Source: Bacteroidota bacterium (lineage in GTDB: Bacteria > Bacteroidota > Bacteroidia > B-17B0 > Aurantibacillaceae). Taken from it: a stretch of 64,000 nt of DNA. The DNA lies in the NCBI GenBank assembly GCA_019638705.1, contig JAHBTI010000016.1, forward strand, positions 4,177-68,176. The letters are read 5' to 3'. The position numbers were made by a program, and so were the translations under genes. This document shows positions 1 to 64,000 of the stretch, piece by piece. The notes under the pieces were generated by a model. It searched no databases. It was not told where the DNA came from and worked only from the letters and a program-made list of their open reading frames with translations. The stretch's first letter is position 1. Each line of letters starts with the position of its first letter.

Positions 1-2
1 GG

Positions 3-1250
3 AATTTGGACAGTCGCCTGGAACGTGCCATGGACGCTTTACGTTGCCCTGAGCCTGATGCAGACATAAAAGTTTTGTCGGGTGGTGAACGTCGCCGCGT
101 GGCTTTGTGCCGTTTGTTATTGCAAGAACCCGATATTTTGTTGTTGGACGAACCTACTAACCACTTGGACGCAGAAAGCGTGGATTGGTTGGAGCAACAT
201 TTAAAACAATACAAAGGCACGGTAATTGCCGTAACCCACGACCGTTATTTTTTGGATAACGTGGCAGGTTGGATTTTGGAATTGGACAGAGGCGAGGGTA
301 TTCCATGGAAAGGCAATTACAGTTCTTGGTTGGAACAAAAAGGCGCGCGTTTAAAACAAGAAGAAAAAACAGAAAGCAAACGCCAGAAAACATTGGCGCG
401 TGAGTTGGACTGGGTTCGTCAAGGTGTGAAAGGGCGCGGCGTGAAACAAAAAGCACGTTTAAGCAACTACGAAAAAATGCTGAACGAAGACATTAAAACC
501 AAAGAAGAAAAATTAGAACTCTTTATTCCGAACGGACCGCGCCTTGGCTCGGAAGTGATTGAAGCCATTGAGGTTTCAAAAGCATTTGGCGACCGTTTGT
601 TGTACGAACATTTGAATTTTAAATTGCCGCCTGCCGGAATTGTGGGCATTATTGGACCAAACGGCGCAGGTAAAACCACGTTATTCCGCATGATTATGGG
701 CGAAGAAAAACCGACAAGCGGCGATTTTAAAGTGGGACCAACCGTAAAAATTGCTTACGTTGACCAAAATCACAAAGAACTTGACCCGAACAAAACCGTG
801 TATGACGTAATTAGCGGCGGATTGGACAATATTACACTTGGCTGGAAACCAATGAACTCCCGCGCTTACATTTCTAAATTTAATTTCAGCGGCAGCGACC
901 AGGGAAAAAAAGTAAGCGTGCTTTCGGGCGGTGAACGTAACCGTTTACATTTGGCAATGGCTTTGAAAGAAGAGGGCAACGTATTGTTGCTTGACGAGCC
1001 TACGAATGATTTAGATGTAAACACACTCCGCGCTTTGGAAGAAGGTTTGGAAAACTTTGCAGGTTGCGCCGTTATTATTTCTCACGACCGTTGGTTTTTA
1101 GACCGTGTGTGTACACACATTCTTGCTTTTGAAGGCGACAGCAGCGTATATTGGTTTGAAGGCGGCTACAGCGAATACGAAGAAAACCGCAAAAAACGTT
1201 TGGGCAATGTAGAGCCAAAGCGTATGCGGTATAAAAAATTGGCGGTGTAA
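3..1250 (+). CDS. ettA: ABC-F ATPase, energy-dependent translational throttle EttA (5'-truncated by window edge)
   Basis: Two ABC cassettes ([19 protein letters not shown]; [27 protein letters not shown]) with an inter-ABC linker and no transmembrane segments. Confidence 0.9.
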
Positions 1251-1275
1251 TGGTGTATAAAAACACACACCTTCT

Positions 1276-2712
1276 TCACTCCACCACCACATTCAGCGTA
1301 TCGCTATATACGCTGCGTTTTTCGGCGGGGAAATAGTGAATGCCTACTACTTTTAGCTGCTTACCTGCTTTAAGGCTTTGCCCCCAGGCAGGTGTGATGC
1401 TTGGCTCTTTTACAGGCTCGGTATAGTAATGACCGACATCGTACATAAAATGCCACTGATATAAGCAGTTGTTGCACCGGCTCATTTTATATTGCAGTTT
1501 TGTGCCTTGTTTCACCTTGCTTTGTCCTTTTATTTTTGGAGCTTCATCTGCATTGCCCAACACCACAGCGTATTGCGGCTCGCTTTTGCAGCCAATGGCA
1601 TCGGTTAAAACCGTACTGTATCTTCCTGCCTGTTTTACGGTGAGCGCGGCTGCGGTATCGCCTGTGTTCCACACATACGTTATGGGAGTGTTGGGATTGG
1701 CATTCTGTACGCTTAACACTACGCTGTCGCCTTTGTGCGCCAAATGCGCCTGCTGCGGCATAATGCCCGAGTTAGTGCCATAAACACCAAATGCCGAAAA
1801 CATATTTTGCCGGGTTGTAAAAAAATTGGCGGTGCTGGTGTAAGTGCAGTTATACAGGTCGCCGGCGGTTAAAAATGTATTAAAAAACGCAAAGGAGGAA
1901 TACTCATAAACATACCAAACTGTTTTTTGCGGTGCAAATATTTCCAATATAGCACCATCGCCAAAAGAAAAGGTGCTGCTTAATGTGAGCTGTTCATCGG
2001 GGCTTGTGTTGCTGAAAACAAGGGGCGTACCCTCGCAGGCTGTTTTTTCCGACACCGTAAAAGCAGGGCGCAAGCCTTTGTAAATGGTAAAGGTATCACT
2101 AAGGGAAATAATGCTGTTTGCCGTTTGATGTAATAAAGTGGCGGTGTATTTGCCGGGCGCAAGGTTTAAGGCAATTTGTTTTTCTTCGCTTTGCAATACG
2201 GTTTTTCCTGCTTGGTTTTGTATTGTCCACGCCCTGTTTTCGGTTTTTGAGCGCGCGAGTGAGGAGTCGGTTAAAACTACCTGCCGCACATCAACCAAAG
2301 TATCGCAATGCAATTGAAAAAAATAACGCAAGCCGTCTTTGCTTGTTTTTGAAAAGCGCTTGTTCAGGTTATTTTGATTTTTGCCTGTTTGCTTTTTCAA
2401 TACCATGCGCTGCTGTGCCCAAGTGTCGCGAAAAACAGAATTAGGAAAGGTAATAAAGGCTTTTACCACAAATGCCACCGTGTTTTGGTAAGGCGTAAGC
2501 CACTGCACATGTATTTTATTAGTTCCCTGCCCTTCAATAATTTTTCCGTAAAATTCCGGAATTTGCCACACAACCTGTTCGGCGGTTACGTTTATAGAAT
2601 AGGTGTTTACGTTTCCACTCAAGGGCAGCGTATCTCCCACAATTTTCTTTTGCGAAAAAACAAGCAGGCTTGGCAGCAAAACATAAAACATAAGAAGTGT
2701 TTTTTTCAGCAT
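1276..2712 (-). CDS. Secreted protein with PKD/Ig-like domains
   Basis: 478-aa ORF with an N-terminal signal peptide and PKD-like motifs (PAFTVSEKTACEGTPLVFSNTS, FSFGDG, YVWNTGDT). Confidence 0.65.
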   Translation of the reverse strand: MLKKTLLMFYVLLPSLLVFSQKKIVGDTLPLSGNVNTYSINVTAEQVVWQIPEFYGKIIEGQGTNKIHVQWLTPYQNTVAFVVKAFITFPNSVFRDTWAQQRMVLKKQTGKNQNNLNKRFSKTSKDGLRYFFQLHCDTLVDVRQVVLTDSSLARSKTENRAWTIQNQAGKTVLQSEEKQIALNLAPGKYTATLLHQTANSIISLSDTFTIYKGLRPAFTVSEKTACEGTPLVFSNTSPDEQLTLSSTFSFGDGAILEIFAPQKTVWYVYEYSSFAFFNTFLTAGDLYNCTYTSTANFFTTRQNMFSAFGVYGTNSGIMPQQAHLAHKGDSVVLSVQNANPNTPITYVWNTGDTAAALTVKQAGRYSTVLTDAIGCKSEPQYAVVLGNADEAPKIKGQSKVKQGTKLQYKMSRCNNCLYQWHFMYDVGHYYTEPVKEPSITPAWGQSLKAGKQLKVVGIHYFPAEKRSVYSDTLNVVVE

Positions 2713-2724
2713 AAACTCATTTTT

Positions 2725-5043
2725 TCAATCAAGTATTACCTTACCCGCAAACTCGCCTTTTGGCAGTATCACTTTGTAGTAATACACGCCTTTGCTCAGT
2801 GTGCTTATGCTTATTGCGCTGCGGTTGCTGTAATTCTTTTTGCTTACTACCAAACTGCCGAGCATATTGTATAACTCAATAGTTATTTGTTTTTCGTTGC
2901 TTGGCACGTCAAAATAAATTTCTGTGTTGGCAGGGTTTGGATAAACTCTCAACTTTAAACTTTCATCTTTCAACTTAACTATACCAATAGTGCTATCAGG
3001 TGCGGCAGGTGTAGTAGCACAAGCCGTGTTACTAAACGCGCTTGTTCCCACGCTGTTGGTTGCCGCTACTTTATAGCAATAGGTAGTTGTATAGCTTAAA
3101 CCTGTATGTGCGTAGCTTGTAGTATTGGGGGGTAGTGTAGCCAACAAGCTGTATGTTGTGCTGCTGCCAAATGTATAGTGCAATTCAAAATTAGTTTCAT
3201 CGTTGCTGTTATCGTTCCACGCTACGTTATTGGTTAGGCTGCCGTTGTTTGTTGCCGTTAAGTTAAGTGGTGTGTTGGGTATGCTTGTGGCGGTAGGGGC
3301 TGCGGGCGTGGTGGCGCAATCAGTATTGCTGAACGCACTTGTGCCTATGCTGTTGGTAGCCGCTACTTTATAGCAGTAAGTAGTTGTATAGCTTAACCCT
3401 GTATGCGCATAGCTTGTAGTATTGGCGGGTAGTGTAGCCAACAAGCTGTATGTTGGGTTGCCGCCAAAGGTGTAGTGCAACTCAAAATTACCTTCATCAT
3501 TGCTGTTATCTTGCCAATTTACATTATTAGTTAAGCTACCGTTATTTGTAGCAGTTAAAGCAAGCGGTGCATTGGGTACTGTGCCTGTGGTGGGTGTATT
3601 GCCGCAGCTATAACCATATTTAGCTACAAAGCCGTCTTCTGTACCACCATATATATGTACTGCCGTACCCGCACTGTCTAACGTACCGCCAAACATACCG
3701 CAGATATAAATATTACCTTGTTTGTCCATATCCATACTTGTAATTTCATCTCTTACGGAAGCAGGGCTGCTTCCTGTTTGGGGTAATGGATTAACATTTA
3801 TAAAATTGCCTGTTGCATCAAATTTACCTATGCAATTTTGCCGAAGTGAACCAGAGGTATAAGTAGCAGTATTAAATGCTAAATAACCACCAAGCGTTCC
3901 TGTACAGTATATGGTATCGTCTTTGCTTGTATAAGCAGGTGTTATATAATCCACATATTGCATGGTGGCTGCACTTGCGGATATTAAACTTCCTGTACTT
4001 GCGCTAAAATGATAGAAGACATTTGCGTTTGCTGATTGGATAGGAACAGGAGAATTGACAGCATAACCAAAAACGGTTGCTGTTCCCATAGCAGCCACTC
4101 CGCCCGTAATAAGCACGGTAGTGCTTGTGTCCATAGTGCATTTTCCTAATATATCACCGCCGACACCACTTGGATTACTCGTATTGTACCATAATAAACT
4201 TCCCGCAGGTGAAAATTTAAAAATTATAGAATTACTATTACCCGATGAAACATTTGTATATGATACAGAAGTCCCCCCAATATTTACCGTACCTGTAAAA
4301 AAACCCGATACATAAACATTATCATTTTTATCAAGAACAATACCTCTAATTTTAGGAACATTGCCCGATGTGGCAGTATAATTATAAAAATTTGTAAGAA
4401 CTCCCAACGTGTTTATCCTTGCAGCCTGCATTCCGTCCGATATAAAATAATTACCTTGACTGTCAAAAAATAGTTTAATAGGAATAACATTAGCACTAAA
4501 AAGATTAGGGAAGCCTGTGTATGTGTTTAATACGTTTATAAAATTACCTGCCGTATCAAATTTGGCTAAAAACACTTGATTACCGCTATTAATTATTGTA
4601 TCATGTGTCCCATCTCCCACCGTATATGTGCCGCTTGCACTGCCTCCTAATACTATCACGTTTCCATTATTATCTAATGCTAATGATGTTGCCGCATCGT
4701 TAGCAGTCCCCCCCATTCTTCTCCACCACAACGTTTTTCCGCAAGAGCTGTATTTTATCAAATAAGCGTCAAGCCTGCCGTAGCCGCCTGTATTAGGTGG
4801 TGTGGTTGATGTAAGTGCGGCATTCTGAAATACAGGATTAGTGTATAAATAACCTACTGCATACACATTGCCCAAGCTATCGGTTTTTATGTCTGCTATC
4901 TTTTCATTACCTGTGGGGTTAAACGGGTGTCCGTCATTATCTCCCGCACTGCCTGCTTGCTTTGCCCATTGCCAACTTGGTTGTTGTGCATAGCTGTATG
5001 CAGTAAACAGCGCAAATAGTAAAAATGTAATGTTCGTTCTCAT
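2725..5043 (-). CDS. T9SS-secreted protein: beta-propeller (SBBP-like) repeats, two FN3 domains, type A sorting domain
   Basis: Start moved to ATG 5043 (MRTNITFLLF signal peptide). Repeats of DxxGNVY type, two FN3 modules, and a C-terminal LRVYPNPA...LSKGVYYYKV...GKVILD. Confidence 0.8.
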   Translation of the reverse strand: MRTNITFLLFALFTAYSYAQQPSWQWAKQAGSAGDNDGHPFNPTGNEKIADIKTDSLGNVYAVGYLYTNPVFQNAALTSTTPPNTGGYGRLDAYLIKYSSCGKTLWWRRMGGTANDAATSLALDNNGNVIVLGGSASGTYTVGDGTHDTIINSGNQVFLAKFDTAGNFINVLNTYTGFPNLFSANVIPIKLFFDSQGNYFISDGMQAARINTLGVLTNFYNYTATSGNVPKIRGIVLDKNDNVYVSGFFTGTVNIGGTSVSYTNVSSGNSNSIIFKFSPAGSLLWYNTSNPSGVGGDILGKCTMDTSTTVLITGGVAAMGTATVFGYAVNSPVPIQSANANVFYHFSASTGSLISASAATMQYVDYITPAYTSKDDTIYCTGTLGGYLAFNTATYTSGSLRQNCIGKFDATGNFINVNPLPQTGSSPASVRDEITSMDMDKQGNIYICGMFGGTLDSAGTAVHIYGGTEDGFVAKYGYSCGNTPTTGTVPNAPLALTATNNGSLTNNVNWQDNSNDEGNFELHYTFGGNPTYSLLATLPANTTSYAHTGLSYTTTYCYKVAATNSIGTSAFSNTDCATTPAAPTATSIPNTPLNLTATNNGSLTNNVAWNDNSNDETNFELHYTFGSSTTYSLLATLPPNTTSYAHTGLSYTTTYCYKVAATNSVGTSAFSNTACATTPAAPDSTIGIVKLKDESLKLRVYPNPANTEIYFDVPSNEKQITIELYNMLGSLVVSKKNYSNRSAISISTLSKGVYYYKVILPKGEFAGKVILD
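2998..3576. repeat. Tandem duplication of an FN3-coding module (2998-3279 and 3295-3576, period 297 bp)
   Basis: Near-identical peptides PNxPLxLTATNNGSLTNNV...TTPAAP, with high nucleotide similarity. Confidence 0.9.
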
Positions 5044-5185
5044 AATTTCTTTTTTGTATCCTGTAAGTATTACAAATATCATGCCAAAATGTAATTTTAA
5101 GCGCAAACATTTGAACAAGTTATAAAAAAAGGGAGGGTAAATTTCATATTGGAAATTTAAAGAGGCGCTTAATTCCCCGTAACTA

Positions 5186-5225
5186 AAAAGCGGACTTCTC
5201 TTTTTGCAGTGAGAAGTCCGCTTTT
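5186..5225 (-). terminator. Intrinsic terminator; the original tRNA-Leu terminator, displaced by the element
   Basis: Perfect 15-bp stem AAAAGCGGACTTCTC / GAGAAGTCCGCTTTT with a 10-nt loop, directly adjacent to the GTAC core at 5226. Confidence 0.85.
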
Positions 5226-5321
5226 GTACTCCCAGTGGGGGAAATATCGCACTATAATATTGATGATTTTAATAAAATTTTGGAATTTACAGGACTTATT
5301 GAGCCTATTTCTGAGGTTTAA
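5226..5321 (+). other. Left attachment junction carrying a startless 31-codon frame, the predicted alternative C-terminus of the recombinase
   Basis: GTA CTC CCA GTG GGG GAA...GTT TAA translates to VLPVGEISHYNIDDFNKILEFTGLIEPISEV*. The GTA codon is in frame with the recombinase GTA codon at 26704. Confidence 0.65.
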
Positions 5322-5776
5322 TCAATTCATCTCATAACTTGTTAATTGGCTGGTGAAAGGTTAGATGGTAAAGATATGCTAAAAAATTGTACGCTTGAAA
5401 TCTATTTTTTTAAACGTTCCGTTTTTCTTGTAAAAAAATGTCTAATCTTGGTTTACCCTCTTTTAGTTTGTTTTTCACAGCAAAAAAATCAGTTTGCAGC
5501 TTGTTTACGAAACGAGCGAAATTCTTTACTGTATTTTATTTTGTATTCCATTGGCGTTAAAGAACTAATATATCTTGCAAGAAGTTTGTTACGTTTCATA
5601 GTCAAATGTACAGCGCAAACTCAAACTGTCAAATAGTGTATTCGCACTTTAATATCACATTCGGAAAAATAATTATGACAAAATATTATCTTTGTGTAAA
5701 TAAACCTCAACTTCATGATGTAAAGGCAACCAAAATATGAAGTTGGCGGACGTATAGAGTAGAGGGATACATACAA

Positions 5777-5786
5777 GTTAGCGGTC
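5777..5786 (+). repeat. attC-like right half-site (GTTAGCGGTC) upstream of the first cassette-like gene
   Basis: Matches the integron core GTTRRRY and lies 40 bp upstream of ATG 5817; the left half was not found. Confidence 0.45.
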
Positions 5787-5816
5787 ATTTTAAACAGACA
5801 CTTAAACAAAGGGACA

Positions 5817-6884
5817 ATGGACGAAAATGAAAGAAACGAATTGCGACAAAAAATTCAAGAGGTTTTGACTGATGGACAAACAAAACTTTCAGAAGTAACT
5901 GCTATTGCTGACGGTGCAAAACAAAAGGAAACTGAACTAAATACGTTTCACACAAGAATTATTGAACTAAAAGCAGCGGCAGAAACTAATTCTAATTCAT
6001 TAGCCGAAACGCTAAACAATGCAAATACTGTAAAATCACAAATTGACGAATTGCATCGCGTAGCGACAGAAGCAAAAAATGCTATTGACGTTTTTCATCA
6101 AAACAGTAACGCGAAAAACGATGAAATCAATAATTACTACAACATTTTTCAAAACCTAAAACAACAAGTTGAGAACCCCGAATTTGGGTTAGCACAGACA
6201 CTTGCTAAAGCAACAGAATTTTTCGGACATATTTCAAAAACAAATACAGATGCAACCGCTGCAAAAGACGAAATTCTTACAAACAAGGTTAAATCAGACG
6301 GACTGCTTAACGAAACAAATCAGTTAAAAGACAATATTGCTAACAACTTAACTGAAAGTGAAAGACTAAAAACTGAAATTGGAAAAATTCTTGATTTAGT
6401 CAGAGATACTGGACTTGCTAATTCGTTTGACAAAAGGCGAAAACGTTCTCAATGGAGTAGTCTTTTTGCTTTAGGAGTTATTATTCTTGGTGTAATCATA
6501 AGTGTAATTACCATAAGTAAAGTGTTTCTATCAGAGGAAGGACAAAATTTATTTAGTGCAATACAAAATGACTATATTAAATTCTTACTTCGCTTGACAT
6601 TGACAGCACCCGGTGTTTTTACAGCTTGGTTTGGTGCTGCTCAATATTCTAAAGAACGATACTTTTTAGAGCAATATGAGTTTAAAACTGCTGCTGCATT
6701 AGCTTTGGAAAATTATACAAAGTTGCTCAAAGACAATTATGCAGGAAAAGAAGAAGAAATTTTTAAATTGAATTTAGAGTTAATTCGTTCGGTTTACAAA
6801 GAACCAATATTTATTAAACCTAAGACGAGTATTTTTGCAAGAGTAAAAGAACCGACAACAAAAATTAAAGCTGAAAAAAGCTGA
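5817..6884 (+). CDS. Hypothetical protein: long N-terminal coiled coil plus C-terminal transmembrane helices
   Basis: 355 aa, heptad-rich N-terminal 200 aa, hydrophobic segments near residues 215-275, AT-rich. Confidence 0.75.
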   Translation: MDENERNELRQKIQEVLTDGQTKLSEVTAIADGAKQKETELNTFHTRIIELKAAAETNSNSLAETLNNANTVKSQIDELHRVATEAKNAIDVFHQNSNAKNDEINNYYNIFQNLKQQVENPEFGLAQTLAKATEFFGHISKTNTDATAAKDEILTNKVKSDGLLNETNQLKDNIANNLTESERLKTEIGKILDLVRDTGLANSFDKRRKRSQWSSLFALGVIILGVIISVITISKVFLSEEGQNLFSAIQNDYIKFLLRLTLTAPGVFTAWFGAAQYSKERYFLEQYEFKTAAALALENYTKLLKDNYAGKEEEIFKLNLELIRSVYKEPIFIKPKTSIFARVKEPTTKIKAEKS

Positions 6885-6910
6885 AACAAAAATCACACAA
6901 TAAAAAATGA

Positions 6911-7047
6911 ACCGCGAACAGCGTTTTGGTAAGAGCAGGGCTATATTTTAGATTAGACAAATTCGTGTATATTTGAATTGTTAGTTTTCGCACGGCATTA
7001 CACTCAAAAGTTCCTGCCCTCGTTAAGCCACAAACCATTAGTGGCAA
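6911..7047 (+). repeat. Degenerate attC-like imperfect inverted repeat between the two cassette-like genes
   Basis: Left arm ACCGCGAACAGCGTTTTGGTAAGAGCAGGGC and right arm CCTGCCCTCGTTAAGCCACAAACCATTAGTGGC; the ends resemble CCRCTAAC / GTTAGYGG with one change each. Confidence 0.5.
6969..6976 (+). promoter_or_regulatory. Bacteroidota -7 promoter box (TATATTTG) inside the attC-like spacer
   Basis: Exact TAnnTTTG match about 105 bp upstream of ATG 7081. Confidence 0.4.
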
Positions 7048-7080
7048 TCTTTGGACACTGCAATTCACAACAGACAAAAT

Positions 7081-8916
7081 ATGACGACAGAACATATTGA
7101 AAAAATATTTACCGACTACCTTAAAACTGACAAAACGCAATATGCGATTTTGCTAAATGGCAGTTGGGGGTGCGGCAAAACATACTTTTGGAAGCATTCT
7201 TTAGAGGAAATTGCTAAAAAAAATGATTTCAAAACAATTTATGTATCGCTAAACGGAATTGGCAAAATAGATGACCTTGACCATCAACTTTTCGTAAAAT
7301 TATTGCCTTTTATTAGCAATCAAGAAAACAAAGTAATAAAAAATGCAACAAATTTTTTGGGTAATGTATTAAACAAACTAAGCAATCATTATCTCAATAC
7401 AAGTATATCGGATATTTTCAAAGGTGTAAGTATTGATACTTTTAACTTTTCAAAATACATAATTTGTTTTGACGACTTGGAACGTTGTCAAATTCCTGTC
7501 AAAGAAGTGTTAGGGTTCATCAATAATTTAGTTGAACATAAGAACTTAAAAACAATAATTCTTGCTCACGAACACGAAATTGAAAAGAAAGAAGAATACA
7601 AACGCATTAAAGAAAAAGTTGTTGGTCGTGATTTAAAATTTGAACTTGATATTCGTTCAACATTGCCTAATCTGTTTAATAAATACAAAGACAATTCCGA
7701 TTTTCACAATTTCTTATTGTCAGCTCAAAAAAACGTTATTACCGACATTTTAGTTGAATACAAACAAGACAACCTTAGAATAATAAGTTTCTATTTAGAT
7801 ATTTTGGAAAGGATTTTTCCAATATTGAAAAATGTTGATTCAAAATATGTTCAAGAAACAATCTTATTTTCTGCCATAATTATTATTGAATATAAAAATG
7901 GTGGATTGACTTCTACGGACTATAAGGATTTTAAAGGTATTGACGATATTAACGAACATTATTACTCATTGAACCTTGCAAGGACAATGAGAAAATCTGA
8001 GAAGGAAGAAACAGAAAGAAAAAAATCCTATGCAGAAATTTTTTACGAAAAATATTTAGATAAGAGAGTTAATACATACTTCTTCTATCCATCAATATAT
8101 TCTTTCATTCTTTCAGGCTACTTAAATCAAACTGAGTTAGAAACCGAAATCAAAAAACGTTATCCAGAAGTCATTTCTAAAGAAATTCAAGATTTCAGAA
8201 CCTTAATTCATTATAAATTTCGTGAACTATCTGACGAAGATTTTAAAAGGCTCACAAAAGATGTTTTGCAATACGCCAAAGAAGGCAAATATTCCATTTA
8301 CGACTATGTTCAAATTGCGCAATTCTTTTACTTTTTCTCTAACAATAAACTGATTACTGAAAGCAAGGAAGATATTGATAAAATAATCAATGACGGGCTT
8401 GAAATTGCGAAAGCACGAAAACAAATCAATGACAAAGTTCTTGAAAATCTTTTACATTTTGGAGACGATAATCCTCATGTAACAGACATAAAGAAACTTG
8501 TCAAAGAAATTCACAACGAAATTAAAAAAGAAGAATACGTTGCAAATAGCAACGAACTTATTGACTGTTTAGTAAATAAAGACGAGTTTGCGTTGGCAGC
8601 AATTTTTGAGAAGCACAAATTCTCAGAAGAACTCTTCCAATACGCAGATGACAAACTATTGTTTGATACAATTTTGAAAGTTTCTAATAAACAATTATTC
8701 AACTTTACCGAATTACTAAGACGCCGATACGAAATTGGAAACATTGGTGAGTTTTTGTTTGAGGACACAGGCTGTTTGAATAAAGTAAAAATGGGGTTAT
8801 CTGACTACCTTGACAAAAGTGAAAACATTGAGCAACCGAGAAAGTTCTTGTTTGCTACATTAGAAAAGACTTTAATGTTAGCTATTCAATACTTGAATGA
8901 CACAAGAAAAAAATAA
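7081..8916 (+). CDS. KAP-family P-loop NTPase
   Basis: YAILLNGSWGCGKT (Walker A), ICFDDLERC (Walker B), EKVVGR motif; ATG 7081 preferred over TTG 7051. Confidence 0.8.
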   Translation: MTTEHIEKIFTDYLKTDKTQYAILLNGSWGCGKTYFWKHSLEEIAKKNDFKTIYVSLNGIGKIDDLDHQLFVKLLPFISNQENKVIKNATNFLGNVLNKLSNHYLNTSISDIFKGVSIDTFNFSKYIICFDDLERCQIPVKEVLGFINNLVEHKNLKTIILAHEHEIEKKEEYKRIKEKVVGRDLKFELDIRSTLPNLFNKYKDNSDFHNFLLSAQKNVITDILVEYKQDNLRIISFYLDILERIFPILKNVDSKYVQETILFSAIIIIEYKNGGLTSTDYKDFKGIDDINEHYYSLNLARTMRKSEKEETERKKSYAEIFYEKYLDKRVNTYFFYPSIYSFILSGYLNQTELETEIKKRYPEVISKEIQDFRTLIHYKFRELSDEDFKRLTKDVLQYAKEGKYSIYDYVQIAQFFYFFSNNKLITESKEDIDKIINDGLEIAKARKQINDKVLENLLHFGDDNPHVTDIKKLVKEIHNEIKKEEYVANSNELIDCLVNKDEFALAAIFEKHKFSEELFQYADDKLLFDTILKVSNKQLFNFTELLRRRYEIGNIGEFLFEDTGCLNKVKMGLSDYLDKSENIEQPRKFLFATLEKTLMLAIQYLNDTRKK

Positions 8917-8977
8917 AGCAGCCACTACACCTAAGTCCCAAACCATTAACACTCATTTCAGGATAACGGAATAAACA

Positions 8978-9007
8978 AAAAAGGCGGAAACAAAATCCCG
9001 CCTTTTT
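8978..9007. terminator. Bidirectional intrinsic terminator
   Basis: AAAAAGGCGG / CCGCCTTTTT stem between convergent reading frames. Confidence 0.75.
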
Positions 9008-9011
9008 ATTT

Positions 9012-9305
9012 CTACGCCGCCTCTCTCAAATACTCCTGCTCTTCAAAAATTCTCATTTCATCACCCTGATTGTATCTGCCGTATTGCACCGCCAAACCCT
9101 TTTGGGAAACTTCAATCACAATATCCACATCATGCTGAAATTCATTTGCCCCTCTGAAATTCCCCTCTTTGGTAGTTTGGAACACATAAATAAACGATTA
9201 ATTGGGATTGGCTTGTTTCAAGATGTGCAAATCAGCAACCGACAAGCCGAGCTTGTTCGTGCTGTCTAAAAAAACAAAATCTTATGCGCTTAAATTGTCG
9301 GGTAT
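9012..9305 (-). pseudogene. 3' remnant of a RecA/RadA-like ATPase gene with two in-frame TAA stops
   Basis: Translates to IPDNLSA*DFVFLDSTNKLGLSVADLHILKQANPN*SFIYVFQTTKEGNFRGANEFQHDVDIVIEV...REAA*, with a Walker B-like VFLDS; stops at 9282-9284 and 9198-9200; 5' part missing. Confidence 0.65.
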
Positions 9306-9306
9306 G

Positions 9307-9336
9307 ATTTTTGTCCGTATTATGCCGATTTTGTCC
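9307..9336 (+). promoter_or_regulatory. Direct repeat (TTGTCC, period 20 bp) upstream of the AraC gene
   Basis: TTGTCC at 9311 and 9331, each preceded by an AT/T run. Confidence 0.4.
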
Positions 9337-9453
9337 AAAAAATTTGCTTAACAGAAAAAATTTTTCTAACTTGGGTTTGAGTTTAATAATGGAATTTGTA
9401 GAGGAGGGATTAAAAAAACAAATTGATAAAATATCAGCCTAAAAAATAAAACT

Positions 9454-10344
9454 ATGAAACCTTACCTTACTTATAATGGCTCGTATGGCAATGATACGAT
9501 TGAACTTGAACGCGGCTTGGTAAACATCATTTTATTGCAAGATTTACTTACACAGCATAATAACAAAATTGAACCGCACGCGCACCCCAATTTGTATCAA
9601 TTGGTTGTAATTGAAGAAGGCGAGGGCGAAATAATATTGGGAGAAAAAACATATCAAATTCAAGGTCATTCTTTAGTAAGCATTCCAAAAAACACTGCAC
9701 ATTCATTTATGTTAGAAACAGACACAAATGGTTATGTTTTTAGTTTTTCTCATCATGCACTTGAAAGCCTTTTGAAAAAAGACGATAAACTATTGCGGGT
9801 GCTTGACTGCGCAAATGTAACGGATATTCAGGCAAAGCAAGAATTGCACAATACTATTTGTGATATTGTTAAAAGATGTGCAGCAGAATATGATGAAAAT
9901 TCAGAGGAACGGGGTTTGGCTCTTAAAAGTTTGAGTGAACAGTTATTTTTGGCATTACACCGACTATACAAAGATAATGGTCATATAGACAATGTTGATA
10001 TTAATGCAGAAAAAAAACTATTACAGAAGTTTGATTTACTAATTAAAGAATTTCATTCACCTCATGTCAAATTACACGAATACTGTCGCGAGCTTTCATT
10101 AACTCCAAGACGACTTAGTTATCTTTGTTATAAACATAACAACAAAAGTCCTAAACAAATAATTTTAGAACGCCTTGTGGAGTTAATTCAAAATGCTTTG
10201 TTAAACAAAAAGGAAAGCATTAAAAAAATATCATTAGATTTTCACTACAAAAATGCAAGCCATTTTGATAGGTTGTTTAAAAAAATTATAGGAATAAGCC
10301 CTCGTCAATACCGAATTGAGCATGGTATAGAAGAAATCGCATAA
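9454..10344 (+). CDS. AraC-family transcriptional regulator (cupin sensor plus HTH)
   Basis: N-terminal EPHAHPNLYQL cupin motif; C-terminal IKKISLDFHYKNASHFDRLFKKIIGISPRQYR. Confidence 0.9.
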   Translation: MKPYLTYNGSYGNDTIELERGLVNIILLQDLLTQHNNKIEPHAHPNLYQLVVIEEGEGEIILGEKTYQIQGHSLVSIPKNTAHSFMLETDTNGYVFSFSHHALESLLKKDDKLLRVLDCANVTDIQAKQELHNTICDIVKRCAAEYDENSEERGLALKSLSEQLFLALHRLYKDNGHIDNVDINAEKKLLQKFDLLIKEFHSPHVKLHEYCRELSLTPRRLSYLCYKHNNKSPKQIILERLVELIQNALLNKKESIKKISLDFHYKNASHFDRLFKKIIGISPRQYRIEHGIEEIA

Positions 10345-10373
10345 TATTGTTTTTCAATTTTTTAATAGGGTAT

Positions 10374-10411
10374 TTTGTCAATTTTGGTTATAGTTTGTCA
10401 ATTTTGGTTAT
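10374..10411 (+). promoter_or_regulatory. Perfect 18-bp direct repeat TTTGTCAATTTTGGTTAT (period 20 bp), candidate AraC operator
   Basis: Copies at 10374-10391 and 10394-10411, about 70 bp upstream of ATG 10479. Confidence 0.55.
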
Positions 10412-10478
10412 TGATTTTTCTTGACTTTTTGGTTTTTATGCCAAACATTTGCTCCCATAAATTTTACCAGCAAAGACT

Positions 10479-11903
10479 ATGGAAAAGAAAATTATTTTTA
10501 GTGCAGCATTAATAGCAATTGCTGCAATTACCGCAAACGCGCAGGAAACACAACATTGGACAACCGACCTGATGACTGTGGGGGCTGCTGACGAAGCCAA
10601 ACTTGGCACAGAAAATGAAAAACCGTTGAATTTTTACACCAAAGGAGAAAAGCGCACGGTAATTGACACCAACGGAAAATTTACACTATTAAGATATGCC
10701 AACAGTAATATTCCTGACAACTGGGGAAATCGCCGATTATATGTCAATAAATTTGGTGTTATAACCACATCTCCTCATGGAGGCGGAAACGGAGGATATA
10801 CAGAAGGTGATGTTTATTGTACTTGTGATGAGCCTTGTAATGCTATGATTAGTGGGGGTATATCTCCTACAAGTCCTTGTCTGAATAACACCCCACAAGC
10901 ATGGTTTGAAGGTGGTAATATTCTTTATACTGACCATTGTGGTGGTTCTTCAAACATTATAGGCACTTGTAACAGCTATGACTTTGTGATGAAAGCAAAC
11001 GATACAAGCGCAATTTTTCTGAAAACTGACGGAAGAGTAAACATTGGTGCAAATAATGATATAGCTAACAATGCTACAACCGCAGCACAGCTTGACATAA
11101 GCGGAAAATCAGTAAACCAAAACAGTGGACTAAGAGACCATTTAAGAATTTACGGAGATAATGACGGCAATATAGAATCTACCACAGGTATTAATTTATA
11201 CTTTGAGGGAGCAGATAACGATTTTCGCATTCATCGCGGCAACGTGGGCAGCGGCACAAGCGTATTAAGCATACTTGGAACTAATAGCGGTGGCGGTGTG
11301 TATATAAATGACTTTGTAAATGTGGCTGCTGATGCAGTTATAAGCGGTAATACAGCTATTGGCGGCGATGCAAGTGTAAACGGTAACGTGGGTATTGGTG
11401 GCGATGTGGGTATTGACGGCAATATTGATGTTATTGGCGCGGCAAGCATTGCAGGCAACTTGAATGTTAATAATAGATTTAGTGTGGCAAGCAGCACGGG
11501 TTATACCGAAATAAAAGTGTATTCCCCATTAGGAATGCCAACGCCTTACGGCGCAACCAATCCAAGAGTTTTAACCGTCAGAGATATGAATGCCAGCAAG
11601 GATTTATTTGCCGTAACATCAGCAGGCATGGTATATGCCCGTGAAGTAGAAGTTAATTTAACAACAAATTTCCCCGATTATGTATTTGATAAAGACTACA
11701 AGCTGCCGTCCATTCCCGAAATGGCAAAATACATTGAGAAACACAAACGATTGCAAGGTTTTGAAAAAGGCGAGTATTATGAGAAAAACGGCATTAACGT
11801 AAACCAAATGTTTGTGAAACAACAGGAAAAAATTGAAGAATTGACACTTTACATTATTCAGTTAGAAAAACGACTAAGCGCGTTAGAGAAAGGAAAGAAA
11901 TGA
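10479..11903 (+). CDS. Secreted spike/tail-fibre-like protein with hexapeptide beta-repeats and a C-terminal S74-chaperone-like/coiled-coil domain
   Basis: Signal peptide; GNTAIG-GDASVN-GNVGIG-GDVGID-GNIDVI-GAASIA-GNLNVN repeats; FPDYVFDKDYKL...EKIEELTLYIIQLEKRL end. Confidence 0.65.
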   Translation: MEKKIIFSAALIAIAAITANAQETQHWTTDLMTVGAADEAKLGTENEKPLNFYTKGEKRTVIDTNGKFTLLRYANSNIPDNWGNRRLYVNKFGVITTSPHGGGNGGYTEGDVYCTCDEPCNAMISGGISPTSPCLNNTPQAWFEGGNILYTDHCGGSSNIIGTCNSYDFVMKANDTSAIFLKTDGRVNIGANNDIANNATTAAQLDISGKSVNQNSGLRDHLRIYGDNDGNIESTTGINLYFEGADNDFRIHRGNVGSGTSVLSILGTNSGGGVYINDFVNVAADAVISGNTAIGGDASVNGNVGIGGDVGIDGNIDVIGAASIAGNLNVNNRFSVASSTGYTEIKVYSPLGMPTPYGATNPRVLTVRDMNASKDLFAVTSAGMVYAREVEVNLTTNFPDYVFDKDYKLPSIPEMAKYIEKHKRLQGFEKGEYYEKNGINVNQMFVKQQEKIEELTLYIIQLEKRLSALEKGKK

Positions 11904-11955
11904 GAAGTTTGATTTTAGAATTTTAAGATGACCTGAAAATAAAAAAACAAGAAAT

Positions 11956-12381
11956 ATGAAAGCACTATTTTCCATTATCGTTTTTGTACTGATGTTATTG
12001 TTTTGCAATACAACAAAAGCCCAAGAAAACAGCCTTGTGTTAAGTTATGACAACGGCGGCAACATGACACAAAGAAAAGTGCAAGTGATGTTTGGCGCAA
12101 GATTTGCCGCACCTGATATACAACAAAAAGATTCCTTACCCCCGATGAAAATATATCCAAATCCTACAAATGATTATGTAAACATTGAGGGAAAACTGCC
12201 TGAAAACGTGCGAAAAGCAGAATTACTTATCAGCACAACAGACGGGCGTATTTTGAAAACAGATGTTTATACAGGCGAAGCAAAACAAATTTCTGTTTAC
12301 AATTTAGCCAAAGGAATGTATCTGCTTGAGTTTATTTATTCCAAAAAACAGAGAGACACTTATAAAATTATTGTGAACTGA
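11956..12381 (+). CDS. Small T9SS type A sorting-domain protein
   Basis: Signal peptide, LSYDNGGNMTQR, then KIYPNPT...LAKGMYLL...TYKIIVN sorting domain. Confidence 0.8.
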   Translation: MKALFSIIVFVLMLLFCNTTKAQENSLVLSYDNGGNMTQRKVQVMFGARFAAPDIQQKDSLPPMKIYPNPTNDYVNIEGKLPENVRKAELLISTTDGRILKTDVYTGEAKQISVYNLAKGMYLLEFIYSKKQRDTYKIIVN

Positions 12382-12428
12382 ATGATAGGTTAAAAGTCAA
12401 AATTTAAAAGCAACCAAATTTTAAGAGT

Positions 12429-15400
12429 ATGGAAAAAGCATTTAGTTTTATCGCCTTGTTTTGTTTGTCTTGCCTAAATATGCAAGCGCAAAACCCGAGC
12501 AATTACACATTCCCGAACCCGACACCCAACCCGAATAATTTAACTGCCAATACTTACACAAGGGCAACGCAAAGTATTAACCTGAAAAACGGGTTTTCTT
12601 TCAACCCTGCGGCATCGCAAAACGGAAATAACCTTTTAAACTTAAACATCAACTCTTATCCAAACTATGTAAATAACAATTACACTAATCCTGCCGACAA
12701 TCAAAATTACTATTCTGTAAATCCTAATTTAGAAGTGGGTGTTACACAGGGCGCACACCAAGTGGACAACATCGGTGGATTTAATTATAATATTCCAATC
12801 GTTTGTTCGCCCGGCAGAGCAGGTTTAGAACCAAACTTGTCAGTAGTGTATAACAGCAACGGCGGCAACGGTTGGTTGGGTTTGGGCTTTAATTTAAGCG
12901 GCATTTCTGCCATTACCCGCACGGGAAAAACCGTGTTATACGACGGTTTAAACAGCGGGATTAATTTTAACAGTAATGATGTTTATGCTTTAGACGGCTC
13001 TCGCTTATTTATAAAATCAGGAACATACGGACAAAACGGCGCAACGTACAGAACAGAGGTAGAAAATTACGCCGTTATTACCTCACATGGCTCACAAGGC
13101 AGCGGAGCACAATACTTTACAGTTACCACACCCGACGGCATGACAATGGAGTATGGCAACAATGCTTCGGCAAAGAGTGTAGATGTAAATAATACCGATG
13201 TGTTGGCTTGGTACATAAACAAAGTGTATGATGTGTATGGAAATTACATGGAATATTTTTATACGAACAGCAACGGTGAATTGCTGATTACAAAAATAGA
13301 ATACACTAAGCACAGCAGTGTAAACTTATACAACAAAATAGAGTTTAATTACATAGAACGCAGCGACAATGCTCCGCTTTATGTGGCAGGCAAAGAGTTT
13401 AGGAATAAACATTTGTTACAAAGCATAGTTAGCAAAGACATAAACGGCAATGCAGTAAGAAAATATTTTTTTGAGTATCAATATCAGTACGGCAGCTTGC
13501 TGAACAAAGTAACCGAAGTGGACGCAAACGGCAATCAATTAAATCCTACGTTTTTTGAGTGGAATGATGAAACGTTGAGTTGGAACTGGAAGTTTGGAGC
13601 TGTAAGCACAGCTACTGATATTGTGCGAACTACTGCTGCCGACATAAATGGTGATGGCAAGCAAGATTTAATATTGACAAGGGATTACGGTGCAGACCAC
13701 TATGTGGAAACTAAATTAAACGTTGGGGGAAGTTTTTCTCACATCAGCGGTTTGCTGTTAAGTGCCAGTTCTGCCAGTGCAGAAATATTTGCCATATATG
13801 TTTTTGATGAAGACGATGACGGCATAGACGAAGTGTTTTACATTATGGGACAGCCCATAACCACACCCAATCATTATGAATGGGAAATTAAAAAACTTAA
13901 AAACACCAATGGCACGTTAAGCATTGTACAGGAAGAACCCTTACACACAGATACAGGTGCAGTAGTGTGTTGGGGCGGTTTATTTTGGAATTTTCAGAAA
14001 AGTGTTACTTCGGGGTGTTTTTACGCTAAGCAAGATGTAACGGGCGACAATCTGAATGATGTAATTATGTCAGACGGGTTTAATATTAAACTTACTCCGT
14101 CCAATCAACAGGCTGCCATTACTTTACCTGTTTCAAACTTAGTGAAAATTGGTTTAGGCGACTTTAACGGCGATGGAGTTTTGGATATTTATACAGTAAA
14201 ATTCCCCTCTACTCCGGTTAGCCCTTCTCAAAGCCAATTGCTTGATATTTTAGTTTATTCTTATAATGAAGCAAACAATACCTTAAACCAAATTGTATCT
14301 ACGCAGGTAAACATTGGTTCTAATCCCTATTATACAACTTGGGGAGCAATTGGTTTTGCAGCTGCCAATGCTGCTAATGCTTCCAAATGTATTGGCTTTG
14401 GCGATGTAAACGGCGATGGGAAAACCGATATATTTTATGTAAACTACAACAACGGCACAAGCACTTGTAAACTCATCTGGCTGCGCAGTAACGGCGTTGC
14501 GTTTATGACCGCTCCGCAAGATGAAATTTCATTAACCACGGCAACAACATTCAATAATCTTGAAGCCAATTTTTCTGTGGCAGATGTGAATAATGACGGC
14601 AAATCAGACATTATGGTTAGTAGTTTTGATACTGTTTATGTAGGTCATGCAAGTTATTCTTATTTTCCCTCTATTGGAACTGCCCTTGTAAACGACAATA
14701 TGCCAACTGCGCCTGTTTGGGGAAGAAGGCTAAGCACTATGGGTGATTTTGACGGCGACGGAGCTATGGATTTTGTGTTTCAAGATGACGCAACCGACAG
14801 TTATATTCTCTATCACGGTTTTGACGAAGACAACAAAAAAATGGTGAAACGCATTTTTAACATCAGAGATGAGATAAACATTACCTATAATTTTTTGCCA
14901 AGTGCAGCCAACTGCCAAAAAACAACTCCGGCGTATGGCAATAATAATTATGCCAATTTTAAAATCATTAAACCCGCCCTGTATGCGGTTTCTTCTGTGG
15001 TTGCCAACGGGCAAACCACAAGCTACGGATACAGCAACGGCATTTTGCACAGGCAAGGGCGGGGCTTTATAGGCTTTGAACGCTTGTTTGTGCGCAACGA
15101 AGATAAATCTTCGGGTGCGGAAAAAGCGGGTATGTATTCAGGCTTTGAATATAATCACATTAATGATGCCGTAACTTGGAGTGAAAGCATGAGCACCTAT
15201 TTATCAAACAGCAATATGTTTAGCATTAACCATGCTAAAACTTCAAGCTACTCTTCCTCGTTGCCAGGTTTTTCTTATGTAAACGGCAGCGGTTATCTGC
15301 GCCGCCTGAGCAGCAACCAAACCATATCAAAAAATTACCTCAGCTCCACGCATAACCTGCAAACTGTTACTTACGACCCTAACAACGCAGGTTCGCCCCT

Positions 15401-18400
15401 GCAAACGGTTTTTCAAAACCGCACATGGCTGCAATTCGGGATACTGAACAGCACACAAACAGACTATGTTTATCAAACAATTGCCGTAAACGGCAAAACC
15501 TGTTACAAACCCCAGCAGGTAACAGAACAGATAAGCGCAGGCAGCGTTTCTACGTTTATTCACACATACAGTTATGATGGGCAGGGGCGTTTAACCACAG
15601 AAGTTAAAAACTCAAACATTGCGGGGCAAGCCGTTACCACCGCCTATTCTAATTTTAACGCTTTTGGCGCACCGCAAAACATTTCGGTTTCTGCTCCCAA
15701 TGTGGCTTCGCGCAGCTCGCAGGTGCAATACGACAACACAGGGCGGTTTATAACCAAAAGCACCAATGCCATTGGCGATTTTGCAGAATTTGTGTACGAA
15801 CCGGGTTTGGGAAATAAAATTCAGGAAAAAGATGCTTCGGGTTTAATTACAAATTATAAATACGACGGACTTGGGCGAGCCATTTGGGTAAAGTTGCCAA
15901 ACGGCGCGGTAAATACGGTAAAATATGAGTGGTATCCTTATAATTCATTGTACGGCACTAAAGTAACCACCCAAGCAGAAAACGCACCAAGCACATGGAA
16001 ATACTATGACCGCAACGGCAATATGATATTGGCACAACAGCAAGATTTTGGCGGCAATACAAAAACGGCAAATTTCACCTACAATATTTTAAATCAACCG
16101 CTCACGGCGCAGGATATGCACTACAGCTCACAAAGCAATTACAACAGCATAACATACAGCTATGATGATTATATGCGCCCTTTAACAAAAACAAAAAGCA
16201 TTGTCGGACAAAACACGGTAATAAATTATTCATACAACAATTTAAGTAACAACAGCACTTACAATAAAGGCTTTGTGCAAATGAGCGCGCCTACCGCCAC
16301 AAACGGCATTACCTATTCCGTAAAACGCGAAAACAACTCGGCAGGGCAAACAGACAAAGTAATAAACACAAGCAACGGCACAACGCACAGTGCCTCTTAT
16401 AATTTTAATGAGTTTGGGCAGCCGACCTATATAAGCAACGATTATGCAGGCGCAGGGCAATACGGCATTACCATGAGCTACGATGCGCTTGGCAGGCAAA
16501 GCGGTTTAAACGACCCTAACGCGGGCAACTGCACATATCAGTACAACGCCTTTGGTGAACTGACACAGCAAATTACACCCAACGGCACATACAATATGCA
16601 ATATGATTTGCTGGGGCGTGTAACACAAAAAACAGACGGTGCAAACAACACCTACACTTACCTGTACGAAACAAGCAACAGCGGCAAAGGGCAACTGAAA
16701 CAAATTACAGGTGCAAACATGACTACCGAGTTTAAATACGATGACTTTAGCCGCCTTACCGAAAAGAAAGAAACCTTAACGGCAGACAACAAAGTTTTTA
16801 AAAGCAATTTTACTTACAACAAATACGGGCAGCTTGTAAATTACACTTACCCAAGCGGTTTTGTTACTAAAAATGAGTACGACAATATTGGCAACCTGAT
16901 AAAAATAAAAAACGGCAACACCACTATTTGGCAATTAAACACTATGGCTGCACCCGGCATAGTAAGCAATTACAAATACAACAACGGAAATTTAAGCAAC
17001 AGCATTGTTTACGATAATAAGTTAAATCTGTCGGAAATACACTATGGTAATTTGAAAACACACTGGTATGACATAGAACACAAAACCAACAACCTGCAAA
17101 CCCGTACTGTTTTTGATAACAATTATGCTAATCAGGAAATTTTTAAGTACGATGAATTTGACCGCCTTACTAAAGTGCAGTATTATAATATCAATACCAT
17201 GTACGACAAAGCTACCATGACGTATAATCAAAACGGCAACTTTAACCAAAAGAGCGATTGCGGTGATTATGTGTATGGCAACAGCAATGCTCCCTACCAA
17301 CTCACGGCAATACAAAATCCCGTAACAGCAAACATCAGTTTAAACACGCTGAATGTAACCTACAACACATTTAGAAAAGTAAGCCAAATTGTAGAGGCAG
17401 ACCCTAACGGCACTAAGCAGTTTGACTTTGTGTATGGCAACGATGAGCAGCGTGTAAAAATGGCGTACAGCGTAGGTGGCAGCACAATTTATACACGGTA
17501 TTATGCTGACGGCTGCGACAGGCAGGAAGACAATGTAAACAACACATACAAAGAGTGGACATATATTTACGCCCCAACAGGCTTATGTGCCGTGTATTAC
17601 AGCGGCACATCTCTCCCCCCTGTGGGGGGAGGCGGAGGGGGGCTTTACTACGTTGCTCCCGACCATTTGGGCAGCCCTGTAATGCTGATTAACAGCAACG
17701 GACAAATAGCAGAAGAATACAGCTTTGACGCTTGGGGGCGCAGGCGCAATCCGCAGGATTGGAACGATTATGTAAACACAGGTTTCCCCCCTTTGGGGGG
17801 TGCAGGGGGGCTTCTAATACGCGGCTACACCATGCACGAAATGCTTGATGAAGTTGGCATAATAAACATGAACGGGCGCATTTACGACCCTGTGCTTGGG
17901 CGTTTTTTGCAACCTGATAATTATGTGCAAAGCCCTGACAATTTGCAGAATTTCAATAGGTATGGGTATTGTTTAAATAATCCGCTGAAATATACTGACC
18001 CGAGTGGGGAGGTGATTGGTGTTGCAGAAATTTTGGCAGCAACAATAGGCGGAGTGATGAATGTTGCTGCAAATTGGGACGCAATAAAAAATTCCAAAAG
18101 TTCATTTGGGGCAGGAGTTGCTTACTTTGGAATAGGAGCAGTGAGCGGAGTTGTAGGTTTGTACACATTTGGAGCAGGTGGCGGCGCATTAGCTGCGCTT
18201 GGTAATGGATTAATGCAACAACAAAGTGGAGGGCAAATTGTACAAAACATGGTTGTAGGTGCTGTATCAGGTCTTACAAGCTATGGTATTGCTTCGGGGC
18301 TTGGCTCTATAAACTATGGGGGAATTACCAATAATTTTGCAAGATACGCCGCCAAAGCAGGTATAAGTTTTGGTGTAGGTTTTTCATCAGGTTTTGGTGG

Positions 18401-18977
18401 AAATTTGACGGGACAGGCATTGGCGTGGCAATTTGGCTGGCAGGATAGAATTAATGGGAAAGCAGTGCTGACGAGCGGTTTAACAGGAGGTAGTATTGCT
18501 ATGGGTATTTCTATTGGATATTCTGCTTATGATTATGCAACGTGGGATAGGTATGACCCAACTGTTCAAGCAGAAATGCTAAACAAGGATGGGTGCAATA
18601 TCGAATATATGAGTAAAGAAAAATGGGATGCCTTATCGGATGATGTTAAAGGAGGCAGGAATTACAAAACAACAGGAGGAATAACCACTGACGGTGTTTC
18701 CTACATCACCGATTATGGACTAAGCAATAGGCAATTTGCCAATTCGGTTTATTACCATGAAACCACCCATTATAATCAGATTCATGACAATCCTCCAGGA
18801 TTTATAAGTATACGCCATGATGAACAAAATGCATACTTGAGCCAAAGTTCATCGTTCAATAATTACACTCCTACTAGATACATTAAATATACCAACAACG
18901 GTTATTCAGGGAATGGTGGTAGAGGGCTCGTTTATAAGTCTAATTTTAGTAATAACCTGTTTAATATATTTAGATAA
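12429..18977 (+). CDS. RHS/YD polymorphic toxin with SpvB-like and FG-GAP (TcB-like) N-terminus and an HExxH metallopeptidase-like tip
   Basis: Signal peptide; SpvB-like GGFNYNIPI...PNLSVVYNSNGGNGWLGLG; five DxNxDGxxD repeats; YD repeats; core end GRFLQPD...NPLKYTDPSG; Gly-rich hydrophobic linker; HETTH and downstream E. Confidence 0.9.
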   Translation: MEKAFSFIALFCLSCLNMQAQNPSNYTFPNPTPNPNNLTANTYTRATQSINLKNGFSFNPAASQNGNNLLNLNINSYPNYVNNNYTNPADNQNYYSVNPNLEVGVTQGAHQVDNIGGFNYNIPIVCSPGRAGLEPNLSVVYNSNGGNGWLGLGFNLSGISAITRTGKTVLYDGLNSGINFNSNDVYALDGSRLFIKSGTYGQNGATYRTEVENYAVITSHGSQGSGAQYFTVTTPDGMTMEYGNNASAKSVDVNNTDVLAWYINKVYDVYGNYMEYFYTNSNGELLITKIEYTKHSSVNLYNKIEFNYIERSDNAPLYVAGKEFRNKHLLQSIVSKDINGNAVRKYFFEYQYQYGSLLNKVTEVDANGNQLNPTFFEWNDETLSWNWKFGAVSTATDIVRTTAADINGDGKQDLILTRDYGADHYVETKLNVGGSFSHISGLLLSASSASAEIFAIYVFDEDDDGIDEVFYIMGQPITTPNHYEWEIKKLKNTNGTLSIVQEEPLHTDTGAVVCWGGLFWNFQKSVTSGCFYAKQDVTGDNLNDVIMSDGFNIKLTPSNQQAAITLPVSNLVKIGLGDFNGDGVLDIYTVKFPSTPVSPSQSQLLDILVYSYNEANNTLNQIVSTQVNIGSNPYYTTWGAIGFAAANAANASKCIGFGDVNGDGKTDIFYVNYNNGTSTCKLIWLRSNGVAFMTAPQDEISLTTATTFNNLEANFSVADVNNDGKSDIMVSSFDTVYVGHASYSYFPSIGTALVNDNMPTAPVWGRRLSTMGDFDGDGAMDFVFQDDATDSYILYHGFDEDNKKMVKRIFNIRDEINITYNFLPSAANCQKTTPAYGNNNYANFKIIKPALYAVSSVVANGQTTSYGYSNGILHRQGRGFIGFERLFVRNEDKSSGAEKAGMYSGFEYNHINDAVTWSESMSTYLSNSNMFSINHAKTSSYSSSLPGFSYVNGSGYLRRLSSNQTISKNYLSSTHNLQTVTYDPNNAGSPLQTVFQNRTWLQFGILNSTQTDYVYQTIAVNGKTCYKPQQVTEQISAGSVSTFIHTYSYDGQGRLTTEVKNSNIAGQAVTTAYSNFNAFGAPQNISVSAPNVASRSSQVQYDNTGRFITKSTNAIGDFAEFVYEPGLGNKIQEKDASGLITNYKYDGLGRAIWVKLPNGAVNTVKYEWYPYNSLYGTKVTTQAENAPSTWKYYDRNGNMILAQQQDFGGNTKTANFTYNILNQPLTAQDMHYSSQSNYNSITYSYDDYMRPLTKTKSIVGQNTVINYSYNNLSNNSTYNKGFVQMSAPTATNGITYSVKRENNSAGQTDKVINTSNGTTHSASYNFNEFGQPTYISNDYAGAGQYGITMSYDALGRQSGLNDPNAGNCTYQYNAFGELTQQITPNGTYNMQYDLLGRVTQKTDGANNTYTYLYETSNSGKGQLKQITGANMTTEFKYDDFSRLTEKKETLTADNKVFKSNFTYNKYGQLVNYTYPSGFVTKNEYDNIGNLIKIKNGNTTIWQLNTMAAPGIVSNYKYNNGNLSNSIVYDNKLNLSEIHYGNLKTHWYDIEHKTNNLQTRTVFDNNYANQEIFKYDEFDRLTKVQYYNINTMYDKATMTYNQNGNFNQKSDCGDYVYGNSNAPYQLTAIQNPVTANISLNTLNVTYNTFRKVSQIVEADPNGTKQFDFVYGNDEQRVKMAYSVGGSTIYTRYYADGCDRQEDNVNNTYKEWTYIYAPTGLCAVYYSGTSLPPVGGGGGGLYYVAPDHLGSPVMLINSNGQIAEEYSFDAWGRRRNPQDWNDYVNTGFPPLGGAGGLLIRGYTMHEMLDEVGIINMNGRIYDPVLGRFLQPDNYVQSPDNLQNFNRYGYCLNNPLKYTDPSGEVIGVAEILAATIGGVMNVAANWDAIKNSKSSFGAGVAYFGIGAVSGVVGLYTFGAGGGALAALGNGLMQQQSGGQIVQNMVVGAVSGLTSYGIASGLGSINYGGITNNFARYAAKAGISFGVGFSSGFGGNLTGQALAWQFGWQDRINGKAVLTSGLTGGSIAMGISIGYSAYDYATWDRYDPTVQAEMLNKDGCNIEYMSKEKWDALSDDVKGGRNYKTTGGITTDGVSYITDYGLSNRQFANSVYYHETTHYNQIHDNPPGFISIRHDEQNAYLSQSSSFNNYTPTRYIKYTNNGYSGNGGRGLVYKSNFSNNLFNIFR
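17613..17642 (+). repeat. GC-rich palindromic element in frame inside the RHS gene (encodes LPPVGGGGGG)
   Basis: CTCCCCCC-TGT-GGGGGGAG followed by a G run. Confidence 0.6.
17783..17811 (+). repeat. Second GC-rich palindromic element in frame inside the RHS gene (encodes FPPLGGAGG)
   Basis: CCCCCC-TTT-GGGGGG-TGCA-GGGGGGC. Confidence 0.6.
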
Positions 18978-18982
18978 AAAAG

Positions 18983-19498
18983 ATGGTAAGAATTTGCACC
19001 TATACTATACTATTTATTAATATATTCATTAATAATTTATTTGCACAAATATCGCTTAAACTAGATACTTATACAATTGAATACGACAAGGATAATGTTG
19101 CGACGGGTGTTCAGATAATTTATCAATCCATAGTGGAAAAAGATACAGTACTAAAACTATATTTAACAAAGGAAGAGTTAATTGAGTTTAAAAGCGATAA
19201 AAAAATTCGAAGCGAAAGTTTATTTGATATAATTACAGTCAATGTAGTTCCATTTACCAAAAACAACATTCAAAGTATTATTATGCGACCAGCATATGTA
19301 ATGACTAAATTGAATAAAGAAAGGGTTAAATTGAATAAAGGAGAATTCTTCAAAGTAGTTTTAACTATTTCATTGAGAAGTTTTCAAAATGGAATAAATA
19401 AAGAGTTTGTTTCGCCAAATGAAATCAAGAGCCTTAACATAGAAATACTTAACAACAACAAGAGGGTTATGGATAAAAACTATATAAATATCCATTGA
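18983..19498 (+). CDS. Putative cognate immunity protein of the RHS toxin
   Basis: Starts 5 bp after the toxin stop, AT-rich, signal-peptide-like N-terminus; function inferred from position. Confidence 0.6.
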   Translation: MVRICTYTILFINIFINNLFAQISLKLDTYTIEYDKDNVATGVQIIYQSIVEKDTVLKLYLTKEELIEFKSDKKIRSESLFDIITVNVVPFTKNNIQSIIMRPAYVMTKLNKERVKLNKGEFFKVVLTISLRSFQNGINKEFVSPNEIKSLNIEILNNNKRVMDKNYINIH

Positions 19499-19504
19499 GC
19501 GAAG

Positions 19505-19675
19505 CCCCCGCGCTCGCCCCCGCTCCGCAGGATTTTGAGCGTTGATAAGAGCAGAGGTAATCCTGCGGTTGTATGTAAAAGACAGGAATTGTAAATTTAA
19601 AGCAAATGAAAAAATGTATTGCAACCGCAGGATTAGCCACGCGCTTGCTTTCGCACAAAATCCTGCGGAGCGGGC
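19505..19675. repeat. REPIN-like doublet element, family 1
   Basis: 19-bp perfect terminal inverted repeat CCCGCTCCGCAGGATTTTG (19519-19537 / 19656-19674) and 14-bp inner inverted repeat (19558-19571 / 19622-19635); preceded by a family-2 end fragment CCCCCGCGCTCG. Confidence 0.85.
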
Positions 19676-19827
19676 ATGCTGTAATGGTAAATAAAGTCAA
19701 AGTTTGGCCTAATGGTAACTATAAAATATATTTTTCAGACCCAAGTCCAGTTCGGAAAGCACCATACTCGAGTTATAAAATTCCATTCGGTGCTGGTTTT
19801 TGGACTTTTTATTTACGCAAAAACTAA
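19675..19827 (+). pseudogene. Orphan 3' stub of a toxin gene (papain/C39-like peptidase tip)
   Basis: HAVMVNKVKVWPNGNYKIYFSDPSP...YLRKN*, no start of its own, begins at the REP end; HAV...Y..DP pattern. Confidence 0.5.
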
Positions 19828-19832
19828 TAAAA

Positions 19833-20534
19833 ATGATAAAGCGATTACAGCGTTTCTTTTGGATTATTTTAATTCAGCAATTATCTGCGCAAGAAGATAA
19901 AATCGTATTTTATTCTAACAATAAAGGGGATTTTGTCTGTATTCATAAAGATACTATTATGTACAAAATTCATAATAATGATGATTTTGCTTCATTTTGG
20001 ATTGGAAAAGCAATATTTAAAGAAGATAACAAAACCATTTGTTTAAAAAGAATGTTTCCTTTGAAGCACTTAATGACTTCTATAGTTAAGCATAAAAGTG
20101 ATAGTAGCGGATTTAGTATTTTATATAACGATAGCTCGCCGTTGTTTGGAAATGTTGAGGTATTAGATAATAAAAATAAAAAAATACATTTGGACGGACA
20201 CTTTAATAAAAATGGTTTTTTTCTGATAAATGAAGAATTATCAAGAAAAATAAATAATCTTGACATTACAGTATCTATAACATATTTAAGTTTTTTTTCG
20301 GAAAATAAATTGACATTTCAAAACGGATTTAATTACGAAATAAGAAGCAGAGTATGTTACCCCTATTACATAATAGAGGATAAAAAAAAGGTAGAGTTCA
20401 AAATATTAAATGAAAAACAGGTAAGTGTGAAATATGTTGTGAAACATAATAGAAAATACAACGAGCAATTTGAGGTCGTTTTGAATAAGAATGAAAATAT
20501 TATTAGGAGTTGCGAAACACTACCTTTTTGGTAG
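19833..20534 (+). CDS. Putative orphan immunity protein (secreted)
   Basis: ATG 19833, 5 bp after the stub stop; signal peptide MIKRLQRFFWIILIQQLSAQ; very AT-rich. Confidence 0.6.
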   Translation: MIKRLQRFFWIILIQQLSAQEDKIVFYSNNKGDFVCIHKDTIMYKIHNNDDFASFWIGKAIFKEDNKTICLKRMFPLKHLMTSIVKHKSDSSGFSILYNDSSPLFGNVEVLDNKNKKIHLDGHFNKNGFFLINEELSRKINNLDITVSITYLSFFSENKLTFQNGFNYEIRSRVCYPYYIIEDKKKVEFKILNEKQVSVKYVVKHNRKYNEQFEVVLNKNENIIRSCETLPFW

Positions 20535-20536
20535 TG

Positions 20537-20708
20537 CCCCGCGCTCGTCCTCGTTTGAGCGGTAGCGGAAACGAGGATGTTTTAGCTGTGCGTTTGCAAC
20601 GCACATACAGCAAAAAAAAAGATTTTGTATAAAAAAGGAAATAGAAAAGATAAGTCGTTACAAACGCCGTTCTCAAACGTCCTCGTTACAAACGAGGACG
20701 AGGGGGGG
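20537..20708. repeat. REPIN-like element, family 2
   Basis: 14-bp terminal inverted repeat CTCGTCCTCGTTTG (20544-20557 / 20689-20702); right hairpin CGTCCTCGTT-ACA-AACGAGGACG; internal hairpin TGTGCG-TTTGCAA-CGCACA. Confidence 0.8.
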
Positions 20709-20795
20709 AAAGTATTGGGGACTACTCCTTATGTGAAAATCCATATGAATTCTGAAGGAATGGTACATTTCGTTCCTTGGTTGCCTAAACCTTAA
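20709..20795 (+). pseudogene. Orphan 3' stub of a toxin gene (resembles Ntox50-type RNase tips)
   Basis: KVLGTTPYVKIHMNSEGMVHFVPWLPKP*, begins at the REP end; KIH...G..H.VP pattern. Confidence 0.45.
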
Positions 20796-20804
20796 AAAAG
20801 TATA

Positions 20805-20906
20805 ATGGAAAAGTTAAAAAAAGAGCTTCAAAAGTTTTGGGATTGGGCGCAACTAACACCTGATGAGTACGGAAGCGGTATTCCCCCCGCTCCGCAGGAT
20901 TTGTAA
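20805..20906 (+). pseudogene. 5' fragment of a putative immunity gene truncated by a REP
   Basis: MEKLKKELQKFWDWAQLTPDEYGSGI runs straight into the REP at 20883, which supplies PPAPQDL*. Confidence 0.5.
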
Positions 20907-20914
20907 TCCTGCGG
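20886..20914 (+). repeat. Left REP of the RAYT (family 1)
   Basis: CCCGCTCCGCAGGATTTGTAATCCTGCGG, a perfect 29-bp inverted copy of 21540-21568. Confidence 0.9.
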
Positions 20915-20962
20915 AATGATACAAACTTTAAAATAAAAGATTATTTTTGAAGTTGAATAGTA

Positions 20963-21532
20963 ATGAAACAGGGCGAAAAACAAACCATTAAAACAGACAG
21001 AGCGTATTTTTTAACGCTAACGGTTGTTGGTTGGATAGATGTTTTTTCGCGGCAAAATCACAGAAATGCTTTTATTAATTCTTTAAAATATTGTCAGCAA
21101 AATAAAGGTTTGATTGTGTTTGCTTATGTAATGATGACAAACCACATACATTTAATGGTAAACACACACGAACCGTTTTTATTAAAAGATGTAATTAGAG
21201 ATTTGAAAAAATATACCTCTAAACAAATAATTGAGCAAATTATTAATCAACCTGAAAGCCGAAGATAATGGCTATTACAACTTTTGGAATTAGAAACAAA
21301 AGATAAACAGGGCAATAAAAATCATAAATTTTGGCAAGAAGGAAATCATGCCATAGAATTGTATAATGAAAAGTTTGTTTGGGATAAAATAAATTACATA
21401 CATAATAACCCTGTGGAAGCAGGTTATGTGAGAAAGTCGTATGAATGGATTTACTCTTCGGCGAGTAATTATTACGGTATGGAAAGCATAATAGAAGTAG
21501 AATGTTTGCAACAAAGATTAAATACAATTTAG
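20963..21532 (+). pseudogene. REP-associated tyrosine transposase (RAYT / Y1 HUH) with one in-frame TAA at 21266-21268
   Basis: YFLTLT, HUH motif NHIHL, KFWQ, catalytic YIHNNPV, YSSA. The two ORF-track pieces (20963-21268, 21284-21532) share one frame: ESRR*WLL. Confidence 0.85.
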
Positions 21533-21539
21533 CTGTGTG

Positions 21540-21568
21540 CCGCAGGATTACAAATCCTGCGGAGCGGG
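21540..21568 (-). repeat. Right REP of the RAYT (family 1)
   Basis: CCGCAGGATTACAAATCCTGCGGAGCGGG, 7 bp after the RAYT stop. Confidence 0.9.
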
Positions 21569-21613
21569 CCTGTATGGGCAGGATTATACAACACATGGCA
21601 ATATAATCATTAA
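21566..21613 (+). pseudogene. Orphan 3' stub of a toxin gene (15 codons)
   Basis: GPVWAGLYNTWQYNH* begins at the REP end and stops 11 bp before the next gene; too short to be certain. Confidence 0.4.
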
Positions 21614-21624
21614 AACCAAAGTTT

Positions 21625-22038
21625 ATGAAAATATTTAAACATATTATAATTGGAATGGCATATTTTTTTATGTTCTCTCAAGCAGATTGCAAAAAAAAAG
21701 AAAATTGCCACAGTAAAATTATTATACAGAACAAATCAAATACCCCTGTTATCTGCGGCGAAAAACGTTATGACGGTTCTAATAATTGTAATATAGTGGG
21801 ACAAATATTGAAATCTAATGATAATTATGAATTAGTTTTTGGACAGTTTTCTTGTTGGGAAAACACTTTGTCGGGAGGAAAAACTAAGGATATTTATATT
21901 ATAGATACCGCTACATATAATAACCCAAATGTTTTTTATTCATGTGATTCTATGGAATATAAAAACACCATACTGAAACACTTTATATTAACGTTAGACG
22001 ATTTAAAGAAGAATAATTTTACAATTGCATATCCATGA
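21625..22038 (+). CDS. Putative orphan immunity lipoprotein
   Basis: Hydrophobic leader then ADC-KKKENC; AT-rich; follows a toxin-like stub. Confidence 0.6.
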   Translation: MKIFKHIIIGMAYFFMFSQADCKKKENCHSKIIIQNKSNTPVICGEKRYDGSNNCNIVGQILKSNDNYELVFGQFSCWENTLSGGKTKDIYIIDTATYNNPNVFYSCDSMEYKNTILKHFILTLDDLKKNNFTIAYP

Positions 22039-22331
22039 AAAAATCAGTAATTAGAATTTTTGTTTGTGTTATACTGTGTGGTTGCGGTAAAAAACCAACA
22101 GCAAATTTCACTTGGTCGCCACAAAATCCAAAAGCAGGGCAAGAAATGCAGTTTACTAATACTTCAACCGATGCAAAAAAGTATGATTGGAATTTGGGTA
22201 ATATGAAGATAAGTTCAGAAAAAGACCCAAAAAACACTTACGATAATGCTGGTGAATACATTATTGATTTAACAGCGCATAATGGTGTGAAGTCAAGTAC
22301 AAAAACAGTTACTATTACCGTAATTCCATAA
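22035..22331 (+). CDS. PKD-domain lipoprotein
   Basis: Lipobox LCGC; PTANFTWS...FTNTS...YDWNLGN...P.NTY...GEY.I.LT; ATGA overlap with the previous gene. Confidence 0.8.
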   Translation: MKKSVIRIFVCVILCGCGKKPTANFTWSPQNPKAGQEMQFTNTSTDAKKYDWNLGNMKISSEKDPKNTYDNAGEYIIDLTAHNGVKSSTKTVTITVIP

Positions 22332-22395
22332 CAAAAACGTCAGGAAAGTGATAAAACTACAAGTTATTAGTTATCCATAACCCTTGCGTAACCGC

Positions 22396-22498
22396 CCCCC
22401 GCTCCGCAGGATTTTGAGCGTTGATAAGGGCAGAGATAATCCTGCGGTTGTATGTAAAAGACAGGAATTGTAAATTTAAAGCAAATGAAAAAATGTAT
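22396..22498 (+). repeat. Truncated second copy of the family-1 REPIN (left 103 bp)
   Basis: 101 of 103 positions identical to 19517-19619; ends abruptly 9 bp before the stop of the convergent gene. Confidence 0.9.
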
Positions 22499-22507
22499 CA
22501 AGTTAAT

Positions 22508-23023
22508 TTACTTTGGCAACTCAAATACATACCCATTTTGTCCTATCTGTTTAGTGCCAACAATGCGTCCATACTTCATGGCTTTGTTTAAATGAAACGA
22601 CAAACATTTTTGATGATTGGTCATAACATCAAATTTCATGTCGTTGTTGCGCAAAATTTCAATAATCTCCGATGAGCGCAAAGGTCTGTCGGCAGCATTT
22701 AACACAAAAACAATTTTATCAATCCATGTGGCATTAAGGTTGTAAGTGTTTCCGAGTTTTAAATCAGCAATACGTTTGTAATATTCTCTTTCCACAGCCA
22801 CATCAGACGATTGTTTAATCAACCGATTAATTTGCTTTTTGTAAAACGAAATATCTTCCCTGTGTCTTTCTTGTGTTTTACTTTGCGAAACGTAACAATC
22901 TGTGAGTTTATTCATCAACATTTCATCACGTTGCTGCAATTCTATGACCTTTTTTATTAATTCTGCTTTACTTAATTGTTCAAGCACTACTGCATTCAAA
23001 TATTTTATCAATAAATTTTTCAT
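22508..23023 (-). CDS. Hypothetical protein, coiled coil plus probable winged-helix DNA-binding domain
   Basis: TWIDKIVFVLNAADRPLRSSEIIEIL...LSFHLNKAMKYGRI...GYVFELP resembles a wHTH. Confidence 0.6.
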   Translation of the reverse strand: MKNLLIKYLNAVVLEQLSKAELIKKVIELQQRDEMLMNKLTDCYVSQSKTQERHREDISFYKKQINRLIKQSSDVAVEREYYKRIADLKLGNTYNLNATWIDKIVFVLNAADRPLRSSEIIEILRNNDMKFDVMTNHQKCLSFHLNKAMKYGRIVGTKQIGQNGYVFELPK

Positions 23024-23119
23024 TTTCCTACTGTTTTTCTTATGTTTTTATGGCTATTTCTACTCTACACCATGCTGTACACAATACTGACGGCATTGCT
23101 CCACAATACAATCTTGTGT

Positions 23120-23192
23120 TGTTCTTAATCTTAGTTATCATTGTTCTTGCTTTTGTCTTTTACTGTTCTTAATCATGTCTTGAAGTGTTCTT
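23120..23192. repeat. Four TGTTCTT motifs at an exact 22-bp period
   Basis: Starts at 23120, 23142, 23164 and 23186, with interleaved TGTCTT at 23154 and 23176. Confidence 0.7.
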
Positions 23193-23371
23193 GGTGCGAA
23201 AATAAATGCTGCAAATCATTCCCTGTCCGAATTTCTACCGTTTGCTTCCTTTCCCTGCCGATTTTTGTCGCTCTTCTAAAAAATAATTTGGTGATTTTAA
23301 TTCAATCAAATAATGTTTCAATCTAAAAATTGATGATTGATAAAAGTTTTTTTCGTTTTCAATTCATTTAA

Positions 23372-23498
23372 AAATCGTTTTCAACCCGACCGCAAACGAA
23401 ACCAATCGGACAATCGCGCACCACTTAGACACCAATCGGGCAAAATTCGGACAAGGCAAATTTTACTTGTTATACTTTCGCGCGCGAACAATAAAAAA
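23372..23498 (+). promoter_or_regulatory. 127-bp regulatory module, copy 1
   Basis: 116 of 127 positions identical to 24628-24754; contains ACCAATCGG twice, a TACTTTCG -7-like box and the palindrome TTCGCGCGCGAA. Confidence 0.75.
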
Positions 23499-23509
23499 CA
23501 GAAAAAATT

Positions 23510-24562
23510 ATGATGTCATTCAGATTAAACGAGTTTGTAAATGCAAACAGTTTTGAGCAACTCGCAGCCTTGTACGAAACCATTGACGAAAAACGCTTGC
23601 ACATAAGCGATACAGGCATTAGCGAAAGCCTTATCAACCGTTGGAAAATAAAAGGCTTATTAAACTTCGGAAAAGAAACCAAAAACCAAAAACTGATTTT
23701 AATGTTACCCATAAAACAAAAAATAAGTTTCATCGAGTTTGTGTGGATTAAAATTGCAAACGAACTGCAAACATTCGGAATTACTTTAGAAACAATAAAC
23801 AAAATGGCAAAAGACTTGTTCGGAAAAATATCCGACAATGAACTCTACAAAAATTTGATAACTAATTTTAAAACAGGGGACAGCGTGCAAACACAGGAAA
23901 ATGAAAAACTAATGCTGTTCCTCAAATTAAAAGAAGAAAGTGAAAACGCATTTCATTTTCTGCACGTTTTAACAGCCCAAGCTGTGGTAACTCAAGAACC
24001 GATATTGATGATGGTATTTAATAACGAAACTTGGTTTCCGTACTTAGAACAGAACAATGCACAATATCCCGAAGACCTGATGAGAAAAAAACAAACCTTG
24101 CCTTATGTGAGCATAAACCTTACCAATATTGTTTACACATACATTTATCAAGATTATTTGCAAGAGATGTTTAGCGGAATGTCAATGTTTACAGCCGAAG
24201 AAGCAAACTTGTTGTATTACATTGCAGAGGGAAATTTCAAAAAAATTCATGTGTCATTTAAGACCACTACACAAAAGCCGAAAGAAATACCAAAAGCAGA
24301 AAACACATTCCGAGAGGTCATTCACCTGTTTTTAAATCAACAATACAGATATTGTACTTTGACAGATAACAAAGGCAGAGAAATTAAAATCACAACAAAA
24401 GATGAGCTTGCCATAAAATTATTTGAAGATAAATGTAAAGAAGTGAAACAATACAAACGTTTGCTTTTAAACCACACTCAAAATTTAGAAGCAAACCAAA
24501 CGGAAACAGCAACAGAAAAGCAGAATAAAAAGGAAGAAACACAAGAACAAGAAGCAAAATAA
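23510..24562 (+). CDS. MerR-like HTH domain protein
   Basis: HISDTGISESLINRWKIKGLL and ISFIEFVWIKIANELQTFGITLETI N-terminal motifs. Confidence 0.6.
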   Translation: MMSFRLNEFVNANSFEQLAALYETIDEKRLHISDTGISESLINRWKIKGLLNFGKETKNQKLILMLPIKQKISFIEFVWIKIANELQTFGITLETINKMAKDLFGKISDNELYKNLITNFKTGDSVQTQENEKLMLFLKLKEESENAFHFLHVLTAQAVVTQEPILMMVFNNETWFPYLEQNNAQYPEDLMRKKQTLPYVSINLTNIVYTYIYQDYLQEMFSGMSMFTAEEANLLYYIAEGNFKKIHVSFKTTTQKPKEIPKAENTFREVIHLFLNQQYRYCTLTDNKGREIKITTKDELAIKLFEDKCKEVKQYKRLLLNHTQNLEANQTETATEKQNKKEETQEQEAK

Positions 24563-24627
24563 TCAAGGCGGGCATAAAAAATAAAATCACGGTGGCTAAT
24601 TACCAACGTGATTTTTGTGTTTATTAC

Positions 24628-24754
24628 AAATCATTTTCAACCCGACCGCAAACGAAACCAATCGGATAATTGCGCATCACATAGACACCAATCGGACAAA
24701 ACTCGGACAAGGCAATTTTCACTTATCATACTTTCGCGCGCGAACAATAAAAAA
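24628..24754 (+). promoter_or_regulatory. 127-bp regulatory module, copy 2
   Basis: Ends 10 bp upstream of ATG 24765; heads the small-gene plus recombinase unit. Confidence 0.75.
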
Positions 24755-24764
24755 ACAAGAAATC

Positions 24765-25139
24765 ATGAGCATAAAACAGGTAAAATCAGCAAATCCCAAA
24801 GCTAAAATATTAATTTTTATTACATTGATAATCAATATAATAAGTATTTGTTTTTGGGTATATTTGTGCCAATCCGCACAAAAAACAAACCAAGAAAAAG
24901 TTGAACAAAAAACACGATTAATTTTTATGCAAGATATAACAGCAGAAGAAATTTTAGCTGAAAGTGAATTTAAAAATTTGAACGAAGAACAAGCCAAGCA
25001 AGTAGCAGAGTTTGTTAATACAATAAGCACCATTTTTTATTCACTCTATAAACAGCAATACGAAGACGGATACAAATTTGAAACACAATTAAACGTAGAA
25101 ACAAATCATAATTACGAACCATTAAAAACCGCAGCATAA
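24765..25139 (+). CDS. Small hypothetical protein immediately upstream of the recombinase
   Basis: ATG 24765 preferred (the ORF-track start 24615 runs through the duplicated module); one hydrophobic helix; stop 1 bp before the recombinase ATG. Confidence 0.6.
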   Translation: MSIKQVKSANPKAKILIFITLIINIISICFWVYLCQSAQKTNQEKVEQKTRLIFMQDITAEEILAESEFKNLNEEQAKQVAEFVNTISTIFYSLYKQQYEDGYKFETQLNVETNHNYEPLKTAA

Positions 25140-25140
25140 T

Positions 25141-26739
25141 ATGAACAACTTAATTTTATTTGAACAATTTGCCAAAGGCAAAACACAACTTCAAAAACGA
25201 AGCAACAACTGTGTTATTTACACCCGCGTTTCAGGCAAAGAACAAGAACTTGGTTACAGCTTGGAAACACAGCGCAAAACCTGTGAAGATTACGCCAAAA
25301 AACACCAATACGCCGTTATGGGCGTATTTGGTGGAACGTATGAAAGCGCAAAAACAGATGAACGAAAAGAATTTAACCGAATGCTTGCTTTTGTAAAAAA
25401 GAGCCGAGAAAAAATTTCATACATCATCGTTTACAGCGTGGACAGATTTTCGCGTTCGGGTGCAAATGCCATTTACATCAAAGACCAATTACGCGCACAA
25501 GGTATTTTTCTTGTTGCCGTAACACAACCTGCTGACACTTCCACATCAAGCGGCGACTTTCAGCAAAACATTCAAATCATTTTTTCGGAGTACGATAATA
25601 ATTTGCGCAGAGAAAAATGTATGGCAGGCACTCGTGAAGCTCTGATGAAAGGCGAATGGTGTCAAAGACCGCCTTATGGTTACGACATCATGAAAGAAAA
25701 CGGCAAACGCAAAATTGTTTTAAACGAAAAAGGAAAATTTTTGCAAAAAGCATTTTATTGGAAAGCAAACGAACGCCTCACGCACACCGCCATATCCGAA
25801 CGTTTGGAAACATTCGGCGTGAAAATTCCAGATAAACGTTTATCGGGTTATTTCCGAAATCCTTTTTATTGCGGGCTTATGGCACACTCCTCATTAAAGG
25901 GACAAGTTGTTGAGGGTAATCATGAAAAAATGATTAGCAAAGAAATCTTTTTAAAAGTAAACGACCTTTTAAGAGAAAACAAACACGGCTATTCTTCCAA
26001 CGAAGTAGAAGAGGGAACGCCGCTCAAACGTTTTCTGCGCTGCGACCATTGCGGAGCGTATATGAGAGGGTATATCGTTAGAAAGAAAAATCTTCCTTAT
26101 TACAAATGCAACACCTTAGGCTGCGGTAACAACAAAAGCGCGAGAGATTTACATAGCATTTTTGAAAAAACATTAAGTTGGTTTAGTTTGGTTAGCAATG
26201 CTTCTATAAGAAAATTTGTAGCCAAACAAATTGCAACAAAATACAACCGAGAACACAAAGAAAAAGACGAGAGCAAAGAAACAATCAAACGTCAAATTAC
26301 AGAGCTTCAAAAGAAACAAGAACGATTGGAAGAACGCCTTATAAATGAAGAACTAACCCTTGAGTTGTACAATAAATTTTCGGGAAAGTTCAGAGAGGAA
26401 ATAATAGCCTTAGAGAAAAATTTGCTGCAAAATCAAAAACGAGTGTCTAACCTTGAACATTGTGTAAATATCGTGTTGGATTTTGCCGCCAACCTCCCGA
26501 AATCATGGACTTTGATGGGATTTAAAGACAAACAACTGCTTCAATTTTTGTTGTTTCCGGAGGGTATTCGCTACAGCAAGAAAAACAACGAGTGTCGTAC
26601 CACCAAAATAAATTCGGTGTTTTCTTACATCGCCCATTTGGTAAGGGATATGGGACAAATAAAAAGCGGGGCATCAAAATTTTTAATTGATTGCCCCGCG
26701 TTGGTACCCCGAGCCGGAGTCGAACCGGCATGCCAATGA
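25141..26739 (+). CDS. Large serine recombinase (integrase)
   Basis: YTRVS catalytic motif, VDRFSR, PPYGY recombinase domain, zinc ribbon RCDHCG...YYKCNTLGC, coiled coil; last 11 codons come from the tRNA antisense strand. Confidence 0.92.
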   Translation: MNNLILFEQFAKGKTQLQKRSNNCVIYTRVSGKEQELGYSLETQRKTCEDYAKKHQYAVMGVFGGTYESAKTDERKEFNRMLAFVKKSREKISYIIVYSVDRFSRSGANAIYIKDQLRAQGIFLVAVTQPADTSTSSGDFQQNIQIIFSEYDNNLRREKCMAGTREALMKGEWCQRPPYGYDIMKENGKRKIVLNEKGKFLQKAFYWKANERLTHTAISERLETFGVKIPDKRLSGYFRNPFYCGLMAHSSLKGQVVEGNHEKMISKEIFLKVNDLLRENKHGYSSNEVEEGTPLKRFLRCDHCGAYMRGYIVRKKNLPYYKCNTLGCGNNKSARDLHSIFEKTLSWFSLVSNASIRKFVAKQIATKYNREHKEKDESKETIKRQITELQKKQERLEERLINEELTLELYNKFSGKFREEIIALEKNLLQNQKRVSNLEHCVNIVLDFAANLPKSWTLMGFKDKQLLQFLLFPEGIRYSKKNNECRTTKINSVFSYIAHLVRDMGQIKSGASKFLIDCPALVPRAGVEPACQ

Positions 26740-26788
26740 AGGCACTGGTGTTTGAGACCAGCGCGTCTACCAATTCCGCCATCGAGGC
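26702..26788 (-). tRNA. tRNA-Leu (CAA)
   Basis: GCCTCGATGGCGGAATTGGTAGACGCG-CTGGT-CTCAAAC-ACCAG-long variable arm-GCCGGTTCGACTCCGGC-TCGGGGT-A-CCA; 87 nt. Confidence 0.97.
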
Positions 26789-26805
26789 ATTTTAAATTGG
26801 GAGCG

Positions 26806-26813
26806 CAAAACTA
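26806..26813 (-). promoter_or_regulatory. -7 promoter box for tRNA-Leu (TAGTTTTG)
   Basis: TAnnTTTG match on the minus strand, 17 bp upstream of the tRNA. Confidence 0.6.
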
Positions 26814-26875
26814 ATATTTGTTTTCTTTCACACCAAATAAAATCTCAAAATTATTGCCGTGCCTCTAAAAACCAC

Positions 26876-26883
26876 TATATTTG
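26876..26883 (+). promoter_or_regulatory. -7 promoter box for prs-rplY (TATATTTG)
   Basis: Exact TAnnTTTG match, 16 bp upstream of the prs ATG. Confidence 0.6.
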
Positions 26884-26899
26884 CACCTCCTAAAAAAAC

Positions 26900-27832
26900 A
26901 TGGAATCGCAGGTAAAATTTTTTTCGGGCATTGCCACCGAAACTTTAGCTCAAAAAATTGCCAAATCTTACGGTAAAGACTTGGGTAAAGTGGTTCATTA
27001 CCGCTTTAGCGACGGTGAATTGCAGGCTTCTTACGAAGAAAGTATCCGGGGTCAAAATGTGTTTATCATTCAAAGCACACCGCCGCCGGCAGATAATTTA
27101 ATGGAACTGCTTTTGCTGATTGATGCGGCAAAACGCGCAAGTGCCAACCAAATTGTTGCCGTTATTCCATACTTTGGTTATGCGCGCCAAGACCGCAAAG
27201 ACCAACCGCGTGTAGCAATCGGCGCAAAATTGGTGGCTGATATGTTAGCCGTGGCAGGTGCAACGCGCGTAATGACCATGGATTTGCACGCCGACCAAAT
27301 TCAGGGCTTTTTTAATATTCCTGTTGACCATTTGTATGCTTCCACCATTTTTTTGCCTTACATTCAGTCGCTGAACTTAGAACACCTTACCATTGCCGCG
27401 CCCGACATTGGCGGCAGTAAACGTGCCAATGCGTATGCAAAACATTTTAAAGCCGATATGGTTATTTGCTATAAACAGCGTGCAAAAGCAAATGTGGTGG
27501 AAAGTATGACTGCCATTGGCGAAATTAAAGGGCGCAACATTATTTTGGTTGATGATATGGTGGACACGGGCGGAACATTGTGCAAGGCTGCGGATATGAT
27601 GATGGAACGCGGTGCATTGAGCGTAAGAGCAATATGCACACACGGTGTTCTGTCGGGCAAGGCGTATGAAACTATTGAAAATTCGCATTTGAAAGAATTG
27701 ATTGTTACAGATACCATTCCTCAAAAGCACGAAAGTGAAAAAGTAAAAGTGCTGAGTGTGGCAGATTTGTTTGCCAAAGTGATAAACAGCGTGCACAATT
27801 ACGAATCTATCAGCAGCAATTTTATTATTTAA
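26900..27832 (+). CDS. prs: Ribose-phosphate pyrophosphokinase
   Basis: FSDGE, PYFGYARQDRK, DLHADQIQGFF, LVDDMVDTGGT. Confidence 0.97.
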   Translation: MESQVKFFSGIATETLAQKIAKSYGKDLGKVVHYRFSDGELQASYEESIRGQNVFIIQSTPPPADNLMELLLLIDAAKRASANQIVAVIPYFGYARQDRKDQPRVAIGAKLVADMLAVAGATRVMTMDLHADQIQGFFNIPVDHLYASTIFLPYIQSLNLEHLTIAAPDIGGSKRANAYAKHFKADMVICYKQRAKANVVESMTAIGEIKGRNIILVDDMVDTGGTLCKAADMMMERGALSVRAICTHGVLSGKAYETIENSHLKELIVTDTIPQKHESEKVKVLSVADLFAKVINSVHNYESISSNFII

Positions 27833-27933
27833 AAAAAAAGATAATTCCGTTATAAACAATTAAACATAAACGGGTGAAAGAAATTGAAACGGACAATTTT
27901 AATTACCCACAAACAAAAAAAATAAAACAGAAA

Positions 27934-28560
27934 ATGAAAACTGTACAATTGAGCGGTTCGCCACGAGCGAACGTAGGAAAAACAGATGCTGCGGCGTTGC
28001 GCGCCGCAGGACAAGTGCCATGTGTAATTTACGGAGCGGGTGAGCAAGTTCACTTCAGTGCCGACATTCGCCACTTTAAAAACATTATTTTTACCCCTGA
28101 AACAAATTTGGTGGAAGTGGGCGTGAACGGAAAAAAATACAAAACCGTTTTGCAGGAAGCGCAATTTCACAAACTTACCGACAGTTTAATTCACGCCGAC
28201 TTTTTGCAGGTAACAGACGATAAACCTGTGTCTGTAAAACTTCCGGTGAAAACCATTGGACAAGCCGAAGGTGTGAAAGCAGGCGGAAAATTGAACTTAA
28301 AATTGCGTAAAGTAAAAGTAAAAGGCTTAATTTCAAAATTGCCTGAATACATTGAACTGAACATTGAGCCTTTAACTATCGGAAAAGGCATTTCGGCAGG
28401 CGATATTCACATTGACGGTGTTACCTTGCTGCACCCGAAAAACATTTCGGTAGTAAGTGTTGATACAACCCGCGCTGCTGCCTCGGTTGAAGCTGCCGCT
28501 GCTACTGATGCCAAAGCTGCTGCTCCTGCCGCTGCTGCCAAAGCACCTGCAAAAAAATAA
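27934..28560 (+). CDS. rplY: 50S ribosomal protein L25 / general stress protein Ctc
   Basis: GQVPCVIYG, IHADF; ATG 27934 preferred; Ala-rich tail. Confidence 0.95.
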   Translation: MKTVQLSGSPRANVGKTDAAALRAAGQVPCVIYGAGEQVHFSADIRHFKNIIFTPETNLVEVGVNGKKYKTVLQEAQFHKLTDSLIHADFLQVTDDKPVSVKLPVKTIGQAEGVKAGGKLNLKLRKVKVKGLISKLPEYIELNIEPLTIGKGISAGDIHIDGVTLLHPKNISVVSVDTTRAAASVEAAAATDAKAAAPAAAAKAPAKK

Positions 28561-28580
28561 TTCAATCTTTATTGAAATTA

Positions 28581-28613
28581 AAAATCCCCACAAGATTATC
28601 TCGTGGGGATTTT
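28581..28613. terminator. Intrinsic terminator between rplY and fbp
   Basis: AAAATCCCCAC / GTGGGGATTTT stem. Confidence 0.8.
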
Positions 28614-28630
28614 TTGTTTTGTTCTCGTCA

Positions 28631-28670
28631 TAGCTCGAACTGACAAAAGTCGTAGCTCGAACTGACAAAA
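28631..28670. repeat. Tandem TAGCTCGAACTGACAAAA (two copies), remnant of the repeat family at 40873
   Basis: Copies at 28631 and 28653 share GCTCGAACTGACA with 40914-40926. Confidence 0.6.
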
Positions 28671-28671
28671 A

Positions 28672-29685
28672 TTAAACTTTCTCTGCGGAATGTTTTGTCA
28701 TAAAATCCATTGCCGTGTCCACCATATCTGAACTTCCGAGAAACAACGACGTGCGCTGATGAAGTTCGGTAATCGGCACTTCCATAATCCGTTTTTCGCC
28801 TGTGGTGGCTTTGCCTCCCGCCTGCTCTATTATAAACGCCAAAGGATTGCACTCGTACAGCAATCGTAATTTCCCTTTGGGTGATTTTGTTGTGGTGGGG
28901 TAAACGTAAATGCCGCCGTTAATTAAATTACGGTGAATGTCTGCCACGCCCGAACCTATGTAGCGCGAGGAGTACGGACGGTTGGTTGCCTTATCTTCTT
29001 CCTGACAATACTTGATGTATTTTTTTACACCCTCAGGAAAGTGTAAATAATTTCCCTCGTTAATGGAATAAATTTTTCCTGATTTGGGTGTTGTTAAATT
29101 GGGGTGCGACAAACAAAATTCGCCGATGCTCGGGTCAAGCGTAAAACCATTTACGCCCTTGCCTGTGGTGTAAACCAGCATACAGCTTGAACCGTAAATA
29201 ATGTAACCTGCCGCCACCTGCTCCGTGCCTTTTTGCATAAAATCTTGCAGCGTTCCTGCACCGTTTAAGGAAGTACGGCGGTAAATAGAAAAAATTGTGC
29301 CCACAGAAACATTTACATCAATGTTTGAAGAACCGTCTAAAGGGTCCATAGCAACCACATATTTTGCGCTTTTAGATACTGCGTTGTCAATGGGAATAAT
29401 GTCGTCGTTTTCTTCACTTGCAATAGCGCACACTTCGCCGCCCGCCTTAAATGCCGAAATAAATTGTTCGTTGGCAAACACATCTAACTTTTTTACTTTT
29501 TCGCCCTGCACGTTTACAGTGCCTGTTTCGCCAAGAATTTCAACCAAACCCGCTTTGTTTACTTCGCGGTTTACAATTTTTGCTGCAATGCCTATATCGC
29601 GCAGCAAACGCGACAATTCGCCTTTGGCATAAGGAAAATCAGCCTGTTTTTCAATAACAAACTGACCTAATGTTTTTACCTCCAT
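28672..29685 (-). CDS. fbp: Class 1 fructose-1,6-bisphosphatase
   Basis: [41 protein letters not shown]; ATG 29685 preferred. Confidence 0.95.
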
Positions 29686-29807
29686 GTTTTTTAAAAAAAT
29701 TTTGAAACACAAAGTAACGGAAATTAAACAGAAGAAAAAATAAGTCCACACTCTGTGTAGTTTCAATAGCATTAATTAGTTATTTTCACACTTTTAATTT
29801 TTTAACT

Positions 29808-31268
29808 ATGTCTATTTGGAGAGTAAAACCTGTGTCGGCGTTTGAAGCCGATATGAAAAAAAGTGAATTAAAACGTGTTTTGGGAAAATGGAGTTTAACC
29901 GCTATTGGCATTGGTGCAATTATTGGTGGCGGCATTTTTGTTTTAACGGGCACAGGTGCGTATTATCACGCCGGTCCTGCTTTGGCTATTTCGTTTATCA
30001 TTGCAGGCATTGCCTGTGTGTTTGCGGCTTTGTGTTATTCGGAGTTTGCCTCAATCATTCCTGTGGAGGGTTCTGCTTACGCTTATGCTTACGGCACAAT
30101 CGGCGAAGTGTTTGCGTGGATTATCGGCTGGGGATTAATTTTAGAATACGCCATGGGTTCTATGACGGTGGCAGTATCGTGGTCGGGTTATTTTAACAAG
30201 CTGCTTAAAATGTTTCACATTCACCTCCCCGACTGGCTTACCACCGAGCCGGCGAGCTACACAGGCACAGGTTTCTCTATGAACTTGCCTGCCTTTTTAA
30301 TTGTGCTGCTGGTTATTTCCATTTTAATCAGAGGCACAAAGAGTGCGGCAAAAGCCAATAACATGATTGTTGTGCTTAAAGTTTCTGCCGTGTTGTTTAT
30401 AATTATAGCAGGATTGTTTTTTATCAATACCGCCAACTGGTCGCCTTTTATTCCCGAAGTAACGCAGATTGTGGACAAACATACCGTTCACAATGCTTAC
30501 GGATTTGCAGGCATTGTTTCAGGTGCGGCGGCTATTTTCTTTGCTTACGTTGGCTTTGATGCTGTTTCCACCCAAGCAGGCGAAGCCATTAATCCTAAAA
30601 AAGATGTCCCTTTTGCCATTATTACTTCGCTGATGATTTGTACCATACTTTACATTTTAGTTTCGCTTGTTTTAACGGGTATGATGAATTATCAGGACTT
30701 TAATCCTTTGGGAAAATATCCCGAAGCCATTAAAGCACCCGTTGCTTATGCCTTTGATATTGCAGGACAGGCATGGGCAGGCTACATTATTACCATTGCC
30801 GCCACCATCGGATTAATTTCAGTTTTAATGGTGATGATTATGGGGCAATCGCGTATTTTTTTGGGAATGTCAAAAGACGGCTTAATTCCGTCTGTGTTTT
30901 CAAAAATTAATCCTCTTTCAGGAACGCCAAAATATAATTTAATGATTTTGGGTGGAGTAATTGCCACCGTTGCTGCCTTTACACCCATTAATAAATTGGC
31001 AGACATGACAAGTTTCGGAACGCTGTTTGCCTTTACTATGGTTTGTATTGCCGTTTGGATTTTGAGAAAGAAAGAACCCAATTTACAACGTACATTTAGA
31101 GTTCCTGCACTACCCGTAATTGCCGTTTGCGGCATTGCCATTAATACTTATTTAATGATTAATTTAAGTAAAGATGCGCAGTTGCTTTCTATGGGCTGGT
31201 TGGCTATCGGTGTTTTAATTTACTTTGCATACAGCAAACGGAACAGCAAGTTGAATAAGCCTTTGTAG
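29808..31268 (+). CDS. Amino acid permease (APC family)
   Basis: GIGAIIGGGIF, GSAYAY, FFAYVGFD; multi-pass membrane protein. Confidence 0.92.
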   Translation: MSIWRVKPVSAFEADMKKSELKRVLGKWSLTAIGIGAIIGGGIFVLTGTGAYYHAGPALAISFIIAGIACVFAALCYSEFASIIPVEGSAYAYAYGTIGEVFAWIIGWGLILEYAMGSMTVAVSWSGYFNKLLKMFHIHLPDWLTTEPASYTGTGFSMNLPAFLIVLLVISILIRGTKSAAKANNMIVVLKVSAVLFIIIAGLFFINTANWSPFIPEVTQIVDKHTVHNAYGFAGIVSGAAAIFFAYVGFDAVSTQAGEAINPKKDVPFAIITSLMICTILYILVSLVLTGMMNYQDFNPLGKYPEAIKAPVAYAFDIAGQAWAGYIITIAATIGLISVLMVMIMGQSRIFLGMSKDGLIPSVFSKINPLSGTPKYNLMILGGVIATVAAFTPINKLADMTSFGTLFAFTMVCIAVWILRKKEPNLQRTFRVPALPVIAVCGIAINTYLMINLSKDAQLLSMGWLAIGVLIYFAYSKRNSKLNKPL

Positions 31269-31279
31269 AGAAAAGTTTC

Positions 31280-31705
31280 TTAATTCAAAATCCGCAGCAT
31301 ATTGCCGTCGTAGCTTGTGCCGTAAAGCCGCAATGCCCATTCGGCTGGACCTTGGGTAACCGTGCCGTCAAAAATGCGCCAGCGCGAATTGCTGATTGTA
31401 TCTCTTAAAGTAAAATTATCATTCATTACCTGCACTTTGGCTGCGGAATTATTTGGCGCGTAAGATGAAGTGCGCTCAACGGCAACAAATTCTTCCTGCG
31501 ATTTGCGGTAAACCACAATGCCGTTTATTCCGCCGTCAATATACACCCAGCCGCCGACCCACTGTAATTTTTGATACAAAGGGTCGTTGGGATAAAAAAC
31601 AATGTTTACAGGCACAGAGGGAACAGGATTATTGTTAGCCTGCTGATTTTTCTTGTCGCAGGAAAAAATTAAGAAAGTGAAAAAGAGGAAGAGGATTTTT
31701 TTCAT
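31280..31705 (-). CDS. Lipoprotein with a Rieske-like fold pattern but lacking Cys/His ligands
   Basis: Lipobox FSC; GI.VYR...F.A.ER; DG.V.QGPA..AL..Y; no CxH/CxxH motifs. Confidence 0.55.
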   Translation of the reverse strand: MKKILFLFFTFLIFSCDKKNQQANNNPVPSVPVNIVFYPNDPLYQKLQWVGGWVYIDGGINGIVVYRKSQEEFVAVERTSSYAPNNSAAKVQVMNDNFTLRDTISNSRWRIFDGTVTQGPAEWALRLYGTSYDGNMLRILN

Positions 31706-31816
31706 TATGAAAACAGATTTTCAAAGTTATGAATTTCTACGTTTCATTTCTTTAAACTATTTTCTATTTTTTATCCGTCCTTATTTTTCTACTTTTAAGA
31801 CCTTAAAAACAATACC

Positions 31817-33463
31817 GTGTCAGATTTTCCCGAAGATTTTTCAAAACCAAACGCTCCAAAAAAATTTAATCCTTTTATGCCTTTGTATTTTGCGCTGGTG
31901 CTGGCTGCGGGCGTGGGCATAGGATATTTTTTTACGTTCAATTCAAACTTTCAAAACCAAAATTTTCATTCTTCAAAATCAAGTAAAATAAACAACCTGC
32001 TTGATTACATTGAACTAAAATATGTGGACACCGTAAACCGCGCCGCTTTGGAAGATAAAACCATTCTTGCCATGCTCAAAAGTCTTGACCCGCACAGCGA
32101 TTTTATTCCCGCTTCGGATTTAAGCGCGGTGAACGAGCCTTTGGAAGGTAACTTTGACGGCATTGGCGTGGAGTTCAATATTATTAACGATACCATTCGC
32201 GTGATTTCGCCCATTATTGGCGGACCTTCGGAAAAAATCGGCATTAAAGCGGGCGACAAAATAATTAAAGTGAACGGCAAAAATGTGGCAGGAAATAAAA
32301 TCACAAGTAAGCAAGTGTTTGAGAAACTGCGCGGCAAAAGCGGAAGTCGCGTTACTTTGAGCATTCAGCGTTCGGGCATTTCAAAGCCGATTGATTTTGA
32401 CATCACGCGCGGAAAAATTCCCATTTACAGCATTGATGTGGCTTACATGATAAAACCGCAAATCGGTTACATTAAAATTTCGCGCTTTGCAGGAACAACG
32501 TATGACGAATATTTGAAAGCCTTTAATCAACTGAGCAAACAAGGTATGAAAAAACTGATTTTGGATTTGCGCGGAAACGGCGGCGGTTTCCTGAACACAG
32601 CCGTAAGCCTTGCCGATGAATTTTTGTCAAGCGGCTTGCAAATTGTTTATACCGAAGGAAAAGCGTATCCGAAAAAAACTTACAACGCCACATCGCGCGG
32701 AGGGTTTGAAGAAAATCCCTTGGTAGTTTTAATTGACGAAGGCAGCGCGAGTGCCAGCGAAATTGTTGCCGGAGCGTTGCAAGATAATGACCGCGCAACC
32801 ATTATAGGTCGCCGTAGTTTTGGTAAAGGCTTGGTGCAAGACCAAATTGATTTGCCCGACGGTTCTGCCCTGCGCCTCACCATTGCGCGCTATTACACGC
32901 CCACAGGACGCAGCATACAAAAACCATACGACAAAAGTTTAGATGAGTATTACAACGAAGAATACGAACGCTACGAACATGGCGAACTCTACACCGCCGA
33001 CAGCATTAAGGTGGACAGCACAAAAAAATACCGCACGCCAAACGGAAAAATTGTTTACGGCGGTGGTGGCATTGTGCCCGATATTTTTGTGTCGCTTGAC
33101 ACGGCGCGATACAGCACGGTGATTAACAAATTGTATTACAGCGGCGCGTTAAACACTTTTTCATTTGAATACGCAGACCGCAACCGCACACAGCTATTGA
33201 ACACTTACAAAACCGCAAATGATTTTATTACAAAATTCAATATCGGTAAAAATGAAATAGAGGCGTTGAGAAATTACCTCGCGCAAAAGAAAATTAATTC
33301 CATAAAAATTTCAGACAACGAAAAAGGCTTAGCTCAACTTTTAAAAGCCTTGATTGGTCGCAACCTGTTTGATAAAGATGCTTATTATCCAATCCTCAAC
33401 CAAAACGACAATGCGATTTTGAAAGGTGTGGAAGTGTTGGGGAAAGAGGGGGTGAAAGATTAG
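31817..33463 (+). CDS. S41 C-terminal processing peptidase (PDZ)
   Basis: LDPHS, GIGV, DLRGNGGG, SASASEIVAGALQD, SFGKGLVQ. Confidence 0.95.
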   Translation: MSDFPEDFSKPNAPKKFNPFMPLYFALVLAAGVGIGYFFTFNSNFQNQNFHSSKSSKINNLLDYIELKYVDTVNRAALEDKTILAMLKSLDPHSDFIPASDLSAVNEPLEGNFDGIGVEFNIINDTIRVISPIIGGPSEKIGIKAGDKIIKVNGKNVAGNKITSKQVFEKLRGKSGSRVTLSIQRSGISKPIDFDITRGKIPIYSIDVAYMIKPQIGYIKISRFAGTTYDEYLKAFNQLSKQGMKKLILDLRGNGGGFLNTAVSLADEFLSSGLQIVYTEGKAYPKKTYNATSRGGFEENPLVVLIDEGSASASEIVAGALQDNDRATIIGRRSFGKGLVQDQIDLPDGSALRLTIARYYTPTGRSIQKPYDKSLDEYYNEEYERYEHGELYTADSIKVDSTKKYRTPNGKIVYGGGGIVPDIFVSLDTARYSTVINKLYYSGALNTFSFEYADRNRTQLLNTYKTANDFITKFNIGKNEIEALRNYLAQKKINSIKISDNEKGLAQLLKALIGRNLFDKDAYYPILNQNDNAILKGVEVLGKEGVKD

Positions 33464-33490
33464 CAGAATGTTTATGCTCCTTTACGAAAT

Positions 33491-33976
33491 ATGAACTTGG
33501 AATACATAATTAAAACTTCAAATGAACTTTCTGAACAAGAAATAAAATATTGTTTAAAGTTACTCTTGTTGCAAAAACAAATAACTCCAACAAAAGAAAA
33601 AATAACCTCTTGTCCTTTTGTTTGTTTGGTCTATGACGAAAATATTCCAATTGCTCTTGGAGCAATTAAACAAGTTTCCAAAACTTATTTTGACAAAGCT
33701 GAAATAACTACTCTTAAAAGTAAATACGACTTTGAAATTGGATATTTCTATGTTCTTGAAAAAACGAAATATAGAGGAAAGAAAATTGCACAAAACATCT
33801 GCCAAAAATTATTGGAATGCATTAAAAACAAGAATGTGTTTGCTACAACTGAAGAAAGTAAGGAAAATCCGATGAAACACATTCTTGAAAAATTTGATTT
33901 TAAAAAAACAGGTAAAACATACATTGGGGAAAAAACGAAAAAAAATATTGGACTCTATTTACTGACAAGAAAATAA
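33491..33976 (+). CDS. GNAT-like N-acetyltransferase
   Basis: EIGYFYV...YRGKKIAQ...NVFATT...NPMKHILEKFDF; AT-rich. Confidence 0.65.
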   Translation: MNLEYIIKTSNELSEQEIKYCLKLLLLQKQITPTKEKITSCPFVCLVYDENIPIALGAIKQVSKTYFDKAEITTLKSKYDFEIGYFYVLEKTKYRGKKIAQNICQKLLECIKNKNVFATTEESKENPMKHILEKFDFKKTGKTYIGEKTKKNIGLYLLTRK

Positions 33977-34051
33977 ACTCTCTCAAATCTTGTTTAAATC
34001 TTCCACTTACTTTAAATTTATTGTGGCAAATAAAATTGCCAACTTTACACA

Positions 34052-36496
34052 ATGAACCACCATTTTTTAGATGAACTAAATCCCGTGCAGCGTGCGGCGG
34101 CTATGGCTACCGAAGGAGCTGTGATGATTATTGCCGGCGCGGGTTCGGGCAAAACGCGCGTGCTCACCTACCGCATTGCGCACCTTATGGAAAAAGGCGT
34201 TGATGCGTTTAATATTCTCGCGCTCACGTTTACCAATAAAGCCGCCCGCGAAATGAAAGAACGTATCGGAAAAATTGTAGGCGAAAAAGAAGCGAAAAAT
34301 TTATGGATGGGAACGTTTCACAGCATCTTCGCCAAAATGCTGCGCATAGAAGCCGCGAAAATCGGTTATCCCAACAACTTTACCATTTACGATACCGACG
34401 ACAGCAAAAGCGTAATTAAAGAAATTCTCAAGCAATTTAATTTAGACGATAAGGTTTACAAACCCTCGTTGGTACTCAACAGAATTAGCGACGCGAAAAA
34501 CAAACTCATTTCCGCGCAGCAATACATCAACAATCCTTTCACGCAAGCCGAAGACCAAAGCAGCCGCAAACCTATGCTGGGCAAGATTTACGAAGCCTAT
34601 CAAAAACGGAATTTTAAAACAGGAGCCATGGATTTTGACGATTTGTTGTATCAAACCAATATTTTGTTGCGCGATTTTCCCGAAGTGCTGTTGAAATACC
34701 AAAACAAGTTTCGTTATATTTTGGTGGACGAGTATCAGGATACCAATTTTTCGCAATATGTGATTATCAAGCAACTCGCGGCACGCTTTCAAAATATTTG
34801 CGTGGTGGGTGACGATGCACAAAGTATTTACGCCTTTCGCGGAGCTAACATTCAAAACATTTTGAATTTTGAAAAAGATTATCCCGACCTGAAAACTTTT
34901 AAGCTAGAGCAAAATTACCGCAGCACCAAAACCATTGTGGAAGCGGCAAACCAAATTATTGCCAACAACAAAGACCAGTTTGAAAAAAATGTGTTTACCG
35001 ACAACGAAGAAGGGCAAAAATTAAAAGTAGTTCGCGCCAGCACCGACAACGAAGAAGGGCAAAAAATTGCCAACAGCATTTTTGAAACCAAAATGCAAGA
35101 GCAAGCCATGAATTCCGACTTTGCCATTCTTTACAGAACAAATGCGCAATCCCGCTCTTTTGAGGAAGCCTTGCGAAGACTGAATATTGCTTACAAAATT
35201 TACGGTGGCATCAGCTTTTATCAGCGAAAAGAAATTAAAGATGTGTTGGCATATTATAAATTGACGATTAACAACAACGATGACGAAAGTTTGCGCCGCA
35301 TTATCAATTATCCCGCTCGCGGCATCGGGCAAACAACACTTGATAAAATTACCGTTGCCGCCGCCGAACACGATATTAGTATGTGGACGGTGATTAGCAA
35401 TCTCAAAGATTTTAATTTGGGAATTAACGCGGGAATAAGTTCCAAAATAAACGATTTTGTTACGCAAATAAAATCTTATTCTTTGCTGTTGCCTGTGAAA
35501 GATGCTTTTGAACTCGCCAATCACATTGCGGTAAACAGCAACATCGTAAAAGAACTTTATACTGACAAAACGCCCGAAGGCGTGAGCCGTTATGAAAATA
35601 TTCAGGAGTTGCTGAACGGTATAAAAGATTTTGTGGAACAGCCGCGCACGCCGCAGGAAAACGAGTTGAACGAGATTATCAAAGCAACCTTGTCGCAAAG
35701 CGATAGCACAGATTTATTTGTGCCAAGCGAACAAGATACGTCCATAAAAACGCTTGATGAATTTATGCAGGAAATTACTTTACTTACAAGCGTGGATAAC
35801 GAAGACGAGAAAGATACCAACAAAGACAAAGTGAGCCTGATGACCGTGCACGCCGCTAAGGGCTTGGAATTTCCGTATGTATATATTGTAGGTTTGGAAG
35901 AAAATTTATTCCCCTCGCAGCTTTCCATTAACGACCGCAGCGATTTGGAAGAAGAACGCCGTTTGTTCTACGTTGCCGTAACCCGCGCCGAAAAGCAAGC
36001 AACTTTGAGCTATGCTACTTCGCGTTACCGTTTTGGAAACATTACTTACTGCGAGCCGAGCCGTTTTATTGACGAGATTGATGCGAAATATTTGGATTTT
36101 CCCGAAGAGCCTGCCGCACCGGCGTTTTCAGGCAATACCTTTGACAGATTTCGCGATGAGTATGATGATATTCCGAAACGTGAAATTGGGTTTAAGAAAA
36201 ACAATTTTTCATCGCAAAATCAAAATGCTTCTTCATCAACAATCAATTTTAATCCGCCGCAAAAAAAATTAATTCGTTTAAATTCAAATGCGGCAAATTC
36301 TGCACCGCCTGCGGTGGACACGGCTTTAAACAAATCATTACAAACAGGCGATTTTGTTCTCCACGAAAAATTCGGCAAAGGACAAATTATTTCTTTGGAA
36401 GGCGCGTGGGCTGAAACCAAAGCCACTATTTTGTTTGAAAAAGCAGGGAATAAAAGTTTGTTGTTGAAGTTTGCCCGATTACAGAAATGCGATTAG
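34052..36496 (+). CDS. uvrD: UvrD/PcrA superfamily 1 helicase
   Basis: AGAGSGKT, TFTNKAA, VDEYQDTN, LEQNYRS, TVHAAKGLEF, EERRLFYVA. Confidence 0.95.
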   Translation: MNHHFLDELNPVQRAAAMATEGAVMIIAGAGSGKTRVLTYRIAHLMEKGVDAFNILALTFTNKAAREMKERIGKIVGEKEAKNLWMGTFHSIFAKMLRIEAAKIGYPNNFTIYDTDDSKSVIKEILKQFNLDDKVYKPSLVLNRISDAKNKLISAQQYINNPFTQAEDQSSRKPMLGKIYEAYQKRNFKTGAMDFDDLLYQTNILLRDFPEVLLKYQNKFRYILVDEYQDTNFSQYVIIKQLAARFQNICVVGDDAQSIYAFRGANIQNILNFEKDYPDLKTFKLEQNYRSTKTIVEAANQIIANNKDQFEKNVFTDNEEGQKLKVVRASTDNEEGQKIANSIFETKMQEQAMNSDFAILYRTNAQSRSFEEALRRLNIAYKIYGGISFYQRKEIKDVLAYYKLTINNNDDESLRRIINYPARGIGQTTLDKITVAAAEHDISMWTVISNLKDFNLGINAGISSKINDFVTQIKSYSLLLPVKDAFELANHIAVNSNIVKELYTDKTPEGVSRYENIQELLNGIKDFVEQPRTPQENELNEIIKATLSQSDSTDLFVPSEQDTSIKTLDEFMQEITLLTSVDNEDEKDTNKDKVSLMTVHAAKGLEFPYVYIVGLEENLFPSQLSINDRSDLEEERRLFYVAVTRAEKQATLSYATSRYRFGNITYCEPSRFIDEIDAKYLDFPEEPAAPAFSGNTFDRFRDEYDDIPKREIGFKKNNFSSQNQNASSSTINFNPPQKKLIRLNSNAANSAPPAVDTALNKSLQTGDFVLHEKFGKGQIISLEGAWAETKATILFEKAGNKSLLLKFARLQKCD

Positions 36497-36520
36497 GTGA
36501 AGAGCCACGATTAATCATTT

Positions 36521-36548
36521 GTGGAGACGCGATTAATCGCATCTCTAC
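36521..36548. repeat. GTAG-type REP palindrome GTGGAGACGCGATTAATCGCATCTCTAC
   Basis: Imperfect palindrome centred on ATTAAT, with a degenerate partial copy just upstream; lies between convergent genes. Confidence 0.7.
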
Positions 36549-37070
36549 TTAATCTATTGGTTTTCGTTTAATTGGAAATCTGATAATTATAACCCCATAA
36601 AGTAGAAACCATATACATAATATAATTGCATCGCCACTACCTATCATTCCTATTAAAATTCCTATAAGAGATATAATTATGCCAAGTACATAAAGGATAT
36701 ATGCAAGCAAACTTTTTCTCTCATAATAATATGTGATTAATAATATCAAAGGTAATGCAACAATTGCTATAACTCCAATAAGTAGAATTTCAAATTCAAT
36801 CATATTTCCAATAACACGACCAATTTTAGCGGCTAATAATGATAATGGTATTATAAGAACTATAATCCCACCAATTGTATAAAGGATATTTGCATATATT
36901 TTTTTTCTTGTGAAATAATATGCAATTAATATTACAAGAGGAATTGTAATTAATAGCACCCCAATAATCAAAATCTCAAACGCTCCCCCAAGAACATGTT
37001 GAATCTCACTTGCTAATAACGCCATTGGCATTAAAAACATTAATATGAAAAAAGTTGCCCGACTTCTCAT
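36549..37070 (-). CDS. AT-rich membrane protein with an internal duplication
   Basis: ATG 37070 preferred; EILIIGVLL...AYYFTRKKIYANILY versus EILLIGVIA...TYYYERKSLLAYILY. Confidence 0.65.
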   Translation of the reverse strand: MRSRATFFILMFLMPMALLASEIQHVLGGAFEILIIGVLLITIPLVILIAYYFTRKKIYANILYTIGGIIVLIIPLSLLAAKIGRVIGNMIEFEILLIGVIAIVALPLILLITYYYERKSLLAYILYVLGIIISLIGILIGMIGSGDAIILCIWFLLYGVIIIRFPIKRKPID

Positions 37071-37087
37071 AATATTATCATTTGGTG

Positions 37088-38371
37088 TTACATTTTCCCC
37101 ACCACACATTCAATCAAATCTTTTTCCTGCAAATACTTATTTGCTAAATCACGTAATTCCGTTGGTGTAACGGTTTTTACGGCATGGAAGTAGTTATCAA
37201 AAAAAGAATAATCCAAACCAAATTCCCAAACGGATTTGAATTTATCGGCGAGTGTAAAAGCTCCGTCCACGCTGCGTAAAAATTGCCCGAGAATATAATT
37301 GCGCACGGTTTCCAATTCTTCTTCCCCGATTAATTCATTGCGCAAAAGTTTTAATTCTTTGTAAATTTCTTCCAAGGTTTGTTTGGTAACATCTGCGCCC
37401 ACTTCGGTTGAAATAAAAAATGTGCCGCTGTGAACCAAATTATTTAATCCGCTGCCAATGCCATAGGTGTAGCCTTTGTCCTCACGAATGTTCGCCATTA
37501 AGCGCGAACCGAAATAGCCGCCCAACACCGTGTTCAGCACCTGAAATTTAAAATAATCGGGGTGCGTTTTGTTAAACAACACCCGCCCCACTCTCACGGC
37601 AGATTGTATGGCATCGTCTTTTAAAATAAACTGTTTTGGCTGCGCTGTTGTTTGAATGGGCACGGTTTTGTCAATATGTTTGCCTGTAGCATTGCCCCAG
37701 TTTTCTTTCCCGAAAAAACTGTCAAGCGTTTGTTGCAAATTTTTCGGCAAGTTGCCCGAAGCAATAATGGTACAGTTTTTGGCAGTATAAAAACGTTCAA
37801 AAAACGCACGAATTTCATGCGTATTAATTCGGTTAAAATCGTTTTGATGAACGCCAATGCCGTAAGGGTGCGCTTCGCCAAAAAGTAATTCTGAAAATTT
37901 CCTGCGTGCCAATACGCTTACTTTTTGAGAATTGATGGCGTGTTTTTGTTTTTTGTTGGTAATATGAATTTTAAATTCATCTTCGGGAAACACAGGATAT
38001 TTAATTACTTCCTCAATAAATTTCAAACTCTCGTTTAAATATTTGTTGAGTGTAAATAAAGTAACAACGGCAAAATCCTGCTCCACCCGCAACTCCAGAA
38101 ACGAGCCGTAAAAATCAATACCATCGCTTAACTGATTTGCCGTGAAACTCCGCGTGCCGGTTTCCAGCAAATTGTTTGCAGAAGCCGCAATCAGGGAATG
38201 AGATTGCTGATACATTCCTGCTTTAAAAATAAATTCAATGCGCGAAATTTCCTGACTTCCTGCCGAAACGGTAAATAAATCAATACCGTTGCTTAATTGA
38301 CTGTGAGCGGCTTTCATCACATCAATTTTGTCAATGGTTTTAAATGCGGGAGCTTGTGTTCTGTTCAACAT
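37088..38371 (-). CDS. M16 family peptidase (subunit lacking HxxEH)
   Basis: LGGYFGSRLMANIREDKGYTYGI; no HxxEH motif. Confidence 0.88.
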   Translation of the reverse strand: MLNRTQAPAFKTIDKIDVMKAAHSQLSNGIDLFTVSAGSQEISRIEFIFKAGMYQQSHSLIAASANNLLETGTRSFTANQLSDGIDFYGSFLELRVEQDFAVVTLFTLNKYLNESLKFIEEVIKYPVFPEDEFKIHITNKKQKHAINSQKVSVLARRKFSELLFGEAHPYGIGVHQNDFNRINTHEIRAFFERFYTAKNCTIIASGNLPKNLQQTLDSFFGKENWGNATGKHIDKTVPIQTTAQPKQFILKDDAIQSAVRVGRVLFNKTHPDYFKFQVLNTVLGGYFGSRLMANIREDKGYTYGIGSGLNNLVHSGTFFISTEVGADVTKQTLEEIYKELKLLRNELIGEEELETVRNYILGQFLRSVDGAFTLADKFKSVWEFGLDYSFFDNYFHAVKTVTPTELRDLANKYLQEKDLIECVVGKM

Positions 38372-38376
38372 AAATT

Positions 38377-40242
38377 TTATAAATGTGGTTTTTTAGTAAT
38401 ACTTTCAATTAAGGGATAAAAATTTTCAGGAATGACAAAGTTAATGCCTTTGGCATGAAGTTCGGCAACATTCAAGGTTTTTAATGTGAAATCGCAATCT
38501 TTCCTATCAATGTTCCAAAGATACACAGCGGCGGTTTTAAAATCCAAAGACATTTTTCCTGTAACTAATTTAAACATTTTTGTTTTGCCGTTTAAGTTAT
38601 CTGCCAGCATATTTAAGGGAATGCGCTTATAATAACCAATTTCGTTTTCTGTGTTTTCAACACCAAACACCAAAAAAGCATTAAACGGTTTTGGAACAGT
38701 GTTAAATTTAATTTCCAACTCTGCTTCCAAACAATTTTTGTTTGCGAACAGTGTATCCGTAATTCTCAAAAACTCAAAAAACTCGTCTTTACCGTTATAA
38801 TTATTTGTTGGCGCAGAAGCCACAATTTTCCGTTTAATTTCATCTTTTCGTTTCAATAAAACATGTTCCCATTTTTCTTCGTAAGCAATTTCGTCGTAGA
38901 AAAATTTGTAATACGGTTCTTCGCATTTCATGGCGTAATAGTAATCGCAATTCATGGTCATTTGTTCGCCGTCGTTTATATGATTTAAGATTGCGCCGCC
39001 GCGATAATTCCAGAAAGAAAAATTTACCTCTCTCATACGATGCCCACCAATAGTGAAAATTTTTCCTGTTTTATCGTATTCGGATTTTAATGTATCGTAA
39101 AACGTTTCGGGCATGGTGAAATAAAATGCCGAAGAAAAATTTGAAAAATTTAAGTTCGTTACAAAATAAAAAATGGAAGCAAGCGGTATGAACACTAAAG
39201 CTGAAATGGAAATCAGTTTAGGAAATTCATTTATTGCAAAGGCAAGAGAAAGCGCGAAAAACACATAAAAGAAAAGCCCTGTGCGGTCTTCAGGAAAATT
39301 CACATTCAATATTTTCTTTTGCAGATAAAACACAATGATTAAAGAAACCAACATCAAAGCATAAAAAACAGTTGGTAAAAAAAACACATTGATGTTTTTT
39401 TCTGATTTAAAAAATTTCAGCAAAGCAAACGTTACAATCAGGCAAAAACCCGTTAATACTAATAGTTGCAGCCACAAATTTTCTGCACCGTAAATCCATG
39501 CAATTAAACTTTTAAATGTTACTTGCCAATAATCTTCGCCTGCTCCACTATCCAGCACATTTTTTTCCCTGTAGAAAAATGAAAATTTTATCCAAAACGC
39601 AAGCAAAAACAAATTAAAAAATTGAAGGATTAAATTTTTAACAGAAAAAAAAACTTTGTTGTAACCCTGAAATACAAAAAGATAAAACAACAACATGGTG
39701 AGTACAACAACCAAAATTAAATTCGCTGCCAAAGCCAACTGCCAGCAGATTGAAAAGAACAAAATGTATTTGAATGTTTTTGTTTTAAAATAATCCGTTA
39801 AATAAGACAAACCCAAAATCATTGCCGCAAGCGAAATTCCGTAACCGCGACAAAGTTCAAAAAAATCAAGAAAATTGAGTGTGAGAATAAAAAAACTCAG
39901 CAGGATAATTTTTGATGAAACAGTATTAAAGTGCCTGAAAAAACGAAATACGCCAAAACACAACATCAAAAAACTAAACACATTTGGAAGCCTTAATACG
40001 AAAGGGTGCGAGCCGAATAAGTGCCAGCAAATATTTGTGAGCGCGCTGTTTAAAACGTGATTGTTGGTATAAACGTGCGCTTTGTATGGCAAATAATTAT
40101 CGCTCTGCACATAAAAGAAAAATGTTGTGGCTTCATCGGGAGCAAAAGGAACGAAAAAAGCCCGCAGCGCAACAATTAAAAAAACAAGAGCACAAACGCT
40201 CCAATATATTTTATTGAAATATTTTTCTGAAATTAAAATCAA
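38377..40242 (-). CDS. Polytopic membrane protein, possibly a GT-C-fold glycosyltransferase
   Basis: DE motif in the first loop (APDEATT), about 10 TM segments, soluble C-terminus. Confidence 0.5.
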   Translation of the reverse strand: MILISEKYFNKIYWSVCALVFLIVALRAFFVPFAPDEATTFFFYVQSDNYLPYKAHVYTNNHVLNSALTNICWHLFGSHPFVLRLPNVFSFLMLCFGVFRFFRHFNTVSSKIILLSFFILTLNFLDFFELCRGYGISLAAMILGLSYLTDYFKTKTFKYILFFSICWQLALAANLILVVVLTMLLFYLFVFQGYNKVFFSVKNLILQFFNLFLLAFWIKFSFFYREKNVLDSGAGEDYWQVTFKSLIAWIYGAENLWLQLLVLTGFCLIVTFALLKFFKSEKNINVFFLPTVFYALMLVSLIIVFYLQKKILNVNFPEDRTGLFFYVFFALSLAFAINEFPKLISISALVFIPLASIFYFVTNLNFSNFSSAFYFTMPETFYDTLKSEYDKTGKIFTIGGHRMREVNFSFWNYRGGAILNHINDGEQMTMNCDYYYAMKCEEPYYKFFYDEIAYEEKWEHVLLKRKDEIKRKIVASAPTNNYNGKDEFFEFLRITDTLFANKNCLEAELEIKFNTVPKPFNAFLVFGVENTENEIGYYKRIPLNMLADNLNGKTKMFKLVTGKMSLDFKTAAVYLWNIDRKDCDFTLKTLNVAELHAKGINFVIPENFYPLIESITKKPHL

Positions 40243-40841
40243 TCCAACAAATAATCTTTGTGTTTATTGAATTTCTCTAAGGTGCGAATGCCCGAAGAAC
40301 TGATGTGTTCAAATTCTTTGTCGCAAAAAATATTTACGATTTTAATGTTGGGCATTAATTCCTGAATGTATCGGTATTGATTTTGCTCGTAGTTAAAATC
40401 TGTTGAGTTGCGCAAACCGCGAATAACGGTTACATCGCCCATTTCAGCAACCAAATCGGTAAGCAAGCCCTCGTAATGTTCTATTTGGCGATTTTTAATG
40501 GTGTTCGGAATTTCCCAAGTGCGTTCGCTTTTGTCGGGATTTTGTCCGAACGCAACAATCACTTTATCAAAAATTTTTTCTGCTTTTTGCAGCACGTTGT
40601 AATGTCCTTTATGGAAAGGATTGAAGCTACCTGCAAACAAAGCAACCTTTGGCGAAAATTGTTTTACATATTCCAAACTTAATTCGGCATTTTTTTGTTT
40701 TTGCAAAAATTCAATGCGTGCTTTTATATAATTTTTCAGCAACACAGATTGATTTTCTCTGAACACATCATATTCGTGATTGATACAATCCGTAAGCGAA
40801 TGTTTGTTTTCAAAAAAAGTTTGGTCGTTAAATATTGTCAT
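40239..40841 (-). CDS. coaD: Pantetheine-phosphate adenylyltransferase with an N-terminal extension
   Basis: FAGSFNPFHKGH, IRGLRNSTDFNYE, EHISSSGIR. Confidence 0.75.
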   Translation of the reverse strand: MTIFNDQTFFENKHSLTDCINHEYDVFRENQSVLLKNYIKARIEFLQKQKNAELSLEYVKQFSPKVALFAGSFNPFHKGHYNVLQKAEKIFDKVIVAFGQNPDKSERTWEIPNTIKNRQIEHYEGLLTDLVAEMGDVTVIRGLRNSTDFNYEQNQYRYIQELMPNIKIVNIFCDKEFEHISSSGIRTLEKFNKHKDYLLD

Positions 40842-40872
40842 TTTTTACGATAAGTTTTTTTTCCAAAATATC

Positions 40873-40926
40873 TGTCACATTGAGCGAAGTCGAAATGTGT
40901 CGTTCTCGACTTCGCTCGAACTGACA
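40873..40926. repeat. Palindromic intergenic repeat TGTCA...GAGCGAAGTCGA / TCGACTTCGCTC...TGACA
   Basis: 12-bp perfect inner stem plus TGTCA/TGACA ends. Confidence 0.75.
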
Positions 40927-40928
40927 CT

Positions 40929-42170
40929 TCATTTTTTCTTGGCTAAATAATATAAAGTGCTGCAATTAGTTTCATTCAAAATTACGTTGGCTTGCGCTTT
41001 AATTTTTTCGGCAGTTACGGCAGCGTATTTTTCTACTTCCTGATTAATTAAATCGGCATCGCCCAAAAGCTCTGAAATAGCAAGGTTTGTAGCTTTGGTT
41101 AAAACATCGGTTTCGCTGAATGTAATGCTTGACTCTACTTTGTTCTTACATTTTTGCAATTCGGTTTCATCAACCAACGTGTTTTTTATTTTTTCCAACT
41201 CGTCCAAAATTCCTCTTTCGGCATCTTCCGGTTTTACATGGTCAGGAATTTTTCCGCTAATCACCAAAAGTCCTTTGTCAAAATCACCCATGACATAAGC
41301 GTTGAGTTCAGAAAATAATTGTTTGTCTTTCACTAAACTTTTATACAAACGTGAAGAATTTCCGCGACTTAAAATATCCGACAACAAATCTACCGTGTGA
41401 TATTCTTCATCGCGGCGCGAACACATATGATATACCTTGTAAATAGAACTTGCAGGAACATCGCGCTCTACCGTCAATTTACGCGCTTCGGTTTGTGTTG
41501 GTTCTTCGGGCAAATTATGTTTTGGTTTTTCTTTGGTTTCAATGGGTTCAAACCATTTTTCGGCTAAATGCTTTACTTGCTCAAACTCCACATTTCCTGC
41601 CACTACCATAATGGCATTGCTCGGCGTGTAATGTTTTTTGAAAAATGATTTCACATCTTCCATTGTCGCCTCTTCAATGTGCGAAATTTCTTTGCCTATC
41701 GTTGCCCATTTGTAAGGGTGGTTTTTATACGCCAACGGTCGCAGCAAGAGCCACACATCGCCGTAAGGCTGATTGAGGTAACGTTGTTTAAATTCTTCAA
41801 TCACCACATTGCGCTGCACTTCCAAGCTTTTGTCGGTAAACGCTAAGCTCAACATTCTGTCGCTCTCTAACCAAAAAGCAGTTTCCAAATTTTCTGCGGG
41901 TACAGTGCAATAGTAATTTGTAATATCGTTTGTAGTAAAGGCATTATTGTCGCCACCCACCATTTGCAAAGGCTCGTCGTAATTGGGAATGTTAATGCTT
42001 CCGCCAAACATCAAGTGCTCAAACAAATGTGCAAAGCCCGTTTTGCGTTCATCTTCATCGCGCGCGCCCACATCGTACAAAATATTTACGCAAGCCAATG
42101 GCGTGCTTTTATCTTGGTGAACAATAACGGTCAAATTATTTTTCAGCTTAAATTTTTGGAAGTGTATCAT
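40929..42170 (-). CDS. M16 family zinc peptidase (active subunit)
   Basis: TGFAHLFEHLMF (HxxEH), NAFT, ESDRM. Confidence 0.93.
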   Translation of the reverse strand: MIHFQKFKLKNNLTVIVHQDKSTPLACVNILYDVGARDEDERKTGFAHLFEHLMFGGSINIPNYDEPLQMVGGDNNAFTTNDITNYYCTVPAENLETAFWLESDRMLSLAFTDKSLEVQRNVVIEEFKQRYLNQPYGDVWLLLRPLAYKNHPYKWATIGKEISHIEEATMEDVKSFFKKHYTPSNAIMVVAGNVEFEQVKHLAEKWFEPIETKEKPKHNLPEEPTQTEARKLTVERDVPASSIYKVYHMCSRRDEEYHTVDLLSDILSRGNSSRLYKSLVKDKQLFSELNAYVMGDFDKGLLVISGKIPDHVKPEDAERGILDELEKIKNTLVDETELQKCKNKVESSITFSETDVLTKATNLAISELLGDADLINQEVEKYAAVTAEKIKAQANVILNETNCSTLYYLAKKK

Positions 42171-42189
42171 AAAAGAAATTCCGCCAAAA

Positions 42190-42975
42190 TTAATCGTTTT
42201 TTACAGGAAACGCCGCATTTATTTTTGTGGTAAATAAAAAGGCATTCCAGAGCTTTGAAAATTCAAAGTTTGTATCGCAGTAAAAGTAATTTTCTGTTGA
42301 AGAAAGATTTTTTAGTACGTTATTCTGTTCTTTTATTGTTCGCAATTTTAAACCATCTTGTGTTTTGTTATACATTGTGCCGTAAGAATATTGATGATTG
42401 ACTGCAAGCACTTTTTCTTTAAAATTATGTTCAAGAAAACTACCCATTGTTTTTAAATTATTTTTCGGGTATAATTGATTGTGAATATTACCACTGATAG
42501 TAAGAATTATAAAACTTGTGTCTTTGTAATATTGTTTCATTACATTCAAATACATAGCACTATCACGATTTAAAGATGATTGCTTGAAAGTAGCGTCATA
42601 GAAAAACACATCTATATTTTTTTGTTTGGACAGTGTAAAAATTGCATCAAACCAAGACTGCGAATTTTTTCCGGCTTGTGATTGTTTGAAAACATTTGTT
42701 TCGTCATCAGCAATTTCAAAACCTACACAAACGTTTCTTTTTTCAGAAAGCAGCTTAGCAAATTGAACTAAAAACTTAACAGGTTCTTGTGTTCCGTGCA
42801 TTTCCCCAATCAAAATGAATTTATAGTTTGAAACATAATTGAATAACTGTTCGTTTGCTTTTAAATTGCTGTCTAAAGGAATTACCTGCAATGGACTTAC
42901 TGTTTGGGCAACAAACAACTGGAAAATAAAAGTAAAAATTATAACAAATAAAGTTTTCATTTTAGTTTGACACAA
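42190..42975 (-). CDS. Hypothetical exported protein (TIKI/EreA/ChaN-like motif)
   Basis: Signal peptide; ILIGEMHGTQE and SGNIH motifs; AT-rich. Confidence 0.5.
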   Translation of the reverse strand: MCQTKMKTLFVIIFTFIFQLFVAQTVSPLQVIPLDSNLKANEQLFNYVSNYKFILIGEMHGTQEPVKFLVQFAKLLSEKRNVCVGFEIADDETNVFKQSQAGKNSQSWFDAIFTLSKQKNIDVFFYDATFKQSSLNRDSAMYLNVMKQYYKDTSFIILTISGNIHNQLYPKNNLKTMGSFLEHNFKEKVLAVNHQYSYGTMYNKTQDGLKLRTIKEQNNVLKNLSSTENYFYCDTNFEFSKLWNAFLFTTKINAAFPVKND

Positions 42976-42979
42976 TTTA

Positions 42980-43390
42980 TTATTGGATTTGCTTCAAAAA
43001 TTCCAATCTGTAATGAGCTTCTAAATTAAATTCTCCGTGTGCAGCATTAGAATTAATAAATTCGTAAAGCGAAACACATTTGTTTTTTAAGTTCAAGTAT
43101 TTTTCTTGCTCGTTGTTCGCTAAATACAAATTCATTTTTTCGTAAAGCAAATCAGCCGTGATTTTACGTTGTTGAGCATTTAAACTCGGGGGATTTAAAA
43201 CTTCTTTTTCAAAACCTTCCACATTCAAATTTTCAATAAAATCAATATCTAAAGAAGTAAATTGTTGAGAAGCATTGGCAATTTCTTTTTCAAAGTTTTC
43301 CCAATCGTTTGCTTTCTTAAATGTCAAAATCAAAGCTAATGCTTTCGCAAATTCTTCAATTTGTTTATCTATAAAATCTTTTCTGTACAT
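42980..43390 (-). CDS. Hypothetical helical protein
   Basis: ATG 43390 preferred (MYRKDFIDKQIEEFAKAL). Confidence 0.6.
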   Translation of the reverse strand: MYRKDFIDKQIEEFAKALALILTFKKANDWENFEKEIANASQQFTSLDIDFIENLNVEGFEKEVLNPPSLNAQQRKITADLLYEKMNLYLANNEQEKYLNLKNKCVSLYEFINSNAAHGEFNLEAHYRLEFLKQIQ

Positions 43391-43506
43391 GATTAAATAT
43401 CGCAGAACTCTACCATAAAGGCACAAAAGTAAGGAATTAAGGGAATAGGCAGTTTGCAATAAGTAATTTTACCTTACAATTCAAATTTTAGCAAGCCGCG
43501 AATTAA

Positions 43507-44415
43507 TTAATACTTTTCCAAATACTCTTTCCAATTATCAGGATATTTATCTTTAATCTCTTCTACCATTCGTGGAGGAATTGGTTGTTGCCAATAATCA
43601 AGACCTTTTGTTTTTAAAAAAGCTACTACTTTCATTTTGTATTCATATTCTTTACTATTGAATTCAAGAAGCTTTCCGCGCAGGAATTCTAAAATGTGAA
43701 AAGCACCAGTAGAATCACATTTTTCATTAATTGGGCAAAAAGAATTTAAATTCACTCCTTTTTCAAGTAGATAAAGTGCTACATCGTAATTTTTACAATA
43801 AAGAGCTTCTCTCAAAGGAGAAACATTATGATTTCCAACATAATTTATGTCTGCACCTGCTTCTACTAACAGTTTCACTTTCGGTAACGGTTCTTTTATA
43901 GCGAATACGTCTGAGCATGCAGCTATTAAAGCAGTTGAATTTATCGGCTTAGATTTTGGATACTCTATCCGTTGTGAACTGTCAACTTGTATCGTATTTG
44001 GATTTGCACCATAATTCAACAAAATTTTAATAAAATCGCATGCAATAGGAACATCTGTCATATCCGATGCTAAAATTAGAGGAGTTTCATCACTATATGT
44101 TTCATGAACATTTACATTAGCACCATGCTCCAACAGAAATTTTGTTGCCTTTAATTGTCTATTTCTAATTGTAAGAAATAAAATAGTTTGTCCAAAGCGA
44201 GGCTCTCTGTAATTAATATCAACGCCCGAAGCAATAAATTTTTCAGCAGCTTTTATATTATTATCGTCTATGGCTTTTGCTAAGTCCCACAATATTGTGC
44301 CTTGAAAAAGCCGATAATCATTTCCTAAAAGTTTTCCTTTATCTACAGGAGTTTCCCGCGATGTACATGCACATATCGCTAACATTGCCAAAATAAAAAT
44401 TCCTTGTTTCATCAT
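43507..44415 (-). CDS. Ankyrin-repeat lipoprotein, possibly an orphan immunity protein
   Basis: Lipobox ICAC; ankyrin repeats (LLEHGANVN, LLNYGANPN, LVEAGADIN); AT-rich; TAATG overlap with the upstream gene. Confidence 0.75.
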   Translation of the reverse strand: MMKQGIFILAMLAICACTSRETPVDKGKLLGNDYRLFQGTILWDLAKAIDDNNIKAAEKFIASGVDINYREPRFGQTILFLTIRNRQLKATKFLLEHGANVNVHETYSDETPLILASDMTDVPIACDFIKILLNYGANPNTIQVDSSQRIEYPKSKPINSTALIAACSDVFAIKEPLPKVKLLVEAGADINYVGNHNVSPLREALYCKNYDVALYLLEKGVNLNSFCPINEKCDSTGAFHILEFLRGKLLEFNSKEYEYKMKVVAFLKTKGLDYWQQPIPPRMVEEIKDKYPDNWKEYLEKY

Positions 44416-45359
44416 TACAAATTTGCTAATCTCACAACCGTTTCCCTAAACTCATCATAAATTTCATTCACCACTTCCACCGCAGGTTTTATTTCAGAAA
44501 TTGCGCCACTCACCTGCCCTACTTCCAATTCACCTTCGTTTAAATCCCCTTCAAACATTCCTTTTTTTGCGCGCGCCTTGCCAAGCAAAGTGGTGAGTTC
44601 CTCTGATGTTGCACCACGTTTTTCGGCGGCATCAACCTCATTAAAAAACTTATTTTTTATTAAACGTACAGGCGTTAATTGCTTTAAGGTAAGTTGCGTG
44701 TCGCCTTCTTTTGCTTTTATGATAGTGTCTTTAAAATTTTGGTGTCCACTGCTTTCGGGCGTTGCAATAAAACGGCTTCCTATTTGTACAGCTTCTGCTC
44801 CCAACGCAAACGCCGCCGCCATTTGGCTGCCAAAACCAATACCACCAGCCGCAATCAAAGGCAGTTTCACGGCTTTGCGCACTTGCGGAATTAAAACCAT
44901 GGTCGTAGTTTCTTCGCGCCCGTTGTGCCCACCCGCTTCAAACCCTTCGGCTACAATGGCATCAACGCCCGCTTCTTCGCACTTTAAGGCAAATTTTACT
45001 GCACTTACAACGTGCACAACCGTAATGCCATGTTGTTTTAAATGACTTGTCCATGTTTTGGGATTGCCCGCGCTGGTAAACACAATTTTTACACCCTCTT
45101 CAATAATTATTTTAATGTGTTCTTCAATGTTCGGATAAAGCAAAGGCACATTTACGGCTAAAGGCTTGTTAGTGGCGGCTTTGCATTTTTGAATGTGTGT
45201 GCGCAACACATCGGGATACATGCTTCCGGAACCTATAATGCCAAGCCCTCCCGCGTTACTCACGGCAGAGGCAAGTTCCCAACCGCTGCACCAAATCATG
45301 CCTGCTTGAATAATGGGTTTTTCAATGTTAAATAATTTACAAATGCGGTTGTTGTTCAT
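44415..45359 (-). CDS. Nitronate monooxygenase / FabK-like flavoenzyme
   Basis: PIIQAGM, AVSNAGGLG, EGFEAGGHNG, IAAGGIG, GSRF; ATG 45359 preferred. Confidence 0.9.
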   Translation of the reverse strand: MNNNRICKLFNIEKPIIQAGMIWCSGWELASAVSNAGGLGIIGSGSMYPDVLRTHIQKCKAATNKPLAVNVPLLYPNIEEHIKIIIEEGVKIVFTSAGNPKTWTSHLKQHGITVVHVVSAVKFALKCEEAGVDAIVAEGFEAGGHNGREETTTMVLIPQVRKAVKLPLIAAGGIGFGSQMAAAFALGAEAVQIGSRFIATPESSGHQNFKDTIIKAKEGDTQLTLKQLTPVRLIKNKFFNEVDAAEKRGATSEELTTLLGKARAKKGMFEGDLNEGELEVGQVSGAISEIKPAVEVVNEIYDEFRETVVRLANL

Positions 45360-45419
45360 GCTTACTGTTTTTTGTTGCTGCAAAGTAAATAAAATGTTTT
45401 CTGATACATCATAATCCTT

Positions 45420-45427
45420 TATCTTTG
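45420..45427 (+). promoter_or_regulatory. -7 promoter box (TATCTTTG) for the DUF1573-yajC-coaE operon
   Basis: Exact TAnnTTTG match, 11 bp upstream of ATG 45439. Confidence 0.55.
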
Positions 45428-45438
45428 CCACCGCTATT

Positions 45439-45897
45439 ATGAAAAAGATAATTTTTGCACTAAGTTTGTTTGCTCTTTTTTCCTGCAATAATTCCTCTGA
45501 AAAAGACACCGACCTTGTAAGCAATACTGCCAGCGCAAACGGAAACACCAACGAAAATTTGCCCGAAATAACGTTTGAAGAAGATGAATATGATTTCGGG
45601 AAAATTACGCAGGGCGAAAAAGTGAGCCACGCTTTTAAATTTAAAAACACAGGCAAAAAAGCCTTGATTATTGCTTCGGCTAACGGAAGCTGCGGCTGCA
45701 CCGTTCCTGAATTTCCGAAAGAACCGATACAACCGGGTGAAGAAGGAAAAATAAGCGTGCTGTTTAACAGCGAAGGAAAAAAAGGGTATCAGGAAAAAAC
45801 CGTTACCGTTGTTACCAACTGCGAACCTGCCACTCGCGTTGTAAGAATTAAAACAGAAATTATTGTGGCAGAAGCTGCCTATGAAGCAGCGTATTAA
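45439..45897 (+). CDS. DUF1573-type lipoprotein
   Basis: Lipobox FSC; YDFGKI...F.FKNTG...SCGCTVP. Confidence 0.88.
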   Translation: MKKIIFALSLFALFSCNNSSEKDTDLVSNTASANGNTNENLPEITFEEDEYDFGKITQGEKVSHAFKFKNTGKKALIIASANGSCGCTVPEFPKEPIQPGEEGKISVLFNSEGKKGYQEKTVTVVTNCEPATRVVRIKTEIIVAEAAYEAAY

Positions 45898-45944
45898 ACT
45901 TTTAAAATCAATAAACAAAACATAAAAATCAAAAAAAAGCAAGT

Positions 45945-46274
45945 ATGAACCAGTTAGTAATTTTAATGTCACCACCACAAGGCGGGCAAAGCGGAAATCC
46001 GATTATGCAGTTTTTACCTTTAATTGCAATCGTTGTTGTATTTTATTTCTTTATGATACGCCCGCAAATGAAAAAGGCAAAAGAGCAAAAGAAATACATT
46101 GAAGCGTTGAAGAAAGGCGACAAAATTCTTACCATTGGCGGTATTTACGGCAAAATTGTAGAAGTGCGCGATGATGCCACCATTATTATGGAAGTGGAAG
46201 ACGGTACAAAAATGAAAATTTCTAAAAATGCAGTTTCGCAAGATGCCACTTCAACCTTAAACCAAAACCAATAA
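45945..46274 (+). CDS. yajC: Preprotein translocase subunit YajC
   Basis: FYFFMIRPQMKK, LKKGDKILTIGGIYGKI. Confidence 0.95.
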   Translation: MNQLVILMSPPQGGQSGNPIMQFLPLIAIVVVFYFFMIRPQMKKAKEQKKYIEALKKGDKILTIGGIYGKIVEVRDDATIIMEVEDGTKMKISKNAVSQDATSTLNQNQ

Positions 46275-46279
46275 CGTTT

Positions 46280-47239
46280 TTGGCTGCAAGCAAAAAATAT
46301 TTCATAGAAAAAAAGCCGGGCAAAGCTCAGGCTTTTTTTATTTGTGTGATAATAGCTTCGTTTTTGTGGCTGATTCATGCTTTAAACACGGTTTACACGC
46401 AAACGTTTAAAATTCCTGTTGAGTTTAAAAACATTCCCCCAAACAAAAAACCGGTGGCTCAACTTCCCGACTTTTTAAATGTGGACGTAAAAGCAAGCGG
46501 TTTAAAACTTACGTTTATTCAATTAAACAAGCCTTTTTCGCCCATAGAAATTGATTTTAATAATTTACACGCGGTAAACAGAAATCAAAATTATGTTTTG
46601 TCTTCGTCTAATCTGCGTTTTGAAAGTGTGTTTAAACTCAGGGCAGAGATAAAAGGCATAAGCCCCGATACGCTTTATTTTATTGAAAAAATCGGTACGG
46701 AAAAAACTGTGCCCCTGAAAGTGCCTGTGCAAATACATTGTGCTGCTGGTTATTCTTACAACAAATCTATTCTCACGCCAAGTGTTGTTACCATTTGGGG
46801 CGAGCCTGATGTTGTTAAAAACATTGACACCATTTATACGCAAGCCATTACACTTAACAATGTAAACCAAAGCCTGAACACAAATTTAGAATTGACAGCA
46901 CCGAATAAAAACATTCACCTCAGTTCAAACGAAACCTCTGTGTTTATAGAAGTGGGGCAACTTTTAGAGCAAACTGTGTATGTTTCTGTAACCGATGTTC
47001 AACAAGCAAATAAACAACAGGCAAGTGTTTTTCCTGCCAAAGTGCAGGTAAGGTTTACGAGTATTAAAAACTCGTTTCACGCAAAAGACACTTTGCTTTT
47101 TAAAGCCGTAATTAACAGCGAAAAAATAAATGCGGATACAAAAAAATGCCGTGTATCGTTAAGCGAAATTCCTGAAAATGTGAATGTGCTTGACATTGAA
47201 CCCAAGGAAGTGCAGGTTTTAATTTTAAAAAACAAATGA
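46280..47239 (+). CDS. YbbR-like membrane-anchored protein
   Basis: N-terminal TM helix (FLWLI), repeated beta domains; position between yajC and coaE. Confidence 0.7.
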   Translation: MAASKKYFIEKKPGKAQAFFICVIIASFLWLIHALNTVYTQTFKIPVEFKNIPPNKKPVAQLPDFLNVDVKASGLKLTFIQLNKPFSPIEIDFNNLHAVNRNQNYVLSSSNLRFESVFKLRAEIKGISPDTLYFIEKIGTEKTVPLKVPVQIHCAAGYSYNKSILTPSVVTIWGEPDVVKNIDTIYTQAITLNNVNQSLNTNLELTAPNKNIHLSSNETSVFIEVGQLLEQTVYVSVTDVQQANKQQASVFPAKVQVRFTSIKNSFHAKDTLLFKAVINSEKINADTKKCRVSLSEIPENVNVLDIEPKEVQVLILKNK

Positions 47240-47817
47240 CAGCAGGTTTAACAGGCGGCATAGGCAGTGGCAAAAGTACGGTAGCAAAAGTGTTTGAAAT
47301 TTTTGGCTGCGCCGTGTTTTACAGCGATGATGTTGCCAAACGCATTTATTTTGAAGAACCTGTAAAGGAACAAGTAAAAAAATTGCTCGGAAACCAAGCC
47401 TACCTTTCGGAAACAGCCATTGACAAAGCTTACATCAGTTCCAAAATTTTTAACAACACCGATTTATTGCATCAGCTAAATTCAATTATTCACCCTGCCG
47501 TTGGCAAAAAGTTTGAAGCATTTAAAACACAACACGCCGGTAAAATAATAATTAAAGAAACTGCCTTGTTGTTTGAAGCAAGATTAGAAGCACAGGCAGA
47601 TAAAATTATTGTTGTGGCTTCCAGCGACGAACTCCGTATTCGGCGAGTAATGCAGCGCGACCACTTAACCAAAGAAGAAGTACAAAAGAAAATACAAAGC
47701 CAGTTACCGCAAGAAGAAAAAATTAAAAAAGCCGATTTTGTAATTTATAATAACGAAGAAGAGTTTTTAATTACACAGGCTTTGGCTGTTTTTGAGGAGC
47801 TGAAAAATGAGAGTTGA
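47236..47817 (+). CDS. coaE: Dephospho-CoA kinase
   Basis: GLTGGIGSGKST, IIHPAV, RVMQRD. Confidence 0.95.
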   Translation: MTAGLTGGIGSGKSTVAKVFEIFGCAVFYSDDVAKRIYFEEPVKEQVKKLLGNQAYLSETAIDKAYISSKIFNNTDLLHQLNSIIHPAVGKKFEAFKTQHAGKIIIKETALLFEARLEAQADKIIVVASSDELRIRRVMQRDHLTKEEVQKKIQSQLPQEEKIKKADFVIYNNEEEFLITQALAVFEELKNES

Positions 47818-47835
47818 AAGATTTGCAAGGTATTT

Positions 47836-49074
47836 TCAATTGTTTTGGGTTTTCCCTTTTATCATTTCACTTACGCGCCACATCAAAAAAATGCAGAGCA
47901 GCATAATGGCAACCATTATGTAACCGAGCGTATCAAAATGTTGCAGCGGACTGTGTTCGTCATCGGCTTTTACTACAATAAGCCCTGCCACCATAGAACC
48001 TATAGCACCTGCCATATATTGCAGGGAATTGTTTATGCTCATGTACGCTCCTCTGTCTCCCGCATCGGGTACGGCAGAGTTTAAGGCTTGCGCCGGAACA
48101 ATGCGCCCCATAATTCCGGCAAACATTAATGCGTTTATAAAAATAACCTGCCACAGCGGCACAGGCATAAGATTGGTTAAAATAACAACCATAATGCAAG
48201 CAATAATTGTGCCGATAACAAACACTCTGAACTTGTCAAACTTATCAGCCAACCTGCCGATGAGCGGCATAATGAAAACCGCAGCAATGCCGTTAATCAT
48301 AAAAACAAGGGGAATTTTACCACGCTCAATGTTTACATTGTTTACCAGAAAATCGCTGCTGAAAGGCGCAATCATAAAACCTCCCATAGAAAGTAACATG
48401 ATTGCCACAAAACCAATACGGTAATCTCGTTTTTTAACGGTATGCCACAGATGCAAAAAAGCACTTTTATTGTGTTGCAGTTTTAAATGTTCGGTAAGGG
48501 GTTGTAATTTTAACAGAAGCGCAATGCCAATTACAAGCGAAAGAATAACCACACCGTAAAATGTGGAGTGCCAGCCCCATTTGTCTGCCAAATACAAGCC
48601 AAGCGGAATACCCAAAATTTGGCTTCCCGCAAACGCCATTTGCACAAAGCCCATAACCTTGCCGCGCTGTTGCAAAGCAAACAAATCGGTGATGATTGCC
48701 ATAGAAACAGAACCGATAACGCCGCCAAAAAGCCCTGTGATAATACGCGCCCAAAGCAAGGTTTGAAAAGTATTGGCAAGTGCGCAAAACAACGTACCGA
48801 GAATAAAACCCACATAAAAAAAGAGCAGAAGTTTTTTTCTGTCAAATTTATCGGCAAAGCCTGCTGCCAGAAACCCCGACACGCAGGCACTGATTGCATA
48901 CGCCGAAACTACCGAACCAAACTCGCTTGTCGTAAGTTTCATGCTGCTCATTAAAATTTCGCCAAGCGGCGACAAAATCATAAAGTCAAGAATAACGGTG
49001 AAATGTATGAGCGCAATAATGACAATTACAAATTTTTGATAAGCCGTAAAAGTCGCGGAAGATGAAGTTGCCAA
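47836..49074 (-). CDS. MFS transporter
   Basis: ADKFDRKK and GRLADKFDK loop motifs, about 12 TM segments. Confidence 0.9.
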   Translation of the reverse strand: MATSSSATFTAYQKFVIVIIALIHFTVILDFMILSPLGEILMSSMKLTTSEFGSVVSAYAISACVSGFLAAGFADKFDRKKLLLFFYVGFILGTLFCALANTFQTLLWARIITGLFGGVIGSVSMAIITDLFALQQRGKVMGFVQMAFAGSQILGIPLGLYLADKWGWHSTFYGVVILSLVIGIALLLKLQPLTEHLKLQHNKSAFLHLWHTVKKRDYRIGFVAIMLLSMGGFMIAPFSSDFLVNNVNIERGKIPLVFMINGIAAVFIMPLIGRLADKFDKFRVFVIGTIIACIMVVILTNLMPVPLWQVIFINALMFAGIMGRIVPAQALNSAVPDAGDRGAYMSINNSLQYMAGAIGSMVAGLIVVKADDEHSPLQHFDTLGYIMVAIMLLCIFLMWRVSEMIKGKTQNN

Positions 49075-49116
49075 AGAATTTATTTTTTTGAGAGAGTGCG
49101 CAAAGATGAAAAGTAA

Positions 49117-49199
49117 AATTGAACATTGATAATTTTAAATTGAAAGTTGTCAGCTGCTACAAATGTTCAATGTTACTTGTTCAATTATCAATGTTACTT
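49117..49199. repeat. Head-to-head degenerate heptamer tracts with a 13-bp perfect inverted repeat
   Basis: AACATTGATAATT at 49122-49134 and AATTATCAATGTT at 49183-49195. Confidence 0.55.
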
Positions 49200-49213
49200 A
49201 AATTCAAATTATT

Positions 49214-51367
49214 CTACTTTATTAATTTCATTTCATTCAACAAATACCCTGCGCCTGCATATTTATCCACTACCCACAGCGCGTAACGAATGTCCACAAT
49301 AATGTTGCGACAAAACGCGCCGTTGTACATAATATCACTCATAGTGCCTTCCCAGTTGCGGTCAAAGTTTATGCCGATTAATTCTCCTTTGGCGTTCAGC
49401 ACAGGGCTGCCGCTGTTTCCGCCTGTGGTGTGATTGCTGCCGATAAATGCCGTGTGTATTTTCCCTGATTTTTTGTCGGCATATTGCCCAAAGTCTTTTT
49501 TCTCGTACAATTCAATCAGGCGCGGTTTTACATAAAAATCATCTTCGCCTGTTTTGTGTTTTTCTACCAAGCCGTCAAGCGTGGTGTAGTGTAAAAACAA
49601 AACACCGTCTTTTCCGTTGTAATCACTTACTTTACCAAAGGTTACGCGCAACGTTCCGTTTGCATCAGGATAAAACTTTTTGTTTTTTACATTTTCTTTC
49701 AAGCCCTGCATATATTCTTTTTGCAGCTCGTTTATCTGCTTTTCGTAATACGAAATTTGCGGAACAACCGTTTTTTGATAATGCTTGTATATTTCCGAAG
49801 CCAAGCGGTACATCACGTCCTGCTCATACGTTGCAGCATTGGTTTCAAAATTAGAGAACATTATTTTTGCCCGGTCGTTATCTATAAAATACGAGGTATT
49901 GTAAATGTAATCGGTAAGTTTAGTTACATCATTTTTGTATTCGTTCAACAAAGAATCCAAATAACGCGGCATTAAACTGCGTTTCACATCACGCAAATAA
50001 ATCTCCAACATGGCTTTGCATAATTTTTTATCGGTTTCTTTGTTCATGTTTTTAAACGGAAGCGCGGGCGTTGCTTTTTTCAGGGTTTCGTCAAATTTAT
50101 TTTCCGCGCCTGCCTGTTTCTTCTTTAATTCCGTAAACACGTTAATAAAACTTCCTGCAAAGCGTAATCCGTCTATCCCCCAAAGACATTCGGAAAAATA
50201 ATCGTATTGTTTGCTCAGGGGTGCGTATTCATCATACACTTTTTTAAACTGCTGCATCAGGTTAAGGTATTTTTCACGTTTCGCATCATCGCCCACAAGA
50301 TGATTTATAAAATCGTTTTCAAAATCTATTTTTTTTGTAATGGCATCAGATTTTTTCAAGCCCTGCATTTCGCCTGTCCATTTTTTGTAATAGTTGGCAA
50401 CACCTGCATAACGGGCAATGTACATCAGGCGCAGCGTATCGTTTTTCTTCATATCCGCGTCCATAATATCCAAACGTTTTTCGCGCAGCATAATACGAAT
50501 GGGGTCTTGCTGATTAACGATTAAATCAACGGCATAAGAGGTTAAATATTCCTGTGTTCTTCCGGGGAAGCCGTAAACCATGGTAAAATCGTTTTTCTCC
50601 ACGCCTTTTAATGAAATGGGAAATGAATGTGCAGGTGTGTAAGGCACATTGTCTTTGCTATACTCCGCAGGTTTATTGTCTTTGTTTGCATAAATACGAA
50701 ACATGGCAAAATCGGCATTATGACGGGGCCAAACCCAATTATCAGTTTCTCCGCCAAACTTGCCGATGCTTTCGGGCGGTGCACCAACCAAGCGAATGTC
50801 ATTAAAAACTTCGGTAACAAATAAATAATATTCGTTGCCGTAAAAAAACGGACGAATAAATGCCTTGTAATGATTGCCTTGCCCTGCGGCGTTTTCCAAA
50901 CTTTTTATGTTGGCAGAAATAACAGAATCTTTTTGTGTTTCAGAAAATTCAGTTTTTATGTTTTGCAGCACTTTTGCGGTAACATCTTCAATGCGTTTGA
51001 TAAACGTAACCGTTAAACCCTTGCATAAAATTTCTTCTTCGGGCTTCATGGCAAAATACCCGTTTTTTAAATAATCGTTTTCAAGCGTGGTTAATGCCGC
51101 AATAGACGAAAAACCACAATGATGATTGGTTAAAATTAAGCCTTTGTTTGAAATCACTTCTGCCGTGCAGCCACCGCCAAATATGGCAACGGCATCTTTC
51201 ATGCTTGCTTTGTTGATGTCGTAAATTTGTTTTGCCGAAAGTTTAAAACCGTTCGCTTTCATGTCTTTGATGTTCAACGCATCAATTAATTGCGGCATCC
51301 ACATGCCTTCATCGGCGCGAGAAACGAGTGTGAGGGCGGTAAGTACGAGAAATAATTTTTGTTTCAT
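49214..51367 (-). CDS. S46 family dipeptidyl peptidase
   Basis: DEGMW, GGGCT, LTNHHC, NWVWPRH, TGGNSGSPV, FDRNWEG. Confidence 0.95.
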   Translation of the reverse strand: MKQKLFLVLTALTLVSRADEGMWMPQLIDALNIKDMKANGFKLSAKQIYDINKASMKDAVAIFGGGCTAEVISNKGLILTNHHCGFSSIAALTTLENDYLKNGYFAMKPEEEILCKGLTVTFIKRIEDVTAKVLQNIKTEFSETQKDSVISANIKSLENAAGQGNHYKAFIRPFFYGNEYYLFVTEVFNDIRLVGAPPESIGKFGGETDNWVWPRHNADFAMFRIYANKDNKPAEYSKDNVPYTPAHSFPISLKGVEKNDFTMVYGFPGRTQEYLTSYAVDLIVNQQDPIRIMLREKRLDIMDADMKKNDTLRLMYIARYAGVANYYKKWTGEMQGLKKSDAITKKIDFENDFINHLVGDDAKREKYLNLMQQFKKVYDEYAPLSKQYDYFSECLWGIDGLRFAGSFINVFTELKKKQAGAENKFDETLKKATPALPFKNMNKETDKKLCKAMLEIYLRDVKRSLMPRYLDSLLNEYKNDVTKLTDYIYNTSYFIDNDRAKIMFSNFETNAATYEQDVMYRLASEIYKHYQKTVVPQISYYEKQINELQKEYMQGLKENVKNKKFYPDANGTLRVTFGKVSDYNGKDGVLFLHYTTLDGLVEKHKTGEDDFYVKPRLIELYEKKDFGQYADKKSGKIHTAFIGSNHTTGGNSGSPVLNAKGELIGINFDRNWEGTMSDIMYNGAFCRNIIVDIRYALWVVDKYAGAGYLLNEMKLIK

Positions 51368-51466
51368 ATTTTTATAATAGTTTGAAAGTTTGAATTTATG
51401 TTTGCTCTTGTTTTGAAATTGAAGGGCAAAAGTAGGGTTAAAAAAAGGTTTACCAAAAAAATACTG

Positions 51467-53467
51467 TTATCTAATTACAACACGCCCCAACAGCTTACTC
51501 ACACGCTCAATCAAGGCATTCAGCTTTTTTATTTCTACTAAAAGTTCATCAATAATTTCAGATGAAGAAGTTCGCAGCAATTCGTCTTTTTCTTTTTTAT
51601 ACGATTGCAAAATGCGGGCTTTTAAGCTGAATAAAATTTTTTCTGCGTTTTTTTTAGCTTCGTGTATTTCGTCTGGAACAAGAATACTGAAACGTTTTTC
51701 CCAATGCGGACTTAATGTATGATTGGTGATTGCATTATTCACCGCAAAAGTGCTGATGACAGGATTTTGGTGCATTAAAAAATGCTGCACCGCAGGCAAA
51801 CGGTTTTCAGACAATTCGTGAACGTACTCGTCTAACACGGTTTGATGAATGGGATTTTCAAATTTTATGTCGTCACGTTCCAGTTCCATAAACACAAATT
51901 CAGCCAAGGTAATTTCCACTTCATGTTTGTTGCTGTCTTCATCTTCGGCATGGGTAACTACTATCAATCCGCCATAATTCAAAATTAATTTTAATAAATC
52001 ACGTTCTTCACGCTCAAATTTAAAAATGTCTTCTTCTATTGTTTGCTCTTGCGAAATGCCCTGTTCACCTGCGTATTCAGGCGGAACAAAATCATCAGGC
52101 GGAGTATCGTTGCTTACTTTTTGTTGTTTACCGCTCGCTTTTCTGCGAAGTTTATTTACTTCGGTTTGCAGCACGGTTTCTTCCATTTCCATAATGTTTG
52201 CGCATTCTTTTATGTAAATGCTGCGAATAATATTATCAGGAATTAAAGAAATATTTTCAACGATGTCTTTGATGACAGTCGCTCGTTTTATCGGGTCGTT
52301 TTTGGTTTCGTCTTTTAATTTTTTTGCTTTGAAGTATAAAAAGTCAGAGGTATTATTTTCAATGTACGTTTGAAATTCTTCCGTACTTACTTTTCTGCTG
52401 AACGAATCGGGGTCATCGTTGTTCGGAAATTGCAGCAAACGCACATTCATACCTTCCTCTAACAGCAAAGGAATGGCGCGGTTGCTCGCTTTTTGTCCCG
52501 CTTCATCGCCGTCATACAACACCACAATGTTTCGTGTAAAACGGTGAATGGACTTTATTTGTTCAATGGTTAAAGAAGTTCCGCTTGAAGCCACCACATT
52601 TTCAATTCCCGCCTGGTGCATGGCAATCACGTCCATATAACCCTCCACCAAAAAACAGGTGTCTTTATTCTGAATTGATTTTTTTCCTAACCACAAACCG
52701 TACAAAATTTTACTCTTGTTGTAAATTTCTGTTTCGGGACTGTTGATGTACTTCGCCGTTTTTTTATCGCTGCTTAATGTTCTTCCGCCAAAAGCTACCA
52801 CGCGCCCGCCGTCATCGTGAATGGGAAACATGACGCGCCCCGCATAACGGTCAAAAATATCTTGCGCGATAATTTCGTTTCCTTCCACATAGCGGTTGCT
52901 CAAAATGCTCATGCCTGTTTTTACCAAATATTTTGGCTGATAACCGTTTTTAATGGCGGCGTTTGAAAAAGCATTGCGTTCTTCCAAGCTGTAACCCAAC
53001 TGAAATTTTTCAATGATGTCGGCTCGCAAACCACGCTCTACAAAGTAACCAAGCCCGATTGACTTTCCCTCATCGCTGTTGTGCATCGTATCGGAAAAAT
53101 AACGTTGCGCGTATTGCATCACAATCATCATGCTTTCGCGCTCGGTTTGCTGTTCGCGTTCTTCGGGGGTTATTTCGCGTTCTACAACTTCAATGTTATA
53201 TTTTTTCGCCAACCATTTTAAGGCTTCGGGGTAAGAAAGCTGCAAATGTTCCATGATAAAATTCACGGAGTTGCCTGCCTTGCCGCAGCCGAAACATTTG
53301 TAAATACCTTTAACAGGAGAAACCGTGAACGAAGGTGTTTTTTCACCGTGAAAAGGACAAAGCCCCAACAAATTTGCACCGCGTTTTTTCAGCGTAACAA
53401 ATTCGCCTACCACGTCTTCCACATGAGCGGCATCAATAATTTTATCAACGGTTTGCTTTGGTATCAC
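51467..53467 (-). CDS. dnaG: DNA primase
   Basis: CPFHGEKTPSF...YKCFGC zinc finger, KYINSPET, VEGYMDV, YDGDEAG. Confidence 0.97.
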   Translation of the reverse strand: MIPKQTVDKIIDAAHVEDVVGEFVTLKKRGANLLGLCPFHGEKTPSFTVSPVKGIYKCFGCGKAGNSVNFIMEHLQLSYPEALKWLAKKYNIEVVEREITPEEREQQTERESMMIVMQYAQRYFSDTMHNSDEGKSIGLGYFVERGLRADIIEKFQLGYSLEERNAFSNAAIKNGYQPKYLVKTGMSILSNRYVEGNEIIAQDIFDRYAGRVMFPIHDDGGRVVAFGGRTLSSDKKTAKYINSPETEIYNKSKILYGLWLGKKSIQNKDTCFLVEGYMDVIAMHQAGIENVVASSGTSLTIEQIKSIHRFTRNIVVLYDGDEAGQKASNRAIPLLLEEGMNVRLLQFPNNDDPDSFSRKVSTEEFQTYIENNTSDFLYFKAKKLKDETKNDPIKRATVIKDIVENISLIPDNIIRSIYIKECANIMEMEETVLQTEVNKLRRKASGKQQKVSNDTPPDDFVPPEYAGEQGISQEQTIEEDIFKFEREERDLLKLILNYGGLIVVTHAEDEDSNKHEVEITLAEFVFMELERDDIKFENPIHQTVLDEYVHELSENRLPAVQHFLMHQNPVISTFAVNNAITNHTLSPHWEKRFSILVPDEIHEAKKNAEKILFSLKARILQSYKKEKDELLRTSSSEIIDELLVEIKKLNALIERVSKLLGRVVIR

Positions 53468-53605
53468 AATTTGAATAATGAGGACTTAAAGATAACAAGA
53501 AGTTAATTGAAATGAAGTTTTAAAAAATTTGTAGCTAAATTTTTGGTTTAGAATTTCATACTTTATCGTGCTTTTTAGAATTTGGTATTTAGATTTTAAT
53601 ATTTA

Positions 53606-54376
53606 TCACTCTAAAACCCACTTCACCCCTTTCACATCAAACTCAAATCCCCTGCCCGTTCTGTCTTCCAAAAGCAACAAACCTTTTTCGCTTATTCCTT
53701 TTACCAAGAGATTTTTTACTTCATTATTAATTTCAAAATCAAGAAAAACATTTAATCCGAAAAACCGGTTCAGATAATTTTCTTTGATGAAATCAAACTT
53801 ATTGTTGAGCAAAGCCAAATACCATTTTTCCAAATGCTTGCACAGGGTTTTCAAAACATCTGAAACTTCAAACTGTTTTTCGGCTTGCAATAATTTTAAC
53901 GAAGTGGCTTTTATGTTTTCTGCAAAATGTGTTTGATTAACGTTAATGCCCACTCCCACCACACTCCACATAATTTGAGAATTCTGCAAATTATTTTCAA
54001 TTAAAATGCCCGCAATTTTTTTTCTGTTTACCAAAACATCATTCGGAAACTTAACTTTAATGTCAAAATGGCTTTCGTGCAAAAATTCCGCCAGAGTGTC
54101 ATAGCAAGCCAAAGCCGAAATCTGATACAAAAAGAATTGTTTTTCAATGCTTAAAAACGTTGGTCTTAAAATTATGGAAGCCGTGAGATTGCTTGCAGGT
54201 TCTGCGTTCCAAGAGTTTCCGCGTTGTCCTTTTCCTTGTGTTTGGTGGGCGGTGTGTATCACCGTTCCTTCAGGCGAATGAATGTTCCTTAGCAAGTCGG
54301 TGGCATAAGAATTGGTACTTGATACTTCAGGTAAAAAAATGATGTTTTTGCCAATAAATAACGTTTCCATTGCCAC
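53606..54376 (-). CDS. birA: Biotin--[acetyl-CoA carboxylase] ligase
   Basis: SSTN, QTQGKGQRGNSW, KFPND, KKIAGILIE. Confidence 0.93.
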   Translation of the reverse strand: MAMETLFIGKNIIFLPEVSSTNSYATDLLRNIHSPEGTVIHTAHQTQGKGQRGNSWNAEPASNLTASIILRPTFLSIEKQFFLYQISALACYDTLAEFLHESHFDIKVKFPNDVLVNRKKIAGILIENNLQNSQIMWSVVGVGINVNQTHFAENIKATSLKLLQAEKQFEVSDVLKTLCKHLEKWYLALLNNKFDFIKENYLNRFFGLNVFLDFEINNEVKNLLVKGISEKGLLLLEDRTGRGFEFDVKGVKWVLE

Positions 54377-54435
54377 AAATGCCTTAAATTTGTTGTCTTG
54401 CGAAATTACTGCAATTAAATTTAAGAGCTTACAAT

Positions 54436-55011
54436 ATGGCTAAAAAACAGGTTAAAAAAACCTTAGTGAAAAAATCGGCTGCTAAAAAATCGGCAAAGAA
54501 AACAGCCGCAAAAAAAACGGGCAAATCTTCGGGAACGAAAAAAATCGTAAAAAAAGAACTGACTGACAAGGAACGTGCTTTTCGTGAGGCAAACCTCATT
54601 GCTAATTCAGAAAAAAAGAAAACCATAAAAAGCAAACGCCCTAAAAAATCGGCAACGCCCGCGCAAACATTAAGTTTGGTTGATGCCGTTGTAGAGGGTA
54701 TGCGCGAGAAAAAAGCCAAAAACATTACCATTCTCAATTTAAAAAATATTGAAAACCGTGTTACGGATTACTTTGTAATTTGCGATGCGGAAAGCAACAC
54801 GCACGTTAATTCCATTGCTGACAGCGTGGAAGAAATTGTTGAAAAATTTAATAAAGAAACACCGTATCACAGCGAAGGTAAACAAAACGGCGAATGGATT
54901 TTGATTGATTACATTAACGTGGTGGCGCACGTTTTTTTGCGCGAAATGCGCGAACATTATAACATAGAAGGGCTTTGGGGCGATGCCGAATTTACAGCCA
55001 TTGAAGATTAA
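54436..55011 (+). CDS. rsfS: Ribosome silencing factor with a Lys/Ala-rich N-terminal extension
   Basis: DYFVICDAES, EWILIDY..VVAHVF, REHYNIEGLWGDA. Confidence 0.9.
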   Translation: MAKKQVKKTLVKKSAAKKSAKKTAAKKTGKSSGTKKIVKKELTDKERAFREANLIANSEKKKTIKSKRPKKSATPAQTLSLVDAVVEGMREKKAKNITILNLKNIENRVTDYFVICDAESNTHVNSIADSVEEIVEKFNKETPYHSEGKQNGEWILIDYINVVAHVFLREMREHYNIEGLWGDAEFTAIED

Positions 55012-55013
55012 AA

Positions 55014-55048
55014 GTTAGAATTTAGATATTAGAATTTAGAATTTAAAA
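55014..55048. repeat. Heptamer tandem tract (TTAGAAT-like)
   Basis: TTAGAAT TTAGATA TTAGAAT TTAGAAT between rsfS and ftsH; a similar tract lies at about 53575-53603. Confidence 0.55.
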
Positions 55049-55052
55049 AGAC

Positions 55053-57185
55053 ATGAACCAAGAACAAGAACATAAGAACCTGAACAATCAAAATCAGCAG
55101 AACAAAAACTCTGCCGAAGAAGAACGTAAAAAGCAGTTTGACCGAATGAAAGAAAAATTCGGCAAACAAAGCAGCAACAACAATCCTTTTGGAAACAACA
55201 ACAAAAGCAACGGCGGAAATAATTTTTATTGGATTTACGGTTTGGTTATTGTTGGTTTGCTGTTCATTGTTTTTTACGGAAACAATGTTAATTCCAAATT
55301 AGTTGAAGTAAACCAAAACAAATTTCTGTACGAAATGCTTGCCAAAGGCGATGTGCGTAAAGTGGAAATTGTAAACAAACAATTTGCCCGCATTACTATA
55401 ATTCCTGACAGCGCGGCAAAATCAAACGCTTACAAAAATCCGCAAACAGGCACGGCGTATTTCCCTGATAAACGTTATCCCGGTCCGCACTTTACCGTAA
55501 ACATTGTTTCGGTTGATAACTTTTTGAAGGACATGGAAAAAGTGCAGGACGATGCACAGGTTGAAAAAGCAAACCAAATTACGGCGAAAAGTGTGGAAGA
55601 AACCAATTGGCTCGGCGACCAGCTCACTTGGTTTTTGCCGATTATTTTTATGGTAGTTATTTGGATTGTGCTGATGCGCAGAATGGGCGGCGGCGGAGGC
55701 ATGGGCGGACCGGGACAACTGTTCAACATTGGGCGTTCGCGTGCTACATTAATTGACAAAGACACGCAAGTAAATGTTACATTCAACGATGTGGCGGGCT
55801 TAGACGGCGCAAAACAAGAAATTATGGAAATTGTAGATTTCCTCAAAAACCCGAAAAAATATACTGATTTAGGCGCGAAAATTCCGAAAGGCGCACTCTT
55901 AGTAGGTCCTCCGGGCACAGGAAAAACCCTGTTAGCAAAAGCCGTTGCGGGCGAAGCAAAAGTTCCGTTCTTCTCATTAAGCGGTTCTGATTTTGTAGAA
56001 ATGTTTGTGGGCGTGGGTGCAAGCCGTGTGCGAGATTTGTTCAGACAAGCAAAAGAAAAATCGCCCTGCATTATTTTTATTGACGAGATTGATGCCATCG
56101 GTCGTGCACGCGGAAAAAGCGTTTCGGCAGGCGCAAACGATGAACGCGAAAATACCTTAAATCAATTATTGACCGAAATGGACGGCTTTGGCACAAACAG
56201 TGGCGTAATTATTTTAGCTGCAACAAACCGCGCCGATATTCTTGACCGAGCTTTGATGCGCGCAGGTCGCTTTGACCGACAAATTTATGTGGATATGCCT
56301 GACCTGAACGAGCGCAGAGCCATTTTTCAAGTTCACTTAAAAAACATTAAAACCGATGCAAGCCTTGACATTGATTTTTTGGCAAGACAAACGCCTGGTT
56401 TCAGCGGCGCAGACATTGCGAATATCTGTAACGAAGCCGCTTTAATTGCTGCGCGTTCAGAGAAAAAAACAGTTCAGCGACAAGATTTCTTAGATGCCGT
56501 TGACCGCATTATTGCAGGCTTGGAAAAGAAAAATAAAATCATTACGCCGCAGGAAAAACGTGTGATTGCTTTTCACGAAGCAGGACACGCTACTGTAAGT
56601 TGGATGCTGGAACACGCCAGTCCTTTGGTAAAAGTTACCATTGTTCCTCGCGGAAAATCTCTCGGCGCAGCTTGGTACTTGCCCGAAGAAAGACAAATCA
56701 CTACCTCCGACCAAATTATGGACGAAATGTGCGCAGCACTTGGCGGACGTGCTGCCGAAGACATTATTTTCGGAAAAATCAGTACAGGTGCGTTAAGCGA
56801 CTTGGAAAAAATAACCAAACAAGCGTATGCCTCTATTGTGTATTACGGCTTAAACAACAAAATTGGAAATGTGAGCTATTACGACAGCACAGGACAAAGC
56901 GAATATTCCTTTGGCAAACCGTACAGCGAAGACACCGCAAAAACCATTGACGAAGAAGTGAAGAAAATGATTGAAATTGCTTACGCAAAAACCAAGCAAA
57001 TTCTCAACGACCACAAAGTGCAATTAACTGTGCTTGCAGAAAAATTGTTGGAAAAAGAAGTTATTTTCAGAGAAGATTTGGAAACTATTTTCGGTAAACG
57101 CCCTTACGATAAACCCGAAGAAGAAATCCAAAAAACAGAAAATCAAATTCCGCCGGCAGTTGATATTGAGCCAACGGTGTCTTAA
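55053..57185 (+). CDS. ftsH: ATP-dependent zinc metalloprotease FtsH
   Basis: [18 protein letters not shown] second region of homology, HEAGH. Confidence 0.97.
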
Positions 57186-57229
57186 CTTTTTTCTGCGGGC
57201 TTTTCGTTAAAATTGAAAATTAAATTTAT

Positions 57230-58024
57230 ATGAAGAAAATTATCTTACCGGCTGTGGCATTTTCCTTACTCATGTATGGCTGCCACAAAAACGCCGTTAC
57301 AGGCAAACGCTCTTTATCATTGGTTCCCGAAAACGAATTAATTGGCATGAGCGTTCAGCAATACGCCGAATTTTTACAGCAAAACCCTCCCCTGCCCGAC
57401 AGCGACGAGCGAGTGCAAATGGTTAAACGCAGCGGTACAAAAATTCAAAAAGCCGTAGAAAAATATTATGCCGACAAAGGCGCTTCAAAAGATTTGGAAG
57501 CCTTTCAGTGGGAATTTAATGTGGTTAATTCCGATGAAATAAATGCGTGGTGTATGCCGGGCGGAAAAGTAGCAGTTTACACAGGCATTTTACCTGTTAC
57601 ACAAGATGAACAGAGTTTGGCTGTGGTGATGGGGCATGAGGTGGCTCACGCCGTAGCACGACACGGTAATCAGCGTATGAGCCAAAGCATGATTACTCAG
57701 TTTGGTGGCGCGGCATTATCAACGGCTATGGGGCAAAACCCAAGTTTAACAGGGCAGTTGTTTCAGCAAGCGGTTGGTTTTGGCTCAACCTTGGGCGCAT
57801 TAAAATTCAGCCGCAAGCACGAGAGTGAAGCAGATGAAATGGGCTTGATTTTTGCTGCCATGGCAGGTTACAATCCCGAAGCGGCTATTACTTTTTGGCA
57901 ACGCATGGCTAATAGTGGCGGACAAAAACCACCCGAAATTTTAAGCACCCACCCAAGCGATGAAACTCGCATTAAAAATTTGCAAGCCTTTATGCCAACG
58001 GCAATGAAATATTACAAACCGTAA
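57230..58024 (+). CDS. M48 family metalloprotease lipoprotein
   Basis: Lipobox YGC; NAWCMPGG, HEVAH, ESEAD, LSTHP. Confidence 0.92.
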   Translation: MKKIILPAVAFSLLMYGCHKNAVTGKRSLSLVPENELIGMSVQQYAEFLQQNPPLPDSDERVQMVKRSGTKIQKAVEKYYADKGASKDLEAFQWEFNVVNSDEINAWCMPGGKVAVYTGILPVTQDEQSLAVVMGHEVAHAVARHGNQRMSQSMITQFGGAALSTAMGQNPSLTGQLFQQAVGFGSTLGALKFSRKHESEADEMGLIFAAMAGYNPEAAITFWQRMANSGGQKPPEILSTHPSDETRIKNLQAFMPTAMKYYKP

Positions 58025-58052
58025 TAAGAATTATTGAGAATTGAACGAAAAT

Positions 58053-58086
58053 AAAAAAGTCCCGAGTTAATACTCGGGACTTTTTT
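58053..58086. terminator. Bidirectional intrinsic terminator between the M48 gene and rpoC
   Basis: AAAAAAGTCCCGAGT / ACTCGGGACTTTTTT stem. Confidence 0.88.
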
Positions 58087-58104
58087 TGTTTTTTATACTT
58101 CCTT

Positions 58105-61100
58105 TTACGCCTCTACTCCTTCTTCCTCTTTGCTTGCCATTAAGGCTTCGTACTCTTCTTTGCTGCCCACCACTAATTTTTCGTATTGACGCAAACCTGT
58201 ACCCGCAGGAATTAAGTGACCTACAATTACGTTTTCTTTCAAACCTAACAAGGTATCTACTTTTCCGTTTACAGAAGCCTCGTTCAGTACTTTAGTTGTT
58301 TCTTGGAACGATGCCGCTGAAATCCACGAATTGGTTTGCAACGATGCACGCGTAATACCTTGTAAAATAGGATTAGCCGTTGCAGGTACTGCATCACGCG
58401 CATCTACCGTTTTCTTATCGCGGCGTTTCAGTAACGAATTTTCATCGCGCAATTTGCGAGCGGTAATAATTTGTCCGCGTTTCAGTTCTTCGCTGTCGCC
58501 CGGTTCAATCACTACTTTTTTGCCGAAAATGTTATCGTTTTCAGTAAAGAAATCGGCTTTGTTAATCAGTTGTTGTTCCAAGAACATGGTATCGCCCGGG
58601 TCTTCAATTTCAACTTTGCGCATCATTTGGCGCACAATGGTTTCAAAGTGTTTATCGTTCAGCTTTTGTCCTTGTAAGCGATACACCTCCTGAATTTCGT
58701 TCACCAAATATTCCTGCACGGCGGTTGGTCCTTTAATTGCCAAAATATCAGCAGGACTGATTGCACCGTCAGACAAGGCATCGCCTGCTTTCACAAAATC
58801 GTTTTCCTGAACCAAAATGTGTTTGCTAAGGTTTACCAGGTAACGGCGTTGTTCGCCTGTTTTAGCTTCCACCATCACCTCACGGTTACCGCGTTTAATT
58901 TTACCGAATGTAACAATACCGTCAATTTCAGAAACTACGGCAGGGTTGCTCGGGTTACGCGCTTCAAACAATTCTGTTACGCGAGGCAAACCACCTGTGA
59001 TGTCGCCTGTTTTACCTGTAACACGAGGAATTTTTACGAGTACTTGTCCTGTTTCAATTTTTTGCCCTTCGTTAATAACAATGTGGGCACTAACAGGAAT
59101 GTTGTATGATTTCAACACTTCACCTTTTTTGTCCACAATGCGGATTAAAGGGTTCATGGTTTTATCACGGCTTTCAATAATTACTTTCTCTTTAAAGCCT
59201 GTTTGCTCGTCAGATTCTTCACGGTAAGTAACGTTTTCTTTAATGTGTTCAAACTCCACATTACCACCAAATTCAGAAACAATCACAGCGTTGTATGGGT
59301 CCCAATCACAAATTTTATCGCCTTTCTTCACTTTAGCACCTGCTTTGATGTATAAATTAGAGCCGTAAGGAATTGTTCCTGTTGTGAGGGTACTGCCTGT
59401 GTTTTCATCAACAATGCGCATTTCAGTTGAACGACCGATAACAATGTTTGCTTTAACACCTTCTTCGTTTACACGGGCTACGGTGCGTAGTTCGTCAATT
59501 TCAACAATACCGTCGTATTTAGCCACCACACTTGATGATGCTGCAATGTTAGAAGCCGTACCACCAACGTGGAATGTACGCAAGGTAAGCTGTGTACCCG
59601 GCTCACCGATAGATTGCGCCGCAATAACACCAACCGCTTCGCCCAACTGCACCAAACGACCGTTTGACAGGTTGCGTCCGTAACATTTAGCACAAACACC
59701 TGTACGGCTTTCGCAGGTTAATACCGAACGAATATCAACGGTTTCAATCGGTGATTTTTCAATAATTGAAGCCACATCTTCGGTAATAATTTCACCACCT
59801 GCCACAATCAGTTCGCCTGTACTCGGGTGGAACACATCGGTAACGGCAGTACGACCTAAGATACGGTCATATAACGATTCAACAACATCATCGTTGTTTT
59901 TCAACGCGCTCATGTTCAATCCGCGCAATGTACCGCAGTCGCTTTCGTTAATAATAACATCTTGCGCCACATCAACCAAACGGCGGGTTAAGTAACCGGC
60001 ATCGGCTGTTTTCAAGGCGGTATCTGCCAAACCTTTACGCGCACCGTGCGTTGAAATAAAGTATTCCAAAATTGACAAGCCTTCGCGGAAGTTTGACAAT
60101 ACAGGGTTTTCAATAATGGAAGCCGTTGTATCGCCCGCTTTTTGTGGTTTTGCCATCAAACCGCGCATACCGCTCAACTGTTTAATTTGTTCTTTAGAAC
60201 CACGCGCACCCGAATCCAACATCATATACACAGGGTTGAAACCTTGACGGTCTGTGCTTAATTTGTCAAGTACACGTTTAGTAACCTTAGAGTTGGCGTG
60301 TGTCCAAATATCAATGATTTGGTTGTAACGCTCGTTGTTGGTAATGAAACCCATATTATAGTTACTCATTACTTCATCAACTTCGGCTTGCGATTCTTTA
60401 ATAATTTTTTCTTTTTCGTCAGGCGTTTGAATATCGCCCAAGTTAAACGACAAACCACCTTTAAACGCTGTGGTAAATCCTAATTGCTTAATGTCATCAA
60501 GGAATTTGGCAGTTTTAGCCATTCCGGTTTTCTTAACCACCATACCGATAATATCGCGCAACGATTTTTTAGTCAATAGCTCGTTGATGTAACCAACTTC
60601 GTGAGGCACTACCATGTTAAACAACACGCGACCTGCGGTGGTATCAATAATTTTAGTAACTAATTCTTCGCCTTCCAACGCATTGGTGATTTTAATTTTG
60701 ATTTGCGCTTGCAAATCCAAACGCTTTTCGTTTATGGCAATCACCACTTCTTCCGCGCTGTAAAAAATTTTGCCTTCGCCTTTTACTGCATCATTCGGCA
60801 AATTCTTTTTCCCTTTGGTTAAGTAATACAAACCAAGCACCATGTCTTGCGAAGGCACAGCCACAGGCGCACCGTTAGAAGGATTTAAAATGTTATGCGA
60901 AGCCAACATCAAAATTTGTGCTTCCAAAATTGCGGCATTTCCTAATGGAACGTGAACCGCCATTTGGTCACCGTCAAAGTCGGCGTTAAACGCTGTACAA
61001 ACCAATGGGTGCAACTGAATGGCTTTTCCTTCAATCAATTTTGGCTGAAAGGCTTGAATACCTAATCTGTGCAATGTTGGGGCGCGGTTGAGTAGAACAG

Positions 61101-62394
61101 GGTGTCCTTTCAATACGTTTTCTAAAATATCCCAAACAATCGGTTCTTTTTTATCTACAATTTTTTTAGCGGATTTTACTGTTTTTACAATACCGCGCTC
61201 AATCATTTTGCGAATGATAAACGGCTTGAATAATTCAGCAGCCATTTCTTTCGGCAAACCACATTCGTGCAATTTTAATTCAGGACCTACAACAATTACC
61301 GAACGTGCAGAATAATCAACACGTTTACCCAACAAGTTTTGACGGAAACGTCCTTGCTTGCCTTTCAATGAATCTGACAAAGATTTCAGTGGACGATTGC
61401 TGTCGGTTTTCACGGCGTTTGATTTACGCGAGTTGTCAAACAATGAATCAACAGATTCCTGCAACATACGTTTTTCGTTACGCAAAATCACATCAGGTGC
61501 TTTAATCTCAATCAAACGTTTTAAACGGTTGTTGCGGATAATCACACGACGGTATAAATCGTTCAAATCAGAAGTTGCGAAACGTCCGCCGTCCAATGGA
61601 ACTAAAGGACGTAATTCAGGTGGAATTACAGGAACAACTTTCACTACCATCCATTCAGGTTTGTTTACCACATTTTGGTTTGCCTGACGGAATGCTTCAA
61701 TTACTTGCAAACGTTTCAACGCTTCGTTTTTGCGTTGTTGCGAAGTTTCGGTATTTGCTTTGTGGCGCAAGTCGTAAGACAATTCGTCTAACTGCAAACG
61801 CGATAATAAATCCTGAACAGCTTCAGCCCCCATTTTAGCGATGAATTTGTTAGGGTCTGCATCGTCCAACAATTGATTTTCTTTTGGAAGCGTATCTAAT
61901 ACATTCAAATATTCTTCTTCGGTTAAGAAGTCCAAATAATTTACCGTGCTTGCTGCGCCTGCGTTAATTACTACATAACGTTCGTAGTAAATAATCATGT
62001 CTAATTTTTTAGTAGGTAAACCCAACAAGTAACCAATTTTATTCGGCAACGAACGGAAATACCAAATATGTGCAACGGGAACTACCAAGTTAATGTGCCC
62101 CATGCGTTCGCGGCGCACTTTCTTTTCGGTTACTTCCACACCGCAGCGGTCGCACACAATGCCTTTGTAGCGAATACGTTTGTATTTACCGCAATGACAT
62201 TCGTAATCTTTTATCGGACCAAAAATACGCTCACAAAACAAACCGTCTCTTTCGGGTTTGTAGGTGCGGTAATTAATGGTTTCAGGTTTCAAAACTTCAC
62301 CGCTTGAACGCCTCAAAATGGTTTCGGGCGAAGCCAAGCTGATAGTGATTTTTGAGAAATTTGATTTTTGTTTATTATCTCTTCTTAACGCCAT
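58105..62394 (-). CDS. rpoC: RNA polymerase beta' subunit
   Basis: [22 protein letters not shown], zinc-binding Cys motifs; ATG 62394 preferred. Confidence 0.98.
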
Positions 62395-62432
62395 GTTCTT
62401 ATTTACAATTTTGTTATTTACCATTTACAATT

Positions 62433-62483
62433 TTGACGATTGGAAGATTTTCAATCGTAAATTGTAAATCTTCCAATCGTCAA
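62433..62483. repeat. 18-bp perfect inverted repeat between rpoB and rpoC
   Basis: TTGACGATTGGAAGATTT at 62433-62450 and AAATCTTCCAATCGTCAA at 62466-62483. Confidence 0.8.
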
Positions 62484-62490
62484 TAAATTT

Positions 62491-64000
62491 TTAGTCCATT
62501 GTTACTTCCAATGCCAAGCCTCTCAATTCATGCAACAATACGTTGAACGATTCAGGAATACCAGGAGTAGGAATGTTATCGCCTTTTACAATAGCTTCGT
62601 AGGCTTTCGCACGACCCATTACATCATCGGATTTTACGGTTAAGATTTCCTGCAACACGTTGGCAGCACCATAAGCTTCCAATGCCCAAACCTCCATTTC
62701 ACCAAAACGCTGACCACCGAATTGTGCTTTACCGCCCAAAGGTTGTTGTGTGATAAGTGAATATGGTCCGATTGAACGTGCGTGCATTTTATCATCAACC
62801 ATGTGTCCGAGTTTTAACATATAGATGATGCCCACAGTAGCAGGTTGGTCAAATTTTTCGCCTGTTCCGCCGTCGTACAAGTAAGTACGTCCGTATTGCG
62901 GAATACCTGCTTTTTGCGTGTACTCATCAATTTGTTCCATAGTAGCACCGTCAAAAATAGGAGTTGCAAATTTCAACCCTAATTTTTCGCCTGCCCAAGC
63001 CAGCACGGTTTCGTAAATCTGACCCAAGTTCATACGCGAAGGTACACCCAACGGGTTCAACACAATGTCCACAGGAGTTCCGTCTTCCAAAAACGGCATA
63101 TCTTCTTCTTTCACAATACGCGCTACGATACCTTTGTTACCGTGGCGACCAGCCATTTTATCACCCACTTTCAGTTTACGTTTTTGTGCAATGTAAACTT
63201 TAGCTAACTGTACAATGCCGTTTGGTAATTCGTCACCAACACTGATTTGGAATTTCTCGCGTTTGTATTTTCCTAAATAATCGTTGTATTTGATTAAGAA
63301 GTTATGCAACAAGCGTTCAATTTGTTCGTTTTTATCTTTGTCGGTTGTCCAGTTGCTCGGATTTACTTCGGTGTAATCAACACGCTCCAATAATTTTTGT
63401 GTAAATTTTGTTCCGCGGGGAATGACTTCTTCACCCAAAATATTGGTTACGCCCTGCGAAGTACGACCGTTTACGAGTTGAAACAATTTATCAACCAACT
63501 GTAATTTTAAGTTGTAATTGTTTTTTTCAAACTCAGTGTCTAATTTTTCAATCATCGGCTTTTCTTCTGCTTTGGCTTTTTTGTCTTTCACCACACGCGA
63601 GAATAATTTTTTATCCACAATTACACCTCTGATTGACGGTGGTACGCGCAACGAAGCATCTTTTACATCACCTGCTTTATCACCAAAAATGGCACGCAAT
63701 AATTTTTCTTCGGGGCTTGGGTCGGTTTCGCCTTTTGGCGTGATTTTACCAACCAAAATATCGCCTTCTTTTACTTCAGCACCAATGCGGATTACGCCTT
63801 TTTCGTCCAAATCTTTTGTAGCCTCTTCGCTTACGTTCGGAATATCAGGTGTTAATTCTTCCATGCCGCGTTTTGTGTCGCGCACTTCCAAAATATATTC
63901 GTCAATGTGCATGGAAGTGAAAATATCATCGCGCACAATTTTTTCGCTGATTACGATAGCATCTTCAAAGTTGTAACCTTTCCAAGGCATGAACGCTACT
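62491..64000 (-). CDS. rpoB: RNA polymerase beta subunit (3' part; start beyond the window)
   Basis: [37 protein letters not shown]. Confidence 0.98.

Follow-up and report, generated by a model that had tools for sequence, protein, structure and literature searches.

What becomes of an integrase when the attachment site of its element lies within its own gene? A stretch of 64,000 nucleotides from a Bacteroidota contig (hereafter the window) raises this question, as it holds a recombinase gene at one border of an island and a short open frame without a start at the other. A reading made from the sequence alone (the sequence-only reading) had proposed that integration splits the integrase gene, that excision would restore another C-terminus, and that the element thus makes two isoforms of the enzyme depending on its state, possibly as a switch of directionality, stability or degradation.

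The Integrase Gene and Its Detached 3' End

The recombinase gene is located at 25141-26739 on the plus strand. In its present, inserted-state form it encodes 532 amino acids, and its final 38 nt are antisense to a tRNA-Leu(CAA) gene. The open reading frame enters the antisense of the tRNA 3' end through a valine codon, so that the last 11 codons are antisense tRNA and the translation ends in ...DCPAL-V-PRAGVEPACQ*. The proposed in-frame passage across the core is thereby confirmed. The enzyme is a large serine recombinase, comprising a catalytic domain, recombinase and zinc-ribbon domains and a coiled coil. Two Pfam profiles exceed their cut-off (PF00239 Resolvase, 8.5e-27, residues 25-173; PF07508 Recombinase, 1.4e-07), while the zinc-ribbon profile PF13408 (Zn_ribbon_recom) scores 23.1 bits, under its cut-off of 25.3. 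The catalytic-domain motif VIYTRVSGKEQ is present, and sequence matches in the PDB are to resolvases and the TP901-1 catalytic domain. A Foldseek search with the AlphaFold2 (AF2) model, which has long helices at 354-430, returned full-length matches to the phiC31, Bxb1 and LI (Listeria) integrases with E-values down to 2e-15.

The putative detached 3' end of this gene lies at 5226-5321 (plus strand) and comprises 31 codons plus a stop, with the translation VLPVGEISHYNIDDFNKILEFTGLIEPISEV*. Translation bears out that the frame is opened by GTA at 5226 and lacks a start of its own, the sole candidate being an internal GTG at 5235. Both this GTA and the GTA at 26704 are followed by C. A 552-aa protein with a different C-terminus is predicted from the joined sequence, in agreement with the two forms that had been proposed. 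In the window alone, the left-junction open frame is not significant; simple arithmetic from base composition gives a chance of about 10% for a stop-free run of 30 codons in DNA of ~33% GC. We regard the frame as real because of the empty-site contigs and because frame and motif recur across the integrase family, as described below.

Borders of the Island and the Crossover Site

The island spans 5230-26703, i.e., ~21.5 kb (about 21.48 kb between the GTAC cores), as delineated by the empty site, GC content and Pfam content. Its integration target is the tRNA-Leu(CAA) gene at 26702-26788 on the minus strand, the one tRNA found by ARAGORN. The only identity between the two junctions is GTAC, present as the attL core at 5226-5229 and as the attR core at 26704-26707. 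Two compost metagenome runs each provide an assembled contig (X1, 475 nt; X3, 1759 nt) that tracks the left flank as far as 5229, departs from the window there and continues straight from 26708 onward into the tRNA gene; their loose end, CCCGAGCCGGACTCGAACC, is tRNA sequence. Related strains thus hold the empty site and, since these contigs join 5229 to 26708, the island borders are fixed to the base. Wrong borders or an assembly error were considered and are ruled out by the empty-site contigs from the two runs. GC content drops over the island (5.2-26.7 kb), reaching 0.30-0.35 at both ends. Among the assembled contigs of sequencing runs, only the empty site was seen, and no circle junction of the window island. 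No long direct repeat pairing both island ends was found in the window, which fits the expectation for a serine recombinase.

From the window alone, any dinucleotide inside GTAC could be the crossover. Across the family, the junction cores read GTGG, GTAC, GTAG and others, and GT is the only constant dinucleotide. Because of this invariance, GT at 26704-26705 is most likely the crossover dinucleotide. It belongs to the Val codon and is the antisense of the discriminator A73 plus C74 of the tRNA. This DNA-level identity accounts for the invariance of Val522 in alignments of 30 and 60 sequences. The empty site reads ...GGGGTAC-AAAAGC, i.e., the native tRNA-Leu gene does not encode its CCA (compare 5218-5229 with 26696-26707). 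The occupied tRNA gene reads ...GGGGTACCA, and the CA of its CCA is supplied by the island. The codon preceding the Val codon ends in TG in most loci of the family, and the island therefore supplies the CA there as well. Among the 53 loci that have a tRNA close by, 34 show a full CCA inside the tRNA end called by ARAGORN.

A tRNA Terminator Antisense to Integrase Codons

Insertion at the exact 3' end of the tRNA gene separates it from its own terminator. This hairpin (5186-5225, minus strand; -23.5 kcal/mol, z-score -6.64, followed by UUUUU) directly adjoins the tRNA in the empty-site contigs and is stranded at the left junction in the window. A second hairpin of the same kind, borne by the island, is found at 26661-26699 on the minus strand (-20.1 kcal/mol, z-score -4.35); read on the tRNA strand, its GC stem precedes a UUUUU run. 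Its hairpin (26666-26699) and U-run (26661-26665) lie inside the last 16 integrase codons before the crossover. As a simple terminator scan, restricted to loops of 3-8 nt, missed both hairpins, which have larger loops, folding and covariation were used instead.

Almost every family member has a 17-bp hairpin in the 50 nt before the Val codon. Over 71 sequences, 83.6% of the cells are paired compared to 64.5% after shuffling, and 15 of the 17 pairs change on both sides. The covariation score amounts to 0.544 versus 0.217 in shuffles, and none of 500 shuffles reaches it. The tRNA strand appears to be the functional one, since it folds more stably (mean -22.0 versus -20.1 kcal/mol; better in 49 of 72), has an excess of G-U pairs (117 versus 34 on the other strand) and carries the U-run after the stem. 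The island is thus predicted to bring a new terminator for the tRNA, written antisense in codons for a predicted disordered linker of the integrase.

The Layout Across the Integrase Family

Relatives of the integrase number in the thousands. Among the best 120 listed, identity ranges from 50 to 78%, and nearly all of these end in a pattern like ..LV..G[IVF]EP.., which is antisense T-arm sequence. We surveyed 80 genomic loci from Bacteroidota. The Val codon occurs at a constant spacing of 37 residues past a CRT motif and, in 52 of the 53 loci with a tRNA called nearby, the tRNA 3' end lies at most 3 nt from its first base. The targeted tRNAs include Phe, Val, Arg, Met, Leu, Ala and Glu, and the arrangement is kept across integrases that are only ~50% identical. 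Cultured carriers are among the hosts, e.g., Chitinophaga polysaccharea 1209 (L046) and Flavisolibacter nicotianae X7X (L056).

A smaller set of relatives has no tRNA fusion and carries another tail (proteins P0002, P0021, P0027, P0040, P0120 and P0121; loci L001, L003, L025, L044, L049, L084 and L085), and nine more came from a pattern scan of metagenome contigs. In these seven loci and in L086-L094, the frame and motif of the window tail are fused to the integrase. Searching a word-indexed protein set with the C-terminal profile returned only 13 short fragments, so an exhaustive profile search of 1.84 billion representative sequences was used instead. It gave 631 matches; among the best 150 of these, tRNA-type tails account for 50 and attP-type tails for at least 47. 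The tails of P0120 (SNFSIEDFHKIIE) and of L003 at position 3704 (SNFEIEDLHAILEF) match the detached SHYNIDDFNKILEF of the window. As the window copy is a proven left end, contigs of this type join the integrase to an island left end, and the comparison shows them to represent a putative attP arrangement or tandem-island junction. Overlapping contig ends were found in none of the 17 attP-type loci, some of which are only parts of contigs, and circles are therefore not distinguishable from tandem arrays.

Left junctions were searched for as a core followed by N17, TCGAAC and an open frame. Within the 10-kb flanks of the 80 loci, only the window and L003 were recovered, indicating that most islands exceed 10 kb. 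Two other matches look false, as their frequency equals the control rate. A pattern scan of viral contigs gave no match, and the islands of this family do not look like phages.

Some loci bear traces of further rearrangement. L003 resembles a tandem array (3640-3790 and 11520-11650): a host terminator hairpin adjoins GTGG and the detached tail VGPDGALSNFEIEDLHAILEFMDMIEI at 3704, and 7.86 kb further the integrase of that element reads into the different tail of the next element. Tails can therefore swap between elements. In L007 (11560-11600), 7 nt are repeated in tandem at the crossover (GTGGTAC GTGGTAC), which moves the tRNA 7 nt off and alters the frame of the tail; the repeat may be the scar of a faulty recombination. 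In L044, part of an integrase 3' end (aa 436-522; positions 4219 and 5468-5728) remains in inverted orientation 1.2 kb past the intact integrase and faces it, which suggests an earlier rearrangement between two elements.

Recombination-Site DNA in the First Part of the Tail

The sequence-only reading had pointed out that both tails of the integrase keep V-x-x-x-G and that the two DNA arms are similar. This likeness is real, with 11 of the first 16 nt of the two right arms in the window identical, but it originates at the level of DNA rather than protein: it results from the P' arm of attP imitating the acceptor and T arm of the tRNA. The P' half-site is located at 5230-5252 and contains TCGCAC at 5247-5252, i.e., nt 22-27 from the core. 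The corresponding motif of the B' half-site, TCGAAC (26720-26725), is the antisense of the tRNA T-loop and lies 5 bp nearer the core. Both positions hold across the family. When one mismatch is allowed, the first base of TCGAAC falls on nt 22 after the core G in 17 of 17 attP-type junctions, and all eight junctions that were not selected for this motif have it at nt 22 too; in the tRNA-side arms it starts at nt 17 in 60 of 61 cases. In phiC31, the motif of the zinc-ribbon domain is likewise placed ~5 bp more distally in attP half-sites compared to those of attB, and the attP site ends near bp 27 (10.1101/2025.05.02.651858). The 5-bp register shift is thus a known signature of serine integrases, seen here on the right arms. 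A mirror-image TCGAAC was searched for by eye in the left (P) half-site, and none was found at the expected distance.

Codons 2-9 of the tail are therefore recombination-site DNA in the first place. This explains why coding periodicity is absent from about codons 2-8 and why pN/pS is 1.03 in codons 2-7. Codons 8-9 (TCG AAC) are invariant at their third positions too, and the conserved S-N of the tails follows from this attP motif. The serine of the motif expected to mark protein-level conservation of the left-junction peptide is hence conserved indeed, but as attP DNA.

A Conserved Amphipathic Helix Beyond attP

Beyond this stretch, the character of the tail changes. Coding periodicity occurs only in codons 9-20, with second positions the most and third positions the least conserved (entropy of 1.33, 1.03 and 1.59 at codon positions 1, 2 and 3 over codons of about 9-21). 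The open frame has a median of 27 codons, compared to 10.5 and 12.5 in the other two frames, and measures 21-36 codons in 16 of 18 junctions; those of L088 and L092 are short or stopped. The pN/pS of this stretch is 0.74 in frame versus 0.87 and 1.27 out of frame, a weak signal as the value is only modestly below 1 and synonymous sites are saturated.

The left-junction peptide had been expected to be conserved among relatives, and in this respect the proposal holds: 71 distinct tails have a median length of 26 aa (most 21-33 aa) and keep a pattern of hydrophobic and acidic residues. Positions 11, 15, 18 and 21 are hydrophobic in 89, 86, 90 and 78% of these tails, respectively, and positions 13-14 are acidic in 55-56%. 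Such a pattern over codons 10-21 is that of a predicted amphipathic helix. In the window this putative acidic amphipathic helix, YNIDDFNKILEF, is encoded at 5253-5288 (plus strand), as judged from entropy, residue pattern and AF2. The AF2 model is confident for the body up to ~505, disordered at 508-531 and helical at 533-543. Docking of the tail helix onto the body is not seen in the AF2 model, in which pLDDT is ~50 or lower in this region.

Conservation resides in this internal helix and not at the terminus, as the tails end in unrelated residues (...ISEV, ...LSEK, ...EIKP, ...LLNT). No conserved ssrA-like terminal tag on the removed C-terminus was found among the tails compared. A C-terminal degron was therefore set aside as the leading idea. 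The nearest relative, P0002 (78% identity in the body), has a very different tail, and the tails of integrated copies are arbitrary and vary with the tRNA used.

The Small Upstream Gene and the Cargo

Directly before the integrase, a small conserved gene (24927-25139, plus strand) ends with its stop adjacent to the integrase start. Homologues precede the integrase in L003 (9768-10004), L084 (1515-1757) and L085 (9744-10001). Their products count ~70-85 aa and the gene ends at, or overlaps, the integrase start. No Pfam match was obtained for the small protein. It may be an unstable regulator or else a directionality or accessory factor. The last four residues of all four copies fit K-x-A-A, reminiscent of protease tags of the ssrA type.

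One cargo gene (12429-18977, plus strand) encodes a 2182-aa Rhs/Tc-toxin-like protein of the polymorphic-toxin type, with SpvB, FG-GAP, TcdB-middle and RHS-repeat domains. It is preceded by a gene whose small product has a sorting domain for type IX secretion (11956-12381) and followed by small ORFs (18983-19498) that could be immunity genes. Pfam further identified a KAP-family P-loop NTPase (7051-8916), an AraC-type regulator (9454-10344) and a fragment of an IS200-like Y1 transposase (20963-21268). In related islands, the cargo comprises SIR2, TIR, HNH and type I restriction genes, and the family seems to move defence and toxin cargo. The window island also contains two pairs of internal direct repeats, 23368-23498/24624-24754 (131 nt, 91% identity) and 19517-19619/22396-22498 (103 nt, 98% identity). 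One of these copies overlaps the sequence immediately 5' of the small gene located before the integrase.

A Proposed State-Dependent Integrase and Competing Explanations

The joined sequence places attP within the integrase reading frame. It follows that the circle would encode a 552-aa integrase with a flexible linker of ~25 residues and an acidic amphipathic helix, while the inserted form would be the 532-aa integrase with the helix replaced by ten arbitrary antisense-tRNA residues. Our main reading, to which we assign a probability of roughly 60%, is that the island is moved by a serine integrase acting at tRNA 3' ends, and that the helix swapped with the DNA state tunes recombination. The large serine recombinase inserts the island at the exact 3' end of the tRNA, with crossover in the 4-nt core. 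Its site on the tRNA side includes the T-loop antisense TCGAAC, which recurs in the P' arm of the island with an outward shift of 5 bp. The linker of the circle-form enzyme would be coded by hairpin and attP DNA, and the helix would serve as a tethered binding peptide, most likely favouring or licensing integration or blocking the reverse reaction. Insertion would remove the helix and so change the behaviour of the enzyme, as reported for phage Mx8 (see below). The frame stays open for ~25 constrained codons to reach a helix beyond attP, and this suggests that the state dependence itself was selected. A role in direction is plausible because the extreme acidic C-terminus of phiC31 integrase contacts its directionality factor (10.1101/2025.05.02.651858). 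Since the integrated genes are intact with arbitrary tails, the helix cannot be indispensable for every activity; the truncated tails of two junctions and the very different tail of the nearest relative likewise speak against an essential role. A bolder version, in which the tethered helix is a built-in directionality device found only on enzyme made from the circle, is in our opinion doubtful. The helix would then license attP x attB recombination or block the reverse reaction, and may occupy the coiled-coil/zinc-ribbon surface used by the directionality factors of phiC31. If true, the circle and the inserted DNA would each specify the version of the enzyme that fits them, and little or no separate factor would be needed.

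The same layout could also be a by-product of space economy. The island must bring a terminator and the CA to the crossover, the integrase happens to lie at that end, and the helix, helping the enzyme little or not at all, would be lost on insertion without regulatory meaning. The linker coded by hairpin and attP DNA is indeed predicted to be disordered by AF2, codons 2-7 show no coding constraint (pN/pS 1.03), the integrated tails are arbitrary and differ with the tRNA, the attP-type tails of L088 and L092 are truncated, and tails differ strongly between close relatives. Nonetheless, the simplest economy would be a stop before the hairpin, yet ~25 constrained codons are held open, a conserved helix of steady length is coded past attP, and the layout persists across integrases that share only about half of their residues. 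We consider economy alone possible but on the unlikely side.

Conservation past the crossover might also reside wholly in the DNA, as an extended attP arm, a site for an accessory protein or a promoter, with no function for the peptide. For the first part of the tail such an explanation is apt, given the T-loop mimicry, plainly a DNA feature, the third positions of codons 8-9 and the lack of coding periodicity in codons 2-7. It fits poorly with codons 9-20, where conservation is highest at second and lowest at third positions (1.03 versus 1.59 bits), where the class of residue and not the bases is conserved at positions 11, 15, 18 and 21, and where the stop-free length is specific to one frame; the attP site of phiC31, moreover, already ends near bp 27 (10.1101/2025.05.02.651858). 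As an explanation of the whole tail, a purely DNA-level origin is highly improbable. Hardly any credence is left for a random open stretch or misplaced borders: a run of this length would arise in AT-rich DNA with the ~10% likelihood given above, but the empty-site contigs of two runs set the borders to the base and the same motif is fused to integrases in many independent contigs.

Relation to Known Integration Systems

The sequence-only reading had compared the locus with att-in-gene switches of phage repressors. Such a precedent exists, although a nearer one is an integrase gene, namely int of phage Mx8. In Mx8, attP lies inside int, and integration at a tRNA locus recombines the gene so that it acquires a new 3' end; the integrase (IntP/IntX) behaves differently in its prophage form (PMC6070905, citing Tojo 1996 and Magrini 1999). 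IntP/IntX is the closest precedent, as there too the attP core lies within the int frame. The Mx8 integrase is, however, a tyrosine recombinase, whereas the window enzyme belongs to the large serine recombinases and uses a very short core; moreover, the piece lost here is a short, putatively tethered helix, and a tRNA terminator is concealed in the overlap as well. For the repressors, the report on mycobacteriophage BPs and its relatives describes an att site inside the repressor gene, a C-terminus that depends on the integration state and a removed part that is an ssrA-like degradation tag (PMC4557955). In contrast, the gene concerned here is an integrase and its extreme C-termini are not conserved.

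Other relatives in mechanism or target differ in the way the gene and the tRNA are treated. SSV1-type archaeal integrases are tyrosine recombinases with attP within the integrase gene and a tRNA target, and their integration breaks this gene into two large portions, probably inactivating it. In the present case, the exchange is limited to the ~30 terminal residues and leaves the catalytic body whole. Tyrosine-integrase islands at tRNA genes, such as Bacteroides NBU1 at tRNA-Leu, duplicate the 3' segment of the tRNA as a direct repeat. The window island likewise inserts at the 3' end of a tRNA gene that is kept functional, but nothing is duplicated: the crossover falls at position 73/74, the island adds CA and a terminator, and the left junction carries the old tRNA terminator instead of tRNA sequence. 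In domain order, fold, very short core and 5-bp motif shift, the enzyme resembles the serine integrases of phiC31, Bxb1 and Listeria A118/LI. To our knowledge, these phages have their att sites outside the integrase gene and insert into protein-coding genes, unlike the many tRNA 3' ends and the in-frame attP of the present family.

In the literature, we found no description of a serine integrase family with an in-frame attP, nor of tRNA-end targeting based on the T-loop or of an antisense terminator in serine integrases. A survey of Elizabethkingia reports elements at tRNA-Leu-CAA; for most of them no integrase was recognised at the same location, whereas a few have serine recombinases. The present integrases apparently constitute a large, undescribed family in Bacteroidota. 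Serine integrases are genome-engineering tools valued for their strict control of direction, and how this control is encoded is still being worked out; a DNA state that rewrites the C-terminus of the enzyme would be a new coupling of direction to state. Many tRNA genes share the conserved T-arm that the family recognises, and this recognition provides a ready-made set of targets and accounts for the use of different tRNAs by close relatives. With a terminator antisense in coding DNA, one stretch would serve as protein, RNA structure and recombination site at once. As the cargo comprises toxins and anti-phage defence genes where examined, the family probably matters for gene flow among Bacteroidota.

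Follow-up and report, generated by a model that had tools for sequence, protein, structure and literature searches.

How large, Sec-exported cocoons of the Rhs/Tc type leave the cell in Bacteroidota that have neither TcA nor a T6SS is the question raised by this locus. The DNA comes from a Bacteroidota bacterium (GCA_019638705.1, contig JAHBTI010000016.1, 4,177-68,176 of the forward strand), and the coordinates of the cassette are given within the window, i.e. the whole stretch of 64,000 nt that was analyzed. According to the list of open reading frames, positions 10479-19498 hold four co-oriented genes, all on the + strand. In our main reading, to which we assign a probability of roughly 45%, these genes form a polymorphic-toxin cassette that is self-contained, moves horizontally, and belongs to Bacteroidota with a T9SS; in it, a mini-protein would supply a sorting domain in trans. 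The basis for this reading is direct analysis of domain architecture, conservation, synteny, and gene content (positive for the T9SS, negative for TcA and the T6SS).

The first gene (10479-11903, +) encodes a fibre-like secreted protein of 474 aa (P0001), the second (11956-12381, +) a mini T9SS cargo of 141 aa (P0002), and the third (12429-18977, +) an RHS protein of 2182 aa (P0003). They are followed by a gene for a candidate immunity protein of 171 aa (P0004; 18983-19498, +). The intergenic gaps measure 52 bp (P0001-P0002) and 47 bp (P0002-P0003), and the P0004 reading frame starts 5 bp past the stop of P0003. All four N-termini start with a charged n-region followed by a hydrophobic core and end in A-Q; read by eye, they are predicted to be Sec signal peptides. 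An earlier, sequence-only reading of this DNA had described the first three genes as co-oriented and equipped with signal peptides, and both statements agree with the reading frames and N-termini seen here. A gene for an AraC-family protein with cupin and HTH_18 domains (9454-10344, +; Pfam HTH_18, E = 1.3e-16; AraC_binding, E = 9.3e-9) adjoins the cassette upstream and is possibly its regulator. Counts of promoters and terminators were equal to or lower than the shuffled expectation, using models not designed for Bacteroidota promoters. The GC content is 31-39% in most 2-kb windows between 6 and 26 kb and ~40-45% in the flanking ones; the RHS shell (14-18 kb), with 42%, lies inside this otherwise low-GC block. 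A large serine recombinase (25141-26739, +; Pfam Resolvase, E = 8.5e-27, Recombinase and Zn_ribbon_recom) is encoded at the far end of the block. Together, base composition and recombinase suggest that the cassette resides in a mobile island. REP/RAYT debris was also seen in the low-GC island.

P0003 begins with a signal peptide (residues 1-21). Its shell part (12429-17996, +) comprises the Pfam domains SpvB (residues 116-356, E = 1.9e-18), an FG-GAP/FG-GAP_3 propeller (~400-730; FG-GAP_3, E = 5e-15), TcdB_toxin_midN (771-904, E = 8.4e-9), and RHS_repeat (E = 1.7e-23), as well as the NCBIfam domain Rhs_assc_core (1799-1860, E = 1.7e-14), and runs up to a DPSGE motif (1857-1861). Judged by these domains, P0003 is a TcB/TcC-like shell fused into one chain. 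Searches of Pfam and NCBIfam gave no Por_Secre_tail match in the protein, in line with the earlier description of an SpvB/FG-GAP/RHS shell without a sorting domain of its own. The DPSGE cleavage motif and a polymorphic toxin tip (residues 1862-2182) occupy 17997-18974 (+). Invariant residues across eight homologues extend to D1857-P1858-G1860, and identity to the homologues drops away past residue ~1870. With a conserved shell, a PxxxxDPxG boundary, and C-terminal tips that are non-homologous among relatives, P0003 has the hallmarks of an RHS polymorphic toxin. The tip consists of Gly/Ala-rich hydrophobic segments (residues ~1862-2040) followed by a globular end, in which an HExxHxxQ motif (H2110) is invariant. 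Only four relatives of the tip were found among 1.84 billion representatives, one of them being another RHS fragment. Neither the tip nor P0004 matched any entry in searches of Pfam, PDB, and PHROG, and P0004 gave no NCBIfam match either. In homologous cassettes, the small reading frames at the position of P0004 are not homologous to it, as expected of toxin/immunity pairs; P0004 is a candidate for an exported immunity protein.

The gene content was searched over the whole genome, which is 99.9% complete. Genes for the T9SS proteins SprA, PorV, and GldN are present, and P0003 is the sole SpvB/RHS protein encoded. The claim that TcA and T6SS are lacking was borne out at the genome scale: TcA_TcB_BD (the same search being positive in four canonical genomes), VRP1 (for which the control was also silent), as well as VipB (TssC), Phage_GPD (VgrG), and PAAR_motif (all with positive controls) were absent. 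Like the BC subcomplex of Tc (ABC) toxins (TcB-TcC; e.g. Photorhabdus TcdB2-TccC3 and Yersinia YenB-YenC2), P0003 combines SpvB, FG-GAP propeller, TcdB_toxin_midN, RHS shell, DPxG core, and a variable toxin. It thus carries TcB-type and TcC-type features, whereas the TcA translocator is missing from the genome. Also unlike Tc BC, it is one fused chain and bears a Sec signal, a feature not known to us from Tc BC proteins; it is partnered by a mini T9SS cargo and by a fibre, and an immunity-like gene follows the toxin. With T6SS Rhs effectors (PAAR-Rhs proteins such as RhsA and Tse15), the locus shares the RHS cocoon, autoproteolytic core, polymorphic toxin, and downstream (here candidate) immunity gene; it differs from them by the absence of PAAR, VgrG, and TssC from the genome and by the Sec signal and the SpvB/propeller N-terminal half of P0003.

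P0002 is composed of a signal peptide (residues 1-23), a YD-type hairpin (26-43; nt 12031-12084), a flexible linker (44-62), and a type-A sorting domain (63-141; nt 12142-12378), henceforth CTD. The latter matched Por_Secre_tail over residues 66-140 with 45.5 bits (E = 9.2e-12; cut-off 27 bits) and TIGR04183 with 38 bits (cut-off 23 bits). In an AF2 model, residues 2-17 form the signal helix, 26-31/37-43 the beta-hairpin, and 63-141 the CTD sandwich, with a disordered linker at 43-57; confidence is high for the CTD (pLDDT >88) and moderate for the hairpin (pLDDT 55-64). The hairpin residues Y31, D32, G35, and R40 are invariant or near-invariant among relatives across several orders. The earlier characterization of the small protein as little more than a YD-like element plus a T9SS sorting domain is therefore upheld by the domain scores, the model, and the conserved residues. 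P0002 has the attributes of a type-A cargo: its CTD scores above the curated cut-offs, its N-terminus carries a predicted Sec signal, and the genome encodes a T9SS. Its export is probably T9SS-dependent. Pfam RHS_repeat was the second most common match among 17 members of the mini-protein family, albeit a weak one (7 of 17, best E = 0.028). When the mini-protein and RHS families were compared profile to profile by hhalign, to find the repeat that the hairpin would mimic, no match emerged; the notion that the small protein completes the RHS shell hence has no sequence support other than the YD motif.

The arrangement recurs elsewhere. Nine further triads of fibre, mini-CTD protein, and RHS gene were found with unrelated flanks. 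Eight of these loci (L001, L003, L157-L160, L171, and L172) encode a fibre, a Por_Secre_tail protein of 125-148 aa, and an SpvB-RHS protein of 2154-2225 aa; a small reading frame follows the RHS gene in seven of the eight, i.e. in all whose sequence reaches so far. The same order of genes is present in a Paludibacteraceae genome (L045). The surveys include related genomes, which are not independent. In a reverse survey of 401 sampled genomes, each of the 12 full-length mini-protein matches from other genomes adjoins an SpvB-RHS gene. Six partial matches were rejected as generic CTD proteins, and large proteins that seemed to combine a YD hairpin with a CTD in cis (G162, G150, and others) proved to be ordinary CTD cargo. 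A first scan of related loci with the mini-protein alignment had yielded true members at only 6 of 80 loci and mostly generic CTD proteins at the rest, because one search pattern corresponded to a common CTD motif.

Across the phylum, a sorting-domain gene lies directly upstream of 29 of the 59 non-canonical SpvB-RHS genes, 17-fold above the baseline given by the 2.8% share of such genes in this genome. 'Directly upstream' means that the upstream gene overlaps the RHS reading frame or has its stop codon 0-170 bp ahead of the first RHS Met in 28 of the 29 cases, and 184-712 bp ahead at L101. The mini YD type occurs at 21 of the 59 loci, at 20 of them directly upstream and at one (L117) with a fibre gene in between; for five of the larger CTD partners, the CTD was confirmed by Pfam. 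The gaps between mini gene and RHS gene are short, often 3-15 bp. The 29 RHS genes with an upstream CTD are spread over 17 genomes and 9 genera, or 18 genomes and 10 genera when L117 (small gene-fibre-RHS) is included, and wherever the RHS cassette includes a CTD gene (18 of 18 genomes), SprA was detected as well. T9SS-cargo and/or fibre partners are found at 37 of the 59 TcA-less RHS genes. Seven of these 37 have a fibre only; the other 22 of the 59 have neither gene upstream, so that a CTD partner is not obligatory for this class of RHS proteins. None of 13 canonical strong-SpvB genes has a CTD partner. The canonical SpvB genomes tested (four of four) carry TcA_TcB_BD on the same contig, and these canonical Tc loci, with TcA 16-18 kb away, include no CTD or fibre partner. 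Divergence of the RHS core is tracked by that of the mini-protein (Mantel r = 0.68, p = 0.007) and of the fibre C-domain (r = 0.70, p = 0.02), and not by that of the fibre N-part (r = 0.14). No consistent N-terminal docking motif was detected when RHS proteins with and without a mini-protein partner were compared. The prediction that the triad genes co-occur was thereby confirmed: the triad appears in unrelated contexts, and wherever the mini YD-CTD protein was found, an SpvB-RHS gene was its neighbour. Given this recurrence and exclusive adjacency, a single RHS gene in the genome, the presence of a T9SS, and the absence of the TcA and T6SS markers searched, comparative genomics gives good support for linking the sorting-domain protein functionally to the RHS protein, which has no tag of its own.

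P0001 has a signal peptide (residues 1-22), a variable N-terminal and middle part, and a conserved C-terminal domain (~340-474) with a long terminal helix (441-473). None of the 1230 relatives of this domain belongs to a Pfam family. A likeness to hexapeptide (LpxD-type) repeats was weak (residues 274-333, E = 1.4e-3, within a stretch of ~270-340). The monomer model has a pLDDT of 65, and Foldseek returned nothing significant for it; the top, non-significant matches were trimeric fibres. The family profile matched the Bdellovibrio MAT fibres Bd2133 (E = 2.5e-6) and Bd3182 (E = 9.9e-5). Of the earlier portrayal of P0001 as a spike, the weak hexapeptide stretch and the long C-terminal helix remain. 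The 'chaperone-like' end does not, as neither Pfam nor PHROG matched Peptidase_S74 and the SDxxxK motif is absent from the sequence, and a role in puncture is unsupported because no VgrG- or gp5-like fold was found. Members of the fibre family adjoin T9SS cargo or RHS genes at all 16 places examined. The fibre is a non-fixed member of the mini-protein/RHS system, being absent from about two thirds of the surveyed pairs and also paired with other T9SS cargo; a role in targeting is plausible only.

According to the main reading, the RHS cocoon would reach the periplasm by Sec, enclosing a C-terminal toxin that is cut off at DPSGE. With the encapsulated toxin at its C-terminus and the Sec signal at its N-terminus, P0003 could not hold a T9SS sorting domain in cis, and the 141-aa protein probably provides one in trans. 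Its single YD-type hairpin may bind the RHS shell while the type-A CTD engages PorV/SprA; the cocoon would then either cross the outer membrane or become attached to it. The fibre, probably a trimer on the surface, belongs to a larger family that partners T9SS cargo; the conserved C-terminal domain would serve for docking, either to the cell or to the partner in the cassette, and targets would be bound by the variable N-terminal part. Other bacteria are the most likely targets, and the variable, exported immunity-like gene after the tip points to action of the putative toxin in the periplasm or envelope. Three aspects of general T9SS biology count against export in trans. A cocoon of the BC type, once folded, roughly matches or exceeds the SprA lumen in width, type-A CTDs are normally removed after transport, which would leave a peptide of ~40 residues, and we know of no T9SS cargo that is carried non-covalently by another protein.

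In Porphyromonas gingivalis, likewise, a T9SS cargo gene (PGN_1817) lies directly upstream of a large Rhs gene (PGN_1818), the Rhs region is upregulated along with T9SS genes, and a mechanistic link was suggested (PMC6775972). That paper remarks on the link without analysis of the cargo protein, a hairpin, or a fibre. The TANFOR toxins of Bacteroidetes, whose neighbourhoods are enriched in T9SS substrates and for which T9SS export was hypothesized (PMC7073777), also combine Sec signals and C-terminal toxin domains with the lack of an own CTD, but they have a TANFOR domain at the N-terminus in place of the SpvB/RHS shell, and their partners are large SprB-type cargo rather than a hairpin mini-protein. 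A dedicated accessory gene beside its cargo is known from SprB-SprF and from type-B CTDs with PorP-like proteins (PMC9143113); there, the partners are outer-membrane barrels and the cargo has its own CTD, whereas here the partner bears the CTD and the large protein none. The MAT fibres of Bdellovibrio (PMC10769870) resemble P0001 in being Sec-signal fibre proteins, but the P0001 family has reversed polarity (conserved C-terminal domain, variable N-terminal part), no S74 chaperone, and a linkage to T9SS cargo. We found no experimental study of the mini-CTD/RHS module, and in the literature found the T9SS is described only for cargo with its own sorting domain.

Other explanations of the same data were weighed. 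The RHS protein might leave the cell by another route, such as outer membrane vesicles (OMVs) or lysis. The mini-protein would then be ordinary T9SS cargo, and its hairpin, displayed on the surface after CTD removal, would form with the fibre a docking site that keeps the cocoon attached to the cell or vesicle. No passage of a very large folded structure through SprA would be needed, and the synteny fits equally well. PGN_1818 was detected in OMV proteomes (PMC13744359), and type-A CTD cargo is usually cleaved and surface-attached (PMC8545088). We nevertheless consider this route doubtful, since P0003, with its Sec signal, lacks any lipoprotein or barrel feature that would bring it to the outer leaflet, a surface anchor would be out of reach for cargo in the vesicle lumen, and the cassette contains no vesicle or lysis genes. 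Another role for the hairpin would be to cap an open beta-edge of the periplasmic RHS shell against aggregation or premature opening, until T9SS export removes the cap and so couples RHS maturation to the T9SS, similar to secreted anti-sigma factors. The tiny size of P0002, its flexible tether and strong CTD, its tie to RHS genes wherever found, and the tight gene spacing, suggestive of matched stoichiometry, would suit such a checkpoint. It leaves the passage of the RHS protein over the outer membrane unexplained, we know of no precedent in T9SS biology, and we judge it improbable.

The succession of SpvB, propeller, TcdB_midN, and RHS, which is that of a Tc BC subcomplex, and the existence of canonical Tc loci with TcA in the phylum might indicate a Tc-like toxin directed at eukaryotes (protists, nematodes, or insects) through an unrecognized translocator, the neighbouring genes being adhesins unrelated to export. 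We judge this improbable as well: TcA_TcB_BD is absent although the positive control worked, P0003 carries a Sec signal, and the variable, exported small gene directly after the tip resembles antibacterial toxin/immunity pairs. Finally, adjacency could reflect mere co-transfer on mobile islands, or the decaying remnant of an ancestral RHS-CTD gene, in keeping with the low-GC island, its serine recombinase, and REP/RAYT debris. A lack of any functional link is disfavoured and very improbable in view of the signal peptide, invariant hairpin residues, and full CTD that the mini gene retains across several orders, the short gaps to the RHS gene, the 17-fold excess over baseline, and the 12 of 12 adjoining matches.

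Two groups of SpvB-type proteins in the phylum emerge from the survey, one from canonical Tc loci that include TcA, the other from TcA-less RHS genes, many with T9SS-cargo and/or fibre partners; the survey also ties a Pfam-less fibre family to T9SS cargo generally. It is possible, though we propose it only tentatively, that T9SS sorting domains can act in trans: mini-proteins of YD hairpin and CTD would carry or anchor tag-less RHS cocoons, the fibre family (>1200 members) would be a general surface partner of T9SS cargo, and T9SS-based, contact-dependent toxin delivery in Bacteroidota would take the role that TcA or the T6SS has elsewhere. Being small, conserved, and genetically separable, the cassette lends itself to a direct test of the idea. 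The conserved mobile operon suggests, rather than proves, a new export route for such toxins. If true, the loan of a sorting domain through an adaptor hairpin of 40 residues would add a new principle to the T9SS and would also give this system a role in bacterial antagonism.

The three genes that the sequence-only reading had grouped lie co-oriented on the forward strand, together with a fourth: the fibre-like protein P0001 (10479-11903, 474 aa), the mini T9SS cargo P0002 (11956-12381, 141 aa), the RHS protein P0003 (12429-18977, 2182 aa), and the immunity candidate P0004 (18983-19498, 171 aa), all delimited by ORF listing and translation and separated by 52, 47, and 5 bp. By eye, each product carries a Sec signal of the typical Bacteroidota type (i.e. 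charged n-region, hydrophobic core, and A-Q end), in agreement with the earlier description of a triad with signal peptides throughout. An AraC-type regulator gene is located immediately upstream of the cassette; at three surveyed loci (L001, L157, and L173), a divergent pair of LamG-domain histidine kinase and LytTR response regulator takes this position. GC content is low in most 2-kb windows of the cassette region, which also contains a KAP NTPase, REP/RAYT debris, and a large serine recombinase. The KAP-family P-loop NTPase (7051-8916, +) and a DUF7121-like protein (5817-6884, +) sit at the island's low-GC end. A RAYT/IS200-like tyrosine transposase frame (20957-21532, +), split into ORFs 20957-21268 and 21269-21532, sits among REP-like hairpins, and at another locus (L082) a similar gene separates an RHS gene from an orphan gene of the mini YD-CTD type. 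Three small ORFs downstream of P0004 (19779-20534, 21625-22038, and 22035-22331, all +) have signal- or lipoprotein-type N-termini and no Pfam match; they may be spare immunity genes.

The proposed co-occurrence of the triad (fibre, mini-protein, and SpvB-RHS protein) was borne out by synteny. Ten relatives of P0001 were looked up in other genomes. In eight of them, the fibre gene is accompanied in the same arrangement by genes for a 125-148-aa protein with the C-terminal T9SS sorting domain and a 2154-2225-aa SpvB-RHS protein, while the flanking genes are unrelated; a small ORF succeeds the RHS gene wherever the locus reaches beyond it. The other two consist of fibre plus RHS alone, and of a fibre followed by two sorting-domain proteins. 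A Paludibacteraceae locus, found by another way, also has the triad.

SpvB matches were present in 52 of 401 genomes sampled from the phylum, and the survey set comprised 72 long SpvB genes with upstream DNA, namely 13 canonical ones (SpvB E < 1e-76, mostly ~2450-2750 aa) and 59 others. Sorting domains were called with a home-made profile, with a subset checked against Pfam. No canonical gene is preceded by a sorting-domain or fibre gene, and TcA is encoded on the same contig in all four genomes tested. At these canonical Tc loci (L085-L097; genomes G331, G261, G084, and G309), a TcA_TcB_BD ORF of 1297-3408 aa (>3000 aa in four of five) lies 16-18 kb from the SpvB gene; two of the four genomes lack SprA. 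At the non-canonical loci, a sorting-domain gene ends directly upstream of the RHS gene in 29 of 59 cases, a count that, like the others here, overstates independence because the surveyed genomes are related; the baseline in the host genome is 2.8% of genes. The mini YD-hairpin type occurs at 21 of the 59, in one case (L117) separated from the RHS gene by a fibre gene. The other partners immediately next to an RHS gene are larger (418-788 aa, sorting domain confirmed by Pfam for five), and some of them accompany RHS proteins of a 3300-3860-aa class. One to three fibre genes are found upstream at 12 of 59 loci (of which seven lack a sorting-domain gene), and neither type at 22. Conversely, each of the 12 full-length mini-protein matches obtained outside the host genome adjoins an already-found SpvB-RHS gene, in a non-exhaustive search that scored nine candidates per genome. 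SprA is encoded in 18 of 18 genomes whose RHS cassette includes a sorting-domain gene, compared with 312 of 401 overall. Taken together, these comparisons indicate that the genes very likely form a functional unit.

Two variants were observed alongside. Six loci (L098, L101, and L103-L106) represent the distinct 3300-3860-aa class, with an upstream protein of 465-656 aa whose sole recognised domain is the sorting domain; the gap to the RHS gene is 1-42 bp in five of six. In three high-GC members of the sample (L148, L149, and L152), a Skp/OmpH-like gene and another small gene separate the RHS gene from that of a 762-814-aa protein whose end resembles a CTD. SkpA is a component of the extended T9SS translocon (PMC10994853).

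The host assembly is 99.9% complete, and encodes SprA, PorV, and GldN, ~130 sorting-domain genes, and one SpvB/RHS gene in all. Whole-genome searches upheld the statement that neither TcA nor a T6SS is present: the T6SS/PAAR markers VipB, Phage_GPD, and PAAR gave no match while positive controls did, and TcA_TcB_BD was absent from the host genome under the same search that detected it in the four canonical genomes.

P0003 has a complete TcB/TcC-like domain set (SpvB, residues 116-356; FG-GAP repeats; TcdB_toxin_midN, 771-904; RHS repeats; Rhs-associated core, 1799-1860), and domain searches of the protein found no T9SS sorting domain, both as predicted. Identity to seven homologues ranges from ~12% to 77% per 100-residue window and is highest around SpvB and across the Rhs core; the final window before the cleavage motif DPSGE (residue 1857) has 51-70%, and beyond the motif identity collapses (<35% in nearly all windows). 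The tip (1862-2182) begins with Gly/Ala-rich hydrophobic segments and closes with a globular end carrying an invariant HExxHxxQ motif at H2110. This globular end has no match in Pfam or PDB, and a search of 1.84 billion representative proteins gave only four relatives, one being the end of another RHS protein. ORFs following the RHS gene in homologous cassettes show no homology to P0004, as expected for toxin/immunity pairs.

P0002 exceeds the cut-offs of Por_Secre_tail and TIGR04183. Its AF2 model (17-sequence alignment, mean pLDDT 80) consists of a signal helix, a beta-hairpin (26-31/37-43), a disordered linker (43-57), and a confident CTD sandwich (63-141), which matches the earlier view of a YD-like hairpin plus sorting domain. 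The hairpin bears the YD-type motif recognised before, with Y31, D32, G35, and R40 invariant or nearly so among relatives. Among the family's Pfam matches, RHS_repeat ranks second in frequency, though it is weak and occurs in 7 of 17 members.

The spike-like character attributed to P0001 held in part: a weak hexapeptide-type stretch (274-333) and a long C-terminal helix were seen, and the chaperone-like end was not, S74 being absent. The helix terminates a conserved domain of ~135 residues (pLDDT 75-91), which has more than 1200 relatives, none of them assigned to a Pfam family. The fibre-family profile matches the Bdellovibrio MAT fibres Bd2133 (E 2.5e-6) and Bd3182 (PMC10769870); Foldseek returned non-significant matches only, mostly trimeric fibres. 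A puncture role found no support; a targeting role is plausible. Five genes of the host genome, P0001 included, encode the fibre C-domain. The other four (C34:33187-37265, C21:34432-38216, C1:34325-38154, and C9:4559-8809; loci L167-L170) are each closely followed by one or more Pfam-confirmed sorting-domain proteins, directly in three cases and after a 211-aa lipoprotein ORF at C21; the C9 copy is apparently split across two frames. Their passengers include unknown, PGAP1/DUF676 lipase-like, PKD, and beta-propeller types. The fibre is a wider partner of T9SS cargo. In a set of ten cassettes, the mini-protein and the fibre C-domain diverge in step with the RHS core, and the fibre N-terminal part does not, in a test confounded by the genomes' shared ancestry. 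This pattern fits a docking end that is conserved and an outer end that can be exchanged.

In Porphyromonas gingivalis, PGN_1817, which encodes a T9SS cargo, is situated upstream of the Rhs gene PGN_1818; a link was suggested by the authors, and during surface translocation the Rhs region and T9SS genes are upregulated together (PMC6775972); this is the nearest published statement to the pairing described here. A similar argument from gene neighbourhoods led to the proposal that TANFOR toxins depend on the T9SS (PMC7073777). No experimental study of the hairpin mini-protein or the fibre family was found in the literature.

Chance or remnant adjacency is very improbable. Departure of the RHS protein by another route (e.g. 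vesicles), with docking after export, has a real if minor chance; PGN_1818 is present in OMV proteomes (PMC13744359). Two further readings are each unlikely: the mini-protein as a secreted cap or checkpoint, and a Tc-like toxin aimed at eukaryotes and relying on some unrecognised translocator.

We tentatively favour, at a probability of roughly 45%, that the mini-protein couples the RHS protein to the T9SS, by export or by surface fixation during export. Several points count against it. Binding of hairpin to shell is a prediction, and profile comparison of the two gave no match; many non-canonical RHS genes have no sorting-domain partner; relative to the SprA pore, the cocoon in its folded state is large; and non-covalent T9SS passengers are not known. 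A sorting domain at the C-terminus of the RHS protein itself is precluded, since that end is the enclosed toxin. Under the coupling reading, the mini-protein, one RHS-type hairpin on a tether plus a sorting domain, would be the simplest connection between an RHS protein and the T9SS.

Follow-up and report, generated by a model that had tools for sequence, protein, structure and literature searches.

Runs of immunity-type genes without functional toxins, some of them separated by repeats, are known from the AID/rAID islands of Bacteroidales and from integrons. REP-mediated chromosomal rearrangements are also known, as are insertion sequence (IS) insertions (H-rpt/ISAs1) behind the rhs genes of E. 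coli. Rhs/YD-repeat loci can carry orphan tip-immunity modules that have been displaced from the main gene by C-terminal displacement (Poole 2011, PMC3150448; Koskiniemi 2014, PMC3967940). Tip displacement has an analogue in the T6SS, and 3' effector remnants ahead of orphan immunity genes are explained there by models of displacement and homology-facilitated illegitimate recombination (Kirchberger 2017, PMC5361080). REPIN-RAYT systems form a separate literature (Bertels and Rainey 2011, PMC3116915 and PMC3337134; Messing 2012, PMC3479197; Bertels 2017, PMC5581495), and none of the papers that full-text searches returned connects REPs or RAYTs with Rhs arrays.

The locus described here lies in a window of 64 kb (the whole stretch of DNA that was analysed, to which all positions refer unless a contig is named). 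It is best read, with a probability of roughly 0.6, as an ordinary Bacteroidota RHS polymorphic-toxin locus, in which a T9SS-tail protein precedes an SpvB/FG-GAP/RHS toxin with its candidate immunity gene, and behind which an ordinary C-terminal-displacement orphan array is in decay, has been colonised by a REPIN/RAYT system and carries REP ends at its rearrangement junctions. The upstream half comprises three genes:

11956–12381, plus strand: small protein whose C-terminus is a T9SS sorting domain (Pfam Por_Secre_tail, 9e-12)
12429–18977, plus strand: main polymorphic toxin of 2182 aa, with signal peptide, SpvB, FG-GAP, TcdB_midN, RHS/YD repeats and Rhs core
18983–19498, plus strand: 171-aa ORF, candidate cognate immunity gene, starting 5 nt past the toxin stop

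The T9SS-tail protein also has a homologue ahead of the RHS gene in L052 and L054, so that its position is kept for this type of RHS toxin. The main toxin matches the profiles RHS_repeat (Pfam, 1.7e-23) and Rhs_assc_core (NCBIfam, 1.7e-14), with the Rhs core at about residues 1799–1860, a core-end motif of the PxxxxDPxG type in the form NNPLKYTDPSGE, and then a C-terminal toxin region of ~320 aa that has no family assignment. Homology between the window and L052, an 86%-identical relative, ends at 18011 and the toxin tips differ beyond this point, and the tip of the main toxin has thus evidently been swapped between relatives. The 171-aa ORF matched nothing in Pfam and NCBIfam profile searches and is, by its position, a candidate immunity gene for the main toxin.

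The orphan array and the repeats within it follow directly behind the 171-aa ORF:

19505–19516, no strand: 12-nt fragment CCCCCGCGCTCG, read from the sequence and similar to the leader on the left of REP type 2
19517–19674, no strand: REPIN-A, a pair of inverted REP type 1 arms (53 nt each) around a 50-nt spacer, from repeat comparison and folding
19675–19827, plus strand: stub 1, 50 codons from the very end of a C-terminal RHS toxin domain of the Cys...His type, from C-terminal homology
19833–20534, plus strand: 233-aa secreted protein, by homology an intact orphan immunity gene, from a family of neighbours of full-length toxins
20535–20708, no strand: REPIN of the second REP family, whose stem is CCTCGTT/AACGAGG, from 0–2 nt past the immunity stop
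20709–20795, plus strand: stub 2, a 28-codon open frame, candidate toxin remnant by position only
20805–20885, plus strand: start of an ORF (26–27 codons, ORF call), its frame continuing into the RAYT unit's left REP
20886–20914, no strand: left REP type 1 of the RAYT unit, with a 3-nt loop, complementary to 21540–21568 at 29 of 29 positions
20963–21532, plus strand: pseudogene of a RAYT (REP-associated Y1/HUH transposase), both halves matching NCBIfam NF047646 (REP_Tyr_transpos), and Pfam Y1_Tnp
21540–21568, no strand: right REP type 1 of the RAYT unit, a 29/29 inverted match
21569–21613, plus strand: stub 3, an open frame of 14–15 codons (ORF call)
21625–22038, plus strand: 137-aa lipoprotein, 90% aa identity to L051 8409–8822
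22035–22331, plus strand: 98-aa PKD-domain lipoprotein (Pfam PKD, 3e-10), 79% aa identity to L051 8835–9131
22396–22498, no strand: half REPIN-A (left arm and spacer), 98% identical to 19517–19619

An earlier interpretation, made from the letters alone and here called the sequence-only reading, took stub 1 for an RHS toxin tip without RHS-core homology, the gene behind it for the cognate immunity gene, and the ends of REPs for the junctions between modules, and in module 1 each of these proposals was borne out. Stub 1 matches the extreme C-termini of 28 proteins, RHS-core proteins among them, at 50–71% identity and with E-values down to 7e-11, a similarity far beyond chance. In the alignment this homology opens at the His codon 19675–19677, immediately after the REP arm ends at 19674, and includes neither the RHS core nor the catalytic-Cys region. 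The remnant, with 50 codons only and no core homology, therefore cannot be reloaded onto the toxin by recombination. The 233-aa gene is homologous to genes that lie immediately 3' of full-length toxins of the stub 1 type (L060_215, E 3e-18; L058_256, E 6e-12; L054_247, weak), and among 5.8 billion proteins searched it had no nearer relative. These matches support module 1 as a real orphan module, a toxin tip and the immunity gene cognate to it, in which the toxin is a dead 50-codon tip and the predicted immunity gene is intact.

In L058 and L060, orphan arrays of this toxin/immunity family contain no REP at all, and no REPs accompany the homologues of the 233-aa gene there or in L054. In the REP-free array of L058 the immunity stop and the orphan overlap. 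Similarly, L090 contains an 85-codon orphan tip whose homology to the main toxin begins 23 nt past the immunity stop, at a junction without a REP, and short stubs can therefore arise without REPs.

The remaining short frames are a different matter. All stubs had been taken for toxin remnants, which holds for stub 1 with its C-terminal matches and is not confirmed for the 28-codon and 15-codon frames; like the ORF start at 20805, these had no relatives in family and homologue searches, and none of the three has a length beyond chance in DNA of 30% GC. Stub 3 has no counterpart 5' of the same lipoprotein gene in L051. The proposed gene start cut by a REP thus lacks a detectable homologue, and 20805–20885 is possibly a candidate second immunity gene that the RAYT unit truncated or interrupted; read from the sequence, exact excision of 20886–21568 would fuse its frame in frame with the 14-codon frame at 21569–21613 into a 41-codon ORF. 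The spacing between the stubs and the next ATG was given as 5–11 bp, and the gaps are indeed 5, 9 and 11 nt. The two lipoproteins, also proposed as orphan immunity genes, find no support in that role: the PKD lipoprotein is always paired with the 137-aa lipoprotein gene, and in L051 (from an 86%-identical relative) the pair stands behind a pnuC-like gene and an AAA_28 gene in a housekeeping context, in a region with no REPs and no RHS link. The two genes are probably bystanders moved beside the array by a REP-linked rearrangement, not immunity cassettes, although the location of the pair differs between relatives and the pair is bracketed by REPs in the window, a picture that REP-mediated translocation into the array would also give.

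REP type 1 (CCGCTCCGCAGGATT...AATCCTGCGG) is present in five exact copies, at 19520, 19659 (minus strand), 20887, 21553 (minus strand) and 22399, against a chance expectation of 0.06, and all five fall within 19.5–22.5 kb of the 64-kb window. The REPIN and REP features reported from the sequence were confirmed at their coordinates, including the truncated REPIN with its 98% identity. The arms of REPIN-A lie at 19519–19571 and 19622–19674, and in related metagenomes this REPIN is multi-copy, with many different flanks and a ~5-fold excess in depth. The fragment CCCCCGCGCTCG directly precedes REPIN-A and is missing at its second copy (22396). That copy breaks 2 nt short of the expected start of the right arm and 9 nt from the stop of the convergent gene 22508–23023 (minus strand), and the same junction is found in a strain of metagenome run X1. 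The hairpins of the second REP family lie at 20546–20579 and 20678–20700; this hairpin occurs once in L069, between convergent genes, and the REP is dispersed in metagenomes. Every REP hairpin folds well as ssDNA (z -2.6 to -7.1). The leader of REP type 2, CCCCGCGCTCG, stands 0–7 nt behind both immunity genes, and the two successive REPINs start 0–7 nt past an immunity stop and end where the next stub starts. REPs are absent both within the lipoprotein pair and in the gap from any stub to the gene behind it.

The window contains a single RAYT unit, and the perfect 29-bp inverted REPs claimed for it were verified. The left hairpin folds at -12.2 kcal/mol (z -6.5), and the RAYTs of L090, L103, L134 and L042 are likewise flanked by REPs. 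An IS200/IS605-type cargo transposon was considered and rejected, since the RAYT alone lies between the flanking REPs, which are inverted copies of identical sequence, and the unit is single-copy in the window. The catalytic residues H61, H63 and Y145 (YIHNNP) are conserved in the alignment, and an in-frame TAA at 21266–21268 replaces a conserved Glu (GAA) and separates the HUH motif (5') from the YIHNNP tyrosine motif (3'). Related contigs in runs X1 and X5 have a G at 21266, which makes the nonsense codon specific to the window sequence, and the RAYT was evidently inactivated recently by this single nonsense change.

Enrichment of the element next to RHS loci, as the sequence-only reading would have it, was found for the RAYT clade and not for the REP. 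The same REP occurs at 50 loci in ~30 Bacteroidota genomes, often clustered and with 1–6 loci per genome, and none of these 50 loci has an RHS gene nearby. Among the RAYT-clade loci, ~92% lie amid housekeeping genes and no conserved synteny surrounds them. Three of the 39 RAYT-clade loci with enough upstream sequence are directly 3' of an RHS toxin-immunity module, versus 0 matches in ~698 kb of other sequence (Fisher p = 0.004), and in these three and the window the RAYT lies 1.5–3 kb past the RHS 3' end on the same strand. The clade is thus modestly enriched behind RHS toxin-immunity modules, in three independent lineages besides that of the window, and accident alone is unlikely to have caused this adjacency. 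In two of these cases (L103 and L134) the RAYT stands behind one lone toxin-immunity pair, and no array is present. In L042, with no RHS nearby, a 17-codon 5' fragment of a RAYT is cut by a REP, a REP-adjacent partial duplication, and REP-adjacent rearrangement is therefore general.

In the decaying displacement array favoured here, the REPINs of both families and the RAYT between its REPs occupy non-essential DNA between and behind the modules, and the REP ends would mark rearrangement junctions. The first of these may lie where the toxin gene appears cut at the right end of REPIN-A, the second where a candidate gene appears cut at the left REP of the RAYT unit, and the third where the second REPIN copy appears broken off at the right arm's inner edge. 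REPs likely promote deletions and ectopic joins, for which RAYT cleavage at REP boundaries, REP-by-REP recombination and hairpin-stimulated illegitimate recombination are possible routes, and a junction could also stem from an incoming fragment ending in a REPIN or from later insertion of a REPIN into an existing junction. The outcome would be an array eroded and reshuffled without programmed construction, and the recurrence of the RAYT clade behind RHS modules would most likely reflect permissive, often-exchanged DNA that acts as a sink for mobile elements. Erosion of orphan modules beside REPs was the fallback of the sequence-only reading, and it is a better fit than a capture machine to the REP-free arrays, the dispersed REPs and the inactivated RAYT. 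Counting against it, the REPINs are placed more tidily than random neutral insertion would yield, the RAYT clade recurs behind RHS modules beyond what accident would readily explain, and the lipoprotein/PKD pair looks as REP-mediated translocation would leave it. If only a sink effect is at work, the locus is still a clean example in which the truncation of a toxin tip falls exactly on a REP end beside an intact cognate immunity gene, and in which REP ends mark rearrangement junctions in Bacteroidota.

It is possible, if unlikely, that the stubs and tight junctions stem from earlier C-terminal displacement and that the REPINs and the RAYT were inserted later in tolerated gaps, with no truncating role. 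A REP typically lies just past a stop codon or in the gap of a convergent gene pair, for which L069 is an example, REP-free junctions are equally tight (the overlap in L058 and the 23 nt in L090), and exact removal of the RAYT unit leaves the in-frame 41-codon ORF; against such late insertion, the second REPIN copy is itself truncated at an arm boundary, L042 has its REP-adjacent partial duplication, and a gap of a few nt, not the neutral stubs of 90–150 nt, was struck twice, which is improbable without a target preference.

A rather doubtful extension is that the Bacteroidota RAYT/REP clade is truly drawn to the 3' edge of RHS toxin-immunity modules and, as a domesticated HUH element, would by cleavage or recombination anchored at REPs time and again trim displaced toxins to dead tips, spare immunity genes and at times import neighbouring genes, and so would shape which orphan immunity genes persist. 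If the link between REP/RAYT and RHS is real and mechanistic, it would give a concrete genomic role to RAYTs, whose function is debated, and add a further, new way of keeping orphan immunity genes while toxins are disabled.

It is improbable that the REPINs behind immunity genes serve as portable 3' homology, such that modules are exchanged between strains by one crossover in the RHS core and one in a REP or RAYT, end in REPINs and take RAYTs along. Both immunity genes are followed by the CCCCGCGCTCG leader, the RAYTs of L103 and L134 lie at the 3' boundary of RHS-immunity modules and the REPs are common to many genomes, but no such exchange was directly observed, L052 has no REP in the sequence available behind its immunity gene, and crossing over at a downstream REP would swap modules out, with older ones not retained.

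Least probable is the integron analogue of the sequence-only reading, in which HUH/REP single-strand chemistry captures or trims toxin-immunity modules into an acquired interbacterial defence array: it could draw on the junctions at REP ends, the three other lineages with a RAYT behind RHS modules, the intact immunity gene beside a destroyed toxin and a two-gene lipoprotein/PKD segment that lies elsewhere in a relative, is REP-bracketed here and looks like a REP-mediated translocation into the array, but the REPs are dispersed without RHS (0/50 loci), ~92% of RAYT loci are without RHS, the L058 and L060 arrays and the L090 stub are REP-free, the RAYT is a pseudogene in the window and has no array in L103 and L134, its unit possibly truncates a candidate immunity gene and does not preserve it, half of the four downstream genes are without a link to toxins, REP-bounded cassettes were in no case seen at two places, and the single joint that resembled a circle proved to be two REPs 562 nt apart elsewhere, not a circle junction.

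Compared with the known systems, the window resembles the AID/rAID islands in its run of immunity-type genes without functional toxins and with repeated DNA between some of them. Unlike rAID islands and integrons, it has no integrase and no per-cassette recombination sites, profile searches found no tyrosine recombinase in it, its repeats are generic genome REPs, and its single demonstrable immunity homologue follows a toxin remnant that points to displacement in place. A large serine recombinase is encoded 2.6 kb downstream of the array, adjoining a tRNA-Leu, with no visible link to the cassettes. REPIN-RAYT systems share with it a Y1/HUH RAYT between inverted REP hairpins, inverted REP doublets (REPINs), REPs dispersed, and also clustered, through other genomes, and an extragenic position just past stop codons; it differs in belonging to a clade of Bacteroidota whose genomes have few exact copies each, in its two stem variants with a common leader, in the nonsense codon of its RAYT, and in the ~8% of clade members directly behind RHS toxin-immunity modules. 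Similarly to E. coli rhs regions, dispersed repeats and mobile elements gather in and rearrange the variable DNA behind the rhs gene, the element here being a RAYT with REPINs and not a DDE insertion sequence. The window agrees with Rhs displacement loci in the conserved toxin body with a variable tip past the Rhs core, in a relative with another tip and immunity gene, and, for module 1 only, in a toxin's 3' remnant with the cognate immunity gene behind it, the immunity being kept and the toxin lost. It departs from them in that its remnant of 50 codons lacks core homology and is not reloadable, and in having REPINs at the module junctions and a RAYT within the array.

Behind an RHS toxin lies an orphan array of the displacement type, occupied by two families of REPIN (paired inverted REP sequences) and by a pseudogene for a REP-associated Y1/HUH transposase (RAYT). 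The main toxin (12429-18977) is a secreted protein of 2182 amino acids; its SpvB, FG-GAP, TcdB_midN, RHS-repeat, and Rhs core domains precede a tip of ∼320 amino acids that belongs to no known family and gave no match in Pfam at E up to 10. Its stop codon is separated by 5 nt from a 171-aa ORF in the immunity position (18983-19498, plus strand); by exact look-up, neither this protein nor the 137-aa lipoprotein encoded further downstream (21625-22038) is on record as an encoded gene. A relative from a compost metagenome (∼86% nucleotide identity) has the same upstream genes and RHS body, with homology stopping at 18011, beyond which its tip differs and the immunity position is taken by an LRR-type gene, a case of classical tip polymorphism. 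The small protein preceding the main toxin bears a T9SS sorting tail, and proteins of ∼140-150 aa with a T9SS C-terminal sorting domain are conserved directly before SpvB/FG-GAP/RHS toxins in three lineages (11956-12381 in the window; 678-1106 in L052, the RHS locus of the ∼86% relative; 461-913 in L054, a locus with a stub-1-type toxin) and may be secretion adaptors.

Module 1 of the array consists of a truncated toxin end, stub 1 (19675-19827), and a gene encoding a 233-aa protein with a signal peptide (19833-20534). In an exhaustive search, stub 1 matched 28 proteins at their extreme C-termini (50-71% identity); several are RHS-core proteins, and one, a toxin of 2072 aa, shares the architecture of the window toxin. 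The aligned homology starts at the invariant His of an HAVMV motif, the codon of which (19675-19677) begins one base past the end of the REP arm at 19674; the REP-encoded residues that precede it do not match the toxin homologs, and the Cys-containing upstream part of the toxin domain is missing. Sequence searches of NCBIfam and PDB with this toxin domain, taken from homolog P0012, returned no named family, and the stubs and candidate immunity genes gave nothing in Pfam at E up to 10. Homolog searches with the 233-aa and 137-aa proteins each retrieved only the protein itself, and the 233-aa gene is homologous to genes directly after full-length stub-1-type toxins in L060 (E 3e-18) and L058 (6e-12), with a weaker collinear match to the corresponding neighbor in L054. 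Because of this homology, module 1 is a genuine orphan, a dead toxin tip with an intact cognate immunity gene, and the C-terminal matches and neighbor homology bear out the sequence-only reading of stub 1 and the gene that follows it.

Motif counts, inverted arms, and hairpin folds confirm that the repeats first described from the sequence are real. The motif CCGCTCCGCAGGATT has five exact copies against 0.06 expected, all confined to the 19.5-22.5 kb part of the 64-kb window, and every REP hairpin folds far better than shuffled controls. The elements are the following:

19517-19674: REPIN-A, two inverted 53-nt arms (REP type 1)
20535-20708: element of a second REP family (REP type 2), different stem, CCTCGTT/AACGAGG
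20886-20914 and 21540-21568: perfect 29-bp inverted pair, bracketing the RAYT
22396-22498: half REPIN, matching REPIN-A (left arm plus spacer) at 98% identity

REPIN-A is covered at roughly 5-fold excess in related metagenomes and has many different flanks there; the second REP type is likewise dispersed, and this pattern speaks against a tie of the REPs to RHS. A metagenome scan with the 25-mer of the REPIN-A arm gave 0 matches. The leader CCCCGCGCTCG is found within 0-7 nt after both immunity-position genes (19505-19516 and 20537-20548). The long form of REP type 1 and REP type 2 have the loop start TTGAGCG in common and differ in their stems, resembling compensated variants of one element, and REPs with a type-2-like stem flank the RAYT of locus L134 (46% identity).

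Both halves of the RAYT (20963-21532, plus strand) match NCBIfam REP_Tyr_transpos, with the HUH motif before and the YIHNNP tyrosine motif after an in-frame TAA (21266-21268). Aligned with five homologs (57-68% identity), the gene has this TAA in place of a conserved Glu, and base 21266 is G, giving GAA, in related contigs of two metagenome runs. Since the homologs keep the Glu and the related contigs read GAA, the knockout is specific to the window sequence and is probably recent. Precise removal of the RAYT unit (20886-21568) would join a 27-codon start (20805-20885) in frame to a 14-codon frame (21569-21613). The product, a Trp-rich ORF of 41 codons with its end 11 nt ahead of the lipoprotein ATG, could be a small gene interrupted by the unit; no homologs of this ORF were found.

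Of the remaining short frames, two had also been taken for toxin remnants. Neither stub 2 (20709-20795, 28 codons), nor stub 3 (14 codons), nor the 26-27-codon start that the left REP cuts off has relatives in Pfam at E up to 10 or in a linked homolog query; all three are too short to stand on their own, and the proposal that stubs 2 and 3 are toxin stubs gains no support from those searches. Nor does anything mark the 137-aa lipoprotein and the 98-aa PKD lipoprotein (22035-22331) as orphan immunity genes, as had been suggested. The ∼86% relative carries both elsewhere, on a contig assigned to the same organism by matching depth, flanked on one side by a pnuC-like gene plus an AAA_28 gene and on the opposite side by a further chromosomal gene; neither REP nor RHS was found on this 10.9-kb contig. 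Because the pair lies elsewhere in the relative and homology to the window is limited to the two genes, they form a conserved pair that occupies different positions in different relatives.

Between the array and a 532-aa large serine recombinase (25141-26788; Resolvase, Recombinase, and Zn-ribbon domains) lie two ORFs of no assigned function (23510-24562 and 24615-25139), with the copies of a 131-nt direct repeat of 91% identity (23368-23498 and 24624-24754) upstream of or at their starts. The 3′ end of the recombinase gene overlaps an opposite-strand tRNA-Leu(caa), followed by prs and the gene for ribosomal protein L25. The RHS locus, together with a KAP NTPase and an AraC regulator, falls within a low-GC stretch (∼5.1-26.8 kb) that may have integrated at tRNA-Leu as an island; no att-like repeat of the tRNA-Leu region was found that would delimit it. 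A T9SS-sorted fn3/propeller protein of 797 aa, encoded on the minus strand, contains two tandem 284-nt copies (2998-3578; 82% identity), probably repeated Ig-like domains.

The expected enrichment of REPs and RAYT near RHS loci held for the RAYT clade but not for the REP itself. The exact REP (25 specified bases) was found at 50 loci in ∼30 Bacteroidota genomes, often in clusters of 3-7, none of them with RHS by tblastn of the whole RHS protein. A profile search for the RAYT clade yielded 80 metagenome loci, and at least 1.5 kb of upstream sequence was available in only 39 of 85 RAYT loci. In L090, L103, and L134, the RAYT is preceded on its own strand, at a distance of 1.5-3 kb, by an RHS 3′ end and immunity-type genes, and it is flanked by its own inverted REPs; these RAYTs are 46-61% identical to that of the window and therefore represent independent lineages. 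These 3 of 39 loci compare with no RHS-core match in the remaining ∼698 kb of fetched sequence (Fisher p = 0.004; binomial p < 0.007 even with a generous 1% background). Other upstream neighbors of the clade are ordinary housekeeping genes and a few transposases, and a conserved-synteny home locus was rejected, as neighbor clusters span at most 4 loci. The association is real but limited to a minority of the clade; we read it as mobile DNA accumulating in permissive, frequently exchanged sequence, and a specific affinity of the clade for RHS modules seems unlikely.

REP ends coincide with at least two breakpoints supported independently of the short open frames, one where the toxin is truncated (19674/19675) and one where the REPIN is (22498). 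We infer that REPs promoted or anchored deletions and joins, possibly by illegitimate recombination stimulated by the hairpins, by recombination between REPs, or by nicks that the RAYT made at REP boundaries; on balance the array would have been eroded. L042 (1780-2260) has a partial copy of the RAYT 5′ end, 17 codons long and cut by a REP, then a REPIN and the complete RAYT gene, with no RHS nearby, so REP-adjacent truncation and duplication also occur away from RHS. The RAYT unit itself cuts one candidate immunity gene, which argues against the earlier idea of a process that keeps immunity genes. Alternatively, incoming modules may have brought the REPINs in, or the REPINs may have been inserted later into already tight junctions. 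The left flank of REPIN-A is the stop codon of the upstream gene and not toxin sequence, which rules out a simple insertion of this element into an intact orphan. REP-junction circles were looked for, and the single candidate joint (21568->20885, in metagenome runs X2 and X4) was rejected as two REPs 562 nt apart in another context.

Arrays of this kind do not need REPs for their making: the L058 array and an L090 junction are REP-free, and the published displacement model suffices. L058 contains a main RHS gene, its immunity gene, an orphan (core fragment and stub-1-type tip) with its immunity gene, and a second orphan (Ntox23) with its own, with overlapping junctions. The homology of an 85-codon orphan tip in L090 to the main toxin starts 23 nt past the previous immunity stop, and no REP was found at this junction. 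Displacement with homology-facilitated illegitimate recombination accounts for 3′ effector remnants before retained immunity genes (PMC5361080). An immunity-position family ending WFW..KK.YK.YKK recurs in RHS arrays of different lineages (L090, 4335-5700; L058, 3674-4348 and 8233-8880), among other places downstream of the L090 RAYT.

Among the papers returned by the literature searches, none connects Rhs or orphan-immunity arrays with REP or RAYT, and both the placement of REPINs exactly at module junctions and the recurrent position of the RAYT clade behind RHS modules appear undescribed there. The likening of the locus to an integron or rAID system did not survive comparison, as it differs from these in having no dedicated recombinase, no recombination site at each cassette boundary, and no cassettes found again together with their sites. 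Its components are of known kinds, RHS orphan arrays and REPIN-RAYT systems.
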